A stretch of DNA of 64,000 bases from Candidatus Latescibacterota bacterium (GCA_963667175.2 CAXXXF010000004.1:328184-392183), one strand, 5' to 3'; shown: positions 1 through 64,000, numbered from the stretch's first letter. Translations and numbers: made by a program. The notes: a model not told the origin generated them from the letters alone.

Positions 1-1209
1 GTAGTCGCTGAGAAACCCGCGGCCCGAACTCGCCGGGCAGGAGAACAGGATATTGAGGACCGACATCCTGGCTTTCTCTTCAACCGGGTTCTCAGCATCT
101 TCGGCAATCCTCCGGGCTGCCCAGCGATGCAGTTCACCAAGGTTCGTCAGTTCTCTGTTCCCGTGGACCCGCCTGAATTTCTGAATCAGACCCAGCATCC
201 CCATCAAGCGCTCCTGACAGTGGTGGACGTCGGCCGGGTTCCTTTCGGTCCTGGTCCAGGTCTTGCAGACTTCCTGGTAGATTGCACAGCTTTTTTCTGA
301 CAATCCGTACATAGAGGCCCTGTCAGCGAGTTTCCCGAAGGCGCTCCGCGCGCTCTTGAACCTTTCTTTCGCATTCGCGACGTTTCCTCTGTGAAGCGCG
401 TTCCTGCCCCTGATATACAGATCGAGCCCGATTCCGATCAGGCCCAGGGCGGAATCGATCGTGTCGGCCTCCCGCAGAGCCGCTTCACAATTCGATCCGA
501 AAAAGGCTTCCGAATCTCTATATATCTTTTTTAATATGTCTCCGGGCGGTTCTGCTGGAACCATCTTCCCGGTTCCCACGTCCACACGGATCCATCCCGA
601 TCCATCCGCGGTCCGGCAGAATACAGCCTTCCCGTCGGGCGACCACGCGACCGGGCCGGTGACGTTGCCTTCGAACAGAAGCCTGACGCCGCCTCGATCG
701 TCCACGGTCCAGAGAACCTGTCCGGATCTCGCGAACGGACTGCCCCGATACCCCAAGGCGGCCAGGGACCTGCCGTTGGGCGAGACCCCCATTTCGAGCG
801 GTTGAAAGTCATCGGGCAGCGGCCACAATTCCTCACCGGCGCCGTCCGCACTCAACCGCCAGATTCTGTTGTTCGAAATCGGAAGCGAATATTCGCCGTA
901 GAAATGCGACCCCCACGCTTCGCGCCGCAGGCTGCGCTCCAGGTAGACCAGTTCCGTCCCGTCCGGCGCAAAGTGCAGGGCGCCGGGTTCACCGGGATAG
1001 GCCCTCAGCTTTTCGGGTTTATCGTCTTTCGCCGAGACGATCCATATTTCCGTCAGCGAAACCGTCCCTTCGCCGCGTTGGACGGCGTAGGCGACGCGCC
1101 CGCCATCCGCCGAACGCGCGGCGATAACCCCGGCAGGCGCCGACCCGGCCACGCCCGGCATGATCAGGAAGCCGGTGGCGCCGATGAGGAGGATTTTCAT
1201 CCAATTCAT
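1..1209 (-). CDS. Partial (runs off left edge) secreted large-type TPR/GWxTD-family paralog, N-terminal part
   Basis: Not in the ORF track (no stop in window). Read by hand from ATG 1209/1200: MKILLIGATGFLIMPGVAGSAPAG...AYAVQRGEGTVSLTEIWI...LFSCP...SDY, collinear with the N-terminal third of the 43998-49744 protein. The GWxTD part lies outside the window and is inferred. Confidence 0.8.
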   Translation of the reverse strand, partial: MNWMKILLIGATGFLIMPGVAGSAPAGVIAARSADGGRVAYAVQRGEGTVSLTEIWIVSAKDDKPEKLRAYPGEPGALHFAPDGTELVYLERSLRREAWGSHFYGEYSLPISNNRIWRLSADGAGEELWPLPDDFQPLEMGVSPNGRSLAALGYRGSPFARSGQVLWTVDDRGGVRLLFEGNVTGPVAWSPDGKAVFCRTADGSGWIRVDVGTGKMVPAEPPGDILKKIYRDSEAFFGSNCEAALREADTIDSALGLIGIGLDLYIRGRNALHRGNVANAKERFKSARSAFGKLADRASMYGLSEKSCAIYQEVCKTWTRTERNPADVHHCQERLMGMLGLIQKFRRVHGNRELTNLGELHRWAARRIAEDAENPVEEKARMSVLNILFSCPASSGRGFLSDY

Positions 1210-1233
1210 AAAGAAATCCGGAATCTGAACACT

Positions 1234-1475
1234 TGTCCTGCTCCTGGTTTTTCCTGCATCAGGTTTGGATCCTGTTCCTGGTTTCCAATCCTGTTATTAC
1301 GGGGAGCACCGTATCGTTTACATCCTCCCACTCTTCTTTGGTGGGGCCTGGATGTCGACGATTTGTTTCTCCTGAGAATAAATGGAAGCTCACAACTGCT
1401 CTTCCTGATCACTGGCCACTGCCCACTATTTACTGCTCCTGGTGATAATCCTGCTCAATCCTGCAAATCCTGATC
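1234..1475. repeat. Intergenic repeats (CCTGCTCCTGG; ATCCTG with 9-nt period), inverted relative to the 12.8-15.2 kb array
   Basis: aatcctgctcaatcctgcaaatcctgatc at ~1447-1475 is the reverse complement of the gatcaggatttgcaggatt module of the 12816-13390 array; cctgctcctgg is the reverse complement of ccaggagcagg. Confidence 0.7.
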
Positions 1476-4400
1476 CTACTGCGCGAGGATGAAACTGGCC
1501 TTCTTCTGTGCCAACTCGCCACTCTGCATATCGATGACGGTGACGTTCAGATTGTATTTGCCCGCGGGGCGGTTTTCCAGCTCGAGTTCCACGTATTCGA
1601 CTTCCATGTTATCCTCGCCCACCATCTCGTACGTCACTTCCAGCTCTTCACGCTTGCCCTTCTTCCACCTTATAAGGCTGGTGATGATACCCAGGGGGCT
1701 GAAGCCGCCCTTCTTCGTGACGGTGTAGGATACCTGGTAGTTCGTCTGCCCGAAATCGTCCTTCGTCAGGTTATAGATTTCGTAGTAGACGAATACATTC
1801 TGTCCTACCCTGTAGGTCCGCGTCGGCATCGGAATGACCCACAGTGTGCCCTTGTTGAATTTATCCTCCTCCTTGCGGCTGGATATCCGCCACGCCAGTT
1901 CCAGGTCGCTCACCTGGAGACTGTGCCGTTCATAGGACTCGATTTCAATGTCCTGACGATACCGCCCGTGCTGAACGGACAGATTGTCCTTTATCTTCAC
2001 TTCCATCCTGTAACGCCCGGGGGGCACGTCCAACCGCGCGAGGTCCGGCACGAACGCGCTGCGTTCCGCGGTCACGTCCCCCTTGGCCGCGAATTGTACC
2101 TTGTCCTCGCTCCGGTAGACCGCTCCGGTTGCCGGATTCCGTAGCGCCACGGTCCGGTCGACCATAATTTCCGTCCGGTCGTCATCGATCATATAGTGCC
2201 CCTGGCGCCGCGGTATCCCCACGTAGACCTCCAGCGCGGTCCGGAAATCCCTTTCACTCCTGAAGTCAGCCGAGTTGAAATAGAATTCCATCGGTAGCGT
2301 GTTTTTCGGCCGCACGAAGTAGTTCGGATGCGCCGCGGCGGCCATGCGGTAGATATTGCGGGGGCTGTAGCGGGTAAACATGGCCAGCCGGCGGGCGGGA
2401 ATCCCGGCATCCAGCGGTTCAGGCGCATAGTTGTAGTTTCCGTTGCTGAACTCGTCGGTGAAGGTAATCTCGATGCCGCTGCCCACGTCGACGTACGTCC
2501 ACGTTTCCCACGGGACCATCGAGCCGTCGTAGGTCGCCGTGACCGGTCTGTAGGACCCCCCCGGACCCCTGCCGCCCAGGCTGCGCACGGGGTAGACCGG
2601 ACCGACGAACGTTGAGCTGGCGCCGCGAAGGCCGATTCCACGGCGCGGCGGGCGCGCAGCCCCGTAGAGCGTCCTGGAAAGACGTTCCTTGACCCGCTGA
2701 ACCGCCATGGATTGCTGGAAGTTCAACTCTTTGGAGGTGGAGCGGTGATCGGGTTCGCCGAAGCGGATGTAGACCTCGCCGCGCTGGTCCCAGGGCTCCC
2801 TGCCTTCGGAGAAATTCTGCATGGCGAACGACACCCGCCGATAATGCTCCAGGAGGCGCTCGTTGGCGGCCGTGGTCAGGTCCGGGTCCTGGTCCGCCCA
2901 GAACTTCCTCACAAAGTCCCATTGTTCTTCCGGCGGTGTCTGTTCGAAGGCCGCCAGCGTCTCCTTGGGCGCAACCAGCCGGATATCGTGGTAGTGCCCC
3001 TTCTCGGCCGCATCGGCCCCTTCGAGAAAGTCTCTGAAGAAGGCGGCGGCCCTGTCGTACGCCTCCAGCTTCATGCAGGCCTGGGCGAGGATTGGCAAGA
3101 CCTGGTCGTCGTCCGGATTCTGTACGGCGTAATCCTCCAGGACTTCCAGGATGCGGCCGTAGTCCTTCGTTCTCAGGTAAATCGATCCCAGCCGCTTGCG
3201 CCCCTCCGGGTCGCCGGGCCGCAAGCCCATATACTTCGCATAGTAGAGCGCGGCTTTCTCGTAGTTTTTCTCGAATTCCTCCACCCATTTCCCCATCAGA
3301 AGATAGGCGGGCGCGTAGCGGGGGTCAATTGCCAGTACTTTTTTGACTTCCCGCCGTACGTCGTGTTCGTCCAGTTTGTACCGGATATCGGCAATATTGA
3401 ACCTTGCTTCCACGTGGCGCCGGTCGTACTGGAGGGCTTTCTGGAAATAGCGGATGGCGTCGTAATTTCCCCTGGGCCACTTGCGGAAGGTGAGACCCAG
3501 GCCGAAGTAGGCCTCGGCCAGCGTGTGGTCGCATTCGATCGCGCGTTCGAATGACTTGACGGCGCGCTCCAGCCTCTCCGCCTCCAGATAGGCGAACCCG
3601 AGCCTGCTGTGCCCGCGGGCGTAATCCTGAGCCACGCCGGCCAGGATTTCAAGGGTGGAGATCGCCCGCAGCGGCTCATGCGGGGTGAGTTCAGTGCCGA
3701 GGTAGAGGAGGGAGTCGATCTGCGCCTTGCCCACGCGCCGGTCGACGGTGCGATATCCCGCGCTGCTGCGGACGGCTTCAACCAGGGTACCGTCGTGGAA
3801 GAAACTGGTGACAACGGCTTCGCCGTCCTCGGCTTCCGGGCGGTATCCGTGCGTGTAGCTGATCCGGCGGCCTTTTTCAGGGTCTATCGCCGAGCGAAAC
3901 AGGGTCTTCAGAACGGTCGAGTCCGCCGGTGTGAGCGTATGGGTTTCAATCCAGTCCCTGAGCGTCGCCAGGTCGGTCGGCCGCTGGTTTTCGTGGGCAT
4001 TCTCGTATGCATGGAGGGCGTCGCCAATGACGGTCAGATGGTCCCGGCAGACCCAGCGGGCGCCGGGCGTTGCTGCGGCTTGCGGCGCCATCGCGGCCAG
4101 CGCCCCCGCGTAGGACAGGACCGGCTCTTCGTAGAGCCCGTACTCTTCAAATCTGAGAGGCAGGGCCGCCCACGCCCGGGAGGCTTTCCGGTAACGCTTT
4201 ACCGCCGATCGGAATTCCCAGCGGTGCACGGTGGTGTAGGCCAGGGCCGAGGCGTTGAATGCCGTCGCAACGCCCCACAGCACGGCCTTGGCGGCCGAAC
4301 TCGGGCGCGGCGCGTTTCGGGTCGCCACGACCGGCGGCGTTACCGGTTCCGCCTCGAAGTCCGTCTTCGAACGCGCGATCGATCCGTCCAGAACGGAGAT

Positions 4401-4886
4401 CTCCCAGACACCCGATTCGACCAGCGGCAAGGACCTGTTCGGGAGCATGGTAAGCGTATGCAGGGGGACCTTTAAGGCAGTCTCCTGAAAGCGAAGACGT
4501 TCCCCGTACGCAACCCACGCCAGTCGCCCTGGCTGGCCGGGAAAGGTGCCGAGGTGGCGAGGCTGGCTTCCACGGGTTTCGACCCATATTTCGGTTATGG
4601 CGGAGGAACCGGTTTCCAGCCCGATCGCCCACGCGGTATGCCCCCCGCTGGAGACCGATATCGCGGTTTGACGAACTTCCGCATCGAGGCCCCGGGAGGG
4701 GAAGAATGCGAACACGGCCGCGGTCGAAAACAGGATCAACGCCTGGCGTCTCGCACGCACGGATTGGCTACGCGGTCTCATGGCCTGAACCTCACCTGGA
4801 TCGAACAGTCGTGTTGCCGCTGTTCCGCTTCTTCGCCGTACCCCGTTCCGATTCAGCATGTTATGCGATTTTTCACAGCGGAGCAA
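1476..4886 (-). CDS. Large secreted TPR + GWxTD-like domain protein (PWDQRG variant)
   Basis: 1136-aa ORF with a hydrophobic signal-like segment, multiple TPRs (AEAYFGLG, EARFNIA), FW..QDPD..T..NER..EHYRRV..A, PWDQRGEVYIRFGEPD, WETWTY and a C-terminal beta-sandwich with FVYYEIYNL. True start probably downstream of 4886. Confidence 0.85.
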   Translation of the reverse strand: MLRCEKSHNMLNRNGVRRRSGTAATRLFDPGEVQAMRPRSQSVRARRQALILFSTAAVFAFFPSRGLDAEVRQTAISVSSGGHTAWAIGLETGSSAITEIWVETRGSQPRHLGTFPGQPGRLAWVAYGERLRFQETALKVPLHTLTMLPNRSLPLVESGVWEISVLDGSIARSKTDFEAEPVTPPVVATRNAPRPSSAAKAVLWGVATAFNASALAYTTVHRWEFRSAVKRYRKASRAWAALPLRFEEYGLYEEPVLSYAGALAAMAPQAAATPGARWVCRDHLTVIGDALHAYENAHENQRPTDLATLRDWIETHTLTPADSTVLKTLFRSAIDPEKGRRISYTHGYRPEAEDGEAVVTSFFHDGTLVEAVRSSAGYRTVDRRVGKAQIDSLLYLGTELTPHEPLRAISTLEILAGVAQDYARGHSRLGFAYLEAERLERAVKSFERAIECDHTLAEAYFGLGLTFRKWPRGNYDAIRYFQKALQYDRRHVEARFNIADIRYKLDEHDVRREVKKVLAIDPRYAPAYLLMGKWVEEFEKNYEKAALYYAKYMGLRPGDPEGRKRLGSIYLRTKDYGRILEVLEDYAVQNPDDDQVLPILAQACMKLEAYDRAAAFFRDFLEGADAAEKGHYHDIRLVAPKETLAAFEQTPPEEQWDFVRKFWADQDPDLTTAANERLLEHYRRVSFAMQNFSEGREPWDQRGEVYIRFGEPDHRSTSKELNFQQSMAVQRVKERLSRTLYGAARPPRRGIGLRGASSTFVGPVYPVRSLGGRGPGGSYRPVTATYDGSMVPWETWTYVDVGSGIEITFTDEFSNGNYNYAPEPLDAGIPARRLAMFTRYSPRNIYRMAAAAHPNYFVRPKNTLPMEFYFNSADFRSERDFRTALEVYVGIPRRQGHYMIDDDRTEIMVDRTVALRNPATGAVYRSEDKVQFAAKGDVTAERSAFVPDLARLDVPPGRYRMEVKIKDNLSVQHGRYRQDIEIESYERHSLQVSDLELAWRISSRKEEDKFNKGTLWVIPMPTRTYRVGQNVFVYYEIYNLTKDDFGQTNYQVSYTVTKKGGFSPLGIITSLIRWKKGKREELEVTYEMVGEDNMEVEYVELELENRPAGKYNLNVTVIDMQSGELAQKKASFILAQ

Positions 4887-5049
4887 GCATTTCCCGAAAC
4901 GTGATCTTCCAGAATGTCATTCTGAGCGCTACGAAGAATCTCCCGTCGTCTCTCTTGTCCGTAACGCAACAACGCGCTAAGCACATTTGCGCGGACACAT
5001 CAATGGCATGACGCGATGCGGGCAGACAGGAATGTCTGCCTGCCTCCCG

Positions 5050-6160
5050 TTACGGCTTGTAGACCAGCACTTCATCCGTCGAAACCAGATCCTTCAGGCC
5101 GCCGGAAAACATGACCCGGCCGTCGCTGAGCGGCGTAACGGTATACAGGATGCGATTCTGACCAATGCTGTGTCCCGTACGTAAGGCAGTACCTGTGGCC
5201 GGATCATAAATCGCCGCGTCTCTGCCGGACAGGATAAACACCTTGCCTGTTGGCAAAAGAAACGCGGCATCGACGGACGGCAGTCCCGTGTCGCCTGCCG
5301 GCGCGAACGTCTCCGTCGCGGGGTCGAAAAATTCGGCCGACGTCACATACTGCACGTCCTCCGAAACGACGTCGTCCCTGCGCCCGCCAATAATCAACAC
5401 CCGTCCGTCCTGCAGCAGCATCGCTTTGTGCCGCCATCGCTCGTTATTCAAATCGCCGGCACGTGTAAAGTCACCGGTCGAAGGATCGAAGATTTCACAG
5501 ATCCTGACCATTTCGGCGCCATTCGTTCCACCTGCGATCAAAACACGCCCGTCTGACAGCAGGGTCGCCGTGTGGGCGCTACGGGAAGCGATCATCCTCT
5601 TGATCGACGAAAACACTCCCGTGTCCTGGTTGAAAATGGCCGCGTTGCCCTGTCCGTCCGATATGAAGACATCACCATTGAGGAGGAGCGTCAGGTTGTT
5701 GCCGGGTCCGAACGACGGAATGGATGATGCGGCCGTGAATTTCCCTGTTCCCGGATCGAATAATTCGACCGGATGATTGCCCAAACCCATAATCGCGACC
5801 CGACCGTCCTGCAACAGGATTGCCGTGTCCTGCGTGCGGGCCTGCGACATCGTTCCCGTTGTCGACGATTTTCCACTTTCAAGATCGAACAGTTCCGCGC
5901 TGTCGTGGTTCATATTCGCCTGCGAATGGCCTGGTCGATCCGTTTCGGTACCCCCCGGCGATGAGCACCCGGCCGTTCTTCAATTGCACCGCAACGTGCC
6001 AGAACCGCGATATGGTCATCCTCCCAACGACTTCAAACCCTCCGGGATCGCCCTGAGGATCCGAGGGCGTCGGCGAATCGGCGCCACAAGCGAGGAGACA
6101 TAGGAAAACCGCCAGTACAATCGGAAATCTCCTGGACATCGCATTCCCCTTCTCACTCAA
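5050..6160 (-). pseudogene. Kelch-repeat (beta-propeller) lipoprotein, frameshifted
   Basis: N-part 5879-6160 has lipobox LLAC and GRVLIAGG. C-part 5050-5913 has kelch repeats (LLQDGRV..GG, AE.FDP). Removing one base at ~5943-5956 gives ...GG[YR/TE]TDRPGHSQANMNHDSAELFD, matching paralog 36863-37960. Confidence 0.8.
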
Positions 6161-6244
6161 TCACGCGGAACAACACACCGCGCGACACCACCTCATCGCT
6201 ATGCACATCTCTAATCCGCACCGACAGGCGATGCACACCGGCAG
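6153..6244 (-). pseudogene. 3'-end relic of a GWxTD gene
   Basis: Translates PAGVHRLSVRIRDVHSDEVVSRGVLFRVIE*, nearly identical to the C-terminus of 33882-36356, with no upstream body. Confidence 0.75.
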
Positions 6245-6352
6245 CGATGGGCCGACCAATTGGGATCCCATCCGGTGACCTCGCCAGATGCCGCGGCGAC
6301 ACGCTGAATGGAGCAGGCTGTTCCGTTGCGTTAAAATGCCAGATTCAATGGT

Positions 6353-8797
6353 CTATCGAATCGCAAACGATACCGCCGACGTTGCTTTGCTGCCTGCGAT
6401 CTCATCCGATACGTTGACGATCAACAACTGGCGCCCCGGGTCCGTATTCGACATATTCAGTTCCAGGTAACCGTGCTCGTCGGCTTTGTCTCCCTCGTGC
6501 GCGTATTCCACGCTCACAACCTCCGCTTTCCTGTCAATGCCGACCAACCTTCCGACCGCCTTCAATGTTCTGACCGCAATATTTCCCCTATTGAGCGAAT
6601 GCAGGTCGTACGATACGCGATACTTTGTCCGGCCGAATTCATCCTTTTCCAGGTTATATACCTCATAATAGACGAACACGGGCTGCACAGACAGATAGAA
6701 GAGGCTCGGATTGGGCACGACTTCGATCTTTCCTTTTGCAAATTTACTTCCGCGGCTGGGGCGGATCAGCGCCGCCATTTCGATATCGCTCAACCTGAGT
6801 GAATCGTCGCCGAATGCGGATAGAATCACCTCCCGGTTATAAACCTGGGATTTGTCCGACGACGCGTCAAGAATCTGGACCGACAGCCGGTAGGTACCCG
6901 GCGCCACCGAAAGCCGGTCCATCTCCGGTACAAATGCGAGTTGCGTGGTGTCCACCGTTCCCGACGCGTATAACTCCATATCCTCACTCGACCGATACAC
7001 CGGCACGTTGTCCTCGTCGTACAGCACCAGGCCTCGTTTCAGGTAAGCCGTGTGCCTCCCATCCGATGCCGCCGAATAGCTCAGGTCTCGCGTTGGAATG
7101 CCGAAATAGACCTCCAGCGCGGGTCCTCCCTTGCCCTTGAACCTTGCCACGTCGAAAAAGAAGTCCAGCGGCGCCGTAGCGAAATCCTGCTCGTACACCT
7201 CCGGCGTCTTGCGCGCCACGCGATGCATCACGATACCGGGATTCATCCGTTGCCAGATCAGATTCGACCTGGTCGCGGTATCGACCGAAGGATTGAGGTT
7301 TATGGTTGTTGGTTCGTCGGTCAACAACGCGGTACCGGGATTTCGCCCCGTGATCTCGTCCACCCAGACCAGAGCGCCGGCATGCGGCATTTCTGCGTAC
7401 TTGTAAGGACCCGGCGTGTACTCCTGTGCGAACGTGACTTCAACGCCGCCCCCGACTCTCGTGTAGATCCAATATTCCCAGACCCCTCGAACCGGGTAGA
7501 CCGGATAACCCAGAATAGTGGATAAAGTCTCCTGGTCATCCATGCCTCTCTCAGTGCCTCCGTCCATATCCCTGTAAAAGGTGACCATGCGCCGACTCAG
7601 AAGGAGGTGCGCCAGGGCTTCCCCGGCCTGGTTCATCAGCCGGTCCTTCACCGCCAGAACCCCGGGATCGGTCTCAAAGCGGATGTTCTCGGATGAGCTG
7701 ATATGGGCAGGTCTGCCGTAACGCACGTACACCTCCCCACGCACGTCCCAGGGATACTTGTGCTCGCCGAAATGCTCCCGCGCATACGCGACTCGGCGAC
7801 AGTGCTCGATCCATCGCTCGTTGGCCGGCGTTACCGGCGCAGGGTCGCGTCCGGCCCAGAACGCTTCCGATAGCGCCTTTCGATCCCCTTCAGACGCGGC
7901 CTCGAAACGCGCGAGTTCGTCGCCGATCGCCACCAGACTCAAGTCGTAATACACCGCCTGTTCTTCCGGCGTCAGCCCCTCGACGTAGGCGTCCAGCGGC
8001 GCGTCCGCAAGGTCGTGGTCTCTGGCGGTCTGATGCACCTCCGCCATTTCCAGCAGCGCCCGCCGTTGATAGGCATTCGGCGTAACCGCAACCGGCTTCA
8101 GCTGGGTCAGCGCCTCGTCCGTCCGCCCGGACTCCTTCAATGTCCGGCCGAGATACGTCCGCGCGCCGAAGTGTTGGGGATTCACCTCAAGCTGCCGCCG
8201 GTACGCCGCTTCCGCCTTCTGAGCGTTCCGATACCTGCCCGCCTCGCCATACGTATGGATCCGCCCGATCTGAAACCATGCATCCGGATGCCGGGGATCC
8301 ACTTTCACCAACTTCTGATAGGTATCCAGTTCCTTGGTATCGCCAATCGTCCGGTAAACCTGTGCGAGGTTGACGTAGGCCTCGATATATCCGCGGTCCG
8401 CCTGGTACGCGCTCCGGAAATACCTGATCGCCCAATCCAGCATCCTGTCCGTATTCCGGAATACCAGGCCCAGTCCGTTCAGCGCCGGCGCGTAGTTCTT
8501 CCGCTTTCGGAGCGCCTGGCGAAACGCTTTCTCCGCCGCCTTCAGGTCGCCTCTCTTAAGGTGCACGTGGCCCAGCCCCACGTAAGAGGGGAGATGGTCT
8601 TTGTTCAGCGTGATTGCGCGCTCAAATCGAGCAGCCTCGGCGGCCAGTGAATCCCGTTCTGCAAGTTCGATGACCTTTTTATAGAGGGAGTCAATTCTGC
8701 CGGCATTTTCTTTCGACAAAGCATGCACAGGCGCTTTGGGCGCACACGGGACGATAGCGATTGCGACAGCGGGCAGCCACAACATAACTGATTTCAT
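6353..8797 (-). CDS. Secreted TPR + GWxTD-like domain protein (PWDVRG variant)
   Basis: ORF track 6353-8932. Likely start ATG 8797 (MKSVMLWLPAVAIAIV, signal peptide) because the longer start overlaps the upstream promoter cassette. TPRs, PWDVRGEVYVRYGRP, FVYYEVYNL. Confidence 0.85.
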   Translation of the reverse strand: MKSVMLWLPAVAIAIVPCAPKAPVHALSKENAGRIDSLYKKVIELAERDSLAAEAARFERAITLNKDHLPSYVGLGHVHLKRGDLKAAEKAFRQALRKRKNYAPALNGLGLVFRNTDRMLDWAIRYFRSAYQADRGYIEAYVNLAQVYRTIGDTKELDTYQKLVKVDPRHPDAWFQIGRIHTYGEAGRYRNAQKAEAAYRRQLEVNPQHFGARTYLGRTLKESGRTDEALTQLKPVAVTPNAYQRRALLEMAEVHQTARDHDLADAPLDAYVEGLTPEEQAVYYDLSLVAIGDELARFEAASEGDRKALSEAFWAGRDPAPVTPANERWIEHCRRVAYAREHFGEHKYPWDVRGEVYVRYGRPAHISSSENIRFETDPGVLAVKDRLMNQAGEALAHLLLSRRMVTFYRDMDGGTERGMDDQETLSTILGYPVYPVRGVWEYWIYTRVGGGVEVTFAQEYTPGPYKYAEMPHAGALVWVDEITGRNPGTALLTDEPTTINLNPSVDTATRSNLIWQRMNPGIVMHRVARKTPEVYEQDFATAPLDFFFDVARFKGKGGPALEVYFGIPTRDLSYSAASDGRHTAYLKRGLVLYDEDNVPVYRSSEDMELYASGTVDTTQLAFVPEMDRLSVAPGTYRLSVQILDASSDKSQVYNREVILSAFGDDSLRLSDIEMAALIRPSRGSKFAKGKIEVVPNPSLFYLSVQPVFVYYEVYNLEKDEFGRTKYRVSYDLHSLNRGNIAVRTLKAVGRLVGIDRKAEVVSVEYAHEGDKADEHGYLELNMSNTDPGRQLLIVNVSDEIAGSKATSAVSFAIR

Positions 8798-8897
8798 GCA
8801 GAGGCCCTTCTGAGCGAAGGAGAACGCGAGACGCAGCATCGCGGATAAGAGTGGAAGACCTGGGTCAATGAACGCACACGGGCTCTTCATTCGCCAA

Positions 8898-9005
8898 CCC
8901 GTCCTTCCCAAAAGACACGGGCCAGGCGCCATGGGTTCAAAAAAAGCCCGGACACCCTGTCTTCCGGACTCGTTTCGCGCCTGGGCGATGAACTCTGGGT
9001 AACCG
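8898..9005 (-). promoter_or_regulatory. Conserved upstream cassette copy 1: hairpin + U-tract followed by GAAC-N18-GTCT (ECF-sigma-like promoter)
   Basis: Minus strand agtccggaagacagggtgtccgggc-T-run-GAAC-ccatggcgcctggcccgt-GTCT. Same element at 20531, 36585 and 52995. Confidence 0.6.
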
Positions 9006-9199
9006 GGGGTTATGTCACGTCGTTGCGCAACATCGTTCCTGCTCCCTGGCGAGCGTGCAGCAAACTGACAGTTCGCTCTACCAGATCAAGCGTACTCATC
9101 ACTGAATCGCGCTCCGTTGCATCGTAGGGACACCCCTTGTGGGCCTGCCTGCCAAAGCGTCACTGGCAGGCGCAGGCAGGCCCCACCCTAACAACGGCA

Positions 9200-10786
9200 T
9201 CACACCGGATCGGACGCGGCATTTCCATAATGCGCCTGCAAAGCCCGTTCCATAGCTTCAATTTCCTCATCCGCAAGACGGCCAAAATGGCTGGCTCGTT
9301 TTCGTGCGGAGAGGCGGCCGCTGTTCTGAATACAGAAGCGAACGAAGAGATCGATCTGTCGATCCGGCATATCGACGATGTTCTGTATCGCTTGTTTGGT
9401 CGCATCGAAGTTTTGCAGAAAGGAAAGTTCGCTGGAAAGTTCGGTATCGATCGTCCGACCGATAAATCGAAAAAGCGCCTCCGCCTGGGGGGTCAGGTCG
9501 ATGTAACGGTACCAGACAGCCGTCTCGTTGTGCACAGCCAGCCTTCCGTGCTGGTCGATCGTATATTCCACCAGCGGCATGAGATTCCGTGAGAACGCGC
9601 TTAGTGAAGCGTCATAGTCGGCTGGATTCTTCAACATGAACGCTGAAATGGGAAACATGACGCTTTCGGGAGTAAAGCCTCGACGCGCAAGAATATTGTG
9701 GATCAAAAACCGGTGGATTCGACCGTTGCCATCCTCGAAGGGGTGAAGAAAGACGAACCCGTAGGCGATGGCGGCAGCCTGAATCACGGGCGAAACGTGA
9801 CCGGATTCCATGCGGCTGTGCGCGGTCATCAGGCCTTCCATCAGGTGGGCCAGATCGTCGGGCTTCGGGGCCACAAAGTGGACATGCTCGCGCTGCCAGG
9901 CCACGCTTTGACCGACGTAATTCTGCGTGATTCGATAGTCGTTGTCGCGGAACCGGGCGTCGACGATGCGGTTCTGCAACTCGACCAGCCGTGGTTTTCG
10001 ACAAAAATCCTCCTGCTCAGCCAATTGGAGCAGGGCCACGAAGCGTTCGGTTCGCGTGGAGGTCGGGTTGATTCGCTCGATTTCAAATGAGGATTTCGTT
10101 TCCTTTGTATACAGATAACTCAATGCGCGCTTCAACAATTCAGGCGAGTAGCGAGAGACCACTTGCCGGCATCTTCTGTGCAACCGGTCCATTTCCACGT
10201 TGCGAAGGGTGTCGGTACGACGAATTGTCGGACAGAATCGCGGTTCACCCGGCAGGTTGTCATTGATCCGTTGACGGCGGACCGGCCGACCCGGCTTCAC
10301 TGTAAAATAGGCATCCGGATTGAGGAGGTGGATGTAGTTTCCACGCTTCAGGTCAACCAGCGGGAGTGTCCTTCCGGTCAGGAATTCATACAGAAACCAC
10401 AATCGTCTGGCATACTTGCCGGTCGGTTTGGAGCGGAAGTATTCGAGAAGCTTGTCCTCTGGAATTGCCTCGAACAACGCGGCGAGAATCGCGAGATTTG
10501 TGCCGTCGTATTTGAGAGCGAATCTCAGATGGTCGACCGGTGCGTTTCCGGGCCAGTAACGGGGTGGATAGACTTCCGTTACGGCGTCTCCATGGTAATC
10601 GATCCTGCGGGTTCCGCTTGTGGCCACGAGGGACGTGTGCCAATTCGGAATGACGTCAAGATCGTACTGCTCTATCAGAGCGGCATACCCCGCCAGTCTG
10701 TGTTTTACTTGAATTCGATCTTGTTCAGCCATTGTGCATCCTGGGAAAAGAGTTATCGCCTGAGAATTATAGTTATATTTTGACAA
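9200..10786 (-). CDS. Fic family protein
   Basis: 528-aa ORF with canonical Fic motif HPFEDGNGRIHR; probable start at MAEQDR. Confidence 0.9.
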   Translation of the reverse strand: MSKYNYNSQAITLFPGCTMAEQDRIQVKHRLAGYAALIEQYDLDVIPNWHTSLVATSGTRRIDYHGDAVTEVYPPRYWPGNAPVDHLRFALKYDGTNLAILAALFEAIPEDKLLEYFRSKPTGKYARRLWFLYEFLTGRTLPLVDLKRGNYIHLLNPDAYFTVKPGRPVRRQRINDNLPGEPRFCPTIRRTDTLRNVEMDRLHRRCRQVVSRYSPELLKRALSYLYTKETKSSFEIERINPTSTRTERFVALLQLAEQEDFCRKPRLVELQNRIVDARFRDNDYRITQNYVGQSVAWQREHVHFVAPKPDDLAHLMEGLMTAHSRMESGHVSPVIQAAAIAYGFVFLHPFEDGNGRIHRFLIHNILARRGFTPESVMFPISAFMLKNPADYDASLSAFSRNLMPLVEYTIDQHGRLAVHNETAVWYRYIDLTPQAEALFRFIGRTIDTELSSELSFLQNFDATKQAIQNIVDMPDRQIDLFVRFCIQNSGRLSARKRASHFGRLADEEIEAMERALQAHYGNAASDPV

Positions 10787-10836
10787 AATTCAAGAAAAAC
10801 AGTTATGTCCCTTTGATTCAAAAAAACCAGAACTCA

Positions 10837-12815
10837 GTAGAGTCGAGATGTGGCGCGGTGGTTTAGGAGTGGCCTATCTGTTTCCGCCCCTTTCGTCTGG
10901 CGGTGCCTCAATAGCCGCTCCGTGCTCCGTTTCCACGTCCCGCTCATCGAACCGGACGTGCGGATTTACCGCATCCGGCTCTCGGACAAGGAGTCATGCG
11001 TTCGCCCACGGAAGGTTGCGCGCCTGTACTTCCAGCCGGGTCAGGCCCAACGTGTTGTAGAGGACCTGGTCATGGAAGCGTGACCTTCCCTTTCCCGGTA
11101 TTCGGTACTTGTTGCACAACCACCAGCGGAGCCGTTTCCGGGTGTGGCTGTCCACACTCCGATAGGCTTTGCTGGCCAGACCAAGACGGAAGTAGTTGCC
11201 CCACCCTGCCAGCTTTCGGTTCAGGTGGGCAATCCGTTCTTGATGGTCTTTCAGCAACCACCGTCGCGCCGTTGCCTCGCTGATGGCCCGGCAGATGTGC
11301 CGGATGGCCTTCTTTGACGGGCGCGTGCCGATATAGGCCTTTCCCGTCTTTGGCGAGTAACAGCGGCCGATGGTGTAGCCCAGAAAGTCAAATCGTCCTT
11401 CCGGGAGCGTGCATATGCCCGTCTTCTGCTCGTTCACCGTCAACTTAAGCGCTTTCATGATGGATCGCATCGCACGCATCGCTTCTTCTGCACTGCCGCG
11501 ACAGCAGATCACAAAATCATCCGCGTAGTTGACAATATGAGCCTCCAGACGTTGCTGATGTCCCCGAAATTTCCATCCCAGAATGAACCGCCGCATATAC
11601 AGGTTCGCCAACAGCGGGGAGATTGGGGCGCCTTGCGGTGTCCCCCTTCCCTGATCCTTGTTCGGCGTCGCTCGACGTTTGCGGCCCCGCTTGTCGGTCT
11701 CCTCAATCGGCGCGGTCAGCCACAGCTTGATCAGGCGCAGCATTCGCCCGTCACTGATGCGTCGCGCCACCGATTTCATCAACTCGGCATGCGGGATCGT
11801 GTCGAAGTAGCCGCTCAAGTCGGCGTCGATCACCTGCGTATGGCCGCGGCTCACCAGACTGTGAACCGCATTGATGGCGTCGTGCGCACTCCGTTTCGGG
11901 CGATACGCATACTGTTCCGCTGGCAGGTCCGCCTCAAAGATCGGCTCCAAGACCAGCATCGCCGCGGTTTGCACCACCCGATCCTTCACCGTCGGGATGC
12001 CCAACGGCCTTTGCTTCCCGTTCGGCTTGGGGATATATACCCGACGGATCGGAGACACCCGATACGATTTGCTCCTTACGGCTTCCGACAGTTCGCCTAA
12101 CCACCGCTTTTGCCCGTATGACTCGATATCCGCAAACGTCTCGCCGTCCACGCCCGCCGCGCCGCCGTTGGCCTTGCAGCAGCGGTACGCATAAAGCAGG
12201 ATGTCCTCGCGATACACTTTGTCATACAGCGCGTAGAATCGGTAGCCGGGCGATTCCTTCGCTTTGGCATGCAACGTCTTCCGCAACTTCCGAACCTTCT
12301 CCGGAGGTCTTAGGCTCATACCAATCTCCAGGCTCTCGCTCCTTTGACGTTGCCCTTGAACCAAGGCCCCTTCCCTCCACCGGCATTACCCGGCTTCCCG
12401 GGTACTACGGGCCTCTCCGCCACCCCACACGGCCCGGCCTGACCCTCACGGGCGTCCGGTTGGTGTCTATACACCACCGAGGGGGGCTTCCCGTGTTGCG
12501 TCGGAACTCCTTGTATACGTGCCTTCGCCATTACCCCGGCGGGACCGTTGGATGCGCGCGTTGCTCTCTTTTTCCAACGACGGCGGCCTTCCCCGATCCA
12601 TGGGCGGGTCGGCTCCCGCATTACCTTTTTCGAGGCCTGCTCAGCGTTCACTCACGTTTCGGCCCGCATACTCGCCAGGTCGCCTTGCGACCCTCTACAC
12701 CGGAGGCTTCGGAGATGTCGTTGCCTACGTCCCCGCTCCGGTTGCTACCGACCGCAGCAACATTTGTCGGGTGGGACTCTCACCCACTGAAGTTCCGCGC
12801 CTTTTCACGGCGCAC
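10837..12815 (-). mobile_element. Group II intron, copy 1
   Basis: 5' end GTGCGCCGTG at 12815, domain V (GAGCCGGATGCGGTAAATCCGCACGTCCGGTTC), 3' end CTCGACTCTAC at 10837. Removing it restores agaactca|catggataaacaggatgg, matching the repeat copy at 15069 (agaacttatatggatagacgggatgg). Confidence 0.93.
10994..12364 (-). CDS. ltrA: Group II intron reverse transcriptase/maturase (no C-terminal endonuclease)
   Basis: GAAGVDG, RRVYIPK, RPLGIPTVKDRVVQ, GTPQGAPISPLLAN, YADD, FDFLGY, maturase GWGNYF; probable start MSLRPPEK. Confidence 0.95.
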   Translation of the reverse strand: MVQGQRQRSESLEIGMSLRPPEKVRKLRKTLHAKAKESPGYRFYALYDKVYREDILLYAYRCCKANGGAAGVDGETFADIESYGQKRWLGELSEAVRSKSYRVSPIRRVYIPKPNGKQRPLGIPTVKDRVVQTAAMLVLEPIFEADLPAEQYAYRPKRSAHDAINAVHSLVSRGHTQVIDADLSGYFDTIPHAELMKSVARRISDGRMLRLIKLWLTAPIEETDKRGRKRRATPNKDQGRGTPQGAPISPLLANLYMRRFILGWKFRGHQQRLEAHIVNYADDFVICCRGSAEEAMRAMRSIMKALKLTVNEQKTGICTLPEGRFDFLGYTIGRCYSPKTGKAYIGTRPSKKAIRHICRAISEATARRWLLKDHQERIAHLNRKLAGWGNYFRLGLASKAYRSVDSHTRKRLRWWLCNKYRIPGKGRSRFHDQVLYNTLGLTRLEVQARNLPWANA

Positions 12816-13390
12816 CATGGATAAACAGGATGGACAGGATGAAAACCGAAAAGCAAGACAAGCTCACGAAAAAACGAACATCAGAAACTACGAAACACGC
12901 GAAACACACGAAAAAAACACGAAGAAAACCGATCAGGATTTGCAGGATTAGCCTTGATTCGTAGTTCTTCGGGAACGATAATTCAAATAAACGCAGGCGA
13001 ATAAAGGCGATTTGACGTCCGATTTCCACGAACCTTCAGGTCACTGGACGTGAACGGAATAAACGTCGTTCCGGACGACCTTTTTGGGTCCGTTTCGCAA
13101 CGATACCCTTTGTGTCTTTTGTGCTTTTTGTGGCTAATTTAACGGTTGTCTTTTTTCGAATTGAGGTTAGAACCCAGGAGCAGGATGAAAACCGAAAAGC
13201 AAGACAAGCTCACGAAAAAACGAACATCAGAAACTACGAAACACGCGAAAAAAACACGAAGAAAACCGATCAGGATTTACAGGATTTGCAGGATTAGAAA
13301 CCAGGAGCAGGATAAAAACCAATAAGCGCGACAAAGGCGCCAGAAAACGAACATCAGAAACTACGAAACACGCGAAACACACGAAAGATC
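12816..13390 (+). repeat. Array of ~130-bp A-rich units built from 9-nt-periodic modules
   Basis: Modules caggatggacaggatg, acgaaacacgcgaaacacacgaaa, caggatttacaggatttgcaggatta and ccaggagcagg recur at 12816-12951, 13171-13297 and 13298-13386, and again at 15071-15204. Confidence 0.85.
12952..13166. mobile_element. 215-bp MITE, IS1380-like ends, copy 1
   Basis: Ends CCTTGATTCG ... CGAATTGAGG (imperfect TIR), TTAG duplicated at 12948-12951 and 13167-13170. An inverted second copy lies at 29742-29954. Confidence 0.8.
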
Positions 13391-13420
13391 CGTGGCTGAC
13401 CCCATAAATTCACAAAACAG

Positions 13421-15070
13421 TTGTCATGCCCCTTTGGGGCACCCATAATGATGAAAATGGTTGCGTCAACAGACTTGTGTGGTAGGTTGTTGGCCACCAT
13501 AACCCTTGGCTGGTCGAAGGTCGTTTTGTAGATGGTGCTATGAGCCTGAAAAACAGTTGGACCTGGGTATCTGGAGGTATCCATTATTGTCGCCCCCTGT
13601 AAAGGGAGAGCCCGCCAAGTAGACTCTTATCCCAGCAGATACCCGACCAGCCGGATCAGACACAGGAGGCCTGCGATGCATGTCATCTACCCTTGTTGCG
13701 CTGGTTTGGATGTCCACAAAAAGACGGTCGTTGCCTGCCGGATGAAGGCCGAAGGGTCAAAGCCGAGCCGGCGAGAGGTAAAGACCTTCTCCACAATGAC
13801 CCGGCAGTTGCTGGCGTTGAGCGATTGGCTTTCTCAGTGGGGCTGCACCCACGTGGCGATGGAAAGCACCGGCGAGTATTGGAAGCCCATCTTCAACGTG
13901 CTGGAAGCCAACTTTGAAGTCTTGCTGGTCAATGCGCAGCACGTCAAACAGGTGCCAGGACGCAAGACCGATGTCCGGGATGCTGAGTGGCTGGCCGGGC
14001 TGCTGCAACACGGCTTGCTCAAAGCGAGCTTTATCCCCCCTGCCCTCCAGCGGGATTTGCGTGATCTGACGCGGTATCGCACCACATTGGTGCAGGAGCG
14101 CACCCGGGTGATCAATCGGGTGCAGAAGGCTTTGGAGGGCGCCAACATCAAGCTGTCCAGTGTGGCCAGCGATACGCTGGGCGTGTCGGGTCGGGCCATA
14201 CTAAAAGGGCTCATCCAAGGCCAGGAAGATCCAGCAGCGTTAGCGGAGTTGGCCAAGGGCCGCTTGCGCAACAAGAAGGCCGACCTAGAGCAGGCGCTGA
14301 CCGGCTTTTTCCGACCCCACCATCGCTTTTTGTTGAGCCACTTGCTGGTGCATCTGGACTTTCTGGAAACACAACTTTCTCAGCTGTCCGACCAGATCGC
14401 TCAACACATTGAGGCGATGGGTGTGCCCCCAAAAGACCCGCAGCCTCCTTCGGGCGGTTCGCCCAAGCCTGCGCAGTCACCAACCGCCGCCTCGTCCAAG
14501 CCTGCGCAAGCTTCTCGGCTCCTTCCCAATCAGGCCATGGCCTTGTGGGATACGATTCCTGGCGTCAACCAGACCGTGGCCGAGGTTATGGTGGCCGAAA
14601 TGGGCGTGGATATGGGCCGCTTCCCCACCCACCGGCATCTGGCCTCCTGGGTCGGCTTAGCGCCTGGAAACCATGAAAGCGCAGGGAAACGTCAATCGGG
14701 GCGCACCACCAAAGGCAATCCTGCGTTGCGTCTTGCCCTCGTCCAGGCGGCCTGGGCGGCCTCGCGCACCAAAGACACTTATCTGTCCGCTCTCTATCGT
14801 CGGTTGGCCGCACGACGGGGCAAGAAACGCGCCTTGGTGGCAGTGGCTCATTCCATTCTCACAGCCGCCTATCATATGGCCTGTCACACACAACCCTATC
14901 AAGATCCGGGCAGCAACTATTTCGATCAGCGCAAGAAACACGACGTTGTCTCTCGGCTCTCCCATCGCCTGGAAAAGTTGGGGTACAACGTTGCGCTTAC
15001 GCTACAAGCTGCTTAAATAAAAGAAAAACAACAGGATTCTTCGAAATCTGAAAGGTTATTTTCTAAGTAG
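13421..15070 (+). mobile_element. IS110-family element (boundaries inferred; AG core)
   Basis: AG at 13419-13420 and 15069-15070. Deletion gives caaaacAGaacttatatggata, which resembles the repeat-unit head reconstructed at the intron-1 site. ~255-nt 5' non-coding region. Confidence 0.7.
13676..15016 (+). CDS. IS110 family transposase (DEDD recombinase)
   Basis: CAGLDVHK, MESTGEYW, KTDVRDAEW (DEDD); TIPGV, GLAPGNHESAGK, GNPALR, KRALVAVAH; RBS caggagg. Confidence 0.95.
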   Translation: MHVIYPCCAGLDVHKKTVVACRMKAEGSKPSRREVKTFSTMTRQLLALSDWLSQWGCTHVAMESTGEYWKPIFNVLEANFEVLLVNAQHVKQVPGRKTDVRDAEWLAGLLQHGLLKASFIPPALQRDLRDLTRYRTTLVQERTRVINRVQKALEGANIKLSSVASDTLGVSGRAILKGLIQGQEDPAALAELAKGRLRNKKADLEQALTGFFRPHHRFLLSHLLVHLDFLETQLSQLSDQIAQHIEAMGVPPKDPQPPSGGSPKPAQSPTAASSKPAQASRLLPNQAMALWDTIPGVNQTVAEVMVAEMGVDMGRFPTHRHLASWVGLAPGNHESAGKRQSGRTTKGNPALRLALVQAAWAASRTKDTYLSALYRRLAARRGKKRALVAVAHSILTAAYHMACHTQPYQDPGSNYFDQRKKHDVVSRLSHRLEKLGYNVALTLQAA

Positions 15071-15204
15071 AACTTATATGGATAGACGGGATGGACAGGA
15101 TGAAAACCAAGAGGCACGAAAAATGAACATCGAAAACTACGAAATACGCGAAAAAACACGAGGAAAACCGATCAGGATTTACAGGATTAGAAACCAGGAG
15201 CAGG
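15071..15204 (+). repeat. Further copy of the ~130-bp A-rich repeat unit
   Basis: ggatggacaggatgaaaacc...aaactacgaaatacgcgaaa...gatcaggatttacaggattagaaaccaggagcagg. Confidence 0.8.
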
Positions 15205-15381
15205 GCAAATGCTCACTCTTGCAGGCAACAGCGATGAGTCCATCCACCCTGAAACCCCAACGTTTGCCGGCCAGACCGATTTCGGATTCTTAATGGATTT
15301 CGTTACAATCTCCACTGATGTTATTGAAAATCAACCGATTATATAACAAACCCACCGGTTTTCATGACTATTTCGGGCTAA

Positions 15382-15585
15382 ACACATCTGCGCGGACACA
15401 TCGCCGGCATGACGCGATGCGGGCAGACAGGAATGTCTGCCCGCCTGCCGCCTGCCTGCGCCGCTGCGCTTCCCGCGGCAGGCAGGCGCCCGGCCTCCCG
15501 CTACGGAGACAATCGACCGGCTTGTCATTCTGAGCGGAGCGAAGAGCCTCCCGTCTTCTTCTCGATTGTCCGTAACGCAACAACA
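15382..15585. repeat. REP-like palindrome cluster
   Basis: GGGCAGACAGGAATGTCTGCCC palindrome with a nested CCTGCCTG...CAGGCAGG, plus GTCATTCTGAGCGGAGCGAAGA. Related blocks at ~4915-5050 and ~38105-38150. Confidence 0.7.
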
Positions 15586-15614
15586 GGGAATCGGCAACTG
15601 TCAATCCCTACACT

Positions 15615-17987
15615 TCACTCGACCACCCGGAACACCACGTGCCGTTCAGCGATTTGTCCCGTGTAGAGATCCTTCACGCTAACGATCAGCTTGTGGAAAC
15701 CGGCGGGGGTATCGCTGGATTCAATCTGCAGGAAGGTGAAGTCATTCGTCTGATCTCCCTGGTATCGCGCCGTGACCGTCGTCTCGGTGCCTTCCCTTGA
15801 ACGGGGCGTATTCCGGATCTCCTCGGAGATTTTGTTTCGTTCCGGAAGGATGTACCTCACACGATACCTGACGGACTCTTGAATCCCATCCCGCCAGATG
15901 TCGCCCTCGCTTTCAATTACAGGTTCCTCGATGATGGTCCGGACCTCCACCCTGGCGGCGGCGCCCGGCGCGTCCAGGGCGGCGAAGCGTTCGGGAAGGA
16001 TTTCTTCACGGTCCGGCCGGGTCAGCCGATAGGAAATCCGATATTTTGTTCGGCCGAATCTGTCTTTCCTGAGGTTGTAGATCTCGAGATAGATGAAGAC
16101 GGGCTCGGATCGGCCGAAGGTGTGAAGCGGGTTGGGTGTGACAAGCAGATCGTCGCGGCCTTCGGGGAACGCGGTTTTCGGCCGGATCCGGGAGGCCAGC
16201 AGCAGATCGCTCATCACGAGCAACGAATCGTGCGATCCGAATGTTCGCAATTCCCGGAAGGTCCCAATGGATCCCGTACCGCGGTCCCTGATCTCCACAA
16301 CAAGACGATGTTGCCGCGGGGCGACTCGCAGCGTCCGGTATGACACGACGTGGTTGCGCCGCAGACTGTCGCTCTTTGTATCAGTCCCGGTGTCGAATTC
16401 AGGCCACTGCATGGTGACGTCCATCTTCTTCCGGTAGACCTCGTCCCACTGCTCGTCGAACAGAAACACCCCGTCCTCCAGGTTCAGAAGGCCCTCAGGC
16501 TCGTTCACCTGCACCCGCGACTTCGGAATGGCATAGGCGAACTCCACGCGAATACTGTCGCGCTCCTGAAAGGCGGCGATCTGCCGGGGTATCCGGTATT
16601 TCCGGTCACGATAGGGGTCGATGAACCGCTGCGGCGTATCGCGAAACACATGCCGGGAGGGCGGCGAAGGCCGGTTCTGCAGTACCATTCGATTCTTACC
16701 CGAATAAAAGTCGCCCAGGTCATCCCTCCATTGTGTGATGTCGTACATATCCCGACCGTCCGTTACCCGGACATTTGCCAACTGCCCGCCCATGCTCCCT
16801 CCGCCGGCTTTCCCGAGACCGAACCGCCATCCGTCCATCCCGTCGCTGCTTATAAATGAGATTCTAAACGTCTCATAAAACCAGGTCTTCGCCCTGCCCG
16901 TGGAAACTCGCTTAATAAACCGTCCAAACTTGATGAAGGTCTTGCCCGTGTCCGTCCGCCATCCTGCAATTTCCTTGAAAGGCCGGCTGTACCTCAGGTT
17001 GGCGTACGCCACGCGGCCAAAATGCGCCATCTTCCGCTCGTTGAACGACGTCAGAAACAGCGGATCATGCCCGCGCCAGAAACGGTCGCGCGCGACATCC
17101 GGCCAACCGTCACCTCCGTTGTCGGCATACGCGATCGCCTCCGCCATGCGCTTCCGGTCCTCTGCCGACGCAAGAATATCCACGGCCTCGATCATGGCGC
17201 GCTCATCGTTGCTCATCCGCTCCAGGGCAAGCGTGTAAAGGCTGTCCGCCGCGTCCATTTCACCCAGCATCTGGTACCCCAGACCGCAGAACATGAACGC
17301 ATCCTTGTCCTCGGGCGCCTGTTCCAGAAATCGCTTGAAGACCAGGATCATCTCTTCCGGCTGTCCGGTCTCATAATGCAGGAGTCCAAGCTGGTAATAC
17401 GGGCCTCGAAGACCGGGGTCCGCATCAATGCTCTGCTGAAAGTGCGTCCTTGCCCGCTCGAGGTCCTGCATGGCGAAATTCTTCCAGTAGAACATCCTTC
17501 CCAGGTTTTTGTCGATATAGATGAAGGGGTCCTGCCTGTCGATATAGCGTAGATAATCCTGCGCTGCATAATACCCGGCCCAGTACGACGCCTCGGCGTT
17601 CTCCGGCTCCGTGTCCGCCAATTTCTCATAGTGCCGAACGGCATGCCACCAGAACCCCTGTTTGCCGAGCAATTCGCCCAGCGTCATCTGATAGTCCGTG
17701 TTCTCAGGATCGAGCCGCATCGCCTGCTTCAGCGCCTTGCGTGCGCTCTGGCGCGTGAGCGGCGTGTTCATTTCCATGTACAGCCTGGCGATCTCATAGT
17801 GCGCGGGCGCGAATTCCCAGTCCAGCTTCAGTGCGTCCTCAAATGCCTTTATACTCACCTCTGCCGACACTTCGCCAACCTGCGCCATTGCCTCACGATA
17901 AAGCGAATCTGTCCTGGCATCCTTCACCCCGGCGCGTACTTCGCCGGCCGCCAGCATCACCAGCGCCAGGACCACCAGGTGTCTCAT
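15615..17987 (-). CDS. Secreted TPR + GWxTD domain protein (type B)
   Basis: Signal peptide MRHLVVLALVMLAAGEVRA, TPRs, DPLFLTSFNERKMAHFGRVAYAN, GWRTDTGKTFIKFG. Confidence 0.9.
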   Translation of the reverse strand: MRHLVVLALVMLAAGEVRAGVKDARTDSLYREAMAQVGEVSAEVSIKAFEDALKLDWEFAPAHYEIARLYMEMNTPLTRQSARKALKQAMRLDPENTDYQMTLGELLGKQGFWWHAVRHYEKLADTEPENAEASYWAGYYAAQDYLRYIDRQDPFIYIDKNLGRMFYWKNFAMQDLERARTHFQQSIDADPGLRGPYYQLGLLHYETGQPEEMILVFKRFLEQAPEDKDAFMFCGLGYQMLGEMDAADSLYTLALERMSNDERAMIEAVDILASAEDRKRMAEAIAYADNGGDGWPDVARDRFWRGHDPLFLTSFNERKMAHFGRVAYANLRYSRPFKEIAGWRTDTGKTFIKFGRFIKRVSTGRAKTWFYETFRISFISSDGMDGWRFGLGKAGGGSMGGQLANVRVTDGRDMYDITQWRDDLGDFYSGKNRMVLQNRPSPPSRHVFRDTPQRFIDPYRDRKYRIPRQIAAFQERDSIRVEFAYAIPKSRVQVNEPEGLLNLEDGVFLFDEQWDEVYRKKMDVTMQWPEFDTGTDTKSDSLRRNHVVSYRTLRVAPRQHRLVVEIRDRGTGSIGTFRELRTFGSHDSLLVMSDLLLASRIRPKTAFPEGRDDLLVTPNPLHTFGRSEPVFIYLEIYNLRKDRFGRTKYRISYRLTRPDREEILPERFAALDAPGAAARVEVRTIIEEPVIESEGDIWRDGIQESVRYRVRYILPERNKISEEIRNTPRSREGTETTVTARYQGDQTNDFTFLQIESSDTPAGFHKLIVSVKDLYTGQIAERHVVFRVVE

Positions 17988-18040
17988 CGCTTTGACCCTC
18001 CGGCGTCACGTCGGTGAATTCAACCGCGGGTTGTGGCAGT

Positions 18041-20488
18041 CTAATCGATCACCCGGAACAACGCCTCCCGCGCAGCTTCCTGACCGGTATGCATGTCTTT
18101 CAGACGCACCGATAGGAGGTGTACGCCTGCAGGCACGTGGCTCAGGTCAATCTGCAGATACGTGAAGTCGTCCTCCCGGTCTCCCTCGTACCGCGCGGTG
18201 ATCGTCGTCTCCACGCCCTCTTTGCTCCGACCCATCCTCTTGATCCGGCTGGCAAGTCTATCCTCTTCCGGAAACACAAACCTTGCCCTGTACGTCAACT
18301 CCTCTTTCCTCTTCGCATCGAAATAGTCCGGAACGACCTGTTGCTGCACCACCGGCAGACCCTGGCGCCGCTGTTCTTCTTCTTCCTCCTCCGAAACTCG
18401 TGGTGGACGGCGCATGCCCGACTCACGGGTCCTGGAGACACGAGACACTTCCAACTGCCTGCCGCCCTGGGGCAACCGTTGCGCGACGAACAGGTACGGG
18501 TCGATCTTTCTCTGTTCCGTGTTTCCGATCGTGTATGAGATCTCGTACTCCGTTCGACCGAATTCGTCCCGCTCCAGGTTGTATACTTCCAGGTAGATGA
18601 ACGCAGGCTCGGAGCGATGGTAGGTCCGCAGCGGATTGGCCACAATGTCGAGGTCCGACCGTCCCTCCGGAAAAGGCGTTCTCGAATTGATCTGTGCGGC
18701 CAGCAACAGGTCGCTCATCGCCAGCGACGACCCCATCGCCTCGAATTCCCGGTGCTGTCGAAACGTGCCGATGGATCCTCGCCCGGCATCCCTCAATTCG
18801 CCAACATAGTGATACTTTCCCGGAGCTATCCTGAACGGCACCTGGATAACCAGATGATTATTCCGGAGGCTGTCCGAAACGGCATATCCGCTTGGCGTTA
18901 AACTCGGCCACTTCAGTTTGAAATCCGATCGCTTTCGATAGACCTCGTCCCAGCGCTCGTCGAAGAGAAATACGCCGTTTTCAATAGCAATGCTCCTGTC
19001 CGAATCCGAGACGGTCCCATTGTATCTGGGCAGCGCATAAGCCAGTTCCACGCGGAGGCTGTCTCCGTCCTTGAAACTCGCGACCTGATGAGGCACGCGG
19101 TATTTCATCCGGCCATAGGGATCGATATACCGCGTCCGGTCCGGCAAACGAGATGGAGAGAAGCCGTGGAATCCGTCGGATATCTGAAAATCAACCCGGA
19201 ATCCCTCGTAGAACCACGTCTCTTTCTGCATGGACAAATGCCAGCGCATCGGCGGTGTTTGGCCGAAGGTGTAGGTGTAGTCTATCGGACCAGAACCGAC
19301 CTCCGGTCGTTGCATCCTTCGGTCCAGATATCGTCCCAGTCGTATATACGCTCGGCCCATATCCGTCCGCCAGCCCTCAATGCCCTTTGACGGACGGCTG
19401 AACCGCAGATTCGCGTACGCGACCCGGCCGTAATGCTCCATGCGGCGTTCGTTGAATTCCGTCAGAAACAGGGGGTCCTGCCGCCGCCAGAATCGAACTC
19501 GCTCCGCACTGTCGACCCAGGGTTGATACGTGCCTCCGACCGTCTCCCCTTCGCGATGGAGGTCGTCCAGGTTCGCACGCTCCGCGTCCGGCACAATGCC
19601 CTCTACCGATTCCATCGCGGCACGCTCAGCCGGCGCCATTCTCTGAAGTGCTCGCGTATAGAACTCATGCGCCGATGTCTCGTCGCCCAGAGCCTGGTAT
19701 CCGAGCCCGCAAAAGAGCAACGCATCCTTGTCGTCACGGGCGCGATCCAACAGCAGATTTGCCACCCGAATCAGTTCTACCGGCCGATTGGTCTCGAGGC
19801 AGGCAAGCCCCAGTTGGAAATACGCATCCTTGAATTGGGGATCTGCCTCGATGCACGTCTTCAAGTAGGTCACGGCTTCATTCAGTTCTTCAATGCCGAG
19901 TTCTCTTAACGAGTGCCTGGCACGCGAGCCGCCTTCTCTCCAGTCGATCGGCGACACCCTGCTTGTAAACTCCATGTCGTAATATTTCATGAAGTTCTTG
20001 ATACCATGGTGACCGATCATGTAGGCCGCCCTCGGGTTTTCGGGATCAGCTTTCAACGCCTTCTTGTACTCTCTCACCGCATTGTGCCACGATCCCTGCG
20101 CCCACAGGATGTCCGCCTTCATCAGGCGATAGGTCACATTGTTTCGATCCAGCCGAATGGCCTTTTTAACTGCCTTCATCGCGCTTTCGCGATCCAGGGG
20201 CGTGTCAAGGGACAGATACAGCTTCGCGATTTCGTAATGGGCCGGCGCGTGGTCCCGATCCGCCTTCAATACCTTACGGAAGGCCTTCACGCTCTCGTCA
20301 ACGGTGACGCGACCCACCTGTTCCAGCGCTGCCTCATAGAGCCGGTCGGCAACCTGCGTCGTGCTGGCGGCAGCCTGTATTGCGAAATGGTATCCAGGGC
20401 ACAGCACAACCAACACGATAGAACTCAATGTGACACGGCATCGTCGCATTCGATACGCTATCAGAGACGGCATTGGAAAACCTCTCAA
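18041..20488 (-). CDS. Secreted TPR + GWxTD domain protein (type A)
   Basis: Signal-like N-terminus, TPRs, DPLFLTEFNERRMEHYGRVAYAN, GWRTDMGRAYIRLG, ETWFY. Confidence 0.9.
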   Translation of the reverse strand: MRGFPMPSLIAYRMRRCRVTLSSIVLVVLCPGYHFAIQAAASTTQVADRLYEAALEQVGRVTVDESVKAFRKVLKADRDHAPAHYEIAKLYLSLDTPLDRESAMKAVKKAIRLDRNNVTYRLMKADILWAQGSWHNAVREYKKALKADPENPRAAYMIGHHGIKNFMKYYDMEFTSRVSPIDWREGGSRARHSLRELGIEELNEAVTYLKTCIEADPQFKDAYFQLGLACLETNRPVELIRVANLLLDRARDDKDALLFCGLGYQALGDETSAHEFYTRALQRMAPAERAAMESVEGIVPDAERANLDDLHREGETVGGTYQPWVDSAERVRFWRRQDPLFLTEFNERRMEHYGRVAYANLRFSRPSKGIEGWRTDMGRAYIRLGRYLDRRMQRPEVGSGPIDYTYTFGQTPPMRWHLSMQKETWFYEGFRVDFQISDGFHGFSPSRLPDRTRYIDPYGRMKYRVPHQVASFKDGDSLRVELAYALPRYNGTVSDSDRSIAIENGVFLFDERWDEVYRKRSDFKLKWPSLTPSGYAVSDSLRNNHLVIQVPFRIAPGKYHYVGELRDAGRGSIGTFRQHREFEAMGSSLAMSDLLLAAQINSRTPFPEGRSDLDIVANPLRTYHRSEPAFIYLEVYNLERDEFGRTEYEISYTIGNTEQRKIDPYLFVAQRLPQGGRQLEVSRVSRTRESGMRRPPRVSEEEEEEQRRQGLPVVQQQVVPDYFDAKRKEELTYRARFVFPEEDRLASRIKRMGRSKEGVETTITARYEGDREDDFTYLQIDLSHVPAGVHLLSVRLKDMHTGQEAAREALFRVID

Positions 20489-20530
20489 TCTCTTGGCGAG
20501 GCGTTTTAACTGAGACTATTTTCCACCATA

Positions 20531-20640
20531 CCCGTCCTTCCCAAAAGACACGGGCCGGGCGCCAGGGGTTCAAAAAAAGTCCGAAAATCGCGGCTTCCGG
20601 ACTCATTTTGCGCCTGGATGATGAATTTTTGGTAACCGGA
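20531..20640 (-). promoter_or_regulatory. Conserved upstream cassette copy 2 (hairpin/U-tract + GAAC-N18-GTCT)
   Basis: tttttttGAAC-ccctggcgcccggcccgt-GTCT, 18-nt spacer. Confidence 0.6.
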
Positions 20641-20729
20641 GGCTATGTTACGTCGTTGCGTAACATCGTTCCAACTCCGTTCCGACCGATCAAAGCCGCA
20701 ACAGGTTGTATCGGAAAATCCGATCGCGG

Positions 20730-20985
20730 AATCGCCGTGTTCAGACGCAACCAGATGTGTGGAAGTGACCGCGCGTGCCCGACAAACGGGTCCAATCACT
20801 CCCCCCTTGAGGGGGAGTCGCCTGCCTGCGCCTGCCTGTCCCGTTGGAACGGCAGACAGGCCAAGCGGAGCGCCTGCCTGCCGCGGGAAGCGCAGCGGCG
20901 CAGGCAGGCGGCAGGCAGGCAGAAGCCGAGCCGATCCCTGAGCTTGTCGAAGGGCCGGCGAAGGCTGATGCGGTGGGGGGATCGC
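20730..20985. repeat. Nested REP/MITE-like palindrome cluster
   Basis: cactcccccttgagggggagtcg, nested CCTGCCTG...CAGGCAGG, ccctgagcttgtcgaaggg. Related clusters at ~31260-31405, ~42245-42485 and ~61445-61590. Confidence 0.7.
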
Positions 20986-21093
20986 AACACATCTTTGCTA
21001 GCTGGCAACGTGAAAATGACATGAACGCATTTCGCGGAGAAGTCTTACTGTAAGGCTCTAACGGCCGAACGGACAGGATTCGGTGAAATCCTC

Positions 21094-23505
21094 TCACTCG
21101 TCTCTGAGCGTATCGGCCGGATTCAGCGTTGCGGCCACATAGGTCTTGCAGCTGACTGCGAGCATAACAAAGGCAGACGCCAAAACGCCGCCTGCGATAA
21201 TGGGTGCGATCAGGTCGATTCTATAGACGAAACTCTGAAGCCACTCCCTTAACGCGAAGTAAGCGACGGGTCCGGCGCCGATGGCAGCCAGGATGACGAT
21301 TTTCGTGAAGTCAATCGAAAGGCGCACCATCAGACGGGAAATGGACGTGCCGAACACCCTTCGGATTCCGATTTCCTTTGTCCTCCGGGCGACGGAGAAA
21401 GAGGTCAGACCAAAGGCGCCGAGACAAGCAAGACCCAATGCGAGAATTGCCGGGAGTCGAATGGCGTTCAGCCATTTTTCATCCTTCTTGTATTGGTCCC
21501 TCAGTTCGTCTTCGAGAAACCCGGCTCGAAAGGGCTGAGACGGCGCGATTTCCTGCCATTCCTTGCGTAAAATATCAAGGATGTCTCCGTTCTCGCCGGA
21601 CGTCGACACAACGAATAACAGGTCACAATACTCGGGTTCCAGGAAAATGACCGCGGGCGCCACCTGCTTGTGGAAGGACTTGAAGTGGAAGTCTCTGACC
21701 ACGCCGATAATTGGCGCGTCTCCGTTGCCGTTCCAGTCGACGACCCGGTTTGCAGCGCTTTGCCATCCAAGCTGCTTCATGAGGGCCTGATTGATAATGA
21801 CGGCGTTGCGGTCGGTCGATAGCAACCTGGAAAAATCCCTGCCCTCCATCATCGGAAACTCGAGTGTCTTCAAGAAACCATAGTCCACGGCAATCGTCTC
21901 CACGCCATGGACTTTCCTGCCCTCAGCTTCGGCAAAGCCGCCGATTGACTTTCGATTGCTGAGTGGATGTTGTCCCCGGGCAACGCCGATGACGTTCGGA
22001 TATGATTCTATTTTCCGCGCATAAACATCCACCAGGCCCGGCGAAGATTCCCGCAATCCCCCGGTTTGGACGGCAATGACGCCGTCCGTACGGAAGCCTG
22101 GGTTCTTGTTTACAAGGAGATTGAGCTGGGCCGCCATCCCAAGGGCGCCCATCATCATGGTCATTGACATTGCCAACTGGATTACGAGCAGCATCCGCAT
22201 GAGAAAACCGGGATTTACGCTCTCGGGCCGGGCATATAGGACGTCGGCCGGCTCCAGGCGGGATAACGCCAGGGCAGGATATAGGCCAGCCCCTGTGCCA
22301 ACGGCCACGGTGAGAAGAAGAACGAACAGCAACGTTGTAACGCTCAACTGCCCGGACATGCTGATCTTGGCCCCGACAAGGGAATTGAAGTGCGGCAGGA
22401 TCGCGCTCACCAGTCCAAGGCCAATAACAAGGGCCATCAGCGCCATCAATACCGATTCCATGAGGAACTGAGACATAAACTGACGCTTTCCGGCGCCGAA
22501 AAGCCGGCGAACGCCCGCTTCTTTTGCGCGAGATAACCCGCGGCCGATGGCCAGTGCCGAATAGTTGACGCTCGAAATCGTAATCACAACGAGCGCGATT
22601 CCGAGAAAGACGTAGATGTACACCGGATTGATTGCTCGTTCCACGCCGAAAGCGTGCGGGTCGAAACGCATTTCCTTAAGAGGTTGCAGCGACATGCTTA
22701 TCTGAGCGGTTGCCGGCAGCCCCTGTGCTCGTTGTACGATTTCGGGCAGCCTGTCCTCAATATTTCGAGGCTCCATATGGTCGGGTAAGAAGACAAACGT
22801 CGTGGCGACGGGAACCATCCACAAACCGAAATTCGGAGTTTCACGTGCGGAATCGGAGGGCGACCCTTCCTTCGCCACAACACGAACGTTTACAGATACC
22901 CATGAGTTCAGTAACTCATCCGCGGCATCGGCGGGTACCAGACAATCGAACACAAGGCTGGAGTTCTCCGGAAGTCTTGACAGCACCCCGGTGACCGTAT
23001 ATGCCCTTCCCTTGTCTATGGTAATGACCTCGCCCACCGGGTTTGTGCCCGGAAACAGTCTTCTCGCCACCTTCTCGGTGATCACAATTGAACGCACGTC
23101 GCGGAGCGCGGTTGACGCATCTCCGATGACCATTGGAAACGAAAAGACGTCCAGAAACGAGGGATCCACGTAACTCACCCGAAATCTCAACGACTTTTCC
23201 CCGAACGAGACAGAACCACTGCGCTTGAAAATCCGCACCACCGTGACATCCGGCAACTCATGCGCAATGGCGGGCCCGAGAGGCCACGCTGTCCGGCTCA
23301 TGCTTCGATCGCCGAATTTCTGGTTGATTCTGTAGATGCGCTCCGCATTGACGTGAAAGTGATCGTAGGTCAACTCGTTGTATGCAAATACAACGGCAAG
23401 CATTCCGAATGCGAGCGCGACGGACAGTCCTCCGAGATTGATCAACGAAACCAGTTTGCTCTTGAACAAGCTTCTGAAAGCAAGTGTCATGTAGTTGCGC
23501 AACAT
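21094..23505 (-). CDS. MacB/FtsX-type ABC permease, internally duplicated (~800 aa), no adjacent ATPase
   Basis: MLRNY..A.RSL.K N-terminus, two periplasmic + FtsX halves, RAKEAGVRR.FGA and RRTKEIGIRRVFG, C-terminal A..NPADTLRDE. Confidence 0.9.
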   Translation of the reverse strand: MLRNYMTLAFRSLFKSKLVSLINLGGLSVALAFGMLAVVFAYNELTYDHFHVNAERIYRINQKFGDRSMSRTAWPLGPAIAHELPDVTVVRIFKRSGSVSFGEKSLRFRVSYVDPSFLDVFSFPMVIGDASTALRDVRSIVITEKVARRLFPGTNPVGEVITIDKGRAYTVTGVLSRLPENSSLVFDCLVPADAADELLNSWVSVNVRVVAKEGSPSDSARETPNFGLWMVPVATTFVFLPDHMEPRNIEDRLPEIVQRAQGLPATAQISMSLQPLKEMRFDPHAFGVERAINPVYIYVFLGIALVVITISSVNYSALAIGRGLSRAKEAGVRRLFGAGKRQFMSQFLMESVLMALMALVIGLGLVSAILPHFNSLVGAKISMSGQLSVTTLLFVLLLTVAVGTGAGLYPALALSRLEPADVLYARPESVNPGFLMRMLLVIQLAMSMTMMMGALGMAAQLNLLVNKNPGFRTDGVIAVQTGGLRESSPGLVDVYARKIESYPNVIGVARGQHPLSNRKSIGGFAEAEGRKVHGVETIAVDYGFLKTLEFPMMEGRDFSRLLSTDRNAVIINQALMKQLGWQSAANRVVDWNGNGDAPIIGVVRDFHFKSFHKQVAPAVIFLEPEYCDLLFVVSTSGENGDILDILRKEWQEIAPSQPFRAGFLEDELRDQYKKDEKWLNAIRLPAILALGLACLGAFGLTSFSVARRTKEIGIRRVFGTSISRLMVRLSIDFTKIVILAAIGAGPVAYFALREWLQSFVYRIDLIAPIIAGGVLASAFVMLAVSCKTYVAATLNPADTLRDE

Positions 23506-23559
23506 CGTTCCAGCTCCCTTCCGGCCGATCGAACCCGTGACGGGTCTTGTCCGCCAATC

Positions 23560-23630
23560 CTATTCCGCGATGACGAACCCGGCGTCCTTCTCGGCGGTTT
23601 CACCGCTGTTCACGTCCCTGACGGTGACAT
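23560..23630 (-). pseudogene. 3'-end relic of a large-type GWxTD gene
   Basis: Translates NVTVRDVNSGETAEKDAGFVIAE*, matching the C-terminus ...SGEAVEKDAVFVIAE* of the 43998 gene. Confidence 0.7.
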
Positions 23631-23672
23631 TCGTGAATCTCTATTCGGCAGGTGACCGGGCGCCGCAAATAG

Positions 23673-24767
23673 CTAAGGTGTGTACGCCAGGATCTGATCC
23701 ATCGTTTCTCCGTTTCTTGTTCCGCCGATAACCAGTACACGCCCGTCGCGAAGCACCGTCACCGTGTACAGGCTGTAGTCTCGCCCGATACTGTCGCCTG
23801 TGGGATGAAATGTCCCGTTTTCCGGGTCGTAGAGTACCACGTCGCCGCTGCGGAGGATGAGAAACACTTTCCCTGTGTGTAACACGGCGGCAGCTCGAAT
23901 CTGCTCGTTGCCGGGACTGCCAGCCCGCGAAAACGTCCCGGTGGAGGGGTCGTAACGCTCTGCGACCGTCACCTGCGCCGGAGAAGCTGGATCGCCTATT
24001 CTGCCGCCTGCAATCAACACGCTGCCGTCCGGAAGCAGCAGCGCCGTGTGTCCGTACCGCTCGTGTGCCAGACCCGCGACCTTCGTAATGACATTGGACG
24101 ACGGGTCGTAGACTTCAGAATCTCTAACCGCACGATCGGTGATCCCACCGGTAATCAAGGTCCGCCCATCCTGCAGCATGGTCGCCGTAAAGGCCCCGCG
24201 AGCGACCGCCAGCCTGTTCCTGAATTCAAACTCGCCCGTTTCAGGATCTATCGTCGTGATCACGCCGAATCGACCGAATGCAAGAATCTTTCCATTTGAA
24301 AGTAACGTAGACCTGGAGATTTTTTCGAATGCGGGATTGAACTGAAATGGCGTAAATTCGCCGGTTCGCGGATCGAATATTTCCACCGGGTAAGTCTTTG
24401 CACCGGTATGCTGAATCGCGCTCGCAAATACAACCCGACCGTCGGGCAGCAATGTTCCTTTGTCGCCCATTCGTGAGGTCGACATGCTGCCGGTTGCTCT
24501 GGAGGATCCAGTTTCGGGATCGAAAATTTCCGCACTGCTATGATACGTCGTATATGCACCGGACCCACCCGTCGCGGCGCCTCCACCGATAAGTACCCTT
24601 CCGTCCTGCAACAATGTCGAATAATGCCCGTACCGCTTGTCCGTCATGTGCCCGGCGACTGCAATGCCCTTCGGGCCTGCGTTTGAATCAATACCTGCAG
24701 GCACAGTTCCGCCGCAGCCCGTCAGAATCGATAAGATGATGAACGCCAGGATACTCTGCACGGACAT
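23673..24767 (-). CDS. Kelch-repeat lipoprotein
   Basis: Lipobox ILTGC; repeats R.GH..TLL.DGRVLI.GG...SAEIFDP. Confidence 0.88.
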   Translation of the reverse strand: MSVQSILAFIILSILTGCGGTVPAGIDSNAGPKGIAVAGHMTDKRYGHYSTLLQDGRVLIGGGAATGGSGAYTTYHSSAEIFDPETGSSRATGSMSTSRMGDKGTLLPDGRVVFASAIQHTGAKTYPVEIFDPRTGEFTPFQFNPAFEKISRSTLLSNGKILAFGRFGVITTIDPETGEFEFRNRLAVARGAFTATMLQDGRTLITGGITDRAVRDSEVYDPSSNVITKVAGLAHERYGHTALLLPDGSVLIAGGRIGDPASPAQVTVAERYDPSTGTFSRAGSPGNEQIRAAAVLHTGKVFLILRSGDVVLYDPENGTFHPTGDSIGRDYSLYTVTVLRDGRVLVIGGTRNGETMDQILAYTP

Positions 24768-24779
24768 GCCGTTTCGTTC

Positions 24780-27700
24780 CTATCGCGCGATGACGAAGAC
24801 CGCGTCTTTCTCCGCCGATTGGCCGCTGTTCCTGTCGCTGATCGTTACCTTCAGCGTATATCGACCCGGGACCTGATCGGCGAGGTCCAATTCCACGTAT
24901 TCCACTTCCTGCGGGTTCTCGCCCTGCTGTTCGTACGTGACGGCCAGTTCTTCTCTCGTGCCGGTCTTCCACCGGAACAGGCGCGAGACGTTGCTCAACG
25001 TGACCTGCGCGTCCGAGGACGTGATCGAATAGGATACGTAATAGTCCGTCCGGCCGAACGCGTCCTTCGCCAGGTTGTAGATTTCGTAGTAGACGAAGAC
25101 GCCCTGACCCCTTTTGTACGTCCGGGACGGCATGGGAACGACGTTCAGGTTGCCCTTGCTAAAACGGCTGTCCGCTTTTTCCGCGGCTACATGCCAGGCC
25201 AGTTCCAGGTCGCTGATCTGCAGCCGGTCTTCACCGTACGGCTCCACGACAACGTGCTGACGATAGGCGCCCACGCGCCCCCTGAGCCGGTCCTGCGCCC
25301 TCACCTCCAGCCGGTAGGCGCCCGGCGGCAGGTTCAGCTTCAGCACGCCGGGGACCTGGATGCCCTCCCCCGCCTGGTTGCCGGCGGCTTCATACGTGAA
25401 CCCGTCCGATTGCCGGTAGACCGTGTCCAGCGCGGATGATATGAGCGCCGCGTGGTGCGTGAGTACCTGCCGTGTGACGTCCTCTTCCGGAACGTAGTGG
25501 GCGGGAAGGATAGGGACGCCGTAGTAAATTTCCAGGAGGCTGCGCTCGTCTTCCCCCCTGAAGTCCGCCAGCGAGTAGTGGAAATCCAGCGGCGCCGTTT
25601 CCTCTTCGGGCGCATAGTAATTGGGCGCTACCCGGGCGGCTCTCTTGTAGACCTCTCCTGGTGAGTGCGTTCTCAACTTCGCGGTCTGCCTGAGCTCTAT
25701 GTCCCCCCGGTTGGGCGGCATGGGGGCGTATTCATACGTTCCCGCGCCGAATTCATCCGTAAACGTGATTTCAATGCCGCCGCCCACGTCCGTGTAGATC
25801 CACGTTTCCCATGGGATGGTGCTCATGTCTTCGCCGGAGGTAACCGGATGATAGTTGCCGAAGCCCAGCCGCTTGTCCATGGGCAGGGTTCCCAGCCTCA
25901 CCGTATCCATGACGTCCTCCGACGGTACAGCTTCGTTCATCCCGCCGCCAACAAAAGAGGCCTCGCCACCGCCTCCGGCCCCCCCGCCACCGCCAGCTGC
26001 TCCCGTCTGGCTGAGTCCCGGCGTCTCCGCTTCTCGAAACTCGTACCAGGATCCTTCCAGCCGACGCTTGCCGCGTATGGGAAAGACCGGCCCCATAAAC
26101 GTCGCCTCCATTGCGTCCGCGCCGTAGATGCCCGCGGCCAGACGTTCCTTGACCCGCTGGACCGCGAGGCTCTGCCGGTAGTTGGGTTGATCCGACCTGG
26201 ACCGGTGGTCCGGTTCCCCGAAACGGATATAGACCTCGCCCCTGACGTCCCACGGCTGCTTGTTCTCCGAGAATTCCGTGAGCGCGTTCCAGACGCGCCG
26301 GTAGTGTTCCAGCTGGCGTTCATTTACCGGCGTGGACAGGTCCGGGTCCCGGTCGTTCCAGAATCGTTTCAGGAACGCGGCGCGGTCGAGCTCGGGCGTA
26401 TTCTTGAATTCGGCGATTTCCTCGGACGACGAAACGAGCCGGATATCTTCGTACAATAACCTTTCTTCGGCGGGGAGTTTCGATACATAGTCCTGAAAGA
26501 ACTCCATCGCCATGTCCTGCTTACCCTGCTTCATGGACGCCTGGGCGACGATGGGCATGAGTTCAATCGCATCGGGGTTCTGCTCCACGAAACCGAGCAG
26601 TTTTGCCATGATTTTTTCGTAGTCTTCGATCATCAGATACGCAATGCCCAGCCGGCTGCGCAGGCTGGTATCGTCAGGGCGCAGCGCCATGTAACGGGTA
26701 TACCAGACGATGGCCTGCTCGTAGTCCTTCCAGAAATCGGCGTGCCAGTCGCCCATCAGGAGGTAGGCGTCCGCGTAGTTCGGGTCGAGTTCCAGCACCC
26801 GGTCCACCGCGCGGCCCACGTCGTATTCATTCATCTGGTAGCGCATTCTGGCGATCTGATACCGGGCGTCCACGTACCCGTGGTCCCGGGCGAGCGCTTC
26901 CTGGAAATAGTGGATGGCCAGGTTGCGTTCCTTCGGAAGCTCCCCGTACACCAGGCCCACTCCGTAATAGGCCCTGGCGCCGCCCTGTAGCGAGATGGCT
27001 TTCTTGAAGGCCCACATCGCACGCTCGTAGTCTTCCGCCTCGTGGTACGCATGTCCCAATTCAATGTGGAGGGGCGCGTCCTTCGGCCGCTGGACGGCCA
27101 CAAGCCGGAACAGGGCCGCTGCCTCCTTGAGCCGGTCCTCGCGTGTGTGCGCCAGCACGACGGCGAAGAGAGAGTCCACCGTATCGGAACGCATGTCCAC
27201 CGCTTCGAGCCGCCGGTCGCCTGTCGTTTCCGTCAGGTGGAGATACCGGTCCCGGTGCCAGAAACAGGCCAGGACAGGCAGGCCGGGCGCGGCCTGGGGG
27301 CTGTAGAGATATCTGACCTGCGGATCCGATTCGGGAATCGCAGGACAGCTGAAGAGAACGTCGAGGACGTCCGCGTCTCTCTTGCGTTCCGCCTCGCTGG
27401 AAGCCTGCGTTTCGGCTTTCTGTTTTACCCACCGACGGAGAATGCCGTGGTCTGCAGGAAGCGCGTCGTGGATTTCCGCATAGCCGCGCGCCAGATCGTT
27501 CAAGACAATCATGTGTTCCAGGCAGACACGCTCGTTTGCGGCAGTCTTCGGTCGAAGTTGCTGTTCGCGCAGCGTTGCCACGTACGCAAGGCAACTTGCC
27601 CTCGAGACGCCGAGTTTCTTGTGGCGCTTGTGGAGAGCCTCGAACATCCGCTCCACGGCCTTTCGCGCGTCCTTCTCCCTGTGCCGGTCCGCCCGATGCG

Positions 27701-28610
27701 CGGCGGAGTTCATCCGGCTGTATCGAATCAATCCTCTCTGCAGCGCGGCAAGCGCCCTCTGCAGCGAGACCTGTTCGCCGGAAGACAGCGTGGTGTTCAG
27801 ATCGGTCCCCTGCGCGTTTGGGACATCCCGAACGTTGGCGTTGTCCGAGGCAGTTTCGCTGCCCACTTCGCCGGTTGCCGCGCGCACGAACTTCACATCT
27901 TCAGACGTCGTATCGCTCCCGACGAAATAGACTCTCGCGCCGTCTGCAGACCACCGCGGGGCGCCGGTCGTCCTGCGTTTCAAGAGTTGCGTTGCCTTTC
28001 CCGTTCGGTCCACCGTCCATAGCCCGGGCCGACCTCCGTCCGCGACGTCGCCCCACTCGCCGCGAATTGCGAGACGATTCCCTTCCGGAGAAACGGCAAT
28101 GCCCATTGGATTCAGTTCAGGCGGGAGCGGCCAGCGGCTCTCGTCCGAACCGTCCACGCTGACAAGCCAGATACGGTTCCTGACGATCGGCAGGGTGCGG
28201 CCGCCCGCGAGATACGAACCGAAGGCCGGATATCTGAGGCTTCGTTCGAGATAGACCAGGGCGCTGGCATCCGGCAGGAATTCCAGGGCGCCCGCCGCGC
28301 CCGGATAGGTCCTTAGCCGCCGGGGACTCTCGCCATCTCCTCGCGACAGCCATATTTCCGTCAGCAACGCCCTCCGTTCGCCATGTTCCACGGCACAGGC
28401 GCGCATCCGCCCGTCGGGAGACGTCACCGGGCGAGTCTCCGCTGACGAAGAGGGCCGAGGGCATAGCAGCGTTGTGAAAAGCAACACGAACCCGACCGCG
28501 AGTGCGGTATCTGGAGCCGTCCCGTCGGTCTTCCGGTTGACGGTGGTCTTAGAATCGGTCATTTGTCCTGTCCCGGCGGCAGCATACGAAGAAAACATCG
28601 TGAAGCACAA
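24780..28610 (-). CDS. Large secreted TolB-like propeller + TPR + GWxTD-like domain protein
   Basis: SPDG/SPEG/WSADG blades, TPRs, DPDLSTPVNERQLEHYRRVW, PWDVRGEVYIRFGEPD, Gly-rich loop, WETWIY. Confidence 0.87.
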   Translation of the reverse strand: MCFTMFSSYAAAGTGQMTDSKTTVNRKTDGTAPDTALAVGFVLLFTTLLCPRPSSSAETRPVTSPDGRMRACAVEHGERRALLTEIWLSRGDGESPRRLRTYPGAAGALEFLPDASALVYLERSLRYPAFGSYLAGGRTLPIVRNRIWLVSVDGSDESRWPLPPELNPMGIAVSPEGNRLAIRGEWGDVADGGRPGLWTVDRTGKATQLLKRRTTGAPRWSADGARVYFVGSDTTSEDVKFVRAATGEVGSETASDNANVRDVPNAQGTDLNTTLSSGEQVSLQRALAALQRGLIRYSRMNSAAHRADRHREKDARKAVERMFEALHKRHKKLGVSRASCLAYVATLREQQLRPKTAANERVCLEHMIVLNDLARGYAEIHDALPADHGILRRWVKQKAETQASSEAERKRDADVLDVLFSCPAIPESDPQVRYLYSPQAAPGLPVLACFWHRDRYLHLTETTGDRRLEAVDMRSDTVDSLFAVVLAHTREDRLKEAAALFRLVAVQRPKDAPLHIELGHAYHEAEDYERAMWAFKKAISLQGGARAYYGVGLVYGELPKERNLAIHYFQEALARDHGYVDARYQIARMRYQMNEYDVGRAVDRVLELDPNYADAYLLMGDWHADFWKDYEQAIVWYTRYMALRPDDTSLRSRLGIAYLMIEDYEKIMAKLLGFVEQNPDAIELMPIVAQASMKQGKQDMAMEFFQDYVSKLPAEERLLYEDIRLVSSSEEIAEFKNTPELDRAAFLKRFWNDRDPDLSTPVNERQLEHYRRVWNALTEFSENKQPWDVRGEVYIRFGEPDHRSRSDQPNYRQSLAVQRVKERLAAGIYGADAMEATFMGPVFPIRGKRRLEGSWYEFREAETPGLSQTGAAGGGGGAGGGGEASFVGGGMNEAVPSEDVMDTVRLGTLPMDKRLGFGNYHPVTSGEDMSTIPWETWIYTDVGGGIEITFTDEFGAGTYEYAPMPPNRGDIELRQTAKLRTHSPGEVYKRAARVAPNYYAPEEETAPLDFHYSLADFRGEDERSLLEIYYGVPILPAHYVPEEDVTRQVLTHHAALISSALDTVYRQSDGFTYEAAGNQAGEGIQVPGVLKLNLPPGAYRLEVRAQDRLRGRVGAYRQHVVVEPYGEDRLQISDLELAWHVAAEKADSRFSKGNLNVVPMPSRTYKRGQGVFVYYEIYNLAKDAFGRTDYYVSYSITSSDAQVTLSNVSRLFRWKTGTREELAVTYEQQGENPQEVEYVELDLADQVPGRYTLKVTISDRNSGQSAEKDAVFVIAR

Positions 28611-28674
28611 TGCTCAAGGACACTGACTCTTGAAACAACGGCTATTGACTTCAGCTGGACTCACTGCATAGCAT

Positions 28675-29721
28675 TCATCGGCGCTCCATCAGCACGCGAA
28701 TTCCAGTGTATTCTCCCCATCCTCGGCCCCGCCTGCGAACTGCCGAACGCACTTCCGGAGCAGTGTCCAGATACGATCCCCCTTTGACGACGTGGAGTGT
28801 ACCCGGCCACCCGACATTGACGACTACAGCCGGCGCAGGTCCTTCGGGGCCTTTTGGATCGATCCGTGACTCTTCTGAATACGGACCGTAGAAATCCTGT
28901 ACCCATTCCCATACGTTTCCGTGCATATCGTAAAGGCCCCACGGATTCGGAAAGACGCCCCCTGCTTCCTGTGCCTCCGGGCTTCCGTAGACGACGCGCC
29001 CGTCGTCCTTGATGGTCGCCGTACGCGAGTTCTGATAAAAACGTGCGTAGTCAACGATACGCGTTGAGTCGTTGCCGAAGAACCACCGCGTCGTCGTTCC
29101 GGCTCTGCACGCGTATTCCCACTCCGCCTCCGTGGGCAACCGGAAAATTCCTCTGCCGTTAACTTCGTTCATTTTGCGGAAGAATGTCTCAACGTCCCGC
29201 CAGCGCAATCTGTGGGCAGGAAAATTCGCTCTTGAGGGGTCCTGAGTGTACACACCCAATAACCACGGCCGCGTATTCATCACGCTCTCCCACTGCGTCC
29301 GGGTGAGTTCGTATCTGGCCAGGTAGAAACCCTTTGTGATAATGACCTCATGCCGCGGACCCTCGTCCTCATCCCGGCCAGGCTCAGTATCGGGCGACCC
29401 CATCATAAACCTTCCGGGTTGGATCCACACCATCTCCAACTTTGCACCGCCGGGAAGCGTCACCGTGATCTCCGCTTCCGGCATTCCCTCGCCAAACCGC
29501 TTCGCGAAGAGGATGAAATCCGAAAAATCGACGCTTCCGTTGCCGTCGAGGTCGAAACTGGATTGATTCGACCCGAACGCCTGTGCGAAAAGGATGAAAT
29601 CCCCGAAATCCACGATTCCGTTGGCGTCGAAGTCGGCATCGCGGGACTGTGCCATCAGAAGTTGGTTCAGGCTCAGTACACCCAAAACGGCGAATATCAG
29701 CGCGATCGTCTTTCGTCTCAT
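28675..29721 (-). CDS. EF-hand/dockerin-like + FGE-sulfatase (SUMF1/CLec-fold) domain protein
   Basis: Signal peptide, DFDANGIVDFGDF...DLDGNGSVDFSDF, FMMGS, RLPTEAEWEYACRAG, NPWGLYDMHGNVWEW, KGGS...GIR. Confidence 0.92.
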   Translation of the reverse strand: MRRKTIALIFAVLGVLSLNQLLMAQSRDADFDANGIVDFGDFILFAQAFGSNQSSFDLDGNGSVDFSDFILFAKRFGEGMPEAEITVTLPGGAKLEMVWIQPGRFMMGSPDTEPGRDEDEGPRHEVIITKGFYLARYELTRTQWESVMNTRPWLLGVYTQDPSRANFPAHRLRWRDVETFFRKMNEVNGRGIFRLPTEAEWEYACRAGTTTRWFFGNDSTRIVDYARFYQNSRTATIKDDGRVVYGSPEAQEAGGVFPNPWGLYDMHGNVWEWVQDFYGPYSEESRIDPKGPEGPAPAVVVNVGWPGTLHVVKGGSYLDTAPEVRSAVRRRGRGWGEYTGIRVLMERR

Positions 29722-29741
29722 GGTTCCACGGCTCCGTTTAA

Positions 29742-29954
29742 CCTCAATTCGAAAAAGATAACCGCTAAATCAGCCACAAAAAGCACAAAAGTCACAAAAG
29801 GTATCGGCGCCAAACGGGGCGTAAAGGTCGTCCAAATGGACAATTCTTCCGTTCACGTCCAGTGACCTGAAATATCCTGGATATCCGACGTCAAATCGCC
29901 TTTATTCACCTGGATATATTCGATATAACGTCACCGGAGAATTACGAATCAAGG
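29742..29954. mobile_element. 213-bp MITE, IS1380-like ends, copy 2
   Basis: CCTCAATTCG ... CGAATCAAGG, TTAA duplicated at 29738-29741 and 29955-29958. Absent from the paralogous leaders at 31101 and 42080. Confidence 0.82.
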
Positions 29955-30065
29955 TTAACTGCTTAGCCCGAAACGGCCGGCGAATCGTGGCGGGACTCGA
30001 ATCTCCTGGAGTACCGATACGTCGCATACAACCCGGAAGAAATCTCCTATCTGCCATCGCTTGAT

Positions 30066-31100
30066 TTATCTATGTTCCATCACAACTCGAAAGCCAGTGA
30101 AGATACTTTGCCCCATTGCACGATAACGGACAGCAGACCGTACCGATCTGGGGCGGTCGTTGTACGCTCCCCCTCTTGAGACGTAGCTATTTTCCGGTGC
30201 GTGTCCTTCGGTTGGCCACTCCGGCCCCTTGGGGTCAATCTGCGGTTGTGCCGAATACGGACCATAGAAGCTCTGCACCCACTCACGTGCGTTCCCGTGC
30301 ATATCGTATAGCCCCCACGGATTCGGAAAGACGCCACCTGTCTCCTGTGCCTCCGGGCTTCCATACGCAATGCTTCCGTCATCTCTTACGATCACCATCC
30401 GTGAGTTTTCAATATAACGTGCGTAATCCGCGATACGGGTCGAATCCTCTCCGAATGACCAGCGGGTTGTCGTGCCGGCCCTGCACGCGTATTCCCACTC
30501 CGCCTCCGTCGGCAATCGGAAAAGTTCCTTTCCTTCCGATTCGTTTAGTCGAAGAATGAACGTCTCAACTGCTCGCCACGCCATGTTGACGGCTGGATAC
30601 TTTGATTTTTCGGGATCTTCGAAAGTGCCGGCCCAATCCCAAGGCCGTGTGTTCATGACACTCTCCCATTGCGCTCGTGTGACTTCGTACTTGCCCAGGT
30701 AGAATCCTTTTGTGATGGTGACTTGATGTTGGGGACCCTCGTCGTCATACCGACCCGGCTCAGAATCGGGCGATCCCATCAGGAACCTGCCGGGTTCGAT
30801 CCAGACCATTTCGAGTTTCGCACCACCTGGAAGCGTTACCGTGACGTCCTCTTGCGGCACACCCTCACCAAATTGCTCAGCAAATAGGATAAAATCCGGA
30901 AAATCGACGATTCCGTTTCCGTCGAGGTCGAAATTGGATTGCTCAGACCCGAACGCCTGTGCGAACAGGACGAAATCTCCAAAGTCCACAATACCATTGG
31001 CGTCGAAATCGGGATTGCGGGTGGATTGGGCGATCAGAAGCTGGTTCAGGCCCAACAAAGCCAGAACGGCGAAGTTCAGCGTGATTGACTTTCGTCTCAT
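30066..31100 (-). CDS. EF-hand/dockerin-like + FGE-sulfatase domain protein
   Basis: Same architecture: RLPTEAEWEYACRAG, GLYDMHGN, RGGAY...GFRVV. Confidence 0.92.
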   Translation of the reverse strand: MRRKSITLNFAVLALLGLNQLLIAQSTRNPDFDANGIVDFGDFVLFAQAFGSEQSNFDLDGNGIVDFPDFILFAEQFGEGVPQEDVTVTLPGGAKLEMVWIEPGRFLMGSPDSEPGRYDDEGPQHQVTITKGFYLGKYEVTRAQWESVMNTRPWDWAGTFEDPEKSKYPAVNMAWRAVETFILRLNESEGKELFRLPTEAEWEYACRAGTTTRWSFGEDSTRIADYARYIENSRMVIVRDDGSIAYGSPEAQETGGVFPNPWGLYDMHGNAREWVQSFYGPYSAQPQIDPKGPEWPTEGHAPENSYVSRGGAYNDRPRSVRSAVRYRAMGQSIFTGFRVVMEHR

Positions 31101-31455
31101 GGTTCCACGGCTCCTCTAGCCTGCTTAGCCCGAAACTGCCCGCGAATCGCATGCCGGACTCGAATTTCGGAGAGCCCCGGTACGTCGCAAGCAGCAAGAC
31201 CATCCAATAAGATTAAGAAAAGTTATTTTCAATATAAATCAAGGGTTCAAATGTCCGACCCCTCGCGGCTTCGCTGTGCTCATCCCTGCCTGTGCCTGCA
31301 CGGCAGGCAGGCGACTCCCCCTCAAGGGGGGAGTGATTGCAACGTCAAACGGGTTCAGACGTTCACTTCGATCTATGTGGTTGCGGCTCAACAGAGCGGA
31401 GCCCGATAGGTTATTTTCCGAAAGGTTAGCATGTGCGACTGTAAGTCCGGATCGT

Positions 31456-33864
31456 TCACTCGACCACCCGGAACACCACGTGCCGTTCCGCGATTTGTCC
31501 CGTGTAGAGATCCTTCACGCTAACGATCAGCTTGTGAAAACCGGCGGGAGTGTCGTTCGATTCAATCTGCAGGAAGGTGAAGTCATCCGTCTGATCTCCC
31601 TCGTATCGCGCCGTGACCGTCGTCTCAGTGCCTTCCCTTGAACGAGGCGTATTCTCGATCTCCTCGGAGATTTTGTTTCGTTCCGGAAGGATGTACTTCA
31701 TACGATACCTCACGGACTCCTGAATCTCATCCCGCCAGAGGTCGTCCTCGCTGTCAATCGCAGGTTCCTTGATGATCCTCCGGACCTCCACCCTGGCGGC
31801 GGCGCCCGGCGCGTCCGTGGCGGCGAACCGTTCGGGATGGATTTCTCCGCGGTCCGGCCGGGTCAGCCGATAGGAAATCCGGAATTTTGTTCGGCCGAAT
31901 CTGTCTCTCTTGAGGTTGTAGATCTCGAGATAGATGAAGACGGGCTCGGACCGGCCGAAGGTGTGAAGCGGGTTGGGGGTGACAAGCAGATCGTCGCGCC
32001 CTTCGGGGAACGCGGTTTTCGGCCGGATCCGGGAGGCCAGCAGCAGGTCGCTCATCGCCAGCAACGAATCGCGCGAACCGAATATCCGCAATTCGCGGAA
32101 GGTTCCTATGGATCCCGTACCGCGGTCCCGGACCTCCACAACAAGACGATGCTGCCGCGGGGCGACCCTCAGCGTCCGGTACGACACCATGTGGTTGCGC
32201 CGCAGACTGTTGCTCTTCGTTTCAGTCCCGGTGTCGAATTCAGGCCACTGCATGGTGACGTCCATCTTCTTCCGGTAGACCTCGTCCCACTGCTCGTCGA
32301 ACAGAAACACCCCGTCCTCCAGGTCCAGAAAGCCCTCAGGCTCGTTCACCTGAACCCGCGACTTCGGAATGGCATAGGCGAACTCGACGCGAATACTGTC
32401 ACGCTCCCTGAAAGCGGCGACTTGGCGAGGCATCCGATATTTCACGTCACGATAGGGGTCAACGTAACGCTGTGGTGTTTTTTGAAATACCTGTCGTGCG
32501 TGTGGCCGCGTTCCTTTCAAACGTTCCCGTCGGCTTTTTCCCGAATAAAAATCTCCCAGATCGTCTCGCATCCTTGTAATCTTGAATACACTCTTACCCA
32601 CACACACCCAATAGTCCTTCGTCGATTCTCTCGCACCCTTTCCTGTATTCGATCCTCGCGCAAAACGCCAGGCGTCCAAACCGTCACCGTTCTCGAACCA
32701 AATTCGAAACTTCTCATAATTCCAAACCTTCCAGTTGGTAAAGACATCTCGTCCTATATATCGTCCGAATTTGATGAACGCTTTCCCCGGATCAGTCTGC
32801 CACCCCATAATGCCCATAAAAGGGCGGGAAAACCTGAGATTAGCGTAAGCAACCCGCCCATAGTGTTCCATCTTTCGCTCATTAAATTCCGTCAGAAACA
32901 GGGGATCCTGCTTGCGCCAGAAGCCTTTGACACTGTCATTTGTCCAAGTCTCAACTCTATTGAGACCGCTTGCAACTGCCTTCGCCATCCGTCTCGTATC
33001 TTCTTTCGACGCGATAATGTCCACCGACTCCATCAAGGATCGCTCCTCGACGTTCATTCGTTCAATGGCTCGCCGGTAATAGTCATGCGCTGCCTCCATT
33101 TCGCCGAGCATCTGATAGCCCAGACCACAGAACATAAATGCATCCTTGTTGTCGGGGGAATGCCTCAGAAGACGCTTGAACAGCAATACCAACGCTCCCG
33201 GTTTTCCAGTCTCGACATGGAGGAGTCCCAGCATGTTGTACGCGCCTCGAAATCCTGGATCCGCTTCAATGCTTTGCCTCAAATACCCGTACGCGCGTTC
33301 CACGGCTTTTTCGGCGAAAGCATTCCAGTAGAACACGTGAACATTACTAGATTTCTCGAAGGATACGAATTCCTTCTTATCGATCAACGCGAGATACTCC
33401 TGTACCGCGAAAAACCCCGCCCAATATGCGCCTTCAGCATTGCCAGTGTATTCCCTTGCAAGTTCTTGAAATTGTCGTTCCGCATTGTACGTGAAACCCT
33501 GGCTGCTTAGCAACTCACCCATTGTCAACTGGTATTCGTTGTTCGCCGGATCAAGCCGTATGGCCTCGTTCAGCGCGTTGCGAGCGCTCTGACGCGTAAG
33601 TGGCGTGTTAATTTCCATGTACAGTTTTGCGATCTGATGATGCGCTGGCGCAAATTCCCAGTTTAACTTCAAGACTCGCTCAAACGACCCGATGCTCACC
33701 TTCGGAGGCACCTGACCGACCTGCGCCAATGCCTTCCGAAAGAGCGAATCCATTCGCGCAGACTTCGTCAAAGCGAGAACTTCGCTTGCCGACAGGAACA
33801 CCAGCACCAGGACCACCAGTTGTCTCATCGCCTTGACCCTCCGGCATGACGACGGTGTATTCAA
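31456..33864 (-). CDS. Secreted TPR + GWxTD domain protein (type B)
   Basis: MRQLVVLVLVFLSASEVLA signal, GWQTDPGKAFIKFG; C-terminal ~310 aa nearly identical to 15615-17987. Confidence 0.9.
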   Translation of the reverse strand: MNTPSSCRRVKAMRQLVVLVLVFLSASEVLALTKSARMDSLFRKALAQVGQVPPKVSIGSFERVLKLNWEFAPAHHQIAKLYMEINTPLTRQSARNALNEAIRLDPANNEYQLTMGELLSSQGFTYNAERQFQELAREYTGNAEGAYWAGFFAVQEYLALIDKKEFVSFEKSSNVHVFYWNAFAEKAVERAYGYLRQSIEADPGFRGAYNMLGLLHVETGKPGALVLLFKRLLRHSPDNKDAFMFCGLGYQMLGEMEAAHDYYRRAIERMNVEERSLMESVDIIASKEDTRRMAKAVASGLNRVETWTNDSVKGFWRKQDPLFLTEFNERKMEHYGRVAYANLRFSRPFMGIMGWQTDPGKAFIKFGRYIGRDVFTNWKVWNYEKFRIWFENGDGLDAWRFARGSNTGKGARESTKDYWVCVGKSVFKITRMRDDLGDFYSGKSRRERLKGTRPHARQVFQKTPQRYVDPYRDVKYRMPRQVAAFRERDSIRVEFAYAIPKSRVQVNEPEGFLDLEDGVFLFDEQWDEVYRKKMDVTMQWPEFDTGTETKSNSLRRNHMVSYRTLRVAPRQHRLVVEVRDRGTGSIGTFRELRIFGSRDSLLAMSDLLLASRIRPKTAFPEGRDDLLVTPNPLHTFGRSEPVFIYLEIYNLKRDRFGRTKFRISYRLTRPDRGEIHPERFAATDAPGAAARVEVRRIIKEPAIDSEDDLWRDEIQESVRYRMKYILPERNKISEEIENTPRSREGTETTVTARYEGDQTDDFTFLQIESNDTPAGFHKLIVSVKDLYTGQIAERHVVFRVVE

Positions 33865-33881
33865 CCGCCGGTTTTGGCAGG

Positions 33882-36356
33882 CTAATCAATCACCCGGAAC
33901 AACACATCGCGGGACACCACGTCATCGTTATGCACATCTCTAATCCGCACTGACAGGCGGTGCACGCCCGCAGGCACGTGGCTCAGGTCAATCTGCAGAT
34001 ACGTGAAGTCATCCTCCCGGCTGCCCTCGTAGCGCGCCGTGATCGTCGTCTCCACACCCTCTTTGCTCCGGCCCATCCTCTTGATCCGGCTGGCGAGTTC
34101 ATCTTCTTGCGGAAAGACGTACCTCACGCGGTACGTCACCTCTTCTTCTCGTCCCCGTTCGAATAGGTCCGGGCTCACGTATCGGCCAGGTACGAAAACA
34201 CCCGGCGGAGTCTGATCTTCATCCATTGCGAGCCGTGCCGGGAGACCTGGTTCGCCCCTGTGTATCGCTCGCGCGCGTGTCAATTCCAATTGAACGTCTC
34301 CATCCGGCAACCGCTGTGCCATGAACAGGAACGGATCGATTTCCTCCGGTTTCGGACGGCCGATCTGATACGAGATCTCATACTCCGTGCGCCCGTACCT
34401 GTCCCGCTTGAGATTGTACGCCTCCAGATAGATGAACGCGGGTTCCCACCGATGGTAGCTCCGCAGTGGATTCGCCACAATCCTGAGATCGCGCCTTCCT
34501 TCCGGAAACGGCGTTCGCGATTCGATTTGTGTGGCCAGCATCAAATCGCTCATTGACAACAGAGAATCTACTGCCTCGGACCTGCGCCTTTCCCGAAACG
34601 TCCCGATCGACCCGCGCATCCGGTCACGAACCTCGCCAACCAGATTATAACTGCCGTTCGGCACCTCGAACGCCAATTGAAACACCAGATGACTATTCCT
34701 CATGCTGTCCGCAGCGGGATACCCGCCGGGTGTCAGCTCCGGCCACTTCAGGGTTAGATCGGAATGCTTGCGATACACCTCGTCCCACTCCTCATTAAAC
34801 ACGAAAACTCCATTCTCGATAGCAATGGTCCTGCCCGAATCCACTACAGTCACGTTGTACCTGGGCAGCGCATAGGCCAGTTCCAAGCGGTGGCTGTCGC
34901 CGTCGCGGAAGATTGCAACCTGGTATGGGATTCTGTATTTGTAATGACCATATGGGTCTATAAAATGGGTAGGTTGATAATTGAACACATATCGACTCGA
35001 TGTCCGACCCGGGCGGGTATCGAAACGCCAGGAATCCAGCCCGTCGCTATTGACAAAGGAAATCGTAAATCCCTCGTAGATCCACGTCTCGTCACCGCCG
35101 TGGAAATCTCGGCGGAACTTGCCATCGAACGAGTCAACACCGCCTCCGATTTCAGGGCGCTCTGCCTTCTTTTTCAGATACCGCCCGAACTTGACATATG
35201 CCTTCCCGCGGTCTGTCTTCCATCCCGGTATTCCCTTCAGTCGCTGCCCATATCGGAGATTGGCATACGCTACGCGTCCATAGTGTTCCAATCGACGTTC
35301 GCTGAATGCCGTCAGGTAAAGAGGATCGCGTTTTCGCCAGAATCGCACCCGCTCACGGCTTTCCTTCCATGCGTTTTGGTTCGCATAGGTCGTCGCATTT
35401 GAATCAATCGCCGATAGTTCCTTCTGGCTCGCAATCACGTCCACAGACTCCATTAGCGCGCGTTCCTCCGCCGACATTCCCTCCAATGCGCGCCTGTAAT
35501 ACCCATGAGCTGTTTCCCATTCTCCGATCCCCTGGTATCCCAACCCACAATAGAGCAACGCGTCCTTGTCCGCGGGATACTGGTCCAGACACAGCTTTGA
35601 TGCCGTTACCAATCCTTTGGGGTTCTTGCTCTCATAATGAATCAGTCCCAGATCATAGTAAGCTTCTCGATAGCCAGGGTCGGTGTCGATGCTTTTGGTG
35701 AGGAATTCCAGTGCTTTCTCGCGGTCTCGCGAACCGAATTCCTCCCATCGAAACAGGTGATATGACGGGCCGCCCGCCCCAACCGTAACGTCTATATGCT
35801 CCATATCTATGTACTTAAAGAATGCTTGCATCGCAAAAAAGCCCACCATATATGCCGCCTGGGCGCGTTTTTCAGGATGGGTCTCACATATCCTCTCATA
35901 ATGCTCTTCTGCATTTAGCCAGAGCCCCTGGTTGCCGAGTAATTCACCGAGCGTCATCTGATAATCACCATTTCTCGGCTCCAGCCGAATCGCCGCATCC
36001 AGGGCATTCCGAGCACTCTGGCGATCCATCGGCGTACCGAGCGACATATACAGCTTTGCAATTTCGTAATGGGCCGGTGAGTAGTCCCGGTCCGCCTTCA
36101 ATACGTCACGAAATGCCTTCAGGCTCTCCTCGACGGTGACCTCATCAACCTGGTCCAGTGCTGTCTCATAGAGCCTGTCGGCAGCCTGCGTCGTGTTGGC
36201 GGAAAGCGGTATTGCGAGATGGTATCCAGGGCACAGCACAACTAACGCGATAGAGCTCAATGTGACACGGCATCGTCGCATGCGATGCGCTATCAGAGAC
36301 GGCATTGGAACACCTCTCAAACTCTCGGCGAGGCGATTTATTACCAAGAGCAGCAA
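33882..36356 (-). CDS. Secreted TPR + GWxTD domain protein (type A)
   Basis: GWKTDRGKAYVKFG, TPRs; probable start MPSLIAHR. Confidence 0.9.
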   Translation of the reverse strand: MLLLVINRLAESLRGVPMPSLIAHRMRRCRVTLSSIALVVLCPGYHLAIPLSANTTQAADRLYETALDQVDEVTVEESLKAFRDVLKADRDYSPAHYEIAKLYMSLGTPMDRQSARNALDAAIRLEPRNGDYQMTLGELLGNQGLWLNAEEHYERICETHPEKRAQAAYMVGFFAMQAFFKYIDMEHIDVTVGAGGPSYHLFRWEEFGSRDREKALEFLTKSIDTDPGYREAYYDLGLIHYESKNPKGLVTASKLCLDQYPADKDALLYCGLGYQGIGEWETAHGYYRRALEGMSAEERALMESVDVIASQKELSAIDSNATTYANQNAWKESRERVRFWRKRDPLYLTAFSERRLEHYGRVAYANLRYGQRLKGIPGWKTDRGKAYVKFGRYLKKKAERPEIGGGVDSFDGKFRRDFHGGDETWIYEGFTISFVNSDGLDSWRFDTRPGRTSSRYVFNYQPTHFIDPYGHYKYRIPYQVAIFRDGDSHRLELAYALPRYNVTVVDSGRTIAIENGVFVFNEEWDEVYRKHSDLTLKWPELTPGGYPAADSMRNSHLVFQLAFEVPNGSYNLVGEVRDRMRGSIGTFRERRRSEAVDSLLSMSDLMLATQIESRTPFPEGRRDLRIVANPLRSYHRWEPAFIYLEAYNLKRDRYGRTEYEISYQIGRPKPEEIDPFLFMAQRLPDGDVQLELTRARAIHRGEPGLPARLAMDEDQTPPGVFVPGRYVSPDLFERGREEEVTYRVRYVFPQEDELASRIKRMGRSKEGVETTITARYEGSREDDFTYLQIDLSHVPAGVHRLSVRIRDVHNDDVVSRDVLFRVID

Positions 36357-36584
36357 ATGGATGACGGCTTAAGTTCCTGCTAAAGTGGAAGGGGACTTGC
36401 CGGAACGGGGACGCTGAGTTTGTCGAAGCGCCCGCGCTTCGGTGCCTTTGTGACCCTTCGCCGACCCTTCGTCAAACTCAGGACACCGCATTCTCAGGGC
36501 GCGGCTCAGGGTGCCAGGCCATTGGTGTGTAATAATGTAAATTGTAGAGTGCTCCTTTTAATAGCCGAGATTAATATCCGCCAG

Positions 36585-36692
36585 CCCTTCCTTCCTAAAA
36601 GACACGGCCCACGCGCCATGGGTTCAAAAAGAGCCCGGAAACCGCGTCTTCCGGACTCTTTCCGCGCCTGGACAATGAAATTTGGGTAACCC
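36585..36692 (-). promoter_or_regulatory. Conserved upstream cassette copy 3
   Basis: agagtccggaag...ttccgggctc hairpin + T-run + GAAC-ccatggcgcgtgggccgt-GTCT. Confidence 0.6.
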
Positions 36693-36862
36693 GTGCCTGC
36701 GCCCTTTCCATTCGATTCAATCACACGGAACAACGCATCAGGCGCGGCCACGCCGGTGGGGGGTCCTGAACGCCTTCACGACCCTACCGCAAGAATGCCC
36801 GGCCCCGAGCCAATCCCTGACTTTAAATGAATCTCAATTCTTCAGGTGAACGGGCGACGCCG

Positions 36863-37960
36863 CTATAACGGCTGAGGTCTGTACACCAGAACTTGATCTG
36901 TGGATACGTCGTTGATCATCCCGCCAAAAACGAGCACACGGGCGTCACGAAGGGCTGTCACCGAATACCACATGCGTTCATACCCAACGTTGTCTCCATT
37001 GCGATGATAACTGTCGGTGCTCGAATCGTAGAGAACCACATGGCCATTTATGCCGCCCATCAGAAACAAAATGCCTGTCGGCAACAGGACAACTGCATGT
37101 AAGGGGGCGATGCGTGGATCTCCCGCTGGCGTGAACAACTCAGTGGCCGGGTCATACCGCTCCGCGGCGGTTTCGTCCTCGGGATCATCTACGTTGCCTG
37201 TCTCTCCGCCAAGAATCAACACCGTACCATCCAGAAGGAGTACAGCCCAGTGCCCCCAACGTTCGTGCCGCAGATCGCCAACACGGACAAGAGTATTTGA
37301 CGAAGGGTCGTAGACGTCAGCTCTCTTGAGGGCGCCGGTGGCATTGGCGCCACCGACGATTAGAACTCGACCGTCCTGTAACAAAGTCGCGGAATGGTCA
37401 GAGCGGGGAACGTCCATTTTCGTCAGAAATTCGAACTGCCAGGAATCGGGATCGAAACGGCTCACATTTCCTTGTGTGTCCGTCGTTAGCAAATCACCGG
37501 TGGGAAGCGCCGTAATCGTTGCATCCCTTGTCAGTTCGGGCCTGTCCTCCATAGCGAAGAAACGTCCTGACCGTGGATCGTAGACTTCGGGCGGATCAAA
37601 AGAGGTACCTTTAATGAGGATCCGACCGTCTGGAAGCAACATTGCACGGTCTCTGAAACGACTGACCGACATGCTTCCCGTTACAGTCGAGGTTCCGGTG
37701 TCGGGATCGAATAGCTCCGCTGTGGCATGGCGAAATGCGCGCGACGAGTGGTACGGCCGATCCGTCCGGGAACCACCGGTGATCAGAACCCTTCCGTCCT
37801 GAAGCAATACCGACGCCGGCCAGAAACGCTGAAAGTTCATGCGTCCCGCCAACTTGAACCCCTTCAGTTCTGCTCCAACCTCCGAAGAGGTCGGCACGCT
37901 TCTACCGCAGCCTGTCATGTTCCAGGCAATGATCAGCGCGGATACGATTCTACCGGTCAT
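36863..37960 (-). CDS. Kelch-repeat lipoprotein
   Basis: Lipobox-like NMTGC; kelch repeats LLQDGRVLI.GG, AELFDP. Confidence 0.88.
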   Translation of the reverse strand: MTGRIVSALIIAWNMTGCGRSVPTSSEVGAELKGFKLAGRMNFQRFWPASVLLQDGRVLITGGSRTDRPYHSSRAFRHATAELFDPDTGTSTVTGSMSVSRFRDRAMLLPDGRILIKGTSFDPPEVYDPRSGRFFAMEDRPELTRDATITALPTGDLLTTDTQGNVSRFDPDSWQFEFLTKMDVPRSDHSATLLQDGRVLIVGGANATGALKRADVYDPSSNTLVRVGDLRHERWGHWAVLLLDGTVLILGGETGNVDDPEDETAAERYDPATELFTPAGDPRIAPLHAVVLLPTGILFLMGGINGHVVLYDSSTDSYHRNGDNVGYERMWYSVTALRDARVLVFGGMINDVSTDQVLVYRPQPL

Positions 37961-38449
37961 TTGGTGTTCTTCTGTCGATGTGAATATTTCTGCGCGTGGC
38001 CATTGCTTGCATGGACGGACGTGCCGCCCGCCAGGTAGGGCGTGGCGCCAGTCGCCCGGGCATCATCCGATGCCACAGTAGATCCTTCGTCGGACTCATG
38101 CACCCGTCGACATGACGCGATGCGGGCAGACAGGAATGTCCGCCCCACCTTCAAACCCAGGTTCTGCGGTTCGCCAGGGCTGTCGATCGCTTTGCGTTGT
38201 AGGCTAAGGCACGCTCAGTACATCACAGACGGCGGCCGGGCGACCGTGCAGCAAACTAACAGTTTGCTCTACCAGATCAAGCGCACTCATCACCGAATCG
38301 GGCTCAGTCGCACTGTAGGGGCGCCCCTTGTGGGCGCCCGGCATCCCGCTACGGAAGCGATCGGCCGGCCTGTCATTCTGAGCGACGTCGACGCAGGCAG
38401 ACAGCAGTGTCTACCCCACCCTCACAACGGCTTCCTTTGCAGGAGAGCA

Positions 38450-39487
38450 TTATCGCGCGATGACGAAGACCGCGTCTTTCTCCGCCGATTTGCCGGCGTT
38501 CCTGTCGTTGATCGTTACCTTCAGCGTATATCGACCCGGAAGAAGCTCGGCGAGGTCCAATTCCACGTATTCCACTTCCTGCGCGGCCTCGCCCTGCTGT
38601 TCGTACGTAACGGCCAGTTCTTCTCTCTTGCCGGTCTTCCACCGGAACAGGCGAGAGATGTTGCTCATCGTGACCGGCGGGTCCGCGGACGTGATCGAAT
38701 AGGATACGTAGTAGTCCGTCCAGCCGAACGCGTCCTTCGCGATGTTGTAGATTTCGTAGTAGACGAAGACGCTTTGACCTTTCTTGTAGGTTCGGGATGG
38801 CATCGGAACGACGTTCAGGTCGCCCTTGTTAAAACGGCTGTCCGCTTTTTCCGCGGCTACATGCCAGGCCAGTTCCAGGTCGCTGATCTGCAGCCGATCG
38901 TCGCCGTACGGCTCCACGACAACGTGTTGACAATAGGCGCCCATGTCCACGGCCTTTCGCGCGTCCTTTTCCCTGTGCCGGTCGGCGCGAATTGCGAGGC
39001 GATTCCCTTCCGGAGAAACGGCAATGTCCATTGGATTCAGTTCAGGCGGGAGCGGCCAGCGGCTCTCGTCCGAACCGTCGACATTGACGAGCCAGGTACG
39101 GTTTTTGTCAATCGGCAGGGTGCGCCCGCCCGAGAGGTACGATCCGAATGCAGGATATCTGAGACTGCGTTCCAGATAGACCAAGGCGCTGCCATCACGC
39201 AGGAATCCGAGGGAGCCCGCCGAGCCAGGACAGGTCCTGATCCTTTCGCGACTGGCACCGCCGTCTCGGGACAGCCATATCTCCGCGAGCAACGCTCTCC
39301 GTTCGCCGCGTTGGACGGTATAAGCGAGCGTGCTCCCGTCCGGAGACCGAGCCGGGCGGTTTTCTCTTGAAAATGTGGGCAGGGGAAACAGAAGCGTTAC
39401 GGCAATTAAAAACGCATAGTGAGGGCGGCTCGGGCTGGGCGAATTCCCGAGTGTCTTCCGGCTGATTGTTCTCTTTGAAATTGCCAT
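38450..39487 (-). CDS. Internally deleted (mini) large-type GWxTD paralog lacking TPR and GWxTD domains
   Basis: N-terminus and C-terminus are near-identical to those of 24780-28610 and are joined in frame at LAIR|ADRHREKDARKAV|DM|GAY. Confidence 0.75.
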   Translation of the reverse strand: MAISKRTISRKTLGNSPSPSRPHYAFLIAVTLLFPLPTFSRENRPARSPDGSTLAYTVQRGERRALLAEIWLSRDGGASRERIRTCPGSAGSLGFLRDGSALVYLERSLRYPAFGSYLSGGRTLPIDKNRTWLVNVDGSDESRWPLPPELNPMDIAVSPEGNRLAIRADRHREKDARKAVDMGAYCQHVVVEPYGDDRLQISDLELAWHVAAEKADSRFNKGDLNVVPMPSRTYKKGQSVFVYYEIYNIAKDAFGWTDYYVSYSITSADPPVTMSNISRLFRWKTGKREELAVTYEQQGEAAQEVEYVELDLAELLPGRYTLKVTINDRNAGKSAEKDAVFVIAR

Positions 39488-39601
39488 TCAACAAATCTAA
39501 TGTGTGGCATGGTGACAGATGTACCTGAAGTAAGTTCCTTACAAGACTCTGGATCTCGCAACAATAAACAAAAAGTGGCCACCGATCCCGCTTTTCGGGT
39601 G

Positions 39602-40648
39602 TTAACGGTGTTCCATCAGCAGACGAAACCCCTGGTTGCGACCCCAACCAACACCGCGTACACGCATCGCCGACCGCATTTCGAGAGCGGTTCCAACAAA
39701 GTATCCCCCTCTGAGAACATGGAATGAACCCTCCCATCCGGCATTGGCATTTTCAAACTCCGCGGGATCCGGGGGACCCTTCGGATCGGTCTGCGCCTCT
39801 CCTGAATACGGTGCCCAGTAATCCTGAACCCATTCACGCACATTACCATACATATCGTATAGGCCCCACGGATTCGGTAATACGCCCCCCGTCTCCTGAG
39901 GCTCCCGGCTGCCGTAGACCACGCGGCCGTCTGGCATCAACGTCGCCGTCCGCGAGTTCTCACGATAGCGGGCATAATCGCCGATACGGCTCGGGTCGTC
40001 TCCGAAGAACCATGTCGTCGTGGTCCCTGCCCTGCATGCGTATTCCCACTCAGCCTCCGTTGGCAACCGGAAAATGTCCCGTCCTTCCGCCTCGTTCAAT
40101 CTCCGAATGAATGACTTTATGCGCTCCCACTCCATGCTGCGAGCCGGGTATTTCGACTTCGCGGGATCGTCAGTTGATCCCAACCGCGCCCACGGACGCG
40201 TATTCATCACGCTCTGCCACTGCGCCTGCGTGATTTCATACCTGCCAAGATAGAATCCCTTTGTGATCGTAACTTCATGCCGGGGACCTTCGTCATCCCG
40301 CCGCCCGGGCTCAGAATCGGGCGACCCCATCAGGAACCTGCCCGGCTGAATCCATACCATCCCCAGCTTTGCGCCACCCGGAAGCGTAATCGTAATCTTC
40401 TTTTCAGGCATACCCTCCCCGAAATGCGTCGCGAAGAGGATGAAATCCGAAAAGTCGACGCTTCCGTTGCCGTCGAGGTCGAAACTGGATTGATTCGACC
40501 CGAACGCCTGTGCGAACAAAATGAAATCTCCGAAATCCACAATACCATTGGCGTCGAAGTCGGGGTTGCGAGACTGGGCAATGGGAGACTGCCACGCAGC
40601 CAACATCACTCCAGCGGCAAACATCATAACGATGGCATTTCGTTTCAT
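39602..40648 (-). CDS. EF-hand/dockerin-like + FGE-sulfatase domain protein
   Basis: ORF track 39602-40858; likely start ATG 40648 (MKRNAIVMM) after GGGAG RBS, by comparison with paralogs. Confidence 0.9.
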   Translation of the reverse strand: MKRNAIVMMFAAGVMLAAWQSPIAQSRNPDFDANGIVDFGDFILFAQAFGSNQSSFDLDGNGSVDFSDFILFATHFGEGMPEKKITITLPGGAKLGMVWIQPGRFLMGSPDSEPGRRDDEGPRHEVTITKGFYLGRYEITQAQWQSVMNTRPWARLGSTDDPAKSKYPARSMEWERIKSFIRRLNEAEGRDIFRLPTEAEWEYACRAGTTTTWFFGDDPSRIGDYARYRENSRTATLMPDGRVVYGSREPQETGGVLPNPWGLYDMYGNVREWVQDYWAPYSGEAQTDPKGPPDPAEFENANAGWEGSFHVLRGGYFVGTALEMRSAMRVRGVGWGRNQGFRLLMEHR

Positions 40649-41047
40649 TATTACACGGCTCCCATTATTACCACGTGCAGTGAATAGTAGACCTGAATTA
40701 GTCTGCCTTTTGCGGGTCATCCAACGTACGCACCTTGAGAAGCTCAATGACGGCGTTTCGACAAGCTCAACGAACGTCATTGAGCCCATTGCCTCCAGGC
40801 GCTGCCCCGATGCGCTCCCTGAGCCTGCCTGCATTGAGCTTGTCGAAATGTCGGCCACGGTGACGAAACCGCATAATGACGGTCAAGACGAACGTGCTTT
40901 GCAATGCTCAACTGTTGTAAAAGTGGATGTAAACCTAAAATGTGCTCGCCGTAGTAACCGCTTTGCCAGACAGGGCCGGCGAATCTCGGAGAGCCCCGGT
41001 ACGTCGCAAACAACCCAGTAGAATCCTCGTATCTGCCATCGCCTGAT

Positions 41048-42079
41048 TTATCGATGTTCCATCAACACACGAAACCCAGTGAGAGAGTTTGGTATCCAAC
41101 CGAGGGATCGTGTAGCCGACCTGATCCCCGCTGGCTGGTCGAAACTAGAACCTCCTCTTTCGACGTGACTGTATTGTGGAAGTCTTCTTCCAGTGGGACC
41201 GTCGGGCCCTTTGGGGTCGACCTGCGGCGCTTCCGAATACGGTCCATAGTAATCCTGCACCAACTCCCGTACATTCCCGTGCATATCGTACAGGCCCCAG
41301 GAGTTCGGAAATCCGCCCCCGGTTTCCTGCGCCGCTGGGCTTCCGTAGACTGTACGCCCGTCGTCAAGGACGATTGCCGTACGGGAGTTCTCATTATATC
41401 GCGCGTAATCGGCAATACGAGACGAGTCTTCCCCAAATGACCACGGAGTCGAGGTGCCAGCCCGGCATGCATATTCCCACTCCGCCTCCGTAGGTAGTCG
41501 GTAGACATCGGTACTCTCCAATTCGTTCAATCTTTGGACGAACGATTGGACTTCGTGCCAGCGCATTCTGTTAGCTGGAAAGTTCGCTCTCCCTGAAACT
41601 TCGGAAGTCGATCCGACTAGCCACGGACGTGTGTTCATCACGCTTTCCCACTGAATCTGCGTGACTTCGTACTTGCCCAGGTAGAACCCCCTTGTTAAAG
41701 TAACTTCATGGCGTGGACCCTCATCTTCATTCCGGCCGGGCTCGTAAATAGGCGATCCCATCAGGAACCTGCCCGGCTGGATCCAGACCATCTCCAGCTT
41801 TGCGCCGCGGGGTAGCGAAACCGTGATCTCCGCCTCCGGCATTCCCTCCCCGAACTGCTTCGTGAACAGGATGAAATCCGGAAAATCCACGCTTCCATTG
41901 CCGTCAAGGTCGAAAAGGTGTTGATTCGACCCAAAAGCCTGCGCGAACAGGATGAAGTCCCCGAAATCCACGATTCCGTTGGCATCGAAGTCAGCATCGC
42001 GGGACTGGGCTATCAGAGGCTGGTTCAGACTAAACAAAGCCAGAACGGCGAAGTTCAGTGTGAACGTCATTCGTCTCAT
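41048..42079 (-). CDS. EF-hand/dockerin-like + FGE-sulfatase domain protein
   Basis: Same motifs; RGGSSF...GFRVLMEHR. Confidence 0.92.
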   Translation of the reverse strand: MRRMTFTLNFAVLALFSLNQPLIAQSRDADFDANGIVDFGDFILFAQAFGSNQHLFDLDGNGSVDFPDFILFTKQFGEGMPEAEITVSLPRGAKLEMVWIQPGRFLMGSPIYEPGRNEDEGPRHEVTLTRGFYLGKYEVTQIQWESVMNTRPWLVGSTSEVSGRANFPANRMRWHEVQSFVQRLNELESTDVYRLPTEAEWEYACRAGTSTPWSFGEDSSRIADYARYNENSRTAIVLDDGRTVYGSPAAQETGGGFPNSWGLYDMHGNVRELVQDYYGPYSEAPQVDPKGPDGPTGRRLPQYSHVERGGSSFDQPAGIRSATRSLGWIPNSLTGFRVLMEHR

Positions 42080-42560
42080 GGTTCCACGGCTCCTTTGAAC
42101 CGTTTAGCCCGAAAAGGCAGGCGAATCGCGGGAAGGCGCTCGAATTTCGGAGAGCCTAAGTTCGTCGTAAACAGCAAGATCCTTCATCGAGATTTCGAAG
42201 GGGGAATTCGAACATTGGTCAGGGCTTCGTATTCAAGATCCCTGACGTGGCTTCGGTGTTCTCAGCCGCAGCCAAATGGGTGGCAGTGAGCGCTCGCCTG
42301 TTGAACCGTCTTATCACTCCCCCTTTAGGGGGAGTCGCCTGCATGCGCCTGCCTGTTCCGTTGGAACGGCAGACAGGCCAAGCGGAGCGCCGTGCCTGCC
42401 GGCAGACAAGCAGAAGCCGAGCCGGTCCCTGGGCCTGATGTCCCTGAGGCTTGCCACAAGCCAGTCGAAGGGTGTCGAAGACTCGAGGACCGGCGACGGC
42501 TGATGCAGAGGGGGATTTCAAGGGCGCCCCAATGACATTTCGAATATGTCGTCGCTTGAT

Positions 42561-43595
42561 TTATCGATGCTCCATCACCACACGAAACCCGGTGAAAGCG
42601 TCCGGCACCCACCCGAACGAACGGGCAGCCGCCCGAATCCACGCGGGGCGATCAAAACTCGATCCTCCTCTCACAACGCGGCTGCCATCCAGAGCGCGTC
42701 CTCCAGCGGGTCCGTCGGGCCCTTTGGGATCGACCTGCGGCTCATCCGAATACGGACCGTAGTAATCCTGCACGAGTTCACGTACATTTCCGTGCATATC
42801 ATATAGGCCCCACGGGTTCGGAAAAACGCCCCCTGTTTCCTGCACCTCCGGAGGTCCAAAGACTCTTCGCCCGTCGTCCAGAATGGTGGCTCTGCGTGAG
42901 TTCCCGAAATATCGCGCGTAATCGGCGATGCGGGTCGTGTCGTTTCCGAACGACCAGGGTGTCTTGGTGCCTGCCCTGCAGGCGTATTCCCACTCCGCCT
43001 CCGTGGGCAACCGGAAAATATCCGATCCTTCGGCCTCGTTCAATTCACGTATGAATGTCTCGATTTCGCGCCAGCGCATTCTATTTGCCGGAAAGTTCCC
43101 TCTCCCGGGAACCTGAGAAACCACTCCCATAAGCCACGGACGCGTATTCATCACGCTCTCCCACTGCGACTGCGTGACTTCGTGCTTGCCCATGTAGAAT
43201 CCCGTTGTAATCGTGACTCCATGCCGGGGACCCTCGTGATCGTCTCGGTCGGGCTCAGAATCCGGCGACCCCATCAGGAAGCGTCCTGGCTGGATCCAGA
43301 CCATATCCAGCTTTGCGCCTCTCGGAAGCGTCACCGTAATCTTCTCTTCCGGCGCACCCTCTCCGAACCGCTGTGCAAACAGGATGAAATCCGGAAAACC
43401 CACGCTTCCATTGCCGTCAAGGTCGAAAAGGTGTTGATTCGATCCGAAAGCCTGCGCGAACAGGATGAAGTCACCGAAATCCACGATTCCGTTGGCGTCG
43501 AAATCAGCGTCGCGGGTGGATTGGGCGAGCGGGGCTTGCCAAACAATCAGCAATGCGCTCAGGGCAAGTATTACAAGAACGGTATTTCGTCTCAT
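42561..43595 (-). CDS. EF-hand/dockerin-like + FGE-sulfatase domain protein
   Basis: Same motifs; RGGSSF...GFRVVMEHR. Confidence 0.92.
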   Translation of the reverse strand: MRRNTVLVILALSALLIVWQAPLAQSTRDADFDANGIVDFGDFILFAQAFGSNQHLFDLDGNGSVGFPDFILFAQRFGEGAPEEKITVTLPRGAKLDMVWIQPGRFLMGSPDSEPDRDDHEGPRHGVTITTGFYMGKHEVTQSQWESVMNTRPWLMGVVSQVPGRGNFPANRMRWREIETFIRELNEAEGSDIFRLPTEAEWEYACRAGTKTPWSFGNDTTRIADYARYFGNSRRATILDDGRRVFGPPEVQETGGVFPNPWGLYDMHGNVRELVQDYYGPYSDEPQVDPKGPDGPAGGRALDGSRVVRGGSSFDRPAWIRAAARSFGWVPDAFTGFRVVMEHR

Positions 43596-43997
43596 CGTTC
43601 TTTGGGCTCCCTTCGGCCGCTGTGTTCAGTTATGTGATGGTCGCGCCGTTCAGATTTCGAGCCATCGACAGACCGAAATTGTCGGCTGCATGGCGACTCA
43701 TCGTTTCCATAAAGTAAGTTGATTTTAATATTAATCAAGACTTGCAATCGTCGTCCGGGTTCAATACATCGACCTGCCATAGGAACGGGGCATCGGAGAG
43801 GCAATCCATTCAGACGGGGATCCTGTTGGGAACGGTGGAGATCGTCTAAGGAGCTACCTGCTGCGCATTGAATTGTCGAATGCTGTCATTCATGATCGAA
43901 CTTGTGAACATCTCTATACCGAATCTGAGTTTAGCTCGAGTCAATCCAAGCCGGTTGACTGTGTATTCAGGATACCCGAAGTGTTCGGATGTCAATC

Positions 43998-46900
43998 CTA
44001 TTCCGCGATGACGAAAACGGCGTCCTTCTCCACCGCCTCGCCGCTGGTCCTGTCGTTAATCGATACTTTCAATGAATATCGGCCTGGAACCTGATCGTCC
44101 AGGGCCAGTTCCACGTATTCCACTTCCTGAGCATCGTCGCCCAGTTGTTCGTACGAAACGGCCAGTTCTTCTCTCTTGCCGCTATCCCACCGGAACAGAC
44201 GGGAGATATTGCTCACCTGATCAGGCGCCTCTCTGGACGTGATCTTATAGGAGACACTGTAGTTCGTCTGCCCGAATTCGTCTTTTTTCAGGTTGTAAAC
44301 CTCGTAGTAAACAAAAACGCTTTGGCCTTTCCGGAATGTTCGAGAAGGCATTGGTATTACTTGCAGATCTCCCTTGGCGAATCTGCCTGCCGTCTTTTCG
44401 GCAGTAATCCTCCAGGCCAATTCCAGGTCGCTGATCTGCAATGCATCCGCGCCATAGGGCTCTACCACGACCTGTTGCTGATAGATGCCCATTCTTCCTT
44501 TCGCGCGATCCTGCGACTTCACCTCCAGACGATAAGCGCCGGGCGGCAGGTTCAATTTCAGCACGTCCGGCACGAGCTGACCTTCACCGGCCAGATTACC
44601 CTCAGCCTTGTAGTCGATCTCATTTGTCTTCCGGTAGACCGTGTCCAGCGCGGATGAAATCAGCGCTGCGTGGTGCGTCAGAACCAGCCGAGTCACATTT
44701 TGTTCTGACATGTAGTGGCCTGTTAGGACCGGAACGCCATAGTAGATCTCCAGGAGGCTACGGTCGTCGCTTCCTTTAAAGTCAGCTAACGAATAGTGGA
44801 AATCGAGAGGCGGTTTCCTGTCTTCGGGGACATAGAAGTCGGGAGTACTCGCCGCCGCTCGATGGTAGACGGATTCCGGCGAGTGGGTGCTCAACGACGC
44901 GGTCTGACGTATCGAGATCCCTCCCTGGTTCGGCGGCACCGGTGCATAGTCATATATTCCGGAACCGATTTCGTCTGTAAAGGTGATTTCAATACCGCCT
45001 CCCACGCCGGTATATATCCACGTCTCCCAGGGCACCGTACTCGGATCGTCGCCTGAGGTAACCGGGTGATAGTCCCCGAATCCCAGCCGTTCGTCCATTG
45101 GAAGGATGCCTATACGGACCTCATCATCAGGCGCTGGCGACGGCGTCGTTACGCCTTCATCAGAGGACGGGCCTTGACCCGAGAAACCGGAACCATCGGC
45201 ATCGCCGACCGCCGCATCAATGGACCCGACGTCGCCAGCCCCCGGATCGGCGGAGGATGCCGACGCGTTCTCTATGTTGATGTCTTTCAGATCATACCAC
45301 GCGCCATCCAGTTGTTTGTGGCTGCGTACAGGGTAGACGGGTCCGACAAACGTGTGCGCCCTGACGTCGCCCTTGTAAATATCGAATGCGAGGCGTTCTT
45401 TGACCCGCTGTACTTCCAGGCTCTGCTTGAAATTGGGTTCGTCTGATCTTGATCGATGATCGGGTTCCCCGAACCGGATGTAGACGTCTCCTCGAGTGTC
45501 CCAGGGCTTCTTGCCTTTGGAGAACTCCGTGAGCGCGTACCAGACCCTTCTGTAGTGTTCCAGCAGACGTTCGTTAACGGACGTGGAGAGATCCGGATCC
45601 TTGGAATTCCAGAAGCGCCGCAAATGGTCTGCGCGGTCGGCGGCTACGGCTTCTCGATGGGCACGAAGCTCTTCGCTGGACGCAATTTGCGATATGTTTT
45701 CGTAAAGTCTTCGTTTATCGTCAGGAAGATTGGATATATAATCCTCGAAGAACCCCATTGCCATTTCCAGACTGTCCTGTTTGATGGCAGAAATAGCGAC
45801 GATTGGCATCAGTTCAATCGAATTCGGATGCCTCTGGACGAAGTCATACAGGTGGTCCATAATCTTCGAATAATCCTTAACTTTCAGGTATGCAATCCCA
45901 AGGCTGCGTTGCGCATCCGAATCTTCCGGGTGTAGCGCAAGGTATTTCGTATACCATACGACGGCCTTTTCAAATTCCCACGAAAAGTTCAAATAATAGT
46001 CCGCAATCAACAAATAGGCGCCCGCATGCTCGGGGTCCATTTCCAGGACTCTCTTTGCTTCCAACTCGGCATCTCGTTCCTTCATGTCATAACGCACTCT
46101 GGCCATCTGATATCGCGCGTCCACAAAGTTCCGATCTTTAATCAATGCCTCCGTGAAATGGTGGATCGCAAAATGCCGCTGCATCGGCCATGTCTTGTAA
46201 AGCATACCCAGGCCAACGTGCGCCTCCGCCTTACCTCCCAGTCTCAGCGCTCGATGAAACGCTTCCTTCGATTCCTCGAATCGTCTCAATTTCAGAAGAA
46301 TGTGACCCAGGTGGATATATGCGTCGGGACCCTTCGGCCGTTGACGCGCCACGTTCCGAAAGATCAGACGCGCCCGGTCCAGTTCATTCGCGTCCATGGC
46401 GCGGCGACCGGTGGATGCCAGGCTGTCGACCCGTGCTGCGGGTATGTGCGAAATCTCCGTGTGACCGCCTTCGAGGTCCGCGACACCGTCGATTTGCTCG
46501 CCGCGGTGCCAGAAACAGGCCAGGGCCGGCGCGCCTGGCAATCCCTGGTGCTTATACAGATAATCGCTGAGAAATGTGTAATCCCGGTTTGATGGGCACG
46601 AGAACAGCACGTCAAGGATCGCTTTCCTGTCATCCAGTTCCTTTCCGGCCGGCGTGTCTGCAACAATCCTCCGCGTTGCCCACTGATGCAATTCAGCAAG
46701 GTCTGCGGGTTCGTTGTTGTTCCGCGCACGCTTGAATTCGTCCATCAGCCGGAGCATCCCCGTCAAGCGCTCCTGGCAGTTGCGTCTGTCGGCCTTCCTG
46801 GCGTCTGCTTTGATCCAAATCTCACAAGCTTTGATATATCTTGCGCAACTATTCCTCGACAATCCGTACGTCGCGGCCTGATCGTAGAGTCTCTTGAATT

Positions 46901-49744
46901 CGCGCCTGGCATGCTCGAACAATTCTTTCGCATTGTCTTCGTTTCCTCTGTGGAGGGCATTTCTGCCGCGTATGTACAGGTTCAGGCCGGAACTGATTAA
47001 ACGTAGGGGGATATCTGACGAATCGGACTGACGCAAAGCGTCTGTGGACCTCGCCCTGGACAGGGATTCTCGATCTTGTCTTCCGTTCGCAGGAATTCCT
47101 TCCTTCGGAATGTAGGGAACAGTTTCGCCCGTCTCTACGTGAACACGGATCGCCTCCCCCTCGTCCTTGACACCGCATGAAACAGTTTTTCCATCATCTG
47201 ACCAATCTACAGGCCCACTTACGTTACCGGCAAACAAAAGCCTGATGTCTCCCCGTCTGTCGACTGTCCAGAGGCCGTGGCTTGTGCGCTCGAAAGCATT
47301 GCGTCGATAACCGATAATCGCCAATGACCGTCCATCAGGAGAAAGCGCGAATTGGAGAGGTTGAAGATCCGTAGGAAGCGGCCACGCTTCCTCTTTGGTA
47401 CCGTCCGGATACAACGACCATATTATGTTTTTCGTGATCGGTATCGAGTGGCCTCCATAGAAATACGACCCCCACGCTTCGTGTCGCAAGCTTCGTTCCA
47501 GATATATCAAGGCATCGCCAGCCGGATCAAAATAGAGGTCGCCTGGTCTTCCGGGATAAGTCTTGATCCTCCTGGGTTGTGTGTCCAAAATCGAGACAAT
47601 CCAGATTTCAGTGACAGAAATCGCACCCTTGCCCCTCTGGATTGCAAAAGCTCGATCCCCGGCCACTGACGTTACAGGTAGAGTCGAGAGGTGGCGCGGT
47701 GGTGTAGGAGAGGCCTATCTGTTTCCGCCCCTTTCGTCTGGCGGTGCCTCAATAGCCGCTCCGCGCTCCGTTTCCACGTCCCGCTCATCGAACCGGACGT
47801 GCGGATTTACCGCATCCGGCTCTCGGACAAGGAGTCATGCGTTCGCCCACGGAAGGTTGTGCGTCTGCACCTCCAGCCGGGTCAGGCCCAACGTATTGTA
47901 GAGGACCTCGTCAGGGAGACGGGACGTCCCCTTTCCCGGTATTCGGTACTTGTTGCACAACCACCAGCGGAGCCGTTGCCGGGTGTGGCTGTCCACACTC
48001 CGGTAGGCTTTGCTGACCGGACCAAGACGGAAGTAGTTGCCCCACCCTGTTAGCTTTCGGTTCAGGTGGGCAATCCGTTCTTGATGGTCTTTCAGCAGCC
48101 ACCGCCGCGCCGTTGCCTCGCTGATGGCCCGGCAGATGTGCCGGATGGCCTTCTTTGACGGGCGCGTGCCGATATAGGCCTTTCCCGTCTTTGGTGAGTA
48201 ACAGCGTTCGATGGTGTAGCCCAGAAAGTCAAATCGTCCTTCAGGAAGCGTGCATATGCCCGTCTTCTGCTCGTTCACCGTCAACTTGAGCGCCTTCATA
48301 ATGGATCGCATCGCGCGCATCGCTTCTTTTGCGGTGCCGCGACAGCAGATCACAAAATCGTCCGCGTAGTTGACAATATGAGCCTTCAGGCGTTGCTGAT
48401 GTCCCCGAACCTGCCATCCCAGAATGAACCGCCGCATATACAGGTTCGCCAGCAGGGGCGAGATCGGGGCGCCTTGCGGTGTCCCCCTTCCCTGATCCTT
48501 GTTCGGCGTCGTTCGACGTTTGCGGCCCCGCTTGTCGGTCTCCTCAATCGGCGCGGTCAGCCACAGCTTGACCAGGCCCAGCATACGCCCGTCACTGATG
48601 CGACGCGCCACACATTTCATCAGCTCGGCATGCGGGATCGTGTCAAAGTAACCGCTCAAGTCCGCGTCGATCACCTGCGTATGGCCACGGCTCACCAGAC
48701 TGTGAACCGCCCTGATGGCGTCGTGCGCACTCCGTTTCGGACGGTACGCATACTGCGCCGCTGGCAGGTCCGCCTCAAAGATCGGCTCCAATACCAGCAT
48801 CGCCGCGGTTTGCACCACCCGATCTTTCACCGTCGGGATGCCCAGCGGCCTTTGCTTCCCGTTCGGCTTGGGGATATACACCCGACGGATCGGAGACACC
48901 CGATACGATTTGCTCCTTACGGCTTCCGACAGTTCGCCTAACCACCGCTTTTGCCCATATGACTCGATATCCGCAAACGTCTCGCCGTCCACGCCCGCCG
49001 CGCCGCCGTTGGCCTTGCAGCAGCGGTACGCATAAAGCAGGATGTCCTCGCGATACACCTTGTCATACAGCGCGTAGAATCGGTAGCCGGGCGATTCCTT
49101 CGCTTTGGCATGCAACGTCCTCTGCAACTTCCGAACCTTTTCCGGAGGTCTTAGGCTCATACCAATCTCCAGGCTCTCGCTCCTTTGACGTTGCCCTTGA
49201 ACCAAGGCCCCTTTCCTCCGCCGGCATTACCCGGCTTCTCAGGTACTACGGGCCTCTCCGCCACCCCACGCGGCCCGGCCTGACCCTCACGGGCTGCCGG
49301 TTGGTGTCTCCACCACCGCCTGGGGCTTCCCGTGTTGCGTCGGAACTCCTTGTATACGTGCCTCCGCCACTACCCCGGCGGGACCGTTGGGTGCTCGCGT
49401 TGCCTGCTTCCCCAACGACGGCGGCCTTCCCCGAAATTCAGGCGGGTCGGCTCCCGCATTACCCTTTTCGAGGCCTGCGCAGCGTTCACTCACGTTTCGG
49501 CCCGCATACTCGCCAAGTCGCCTTGCGACCCTCTACACCGGAGGCTTCGGAGATGTCGTTTCCTACGTCCCCGCTCCGATTGCTACCGACTGTGGCAACA
49601 CTTGTCGGGTGGGACTCTCACCCACTGAAGTTCCGCGCCTTTTCACGGCGCACTGAGATAATCAGGGTCAGACGCTTCGACAACACGGGGGGTTGCCAGG
49701 ATGCAGAATGCAATTACGAGTGTAACCCGTATGTTCCACCGCAT
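43998..49744 (-). CDS. Large secreted TPR + GWxTD-like protein, intron-split (exon 1 49654-49744, exon 2 43998-47677; 1256 aa spliced)
   Basis: AGGAGG RBS, then ATG 49744 MRWNIRVTLVIAFCILATPRVVEASDPDYL-A|CT-VTS continues in frame into the ORF-track protein (V/M)AGDRAF; PWDTRGDVYIRFGEPD. Confidence 0.85.
47678..49653 (-). mobile_element. Group II intron, copy 2 (sense insertion in a CDS)
   Basis: GTGCG start at 49653, CTCGACTCTAC end at 47678, very similar to copy 1 throughout. Confidence 0.93.
47835..49205 (-). CDS. ltrA: Group II intron reverse transcriptase/maturase
   Basis: 456 aa, near-identical to 10994-12364; YADD intact. Confidence 0.95.
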   Translation of the reverse strand: MVQGQRQRSESLEIGMSLRPPEKVRKLQRTLHAKAKESPGYRFYALYDKVYREDILLYAYRCCKANGGAAGVDGETFADIESYGQKRWLGELSEAVRSKSYRVSPIRRVYIPKPNGKQRPLGIPTVKDRVVQTAAMLVLEPIFEADLPAAQYAYRPKRSAHDAIRAVHSLVSRGHTQVIDADLSGYFDTIPHAELMKCVARRISDGRMLGLVKLWLTAPIEETDKRGRKRRTTPNKDQGRGTPQGAPISPLLANLYMRRFILGWQVRGHQQRLKAHIVNYADDFVICCRGTAKEAMRAMRSIMKALKLTVNEQKTGICTLPEGRFDFLGYTIERCYSPKTGKAYIGTRPSKKAIRHICRAISEATARRWLLKDHQERIAHLNRKLTGWGNYFRLGPVSKAYRSVDSHTRQRLRWWLCNKYRIPGKGTSRLPDEVLYNTLGLTRLEVQTHNLPWANA

Positions 49745-49779
49745 GACGTTGCCCTCCTGCCATTCAACAATGCAGTTCG

Positions 49780-50591
49780 GACTTTAATTATCCTGAACCG
49801 GAAGTCGAGTTTGCATTGGTACCCCAACCCACAATAGAGCTACGCGTCCTTGTCCTCGGGAAACTGATCCAGGCATCGCTTTGAGGCCAATACCAACCCC
49901 CTCGGATTCTTGCTCTCATAGTGAATCAGTCCCAAGTCGTAATGCGCATCTCGATTTTCAGGATCGACCTCGGTGCCTTTTATCAGGAATGCCAGTGCTT
50001 TATCTCTATCCCGCGTTCCGTGTTGTTCCCAGCGAAAAAGGCGGTACATTGGTGGCCCTACTCCACCTGCGACGATTCCTACAGGCTCCATCTCGAAATA
50101 CTTCAGGAAAGCCTGCACGGAAAAAATCCAACCAGGTACGCTGCTTGGGCGCGTTGTTCCGGAAAGTTCTCGTAAATCTTCTCATAATGCCGTTCGGCAC
50201 TTAGCCAGAGCCCCTGCTTGCCGAGCAACTCACCGAGCGCCATCTGATAATCACCACTTCTCGGCTCCAGCCGAATCGCCTCATCCAGCGCATTTCGTGC
50301 ACTCTGGCGATCCATGGGCGTGTCAAGCGACATATACAGCTTCGCGATCTCGTAGTGGGCCGGCGCGAAGTCCCGGTCCGCCTTCAATACGTCATGGAAG
50401 GCCTCTATACTTGCCTCAGCGCTGACACTTCCGACCTGCTCTAGAGCTGACTCGTAAATCGTATCGGCGATTTGCTTCGGCGTGCCTTCGAGTGGTGAAA
50501 TGACAGAGAGTCCGAAGCAAAAAAGCACAACTCCATATGAAGTAAACCTCCTACACCATCTTTGGATGTGACGAAATTTTCGAAATGTCAT
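49780..50591 (-). pseudogene. Type-A GWxTD pseudogene (frameshift, nonsense codon, large deletion)
   Basis: 50103-50591 and 49840-50118 match the N-terminus of 50625-52940. One T missing in the GFF T-run (~50121-50126); TAG at 49840 replaces the L of DKDAL; homology stops after LYCGLGYQ. Confidence 0.85.
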
Positions 50592-50624
50592 AACAGCACC
50601 TCGTGAGCTTCCATTTGCTCGCGT

Positions 50625-52940
50625 TCACTCAATCACGCGGAACAACGCATCCCGCGACGCTTCCTGACCGGTATGCATATCCGTCAGACGCACCGATAGG
50701 CGGTGCACACCCGCAGGCACGTGGCTCAGGTCAATCTGCAGATACGTGAAGTCATCCTCCCGGTCCCCCTCGTACTGAGAGGTAATTGTCGTTTGGGTGC
50801 CTTGTGTATCCTTTTCCATTTCTTTCATCAGCAGGGCGATTTCGTCTTCGCGATCTCCCATTCCCTCGCTCACGTGCAGCACCTCATATTTGTGGTTCCG
50901 CGTCACAATCACGTCTGGCGTCCTCGTTGGCTTGCCATTGCCTGGCAGCCGCTGCGCTGTAAACAAGTAAGGATCGATCCTTTCCTCGCCTGGACGGCCG
51001 ATCCGATAAGAAATCTCATACTCCGTGCGTCCATACCTGTCACGCCTCAGGTTATATAGTTCCAGATAGATGAACGCTGGCTCCGACCGATGGTAGGTCC
51101 GTAAGGGATTCGCAACAACATTCAGATCATCCCTGTCTTCCGGAAACGGCGACTGTGTTGCGATTTGCGTGGCCAGCAGCAGATCACTCATTGCGAGCGT
51201 AGAATCCGCCATCTCGAACGTGCGCTGCTCTCGAAACGTCCCGATCGACCCACTTTCTGCGTCCCTCACCTCGCAAATCAGATTGTACGTGCCCGGGGCC
51301 AACGTGAATGCTTTCTGAAACACCAGATGGTTTTCCCGCAAGCTGTCCACAACGGGATACCCGCTATCCGTCAACTCGGGCCACCTCAGATCCAGAGCCG
51401 ACCGCTTTCTAAAGACAGCATCCCATCGCTCGTCAAAAAGGAAGATCCCGTTCTCCAGAACCATACTATCCGCTACCGACGCGGACACGTTGTACTTCGG
51501 CAGCGCATACGCCAATTCTACGCGGAGGCTATTTCCATCCTTGAAGCCAACCACCTGATAGGGAATTCTATATTTGTGATGTCGATAGGGGTCCAGAACG
51601 TGGGGTGGTTGACGATTGAAGATATATCGACTCGAAATCCGGCCTGGACGAGTATCGAAACGCCATGAATCCAGACCGTCGCTGTTGAAAAACGAAATTG
51701 AAAAACCATCATAATACCACTCTTCATTCCCACCCTGAACGACTCTACTAATGCCGGTGCTCGCTCCATCGACACCGCCTGGCAACTCCATACGCGTTGC
51801 CGTTTTGTTGAGATACCTCCCGAATTTGATATGGGCCTTGCCACGGTCGGTTTGCCATCCCTGTATCCCCTTCAGCCGCTGCCCGTATCTGAGATTGGCA
51901 TACGCCACCCGTCCATAGTGCTCCATGCGTCGCTCGCTGAATGCTGTCAGGTAAAGGGGATCGCGTTTCCGCCAGAACCGCACCCGCTCACGGCTATCCG
52001 TCCATCCGTTTTGGGTCGCATCGGTCGTCGCAATTGAATCAAGCGCCGATAGTTCCTTCTGGCTTGCAATTACGTCCACCGACTCCATCAGAGCGCGTTC
52101 CTGTGCCGACATTCGCTCCAACGCGCCCAAATAATAGTCGTGGGCAGTTTCCAATTCACCCATCCTCTGGTATCCCAGACCACAGTAAAGCAACGCGTCC
52201 TTATCCTCGGGAAATTGATCCAGGCACAGCTTTGATGCCGTTACCAGTCCATTGGGATTCTGGCTTTCGTAATGGATCAGTCCCAAATCATAGTACGCTT
52301 GTCGATATCCGGGATCGGTCTCGATGCTCCTGATCAGAAATGCAAGTGCTTTCTCACGGTCGTGTGCGCCGTATTTTTCCCAACGAAACAGGTGATATGT
52401 AGGTGGCCCGCCGCCAGTAATAATATCTATGTGCTCCATATCGATATACTTCAAAAACGCCTGCAGGGAAAAAAAACCTACCATATACGCTGCCTCGGCA
52501 AACCTTTCGGGATGGGTCTCACATACCTTTTCGTAATGCCTCTCGGCATTCAACCAGAGCCCCTGCTTGCCGAGCAACTCACCGAGCAACAGTTGATAAT
52601 TCCCGTTGCCCGGTTCCAGTAGAATCGCCTCGTCCAGCGCCTTGCGCGCACTCTGGCGATCCATGGGCGTATCCATAGACATATACAGCTTCGCGATTTC
52701 ATAATGGGCCGGTGCGTGGTCCGGATCCGCATTCAATACCTCACGGAAAGCCCCCAGGCTCTGCTCGACGGTGACATTTCCGACTTGCTCCAGAGCTTTC
52801 TCGAAGAGCCTGTCTGCAGCCTGCTTCTCACCGGCCGCAATCGGCGACGCGAGACAGAATCCGAGCCACAGTACCGCTAACACGAAGGAACTCAATCCCG
52901 CGCGGCAAATTCGCGTTTGACGAATTATCAGGGATGGCAT
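50625..52940 (-). CDS. Secreted TPR + GWxTD domain protein (type A)
   Basis: Signal peptide, TPRs, GWQTDRGKAHIKFG. Confidence 0.9.
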   Translation of the reverse strand: MPSLIIRQTRICRAGLSSFVLAVLWLGFCLASPIAAGEKQAADRLFEKALEQVGNVTVEQSLGAFREVLNADPDHAPAHYEIAKLYMSMDTPMDRQSARKALDEAILLEPGNGNYQLLLGELLGKQGLWLNAERHYEKVCETHPERFAEAAYMVGFFSLQAFLKYIDMEHIDIITGGGPPTYHLFRWEKYGAHDREKALAFLIRSIETDPGYRQAYYDLGLIHYESQNPNGLVTASKLCLDQFPEDKDALLYCGLGYQRMGELETAHDYYLGALERMSAQERALMESVDVIASQKELSALDSIATTDATQNGWTDSRERVRFWRKRDPLYLTAFSERRMEHYGRVAYANLRYGQRLKGIQGWQTDRGKAHIKFGRYLNKTATRMELPGGVDGASTGISRVVQGGNEEWYYDGFSISFFNSDGLDSWRFDTRPGRISSRYIFNRQPPHVLDPYRHHKYRIPYQVVGFKDGNSLRVELAYALPKYNVSASVADSMVLENGIFLFDERWDAVFRKRSALDLRWPELTDSGYPVVDSLRENHLVFQKAFTLAPGTYNLICEVRDAESGSIGTFREQRTFEMADSTLAMSDLLLATQIATQSPFPEDRDDLNVVANPLRTYHRSEPAFIYLELYNLRRDRYGRTEYEISYRIGRPGEERIDPYLFTAQRLPGNGKPTRTPDVIVTRNHKYEVLHVSEGMGDREDEIALLMKEMEKDTQGTQTTITSQYEGDREDDFTYLQIDLSHVPAGVHRLSVRLTDMHTGQEASRDALFRVIE

Positions 52941-52994
52941 TGCAAGACCTCTTATTCACGCGTCGGGAACAATTCACTGTGCCAATTTCCGAAG

Positions 52995-53090
52995 CCCGTC
53001 CTACCGAGAAGACACGGCCCGCGCGCCATGGGTTCAAAAAAACAAAAGAAAAGAGCCCGGATCGTGCTTCTTCCGGGCTCCAATTGCGCC
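52995..53090 (-). promoter_or_regulatory. Conserved upstream cassette copy 4
   Basis: Perfect gagcccgga/tccgggctc hairpin + T-rich run + GAAC-ccatggcgcgcgggccgt-GTCT. Confidence 0.6.
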
Positions 53091-53621
53091 ACTGGATTCA
53101 TTTCCGAATCTCGTTTGCCTATGTCCTCAGGATTCTATACGACCCTGTTGCGATATCTTCCCCCTGCAATTATCCGACTGGCTTCCGTTTTGGTCAGGTG
53201 TCGATCCCTGTCGGAAGTCGGCGATCAATAATCCAGAACGGTGTAGTCGCCGTCCAGAATCAGGCGAACGGACACATTCAGTCCCAATTTCGCGAATAGC
53301 ACCCAGGGTGCATTCAATACACCGATGCAGGTGTACACCTCACGCCTGTCGATCTGGCGCTGCCTTCCGGCCACAAAGAAACTGACCCAATAGACCGACG
53401 TCACGTATGGCCAATCAGGAGTTCACCACCGGTATTGGGCAATCCATCGCGTTACTTTGCCGCCACGTTTTTGGAAATTCCGGCAGCAGATGGTGATAAT
53501 CGGCGATCCCGCAATAGTCATTGTCAAAGATCCACATCCTTGACCGATGTTATGGCGAGCCATCCCGTCATCGTACAGTCATTCAACCTACAGGTTTCAA
53601 ATCACCTTTATGCTGTGTACT

Positions 53622-55583
53622 TCACATTCGGACCACTTCTGGTTCCTCAAACCACCCAACACGGGACATATGGCTGGCGACCTTTTCCGTCTCTTTCGTG
53701 TACACGATCACGGCGAGGCTTTGCTGAGCCCTGCTGCAAGTAACGTAGAACAGACGTCGGGTTCTGTCTACAGACGTTTCCTTCCCTTCACGCCGGTTTT
53801 TTTCATCCGTGCTCGTCGGAACTTTCGCCCCAAGCAACTTCTCATAGCTGAACATGAAACCGCGGGCTTCGTTGTCATCAAGGATGACCATAACTCGCGG
53901 GAACTGCAGCCCTTTGATGCCCTGATGTGTGCCGAAAGGTGATCTGTCAGAGATGTACTCTGCATATGCCTCGAACTGACTGAACGGGACAGAAAGCGCT
54001 TCCCTCCAGGCATCTACCGCAGGATTCCTGTCGCCTTCCGCATCTGCGGGAACTGACACTATCTCTTCTCGCTGTCCAACAGCGTCGGACAGGATAGGCG
54101 CGAATACATCAGGGATGCCGAATAGGCCTTCGTTATCGATCATCTTGAGAACATCCAACAAGACCGGATCTGCGCCATCGTTCCACAGGGAGAAGATGGA
54201 CTTCACGGACCTGTCGGCCGTACGAATTTCCTCCAATGAAGTCACGCTTGCGCTCAGTCTTTCGGGAGACATGATCGGGGAGTGATCCTTCACGATCCGA
54301 GCGACGGCAAACCTGTCTTCGGATCGCATGGCTTGTACCAGTGGAAGAACCCGCTGCGTGAAGAAAGCAACCCCGTTCAAAGTCCCATTGAGCAGGCCAG
54401 TCCTGAAATTGTCTATACTGTAAAGTGGCTTAAAGAAACGGTCGAAGCCGCCCCTGCGTGCGGCCATGTGATGCTCGAGGGTAAGTACTTTAATCGCCTG
54501 TTGGTTCATCCACTCGTCATCGGAAGTGACCTCTGCCATTTTTCTTACCACTGCGGTTTCAACTATCGATTTGTCCACGTCATCAACATCATTGATCAGG
54601 AACAGGCGCACGACCCCTTCTTGCGCGTCTTGTCCAGGCTCCTGCTGAGCGCCGTCCGCTTCCGATCTGATCTGATTGAGAAGCGTCACAATTCGTCTGG
54701 GACACCTGTGGTTGACGTCAATGGCAGGTTTCTCCCAATCTGCCGGGACAGCCTCCTCCAATCCGACTTTCCCGTCCGCGTAGATGCGCTGCATCGTGTC
54801 ACCGAACAGAGACAGACAGAATTGGTCTGGATACTTCGCTTGGAGGGCAAAAAACGCGTCAATCAGGTCTTTCTGCGTGTCCTGGCTTTCGTCGATGAGC
54901 AGGACGGGGTGCTTCCGAATCAGTATCTGACGCATGAGTGGCTTCTCGGCGAGAAATGCCGCTGTGATGGCTATGACCTCAGCGTGGTTCAGTGAGTTCC
55001 TGCCGATGTTTTCGCCGTTTGGATTGTAGGTGAACTGCTTGATGACATCGAGATGCTGAAGTCGCGTCTCGTTCGATTCTATCTGAACCCGCCGCTCAGC
55101 AGAGGCCTTTGTTCCTGCCCTCCCGGACGCTTGCTTCTCCTGAAGTTCGGTGATTTCGGTAGACAAACGTACTCGGAGCCAAGTAGAGATGTCTTTGTGG
55201 TATGTGCGGATCTGTTCCCAAGCAAAGCTATGGATAGTTGACACGACAAAGATTGGATCAAAGTCAATTCTGCGCCTGATCTCGTCGCATGCGGCATTGG
55301 TGTAGGTTATGACAGCAACTTTCTGGCCCGACTGCCGGAACTGCGTGCCATAGCGGGTCCGAAAGATGTCCATTGCCTCAACGACCGCCCTTGTCTTGCC
55401 GGTGCCAGCGCCGGCATAGAGGAAGAAGCTCCTGGGCTTCTCCAGGTCGAGGCATGCCGCAATTGTCTTACTGAGGTTATCCCCATGAGTGACTGCCTCA
55501 GGCATCATTGACCTCTGCCGATTCTGTTGAGTTGGCGTCAAACTTTCTCGCGTCAAGGTTCTTCTGAAGCCACGCAAGGCCAT
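53622..55583 (-). CDS. UvrD/REP-type helicase (GajB-like)
   Basis: AGAGTGKT, ITYTNAA, STIHSF, IDESQD, FGD..QRIY, NHRC, THQGIKGLQF, RRLFYVTCSRA. Likely start ~55505-55508, overlapping the upstream stop. Confidence 0.88.
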   Translation of the reverse strand: MALRGFRRTLTRESLTPTQQNRQRSMMPEAVTHGDNLSKTIAACLDLEKPRSFFLYAGAGTGKTRAVVEAMDIFRTRYGTQFRQSGQKVAVITYTNAACDEIRRRIDFDPIFVVSTIHSFAWEQIRTYHKDISTWLRVRLSTEITELQEKQASGRAGTKASAERRVQIESNETRLQHLDVIKQFTYNPNGENIGRNSLNHAEVIAITAAFLAEKPLMRQILIRKHPVLLIDESQDTQKDLIDAFFALQAKYPDQFCLSLFGDTMQRIYADGKVGLEEAVPADWEKPAIDVNHRCPRRIVTLLNQIRSEADGAQQEPGQDAQEGVVRLFLINDVDDVDKSIVETAVVRKMAEVTSDDEWMNQQAIKVLTLEHHMAARRGGFDRFFKPLYSIDNFRTGLLNGTLNGVAFFTQRVLPLVQAMRSEDRFAVARIVKDHSPIMSPERLSASVTSLEEIRTADRSVKSIFSLWNDGADPVLLDVLKMIDNEGLFGIPDVFAPILSDAVGQREEIVSVPADAEGDRNPAVDAWREALSVPFSQFEAYAEYISDRSPFGTHQGIKGLQFPRVMVILDDNEARGFMFSYEKLLGAKVPTSTDEKNRREGKETSVDRTRRLFYVTCSRAQQSLAVIVYTKETEKVASHMSRVGWFEEPEVVRM

Positions 55584-58037
55584 CAGCGATGTAGACTGGC
55601 GGCTCTACCTGACTCGGCTCACCCAGGAAGAGTAACTCCAAGGCCATCTCAGCCTTGCTGCCCTTCTCCAAGTTGGCGAACATAACCCTGCTGGCATTTT
55701 CAAGTGTGTCCGCTCCCAAAGCTGCTTGGAGCTTCTTCAATAGGCCGACCGGTTTTACATATCCCCGGAACAGTTCAAGATTCGTCAAGGCCAATGAATC
55801 TTCGAAAGTATAGGGTATTGCCTCGTCCCTGTCTTGACATTCCTTGAATTCCACAGCGATTGGGCACTGGTAAGCGACCCTGACGAGCCCATCCGCTGTC
55901 TGTTTCACATCGTCCGACAGGTCAAGCAAATCATCGAGTGGTTCTATCTTGGGTACCCATTTCTTGAGTGTAGTGTTTCCTGTTCGGTAGCCATTGCCTC
56001 GCTGAGGTCGGGCTTTGGCCTCGCCAGTCCCCTGAATGGAGTCCAGGTCCGTGACGACCAGAGTCAGAAGTCCAAGAGTATTCAACAGTGGTTTCAAACG
56101 ATGTGCATGGGCGCCACCGATCTCAAGAAGCGAGATGTAGCTTTGATCCAGTATCACACCTGTCCAAAATCAGTTTCTGTCTTGGACAGCATCTGGTTCA
56201 CTTCCGCGAAGCCATCCCTCGACCAAGATCGCCTGAGATTCACAAAATGCTTATTTCACGGGCTTATTGAGATGGAAACAGCACAATTATGGCCGCTGGA
56301 AACGTCACCTTGTTCTTGGACAGCATTGCGCAGAAGATGGCAAACCTGGTTTTCATTATCCGGGTCAAACCCGTCCAAAATCGCCTATTGTAGCCATTTT
56401 TCGAACCTTATCTCTGGGAATCCGACGGTTCTTGGACAGCAGTGATCCAGTATAGGAAACTTTCCCCGGATGAAATGGGGAATCAACATGCGTTCGGCCG
56501 CCCCCTCCACCAGGATGGCCGCATCGGCGAAGAAGAGATCGCAATGGGTCGTCCGAAGATATCGAGTAGCAAACTTTGAGGTCTCATCGTGGTCGCCGAA
56601 CGTCTGTGAGAGATTGATAACCGTTGCCGTGGGAATTTCACCCTGGTTCGTGGCTGATTCCCGACGGAAGTAACGCAGGCAAGAGAAGTCCAATTCATGA
56701 GCAATATGTGATGAGTGAGTGCTGACGATCATCTGCGTGCTGAAGGAAGAATCCACAAGCGCATCGTGGTTGCGGAGCACTTCGTAGGCTTTTTTGATGA
56801 ATACCTGTTGGATCTGCGCGTGCAGATGAGCCTCCGGTTCTTCAACGAGTACAAGGTGCAACGGTTCAATACCAACATCCTTGGTGTCTTGATTCTTGGC
56901 CGCTTTTCCAACCCGCATCCATTCGTCTCTGAATCGGATCAGGTTGAATACCATCGAGATCAGGTTCTGGTAACCGAGTCCGTTGTATTTTTCGGGTAAG
57001 AACAGTGAATCTGATCCAGGCAGGTCGAACTGTACCGCGGCGTCGTGATCAAGGCCGTCGCGTGGGTCGATCTTGCTTGTTATGGAGATCCTTGGGTCAC
57101 TGAATCCGGGATAATTGAGACCCTCAAGTTCTCCAATGGCAGGATTGAAGCTCGTCTTCAACTGATCGTTGAATACCGTTTTCGCCGCTTCGATCGCTTC
57201 CAACGCCGCGATATCACTCGCATCAGGCGCCTCGGACGGATTCAAGTGCTTGGAGAAGTAGTGGCGCAGTTGGGTCGACAAGCTTGCAAAGCCACTGTAT
57301 GACTCATCTTCTGTCTTGGGATCGGAAAAACCTCTCTGGGCAGTGATTACGTCAATCTTGATGAGACCGTCGAATGGATCCTTCTTGAGCGCGTCGCTGT
57401 CGGGTGAAAGCGACTGAGGCCTGGCGACTCCCCGTACGGGGTCTTGAAGTTGTGTAGGGTCCAGAATGTAGGATTGGATTTCAAACTGGCTGTGAAGCTG
57501 TCTGTCCAGGAAGTCCCTCAGTGAGTTTGGCCATAGAGTCAGCGGCGACGCATCTTTGCTGGAAGCCGACTCGGCGTCGCGTGCCGACTTGTAGGCGCTT
57601 CGGAAGTCCTTGTAGAGTCGCTCCATGTTCTTGGGCACAAACACAAGCCTGACTCCCAGCAATTCCTCGAGCGTCCAATCCAATGTAGGGAGAAGATGCG
57701 CAACACGGTGAAGGTTATTTTCGTCGGCTATGAGCCAGACATCGATAGAGGGCAGGAAAGGTAGCCAGGCGTCAACAGCGATATCTGGTTCTTCATCATC
57801 GGCAGCTTCTACCCACTGTTTTCCGAGTCGATCAAGAGATGGCCAGTTTGAAAGGGTGAAATCAGTGGTCGTAAAGTCCTTGTGGCGGCTCCGCTTGAGA
57901 AAGAGGCTTAGAGCATGCATTGCGGATGTCTTGCCGCTGTTATTCGCGCCGACGAAAATCGTCTCCTGTTGCGCGATCTCGACGCGGCATGCCTTCAGCT
58001 TCCGGAAATTCTGTATCTCAATAAAGGCGATGTGCAC
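55498..58037 (-). pseudogene. OLD-family ABC-ATPase/Toprim nuclease (GajA-like), interrupted by a MITE
   Basis: IQNFRKL, GANNSGKTS, VEEPEAHLH, STHSSH, LFFADAAILVEGAAE, then (after the insertion) EIGGAHAH and VTDLD. Removing the MITE plus one TSD restores FPILDQSYISLL in frame (~746 aa from GTG 58037). Confidence 0.85.
56155..56444. mobile_element. 290-bp MITE (IS4-like ends)
   Basis: TIR CACACCTGTCCAA / TTGGACAGCAGTG; 9-bp TSD ATCCAGTAT at 56146-56154 and 56445-56453; internal CTTGGACAGC copies. Confidence 0.85.
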
Positions 58038-58391
58038 TCGATGTTCTCCCTTGCATCGTGGTCGAATAGGAATTGGAAGATTTCTCTGGTCGCTCGGGCT
58101 CCAGTCCCACGGCCAAGTGTCGGATTTCTTTCGTCGACAAACAGGATTGTTACCTTGAGTCGTTTTTGCTTCCAAGCTACATCCGCGATTGGTGTCCTCC
58201 ATTGAGCGGGCTGCAGGACGATTATAGTTGACCCACGCGGGTCAATTTTGAACGATGAAATGTGTCCAACTGCTTATGATACCCACAGATTCCGGTGTCC
58301 AAGTATAAAATCAAACCGTCAGCGAAACGCATTTGCTATTGGTTGTCGGATGCCAGAGCTCAGCACCATCAATCTGACAAGGGGGGATGGC

Positions 58392-59393
58392 CTATACCAA
58401 GTTCTCCACAAGAGTCTCGGCTGTGTATTCCGACACACACGACGCCATATACCTTTGTATAGCCTCACCACAATCGGGATCGGTGCGTGCGAAATCGATG
58501 AATGCCTTGAAATAACTCTCGTGACTTCCGATGTCGTAACGTTTCTCATCCTGCTTCATTCTTACCGCCCTGACCGCATGTCCTGAACGAATAAGTCCCC
58601 GGATTGCGTCCGTAATGCCGATTTCGCCTGCGGAAGAAGGATGAAGCTTTCGTATTTCATTGAAAATCTCGGGGCCGAAGACGTAGCGTGCGCTTACGGC
58701 CATGTAACTCGGGGCGAGTTCTGGGGCAGGTTTCTCCACGATGTCTTCAAGCAAGAAACCGTCGGCATCAATGTCTTCTCCGAGAGCGGCCTGCACGATG
58801 CCATATCGGCCGACCAGCGTCGAAGGGACGAAACGCACACCCATTGTGCACGTGGCATTGTACCTGACGTGCGCTTCGATCATTCGTTGGACGAAGTTCG
58901 GTCGCAAGGTCGAGTCAATGACAGTGTCGCCATAGGCGACCACAAAATGCTCGTCATCTACAAAGCTCTCGGCGGAGGCAATGGCGGCACCGGTACCCCC
59001 AGGTTTGGAAGCGCCTGAATGCTTTTGTTGGCGAGCATAGAAGAACTCGATATCGCGTTTGCTATAGTCAAAGCTCGCCAAGTCCTGCAACTGGCCATTT
59101 TGCTTCGCATCAATCTCGATATCCAGATTGTTGTCGAACTGATTCTCAATAATTGTCTTGCGTCCGGATGTTATAAATAGGAATTTTTCCAGTTTGGCTG
59201 CAACCATTTCCTCAACGACGAGCTGTATCGCCGGAAATTTGCCCAAAGGTAACATCTCTTTAGGCAATGCCCTTGTCGTAGGCAAAAGGCGGGTACCAAG
59301 ACCTGCGATTGGCACTACGGTTTTTAGCAGTGTTCGATTTCGAGTTCGAGATCTCATTGAAACTACTGTTTCCTTACCAAAACGTGGCATCAC
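58392..59393 (-). CDS. galU: UTP-glucose-1-phosphate uridylyltransferase
   Basis: KTVVPIAGLGTRLLPTTRALPKEMLP, YGIV, IVEKP, RYVF.PEIF, GEIGITDAI, RYDIG. Confidence 0.85.
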   Translation of the reverse strand: MMPRFGKETVVSMRSRTRNRTLLKTVVPIAGLGTRLLPTTRALPKEMLPLGKFPAIQLVVEEMVAAKLEKFLFITSGRKTIIENQFDNNLDIEIDAKQNGQLQDLASFDYSKRDIEFFYARQQKHSGASKPGGTGAAIASAESFVDDEHFVVAYGDTVIDSTLRPNFVQRMIEAHVRYNATCTMGVRFVPSTLVGRYGIVQAALGEDIDADGFLLEDIVEKPAPELAPSYMAVSARYVFGPEIFNEIRKLHPSSAGEIGITDAIRGLIRSGHAVRAVRMKQDEKRYDIGSHESYFKAFIDFARTDPDCGEAIQRYMASCVSEYTAETLVENLV

Positions 59394-59761
59394 GAGTAAG
59401 GTAACTTTCGTGGGAAATTGGTTCCCTAACTAGCGGCCTGCGTCGTAAGTCAACCGCTTCTGGGGGTAGCGCCCTCCCTTGTGGCGTCCATAGATGCCAC
59501 AACCTATCGTGAGATTAGATGCAATATTGAGGGGTTACATCACGTACCCATTGGCTTTCCCACCCGTGCGAATTCCCTACGTCAATAACTGAACCTGAAT
59601 CGTGGCCATTGGCCGCCGTGGATTTCCGTGGGGACGGCGTCACTGTTCCCACCGCTCGCAGCACTTGCTTGGCGTCGTGCAGCGGCCGTTCAATCGTCCG
59701 GAACGACCACAGGTACCCGTCTCGTAACAAAAGCGTGCCATGCATTAACTTCGGCTCTTGA

Positions 59762-61186
59762 GGGCAAGTACTATTTTTAGTTGAAACGGGAGAGGCGTTT
59801 AGTCGGCGGCGAAAGCCTCTTGCGCGTCGTGATCGAGGTTGAGGTGTTTTTGTAGGGCAAGTCTGAGTATAGGAAGAAAGCGGTATCCTTTGATTCTCCG
59901 CAGTCGTGGCTCGATGTCTAACAGCGCGGCTGCCAACCACCGATATCGCTGATCGGAGTTGTTCCATCGTTTTACATTTCGTGTGCGCTGAGCGACCATG
60001 GCGTTGAGGGATTCGATACAGTTGGTGGTGCGGAACGATTGTTTGAGCTGTGGCATGAGCCCCAGCCGATGGAGGGTGAGGGTTTCTTCGAGCCCTTCCT
60101 CGAGGCTGTTCAGTGCCGATGCGTTCCTCAGCGCCAGGGAGGGTTTGAGGGCCTGTAGCGCGGCTTTGGCTTCGTTGTAGGTCTCCTTGTCGTACGCATC
60201 GTGGAGGGCCTTTCTGACCTCATCCTGCTGTGATTTTGGCAGATAGGCGATCACGTTTTCCCGTTTGTGCCACTGGCAGCGTTGAATGGCGACGTATCCG
60301 GATAGGGCCTTGGTCAGCGCGGTCCGCAACCCCTTCGAGCCGTCGATGAGGCACAGCAGCCCCTGGTGATACTGCAGTCCGCGATCGATGAGCGAATTGA
60401 CAAACTGCCGGCACACGCGCTCATTTTCACTGGCGGCCTGCACGAACCCCAGCGGGACCTTGTCCCCGTCGATTGTCACGCCAAGGGCGATGATCATTTG
60501 CTGATCGGCAAAGGTCTTGCCATCCATAAACAGCCCCACCAGGTCATAGCCGGCAAGCGACCGTTCTTGAAACTGCCTCAGCTTGGCCGCTGATGTCTTT
60601 ATGAACCGCTTCGAGACCGTCGACGAAGACAAGCCAAACGCCTCGGGTACCGCCTCTGCGCAACTGGCGTAAGAACGCGTGGCAAGGCCGCCCAGAACGC
60701 GAAGCAGCAACCCTTCGTCCATGTCTCTGGGGCGCTGCAAGCGGCGATACGCCTGTAGAGGCACCTCCTCATTGGCTTCCACGTCGCGCACCCTCGGTAC
60801 CGCCACGGGCACTTTCTGGTCCGATAGATACACCGATCCACGTTGCACGCCCCACCGGCGATTCGGGGCCTTGTCTGCTTTACGACTGTATCTCTTGCCC
60901 GTCAACGCGGCGACCTCATTCTGCAAGATTTCTTCCACGGCGGCCAGACCCAGAGGGATCAGCGACTGGATCAAGGCCACACGGACGTCAACATCCTCCA
61001 GCATACCTGCGGAGACCGCCCTGGAACTCACAACACCTTCCGTGTTCAACTTGACTTCACGAGACTTCGATGATACCTTGCTCATTACAGGCTCCTTTCG
61101 TATGAGGATACAGTATTCTACTCGGGACTACTGTATCCAATTTACATCGGAGCCTCTTCTATTTCAACTAAGATAGGTACATTCCC
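59762..61186 (-). mobile_element. IS256-family insertion sequence
   Basis: Imperfect TIRs gggcaagtactatttttagttgaaa / tttcaactaagataggtacattccc; 8-bp TSD GCTCTTGA at 59754-59761 and 61187-61194. Confidence 0.92.
59799..61085 (-). CDS. IS256 family transposase
   Basis: VPRVR, FMDGK, ALGV..DG.K..LG, IDGSKGL, QRCQWHKREN, TTNCIESLN. Confidence 0.93.
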   Translation of the reverse strand: MSKVSSKSREVKLNTEGVVSSRAVSAGMLEDVDVRVALIQSLIPLGLAAVEEILQNEVAALTGKRYSRKADKAPNRRWGVQRGSVYLSDQKVPVAVPRVRDVEANEEVPLQAYRRLQRPRDMDEGLLLRVLGGLATRSYASCAEAVPEAFGLSSSTVSKRFIKTSAAKLRQFQERSLAGYDLVGLFMDGKTFADQQMIIALGVTIDGDKVPLGFVQAASENERVCRQFVNSLIDRGLQYHQGLLCLIDGSKGLRTALTKALSGYVAIQRCQWHKRENVIAYLPKSQQDEVRKALHDAYDKETYNEAKAALQALKPSLALRNASALNSLEEGLEETLTLHRLGLMPQLKQSFRTTNCIESLNAMVAQRTRNVKRWNNSDQRYRWLAAALLDIEPRLRRIKGYRFLPILRLALQKHLNLDHDAQEAFAAD

Positions 61187-61681
61187 GCTCTTGATTCACG
61201 ATTCGATAGTCGTAACGAACCTCCGAAACGTGAGCGGCCCCACGTCACCCTTAGCACACACGGCCAAGACCGTCGCGATCGTCGACGATTACATAGCGCT
61301 TCCAAACTAACATATTAGTCTGAAGCCATCGCTAACCAAAGACCGTCACGGCCCCATTAGTTCACAGCCGTTAGACCTTACAGTAAGACTTCTACGCAAA
61401 ATGCGTGCATGTTTATTCGTGCAGATTGCGCACGTTCACGCGTTGTAATCCCCCCACCGCATCAGCCGTCGCCTGACGGCTCGGCTTCTGCGACTCCCCC
61501 TCAAGGGGGGAGTGATTGCTATGTCAAACGGGCTCAGGCGTTCACTTGAGTCTATTTGGTTGCGGCTGAACAAAACGAAGCCGCGATAGGATCCGACACA
61601 TTGTCTCCGGCTTCGTCGTCCCGAGGCCAGGTAAATTGGCTCACCGCTTCTGCGAGAATCGGAAACCACACAAACCCTCCT

Positions 61682-63495
61682 CTAGCCTGCTTGGTCGGCG
61701 GAATATGTAGTGTTTGAGTCAAGTTTCATGCGGCAAGTTTGGCTTGATGGCAATGGTGGTGTATGAGCGATTCGAGTTTGTAAAATGCGTTGCGGATGGG
61801 GTTTGGCGTAGTTCTGTCGAGGGTAAGGGTGAGCCCTGATCGGAGTACGCGCGCGCGCGTTCGGCTGTAAAACAGGGCAATGCGAAGGCCGTCGTCGGTG
61901 ACGTGGTAACGATGGGTGCCGGGGATACGCTGTATGAGGCGTCGCAGCCGCAGTCTGCGCAGTTGATAGGTCATCATGCCGGGTGTGAGTTGGCTGGGAT
62001 CGAGGCTCAGGAGTGGAGCGAGGCGCTCCCTGAGATCACGGTTGCTAAACCCTGTGATGTTCAGCCGGAAGAGGACCAGACTGTGCAAGAGCATCTGCGT
62101 GCGATGATCGCCGAAGCGTAGGGCGGACGTGCGTTGACCGTCTACGACGTCAGGCTGTTGAAGCTTGTGGAAGGCGTCTTCGCCGACGGTGCAGTCGTGG
62201 CTGATGCTTTGGACGTTCAGGAGACGTCGGTTGGCTTGAAAGCCGACCTGTCGCAGTGCGCTCAGGTTGTGCAGCCTCTTGCCGATGGCGAAGTCGTAGG
62301 TGTTGTTGATGGTGGTTTCGGTGCGCAGGGCGCGTCCTTCTTTATGATACTGGTGGATCTTGGAGCTTTTGTAGTCCACATACAGGGAAGGGCTCACGCC
62401 GTATGTGATGACGCGGGTACGGAACCGTCCGGGGGTGCGTCGCGTCACCCGACGATCAAAGATCAACTGGATCTGGTCAGGACGCCCCAGGTCGAGATTC
62501 TCCCGCAGGACCTGCTCGAAGAACACCCGCCCGGTGTGGGGACGGTCGAAGACCTGGGTAAGCGCGAATTCGGCCTGCAGCATGGACACGTCATACGTAT
62601 AACCGGCCTGGCGGTCTTCTTCCGTATACGGATGTGGCAAGCGCGCAAACCACTTATCGACAAGTCCTCGGATGTGAACAGCAGAAAGGTCGTTGCAAAT
62701 GCGCTGGAGAAGGTCCGGATCCTGGCAGGACAGAAAGCCGTTGTCCAGACCCTCATAGGCAACGCCCCGTTGGTCGAGTTGACACTTGGCATACTCATGA
62801 CCATTGATGCACAGCTTGGCCGTGTACGGGAAGTAGGTACAGAACTTGAGAAAGATCAGCCCGAAATCCTTGTCCACGCAGTAAAAGTAGAAGTGGTTGA
62901 CCATCGCGGTGGAACGCACGATCCACGGATAGGGCGCTCCCGTATCTTCCCGGCGTCGCCGTTGCGTTCGAAACACAACGGCTTTCTCCTGGGCGCACCC
63001 TACGAAGACCACGCCCTCGTCATGCTTGAAACGCTTGAGGTGCTCCCGGGCGATATCCTCTTTCCGCTGACCTTTCTTGAAGCGCACCAGAGGAACCCCC
63101 TCGTCCTCGACGAACCGGCGTATGGCCTTCACAAAAGCCCGCGACCGTACGGCCACCACCACCGTCGATGGAACCGGTTGACCCAGATGATACTTGATGT
63201 AGGACACCATCCCGAGCTCCCGCTGCAAACCAGGCACATACACGTTCAAATACATCCGATCGATGCTCTCCACTTCCAACGTCACGCGGCCCTTTAATAC
63301 TTGCGATACCGACAATTCCGCCTTATTCATGATCAGGCTCCAGTTAGCACGGTCTCAAAGACCAACTACCGCCATTGCGGTCCAATAATCGGGGTCCCTA
63401 AAAGGACCACCGACGCTCAACTGGAGCCTATTTTATTTACACAAACACTTTTGCGCAACAACACGTCTTGGCGGTCTGAGGCGAAGCCTCGCTAG
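61682..63495 (-). mobile_element. Putative unclassified IS-like element flanked by CTAG, no TIRs
   Basis: CTAG at 61682-61685 and 63492-63495 bracket one ORF and a structured leader. Single copy in window, so boundaries are inferred. Confidence 0.5.
61726..63330 (-). CDS. Putative transposase of unknown family with C-terminal winged-helix
   Basis: 534 aa; ES.DRMYLN.YVP.LQ, HFYFYCVD.DFG, QAEFA.TQVF, KIHQYHKEGRALRTETTIN, C-terminal GFSNRDLR...TYQLRRLRL.RLI.RIPGTHRY. No DDE or DEDD motif recognised. Confidence 0.6.
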   Translation of the reverse strand: MNKAELSVSQVLKGRVTLEVESIDRMYLNVYVPGLQRELGMVSYIKYHLGQPVPSTVVVAVRSRAFVKAIRRFVEDEGVPLVRFKKGQRKEDIAREHLKRFKHDEGVVFVGCAQEKAVVFRTQRRRREDTGAPYPWIVRSTAMVNHFYFYCVDKDFGLIFLKFCTYFPYTAKLCINGHEYAKCQLDQRGVAYEGLDNGFLSCQDPDLLQRICNDLSAVHIRGLVDKWFARLPHPYTEEDRQAGYTYDVSMLQAEFALTQVFDRPHTGRVFFEQVLRENLDLGRPDQIQLIFDRRVTRRTPGRFRTRVITYGVSPSLYVDYKSSKIHQYHKEGRALRTETTINNTYDFAIGKRLHNLSALRQVGFQANRRLLNVQSISHDCTVGEDAFHKLQQPDVVDGQRTSALRFGDHRTQMLLHSLVLFRLNITGFSNRDLRERLAPLLSLDPSQLTPGMMTYQLRRLRLRRLIQRIPGTHRYHVTDDGLRIALFYSRTRARVLRSGLTLTLDRTTPNPIRNAFYKLESLIHHHCHQAKLAA

Positions 63496-63535
63496 ATAAT
63501 TACATACGATCTGCATACACAATATTGCATTACGC

Positions 63536-64000
63536 CTATTTCTCATTAACGTTGACCACGCGGGAACGCTTTCTCGCGGTTACGATTAATGTCTGTGGTC
63601 TACCCTTCTTCGGCATTATGGATCCAAGCCTGTACCGAATATTGGCTATAGCATAGCGATGAATGTAGCCCACTGCTCGTTTAATTCGGTAATTCCACGA
63701 CTCTGGGCCCACTCTTTCGGGCGATCTCCCACTGGCAGAGGGAATGATACCGGCTCTGCTGGAAATCCACACAAAGAGGTACTGTGTAAGTCGACCAAAC
63801 TCAAGTAACATCCGCATGTATCTCATTATCGACAACTGCGGCAATATGGAAAACCGGTAAATCTGCTCCAATTCAAACCCACACACATGAAGAAGCTCTC
63901 TCAGGTTTCGTTCGCCGAAGAAAAAAAGGTGATCAGGAAACTGAAATCCAGAGTATGCTGAATAGTACTTTTCCTTTACCTCCGGAAAGTTACCAGTCTC
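63536..64000 (-). CDS. Partial class I SAM-dependent methyltransferase (C-terminal part)
   Basis: Open frame from the right edge: ETGNF...FPDHLFFFGERNLRELLHVCGFELEQI, the P.H..F....L..LL...GF pattern common in polysaccharide-cluster methyltransferases. Confidence 0.55.
   Translation of the reverse strand, partial: ETGNFPEVKEKYYSAYSGFQFPDHLFFFGERNLRELLHVCGFELEQIYRFSILPQLSIMRYMRMLLEFGRLTQYLFVWISSRAGIIPSASGRSPERVGPESWNYRIKRAVGYIHRYAIANIRYRLGSIMPKKGRPQTLIVTARKRSRVVNVNEK

Follow-up and report, generated by a model that had tools for sequence, protein, structure and literature searches.

Bacterial group II introns lie mostly outside housekeeping genes, with exceptions, and those that do occur in such genes, for example in recA of Geobacillus kaustophilus, are described in a review of the field as belonging mostly to the ML/CL lineage (PMC4424553). 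In Clostridium tetani, the intron C.te.I1 within a surface-layer protein gene is reported to be domesticated and non-mobile, with alternative splicing in vivo (McNeil & Zimmerly, 2014, PMC4024640). Multiplication within a genome is described for Thermosynechococcus elongatus, with 28 related copies, ORF-less derivatives and diverged targets, a proliferation called exceptional by its authors (Mohr, Ghanem & Lambowitz, 2010, PMC2882425). Introns of the IIE and IIF lineages are characterized by the absence of an endonuclease (En) domain, a ribozyme of 450-700 nt, and a domain V loop of 5 nt, and long domain VI stems are described for IIF (Nagy et al., 2013, PMC3753933). In these lineages, activity in vitro was reduced or lost when the three distal EBS1-IBS1 pairs were broken, and distal IBS1 mutations abolished it in the IIF intron Pe.th.I2; the proximal three pairs control fidelity, and EBS2-IBS2 is dispensable for splicing (PMC3753933). 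A narrow literature search found nothing on a bacterial group II intron that splits a signal-peptide gene, and nothing that links group II introns with Gemmatimonadota, sponge or coral.

The intron analysed here lies within 64,000 nucleotides of DNA from a Candidatus Latescibacterota bacterium (the window), on the minus strand, as are the other parts of this locus given below. It occupies 47678..49653 (1976 nt, GTGCG...CTAC) and interrupts codon 31 of its host gene in phase 1. Rfam cmscan identified RF02003 (group-II-D1D4-4) at 49490-49627 (102.1 bits against a gathering score of 49, E 2.5e-22) and RF00029 (D5/D6) at 47678-47824 (41.7 bits against a gathering score of 40), and both were above the curated thresholds when the scan was repeated on the whole window. 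The termini agree with the 5′ GUGYG and 3′ AY ends of group II introns, and are common to all 26 copies in the genome. In the cmscan alignment, domain V (47790..47822, 33 nt) has the AGC triad and a terminal loop of five nucleotides, UAAAU; the loop is of this length in all 23 distinct intron tails aligned. Domain VI (47678..47786, delimited by cmscan and the intron-tail alignment) is long and branched, at approximately 110 nt, with a 13-bp basal stem showing compensatory variation among the copies and a bulged A at 47684, the seventh base from the 3′ splice site, where a branch point is expected at 7-8 nt.

An intact ORF within the intron (47835-49205) encodes 456 aa when read from a TTG at 49205, however the likely start is the ATG at 49160, with GGAG 6 nt upstream, giving an intron-encoded protein of 441 aa (47835..49160). 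Matches to RVT_1 (6.4e-36), GIIM (2.8e-13), and the NCBIfam model TIGR04416 'group II intron reverse transcriptase/maturase' (358 bits, cut-off 300) identify reverse transcriptase and maturase (X) domains, including a YADD motif; no En domain was found in the domain-model searches. The protein belongs to a common lineage, with at least 8000 proteins at E <= 1e-30, typically of 441 aa and from several phyla. It is confirmed that 47678-49653 is a complete group II intron, with both ribozyme and maturase intact.

Classified on ribozyme features alone, the intron appears to have the hallmarks of the IIE/IIF lineages. As in the published description of these, it has no En domain, a ribozyme that measures 650 nt once the ORF is subtracted, a domain V loop of 5 nt, and a long domain VI, and EBS1-IBS1 is the main exon recognition. 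It differs in that inspection of domain I gave no covarying EBS2 and in that the encoded protein is nearest, among solved structures, to the class C reverse transcriptases (6ar1, 2.7e-54; GsI-IIC RT), there being to our knowledge no E/F intron-encoded protein with a solved structure for comparison. Class C (IIC) introns insert directly behind terminator-like or attC hairpins, with a short EBS1 and without EBS2. Membership of this class was itself ruled out, based on target sites that are not terminator hairpins and an EBS1 pairing of up to 7 bp; an obvious hairpin precedes the insertion site in one of the 26 cases (C6:492703).

The host gene begins with an ATG at 49744, and a Shine-Dalgarno-like GGAGGG (49752..49757) can be read from the sequence 7 nt upstream. 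Exon 1 (49654..49744, 91 nt) encodes MRWNIRVTLVIAFCILATPRVVEA followed by SDPDYL and ends after the first base of codon 31, with the remainder of the 1256-aa protein and the stop codon in exon 2 (43998..47677, 3680 nt). Together, the exons make 3771 nt, being 1256 codons and a stop, without internal stop codons. The spliced junction reads ...GATTATCTCA then CTGTAACGTCA... in nucleotides and ...EASDPDYL then TVTSVAGDR in protein; the predicted junction peptide of the spliced product is SDPDYLTVTSVAGDR. Judged by eye, exon 1 encodes a signal-like peptide with the n-h-c pattern expected of a Sec (type I) signal peptide, namely a basic n-region, a hydrophobic h-region, and small residues at -3 and -1 (MRWNIR, VTLVIAFCILA, and TPRVVEA), probably cleaved after VEA. 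Of 34 database homologues, 33 share a signal-like N-terminus and stay colinear across the junction, and one is N-truncated. The nearest orthologue without the interruption (83 % identity) has, at the DNA level, GATTATCTCA then CGGTAACG, unbroken, and its protein runs ...EASDRDYLTVTSVAGDQ... across the junction. Chance is not a credible explanation for the presence of the intron together with this exact join.

Exon 2 contains TPR repeats (approximately 417-660) and a GWxTD domain (approximately 651-747; P0001 numbering). The latter scores 59.6 bits with TIGR04514 (cut-off 28) and 24.8 with Pfam PF20094, under its cut-off of 26.9; relatives carry the name 'GWxTD domain-containing protein'. The gene is one member of an extensive family of paralogues, with matches in all 41 genomes searched (own genome included). 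Further paralogues in the same genome have 66 %, 51 %, 43 %, and 38 % identity, and three paralogues are within the window. A scan of 43500-50700 for promoters and terminators gave only background, with five promoter-like matches (4.0 expected) and four terminator-like matches (7.0 expected).

The unspliced reading frame ends three codons into the intron (...DYLSAP*), therefore the whole protein, not just its export, would depend on splicing. That export of the host protein would be splicing-dependent follows by logic from the arrangement of the exons. The public gene call does not reflect this arrangement: the database product on the contig (P0003) is 1079 aa long and starts at what is residue 179 of the spliced product, the call being 177 residues short and without the signal-like peptide.

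Evidence for the uninterrupted form of this site comes from sequence read data. In a 1167-nt contig of run X2, 47677 and 49654 are adjacent and precisely the 1976 nt between them are missing; the exon 2 side of the contig is 606 nt with seven differences and its other side reaches approximately 460 nt upstream of the ATG. The kind of run is not on record for X2. The simplest reading is that this contig is an intron-less DNA allele of a very close strain; were X2 an RNA run, it would be the spliced form, and the intron boundaries hold either way. The limits of the intron are supported by three independent lines of evidence that agree, these being the identical ends in 26 copies, the colinear homologues, and the empty-site contig.

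The preliminary description of this DNA had placed the intron at 47678-49653, with a 91-nt exon 1 and an exact in-frame join, and was right to the base. It had also stated that ORF callers miss exon 1, as the public call of 1079 aa bears out, and had looked to intron-less alleles in relatives, which are seen as an empty site both in the close strain and in the 83 %-identical orthologue.

The intron in the host gene is 100 % identical to a copy at C6:490728-492703 and approximately 99.9 % identical to four others. Sequence comparison indicates that the insertion is both recent and strain-specific, because it is identical to another copy and because the site is empty in the close strain and in the orthologue.

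A search of the genome (5.52 Mb in 18 contigs) identified 26 intact-looking copies of the intron, 10 with the ORF and 16 ORF-less, plus two fragments, totalling approximately 32 kb (0.58 % of the genome). Subfamily A has six full-length copies of 99.9-100 % identity, including that in the host gene, and subfamily B has four at 94 %, one of them in the window at 10837-12815. The 16 ORF-less copies (758-1059 nt) form three subfamilies: S1, with five copies, all identical; S2, with three, all identical; and S3, with eight. First and last bases are the same in the 10 full-length and the 16 ORF-less copies, and the flanks are unrelated. Each subfamily is mostly within its own intergenic repeat element, of which there are 10, 12, and 14 unoccupied copies, respectively, the 10 being of the subfamily A repeat. 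This repeat family (CCTGAAtTATTCA then tGAAAACCGGTGG) is the home of subfamily A, holding four of its six copies; the two outside it are the host-gene copy and C6:492703. The target sites of A and B are approximately 270 nt apart within one repeat unit.

Most of the other copies are in intergenic repeats, and the host-gene copy is the only one of the 26 in sense orientation inside a long ORF. A copy of S2 splits a SIR2_2 + DUF4020 gene and a copy of S1 splits an ORF of approximately 860 codons; both are antisense, therefore splicing would be no rescue for those genes. The sets of identical ORF-less copies, five and three, are at different loci that include unique ectopic sites, and identical copies at unrelated sites suggest that the family is currently mobile.

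Within the genus, 13 of the 14 other genomes carry the intron family; at the level of the taxonomic family the count is 15 of 21, and none of the 19 genomes searched from the sister family has it. From nine related genomes, 40 further copies were taken, with both ends mapped for 36; L026, L038, L053, and L054 were left out, having no 3′ end. Among the 36, four long sense frames span the junction, however all are Arg-rich without a Pfam match and these insertions within coding sequence were judged to be spurious. The host-gene copy is therefore alone in its sense position within a coding sequence among the 62 mapped copies, 26 from its own genome and 36 from relatives.

Compared with T. elongatus as described by Mohr, Ghanem & Lambowitz (2010), there are likewise dozens of related copies (28 there, 26 intact-looking here) with diverged target specificities, inserted chiefly into repeated non-essential DNA, and the ORF-less copies are presumably mobilized in trans. 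The differences are in the host lineage, relatives here being labelled Gemmatimonadota, in the lack of any sign of thermophily, and in the spread of the family over a whole genus. The two intron lineages are also different.

Exon recognition was analysed by covariation. A 9-nt hairpin loop of domain I (intron 212-220) contains UGAAUUU (49434..49440) in subfamily A, which pairs with an exon end of ...ATTCA. In B, S1, and S2 the loop has CAUGGAU, pairing with ATCCATG, and in S3 it has UGUCAGC, pairing with GCTGACA; pairs in the relatives include UUUCGAA/TTCGAAA, UUGCGAA/TTCGCAA, and UAUCAGC/GCTGATA. Across five subfamilies here, and at least eight specificities in the relatives, changes in the loop are matched by changes in the last 5-7 exon bases, and it is on account of this covariation with the target that the loop is identified as EBS1. 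The EBS1-IBS1 pairing is 7 bp in three subfamilies.

At the host-gene site, the IBS1 region (49654..49660, positions -1 to -7) is TATCTCA, of which only TCA is in contiguous pairing with EBS1. The other 25 sites have 5 to 7 contiguous pairs against three here, making this the weakest of the 26, and the imperfect EBS1-IBS1 pairing noted in the preliminary description is thereby borne out. The predicted duplex dG at this site is -0.5 kcal/mol; at the remaining five sites of subfamily A it is -2.0, and in B and the S subfamilies it is -8 to -10, the 25 other sites together spanning -2.0 to -10.1. The first base of exon 2 is C, as is also found at home sites.

The only bases shared between the host-gene site and the subfamily A home repeat are TCA and a distal CCTGA (49662..49666, -13 to -9 of the 5′ exon), a motif common to the usual targets of the subfamily. 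The middle C of this CCTGA, in codon 27, is absent from all eight other homologues aligned as DNA (the orthologue has CGTGA), and Pro-27 is unique to the host-gene allele among 34 proteins. Within the intron, a conserved GGUCAGG (49279..49285, intron 369-375) is complementary to the distal CCUGAUU of the site at seven of seven positions, counting two G-U pairs, a match reached by random 7-mers in 0.19 % of trials. This motif lies 3′ of EBS1 and folds beyond the helix predicted to close domain I, and in the 40 further copies GGNCAGG is kept whatever the target, with a middle base that does not covary with the exon. GG(U/A)CAGG was considered as a covarying EBS2, a reading set aside in view of these copies from relatives, the middle base being independent of the exon; comparison of the genomic copies found no variable complementary EBS2 loop 5′ of EBS1. 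It is possible that GGNCAGG is a fixed contact or a site read by the encoded protein.

A bolder scheme can be built upon this motif. An unvarying distal contact would be the main means by which the family picks its DNA targets: CCUG at approximately -13 to -10 of the exon would pair with a conserved CAGG in a three-way junction outside domain I, an EBS2-like element in an unorthodox place. The change of CGT to CCT (Arg27 to Pro) would have made the junction a target with just three IBS1 base pairs, and the weak grip on the 5′ exon would throttle the secreted paralogue by maturase supply. This scheme as a whole is doubtful and is offered as speculation.

The probable explanation for the locus is a recent ectopic retrotransposition into one GWxTD/TPR paralogue, giving an allele that can be spliced but is weakened. 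An active endonuclease-less group II intron, normally resident in intergenic repeat elements of this genome, would recently have retrotransposed to an off-target site in codon 31 of a secreted-protein paralogue. The insertion is exact and sense-oriented, and has left both exons intact. Full-length protein bearing the signal peptide would then be made only from spliced transcripts, with the intron's own maturase assisting, and unspliced transcripts would yield a peptide of 33 residues. With only the three EBS1-IBS1 pairs beside the 5′ splice site remaining, splicing is probably inefficient or error-prone: poor splicing is expected because the proximal pairs are kept and the distal pairs lost, by the yardstick of the IIE/IIF introns in vitro. 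The allele would therefore be a hypomorph, not a designed switch, and was probably tolerated owing to the several paralogues in the genome.

Two points temper the expectation of poor splicing. Maturase-assisted splicing in vivo may tolerate weak pairing, the word inefficient resting as it does on other introns in vitro; and if the site served for reverse splicing, forward splicing may exceed what the pairing suggests.

The same weak pairing could instead mean that EBS1-IBS1 does not allow productive splicing at all, and that the gene is a plain knockout, a nascent pseudogene with exons that have yet to decay. This site has the weakest pairing of the 26, Pe.th.I2 lost its activity in vitro through distal IBS1 mutations (PMC3753933), and the family disrupts other genes in antisense, beyond rescue by splicing; the intact exons are uninformative here because the insertion is so recent. 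Against this, the three pairs proximal to the splice site are retained, exon 2 begins with C as at the home sites, the intron and its maturase are intact, and the site was adequate for reverse splicing, a reaction dependent on the same pairings. A knockout is considered unlikely, but deserves to be taken seriously. Were the intron a switch, with weak pairing tying export of the paralogue to maturase level or conditions, the weak pairing would be an adaptation. The separate exon for the signal peptide and the pairing itself are all that favour adaptive conditional splicing within the locus, with C.te.I1, put to use in a surface-protein gene, as a precedent (PMC4024640). However, the copy does not differ from other mobile copies and shows no site-specific adaptation of its EBS1, the intron is absent from the near-identical strain and from orthologues, and it is the sole sense copy in a coding sequence among the 62. 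These observations, and the antisense disruptions caused by the family, argue against a purposeful arrangement and weaken the suggestion of conditional splicing in the preliminary description; such a switch is very unlikely.

Splicing would be irrelevant to a leaderless cytoplasmic form translated from within exon 2, either from GTG 47666, as had been suggested previously, or from residue 179, where the database product starts. The GTG (47664..47666) does open the longest conventional ORF, with 1222 codons, and the database call of 1079 aa could be taken in the same sense. In the spliced protein it is an internal Val codon, aligning with internal V/R/S of homologues, and inspection of the sequence before it found no Shine-Dalgarno-like purine run; it is not likely to be a start codon. 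Both starts are internal to the N-terminal region conserved in 33 of 34 homologues, and among the 34 aligned the signal-like peptide is never absent from those of normal length, making a leaderless form extremely improbable. Misplacement of a repeated intron into the gene during assembly must also be considered, since there are 26 copies of the intron and repeats of this sort are places where assemblers break. In a chimera, however, the flanks brought together would be unrelated, and here both flanks are the same gene with a base-perfect join, leaving next to no likelihood of an artefact.

The recent ectopic retrotransposition favoured here is a genuine, though rather commonplace, accident in the spread of an intron family that is multiplying in a genome. 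Like C.te.I1, as described by McNeil & Zimmerly (2014), it places a group II intron within the gene for an exported or surface protein, the product of which depends on splicing; unlike C.te.I1, it is a recent and unmodified copy of a mobile element, known from sequence alone. As in G. kaustophilus recA (PMC4424553), a sense intron is present in a chromosomal protein-coding gene and splicing is required for expression, but the gene interrupted in the present case has several paralogues and is not a housekeeping gene. The locus is a clean natural example of the state shortly after a bacterial group II intron has entered a chromosomal coding gene, and what it adds to the known kinds is the pair of occupied and empty alleles and the target of minimal pairing. 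Together these provide a natural test of the cost to a host gene of off-target insertion with minimal EBS1-IBS1 pairing. The analysis also flags an annotation error, in that the public gene call is without its signal peptide. The wider context may prove more useful, being a genus-wide, multiplying, En-less intron family with many ORF-less derivatives and retargeted EBS1 loops, which resembles the case in Thermosynechococcus.

Of three runs found in a search, only X1 is recorded as RNA (share 0.05); its depth is zero over 47128-47583 and from 49750 onward, and neither exon is covered. The intron-like contigs in X1 are 90-95 % alike and come from relatives. Contigs from the run data end at the intron borders. 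The run with related RNA is labelled as a coral metagenome.

The window contains another full-length group II intron, a member of subfamily B, at 10837-12815 on the minus strand; it belongs to the same family as the copy at 47678-49653 and is 94 % identical to it. Its EBS1 is CAUGGAU and the insertion point, ...ATCCTGTTTATCCATG|, lies inside an intergenic repeat. The home sites of the introns are part of a repeated intergenic unit, which is approximately 350 nt and contains ...CCTGAATTATTCATGAAAACC... and ...CATCCTGTCCATCCTGTCCATCCATG... An example is found on contig C3 of this genome, G000 (G000:C3:249294-249591, about 2290-2600 of stretch L068), and there are 10-14 similar places; those in the window are at about 1294-1447, 13177-13286, and 15069-15381.

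Across the whole genome, 16 ORF-less intron derivatives of 758-1059 nt were identified, in three subfamilies (for example, C1:36591-37348, C12:56298-57059, and C4:159754-160514). Among these are one set of five identical copies and another of three, at different loci and including unique sites. Identity between copies at different loci implies that the ORF-less introns would have been mobilised recently, in trans, by the protein of the full-length copies. A full-length subfamily A copy and an ORF-less S3 copy are also found together, in the same orientation and 547 nt apart (G000:C6:489421-492703). The A copy of this pair is inserted after GGGGCAGGTTT-caa-AACCTGCCC, which forms a strong hairpin; no other target among the 26 sites is of the hairpin type.

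At intron positions 369-375 (window 49279-49285), a conserved GGNCAGG falls within a three-way junction that lies 3′ of the point where domain I is predicted to close. This GGNCAGG complements a distal exon motif, T-A/C-A-R-C-C-T-G, at exon positions -17 to -9, which is loosely conserved in many targets of differing EBS1 specificity. Covariation between GGNCAGG and this exon motif was sought and none was found. GGNCAGG may act as a fixed EBS2-like contact of an unorthodox kind, or the protein may read it as a motif.

Two of the ORF-less copies lie antisense within other coding regions. The copy at G000:C18:38034-38795 (3035-3796 of stretch L066) splits a long gene, with a SIR2_2 domain on one half and DUF4020 on the other, that looks like a defence-type gene; because the insertion is antisense, it simply breaks this gene. 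The other (G000:C10:42755-43512; 2756-3513 of stretch L065) interrupts an ORF of approximately 860 codons for which there is no Pfam match.

Run X1, labelled as a coral metatranscriptome, was compared with window 47678-49656. Its intron-like contigs are 90-95 % alike; their depth reaches about 1000 in the ribozyme parts, compared with about 180 in the ORF, and one contig extends into a home-type exon of a relative. Introns of relatives are therefore present in this library; their splicing does not follow from these contigs.

The interrupted GWxTD/TPR protein (43998-49744) is one of three paralogues within the 64 kb window, the other two (1-1101 and 24786-28403) being 66 % and 51 % identical to it. 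Interspersed among them are TPR genes and two genes with an FGE-sulfatase domain (41048-42079 and 42561-43595), and similar tandem clusters are present in relatives.
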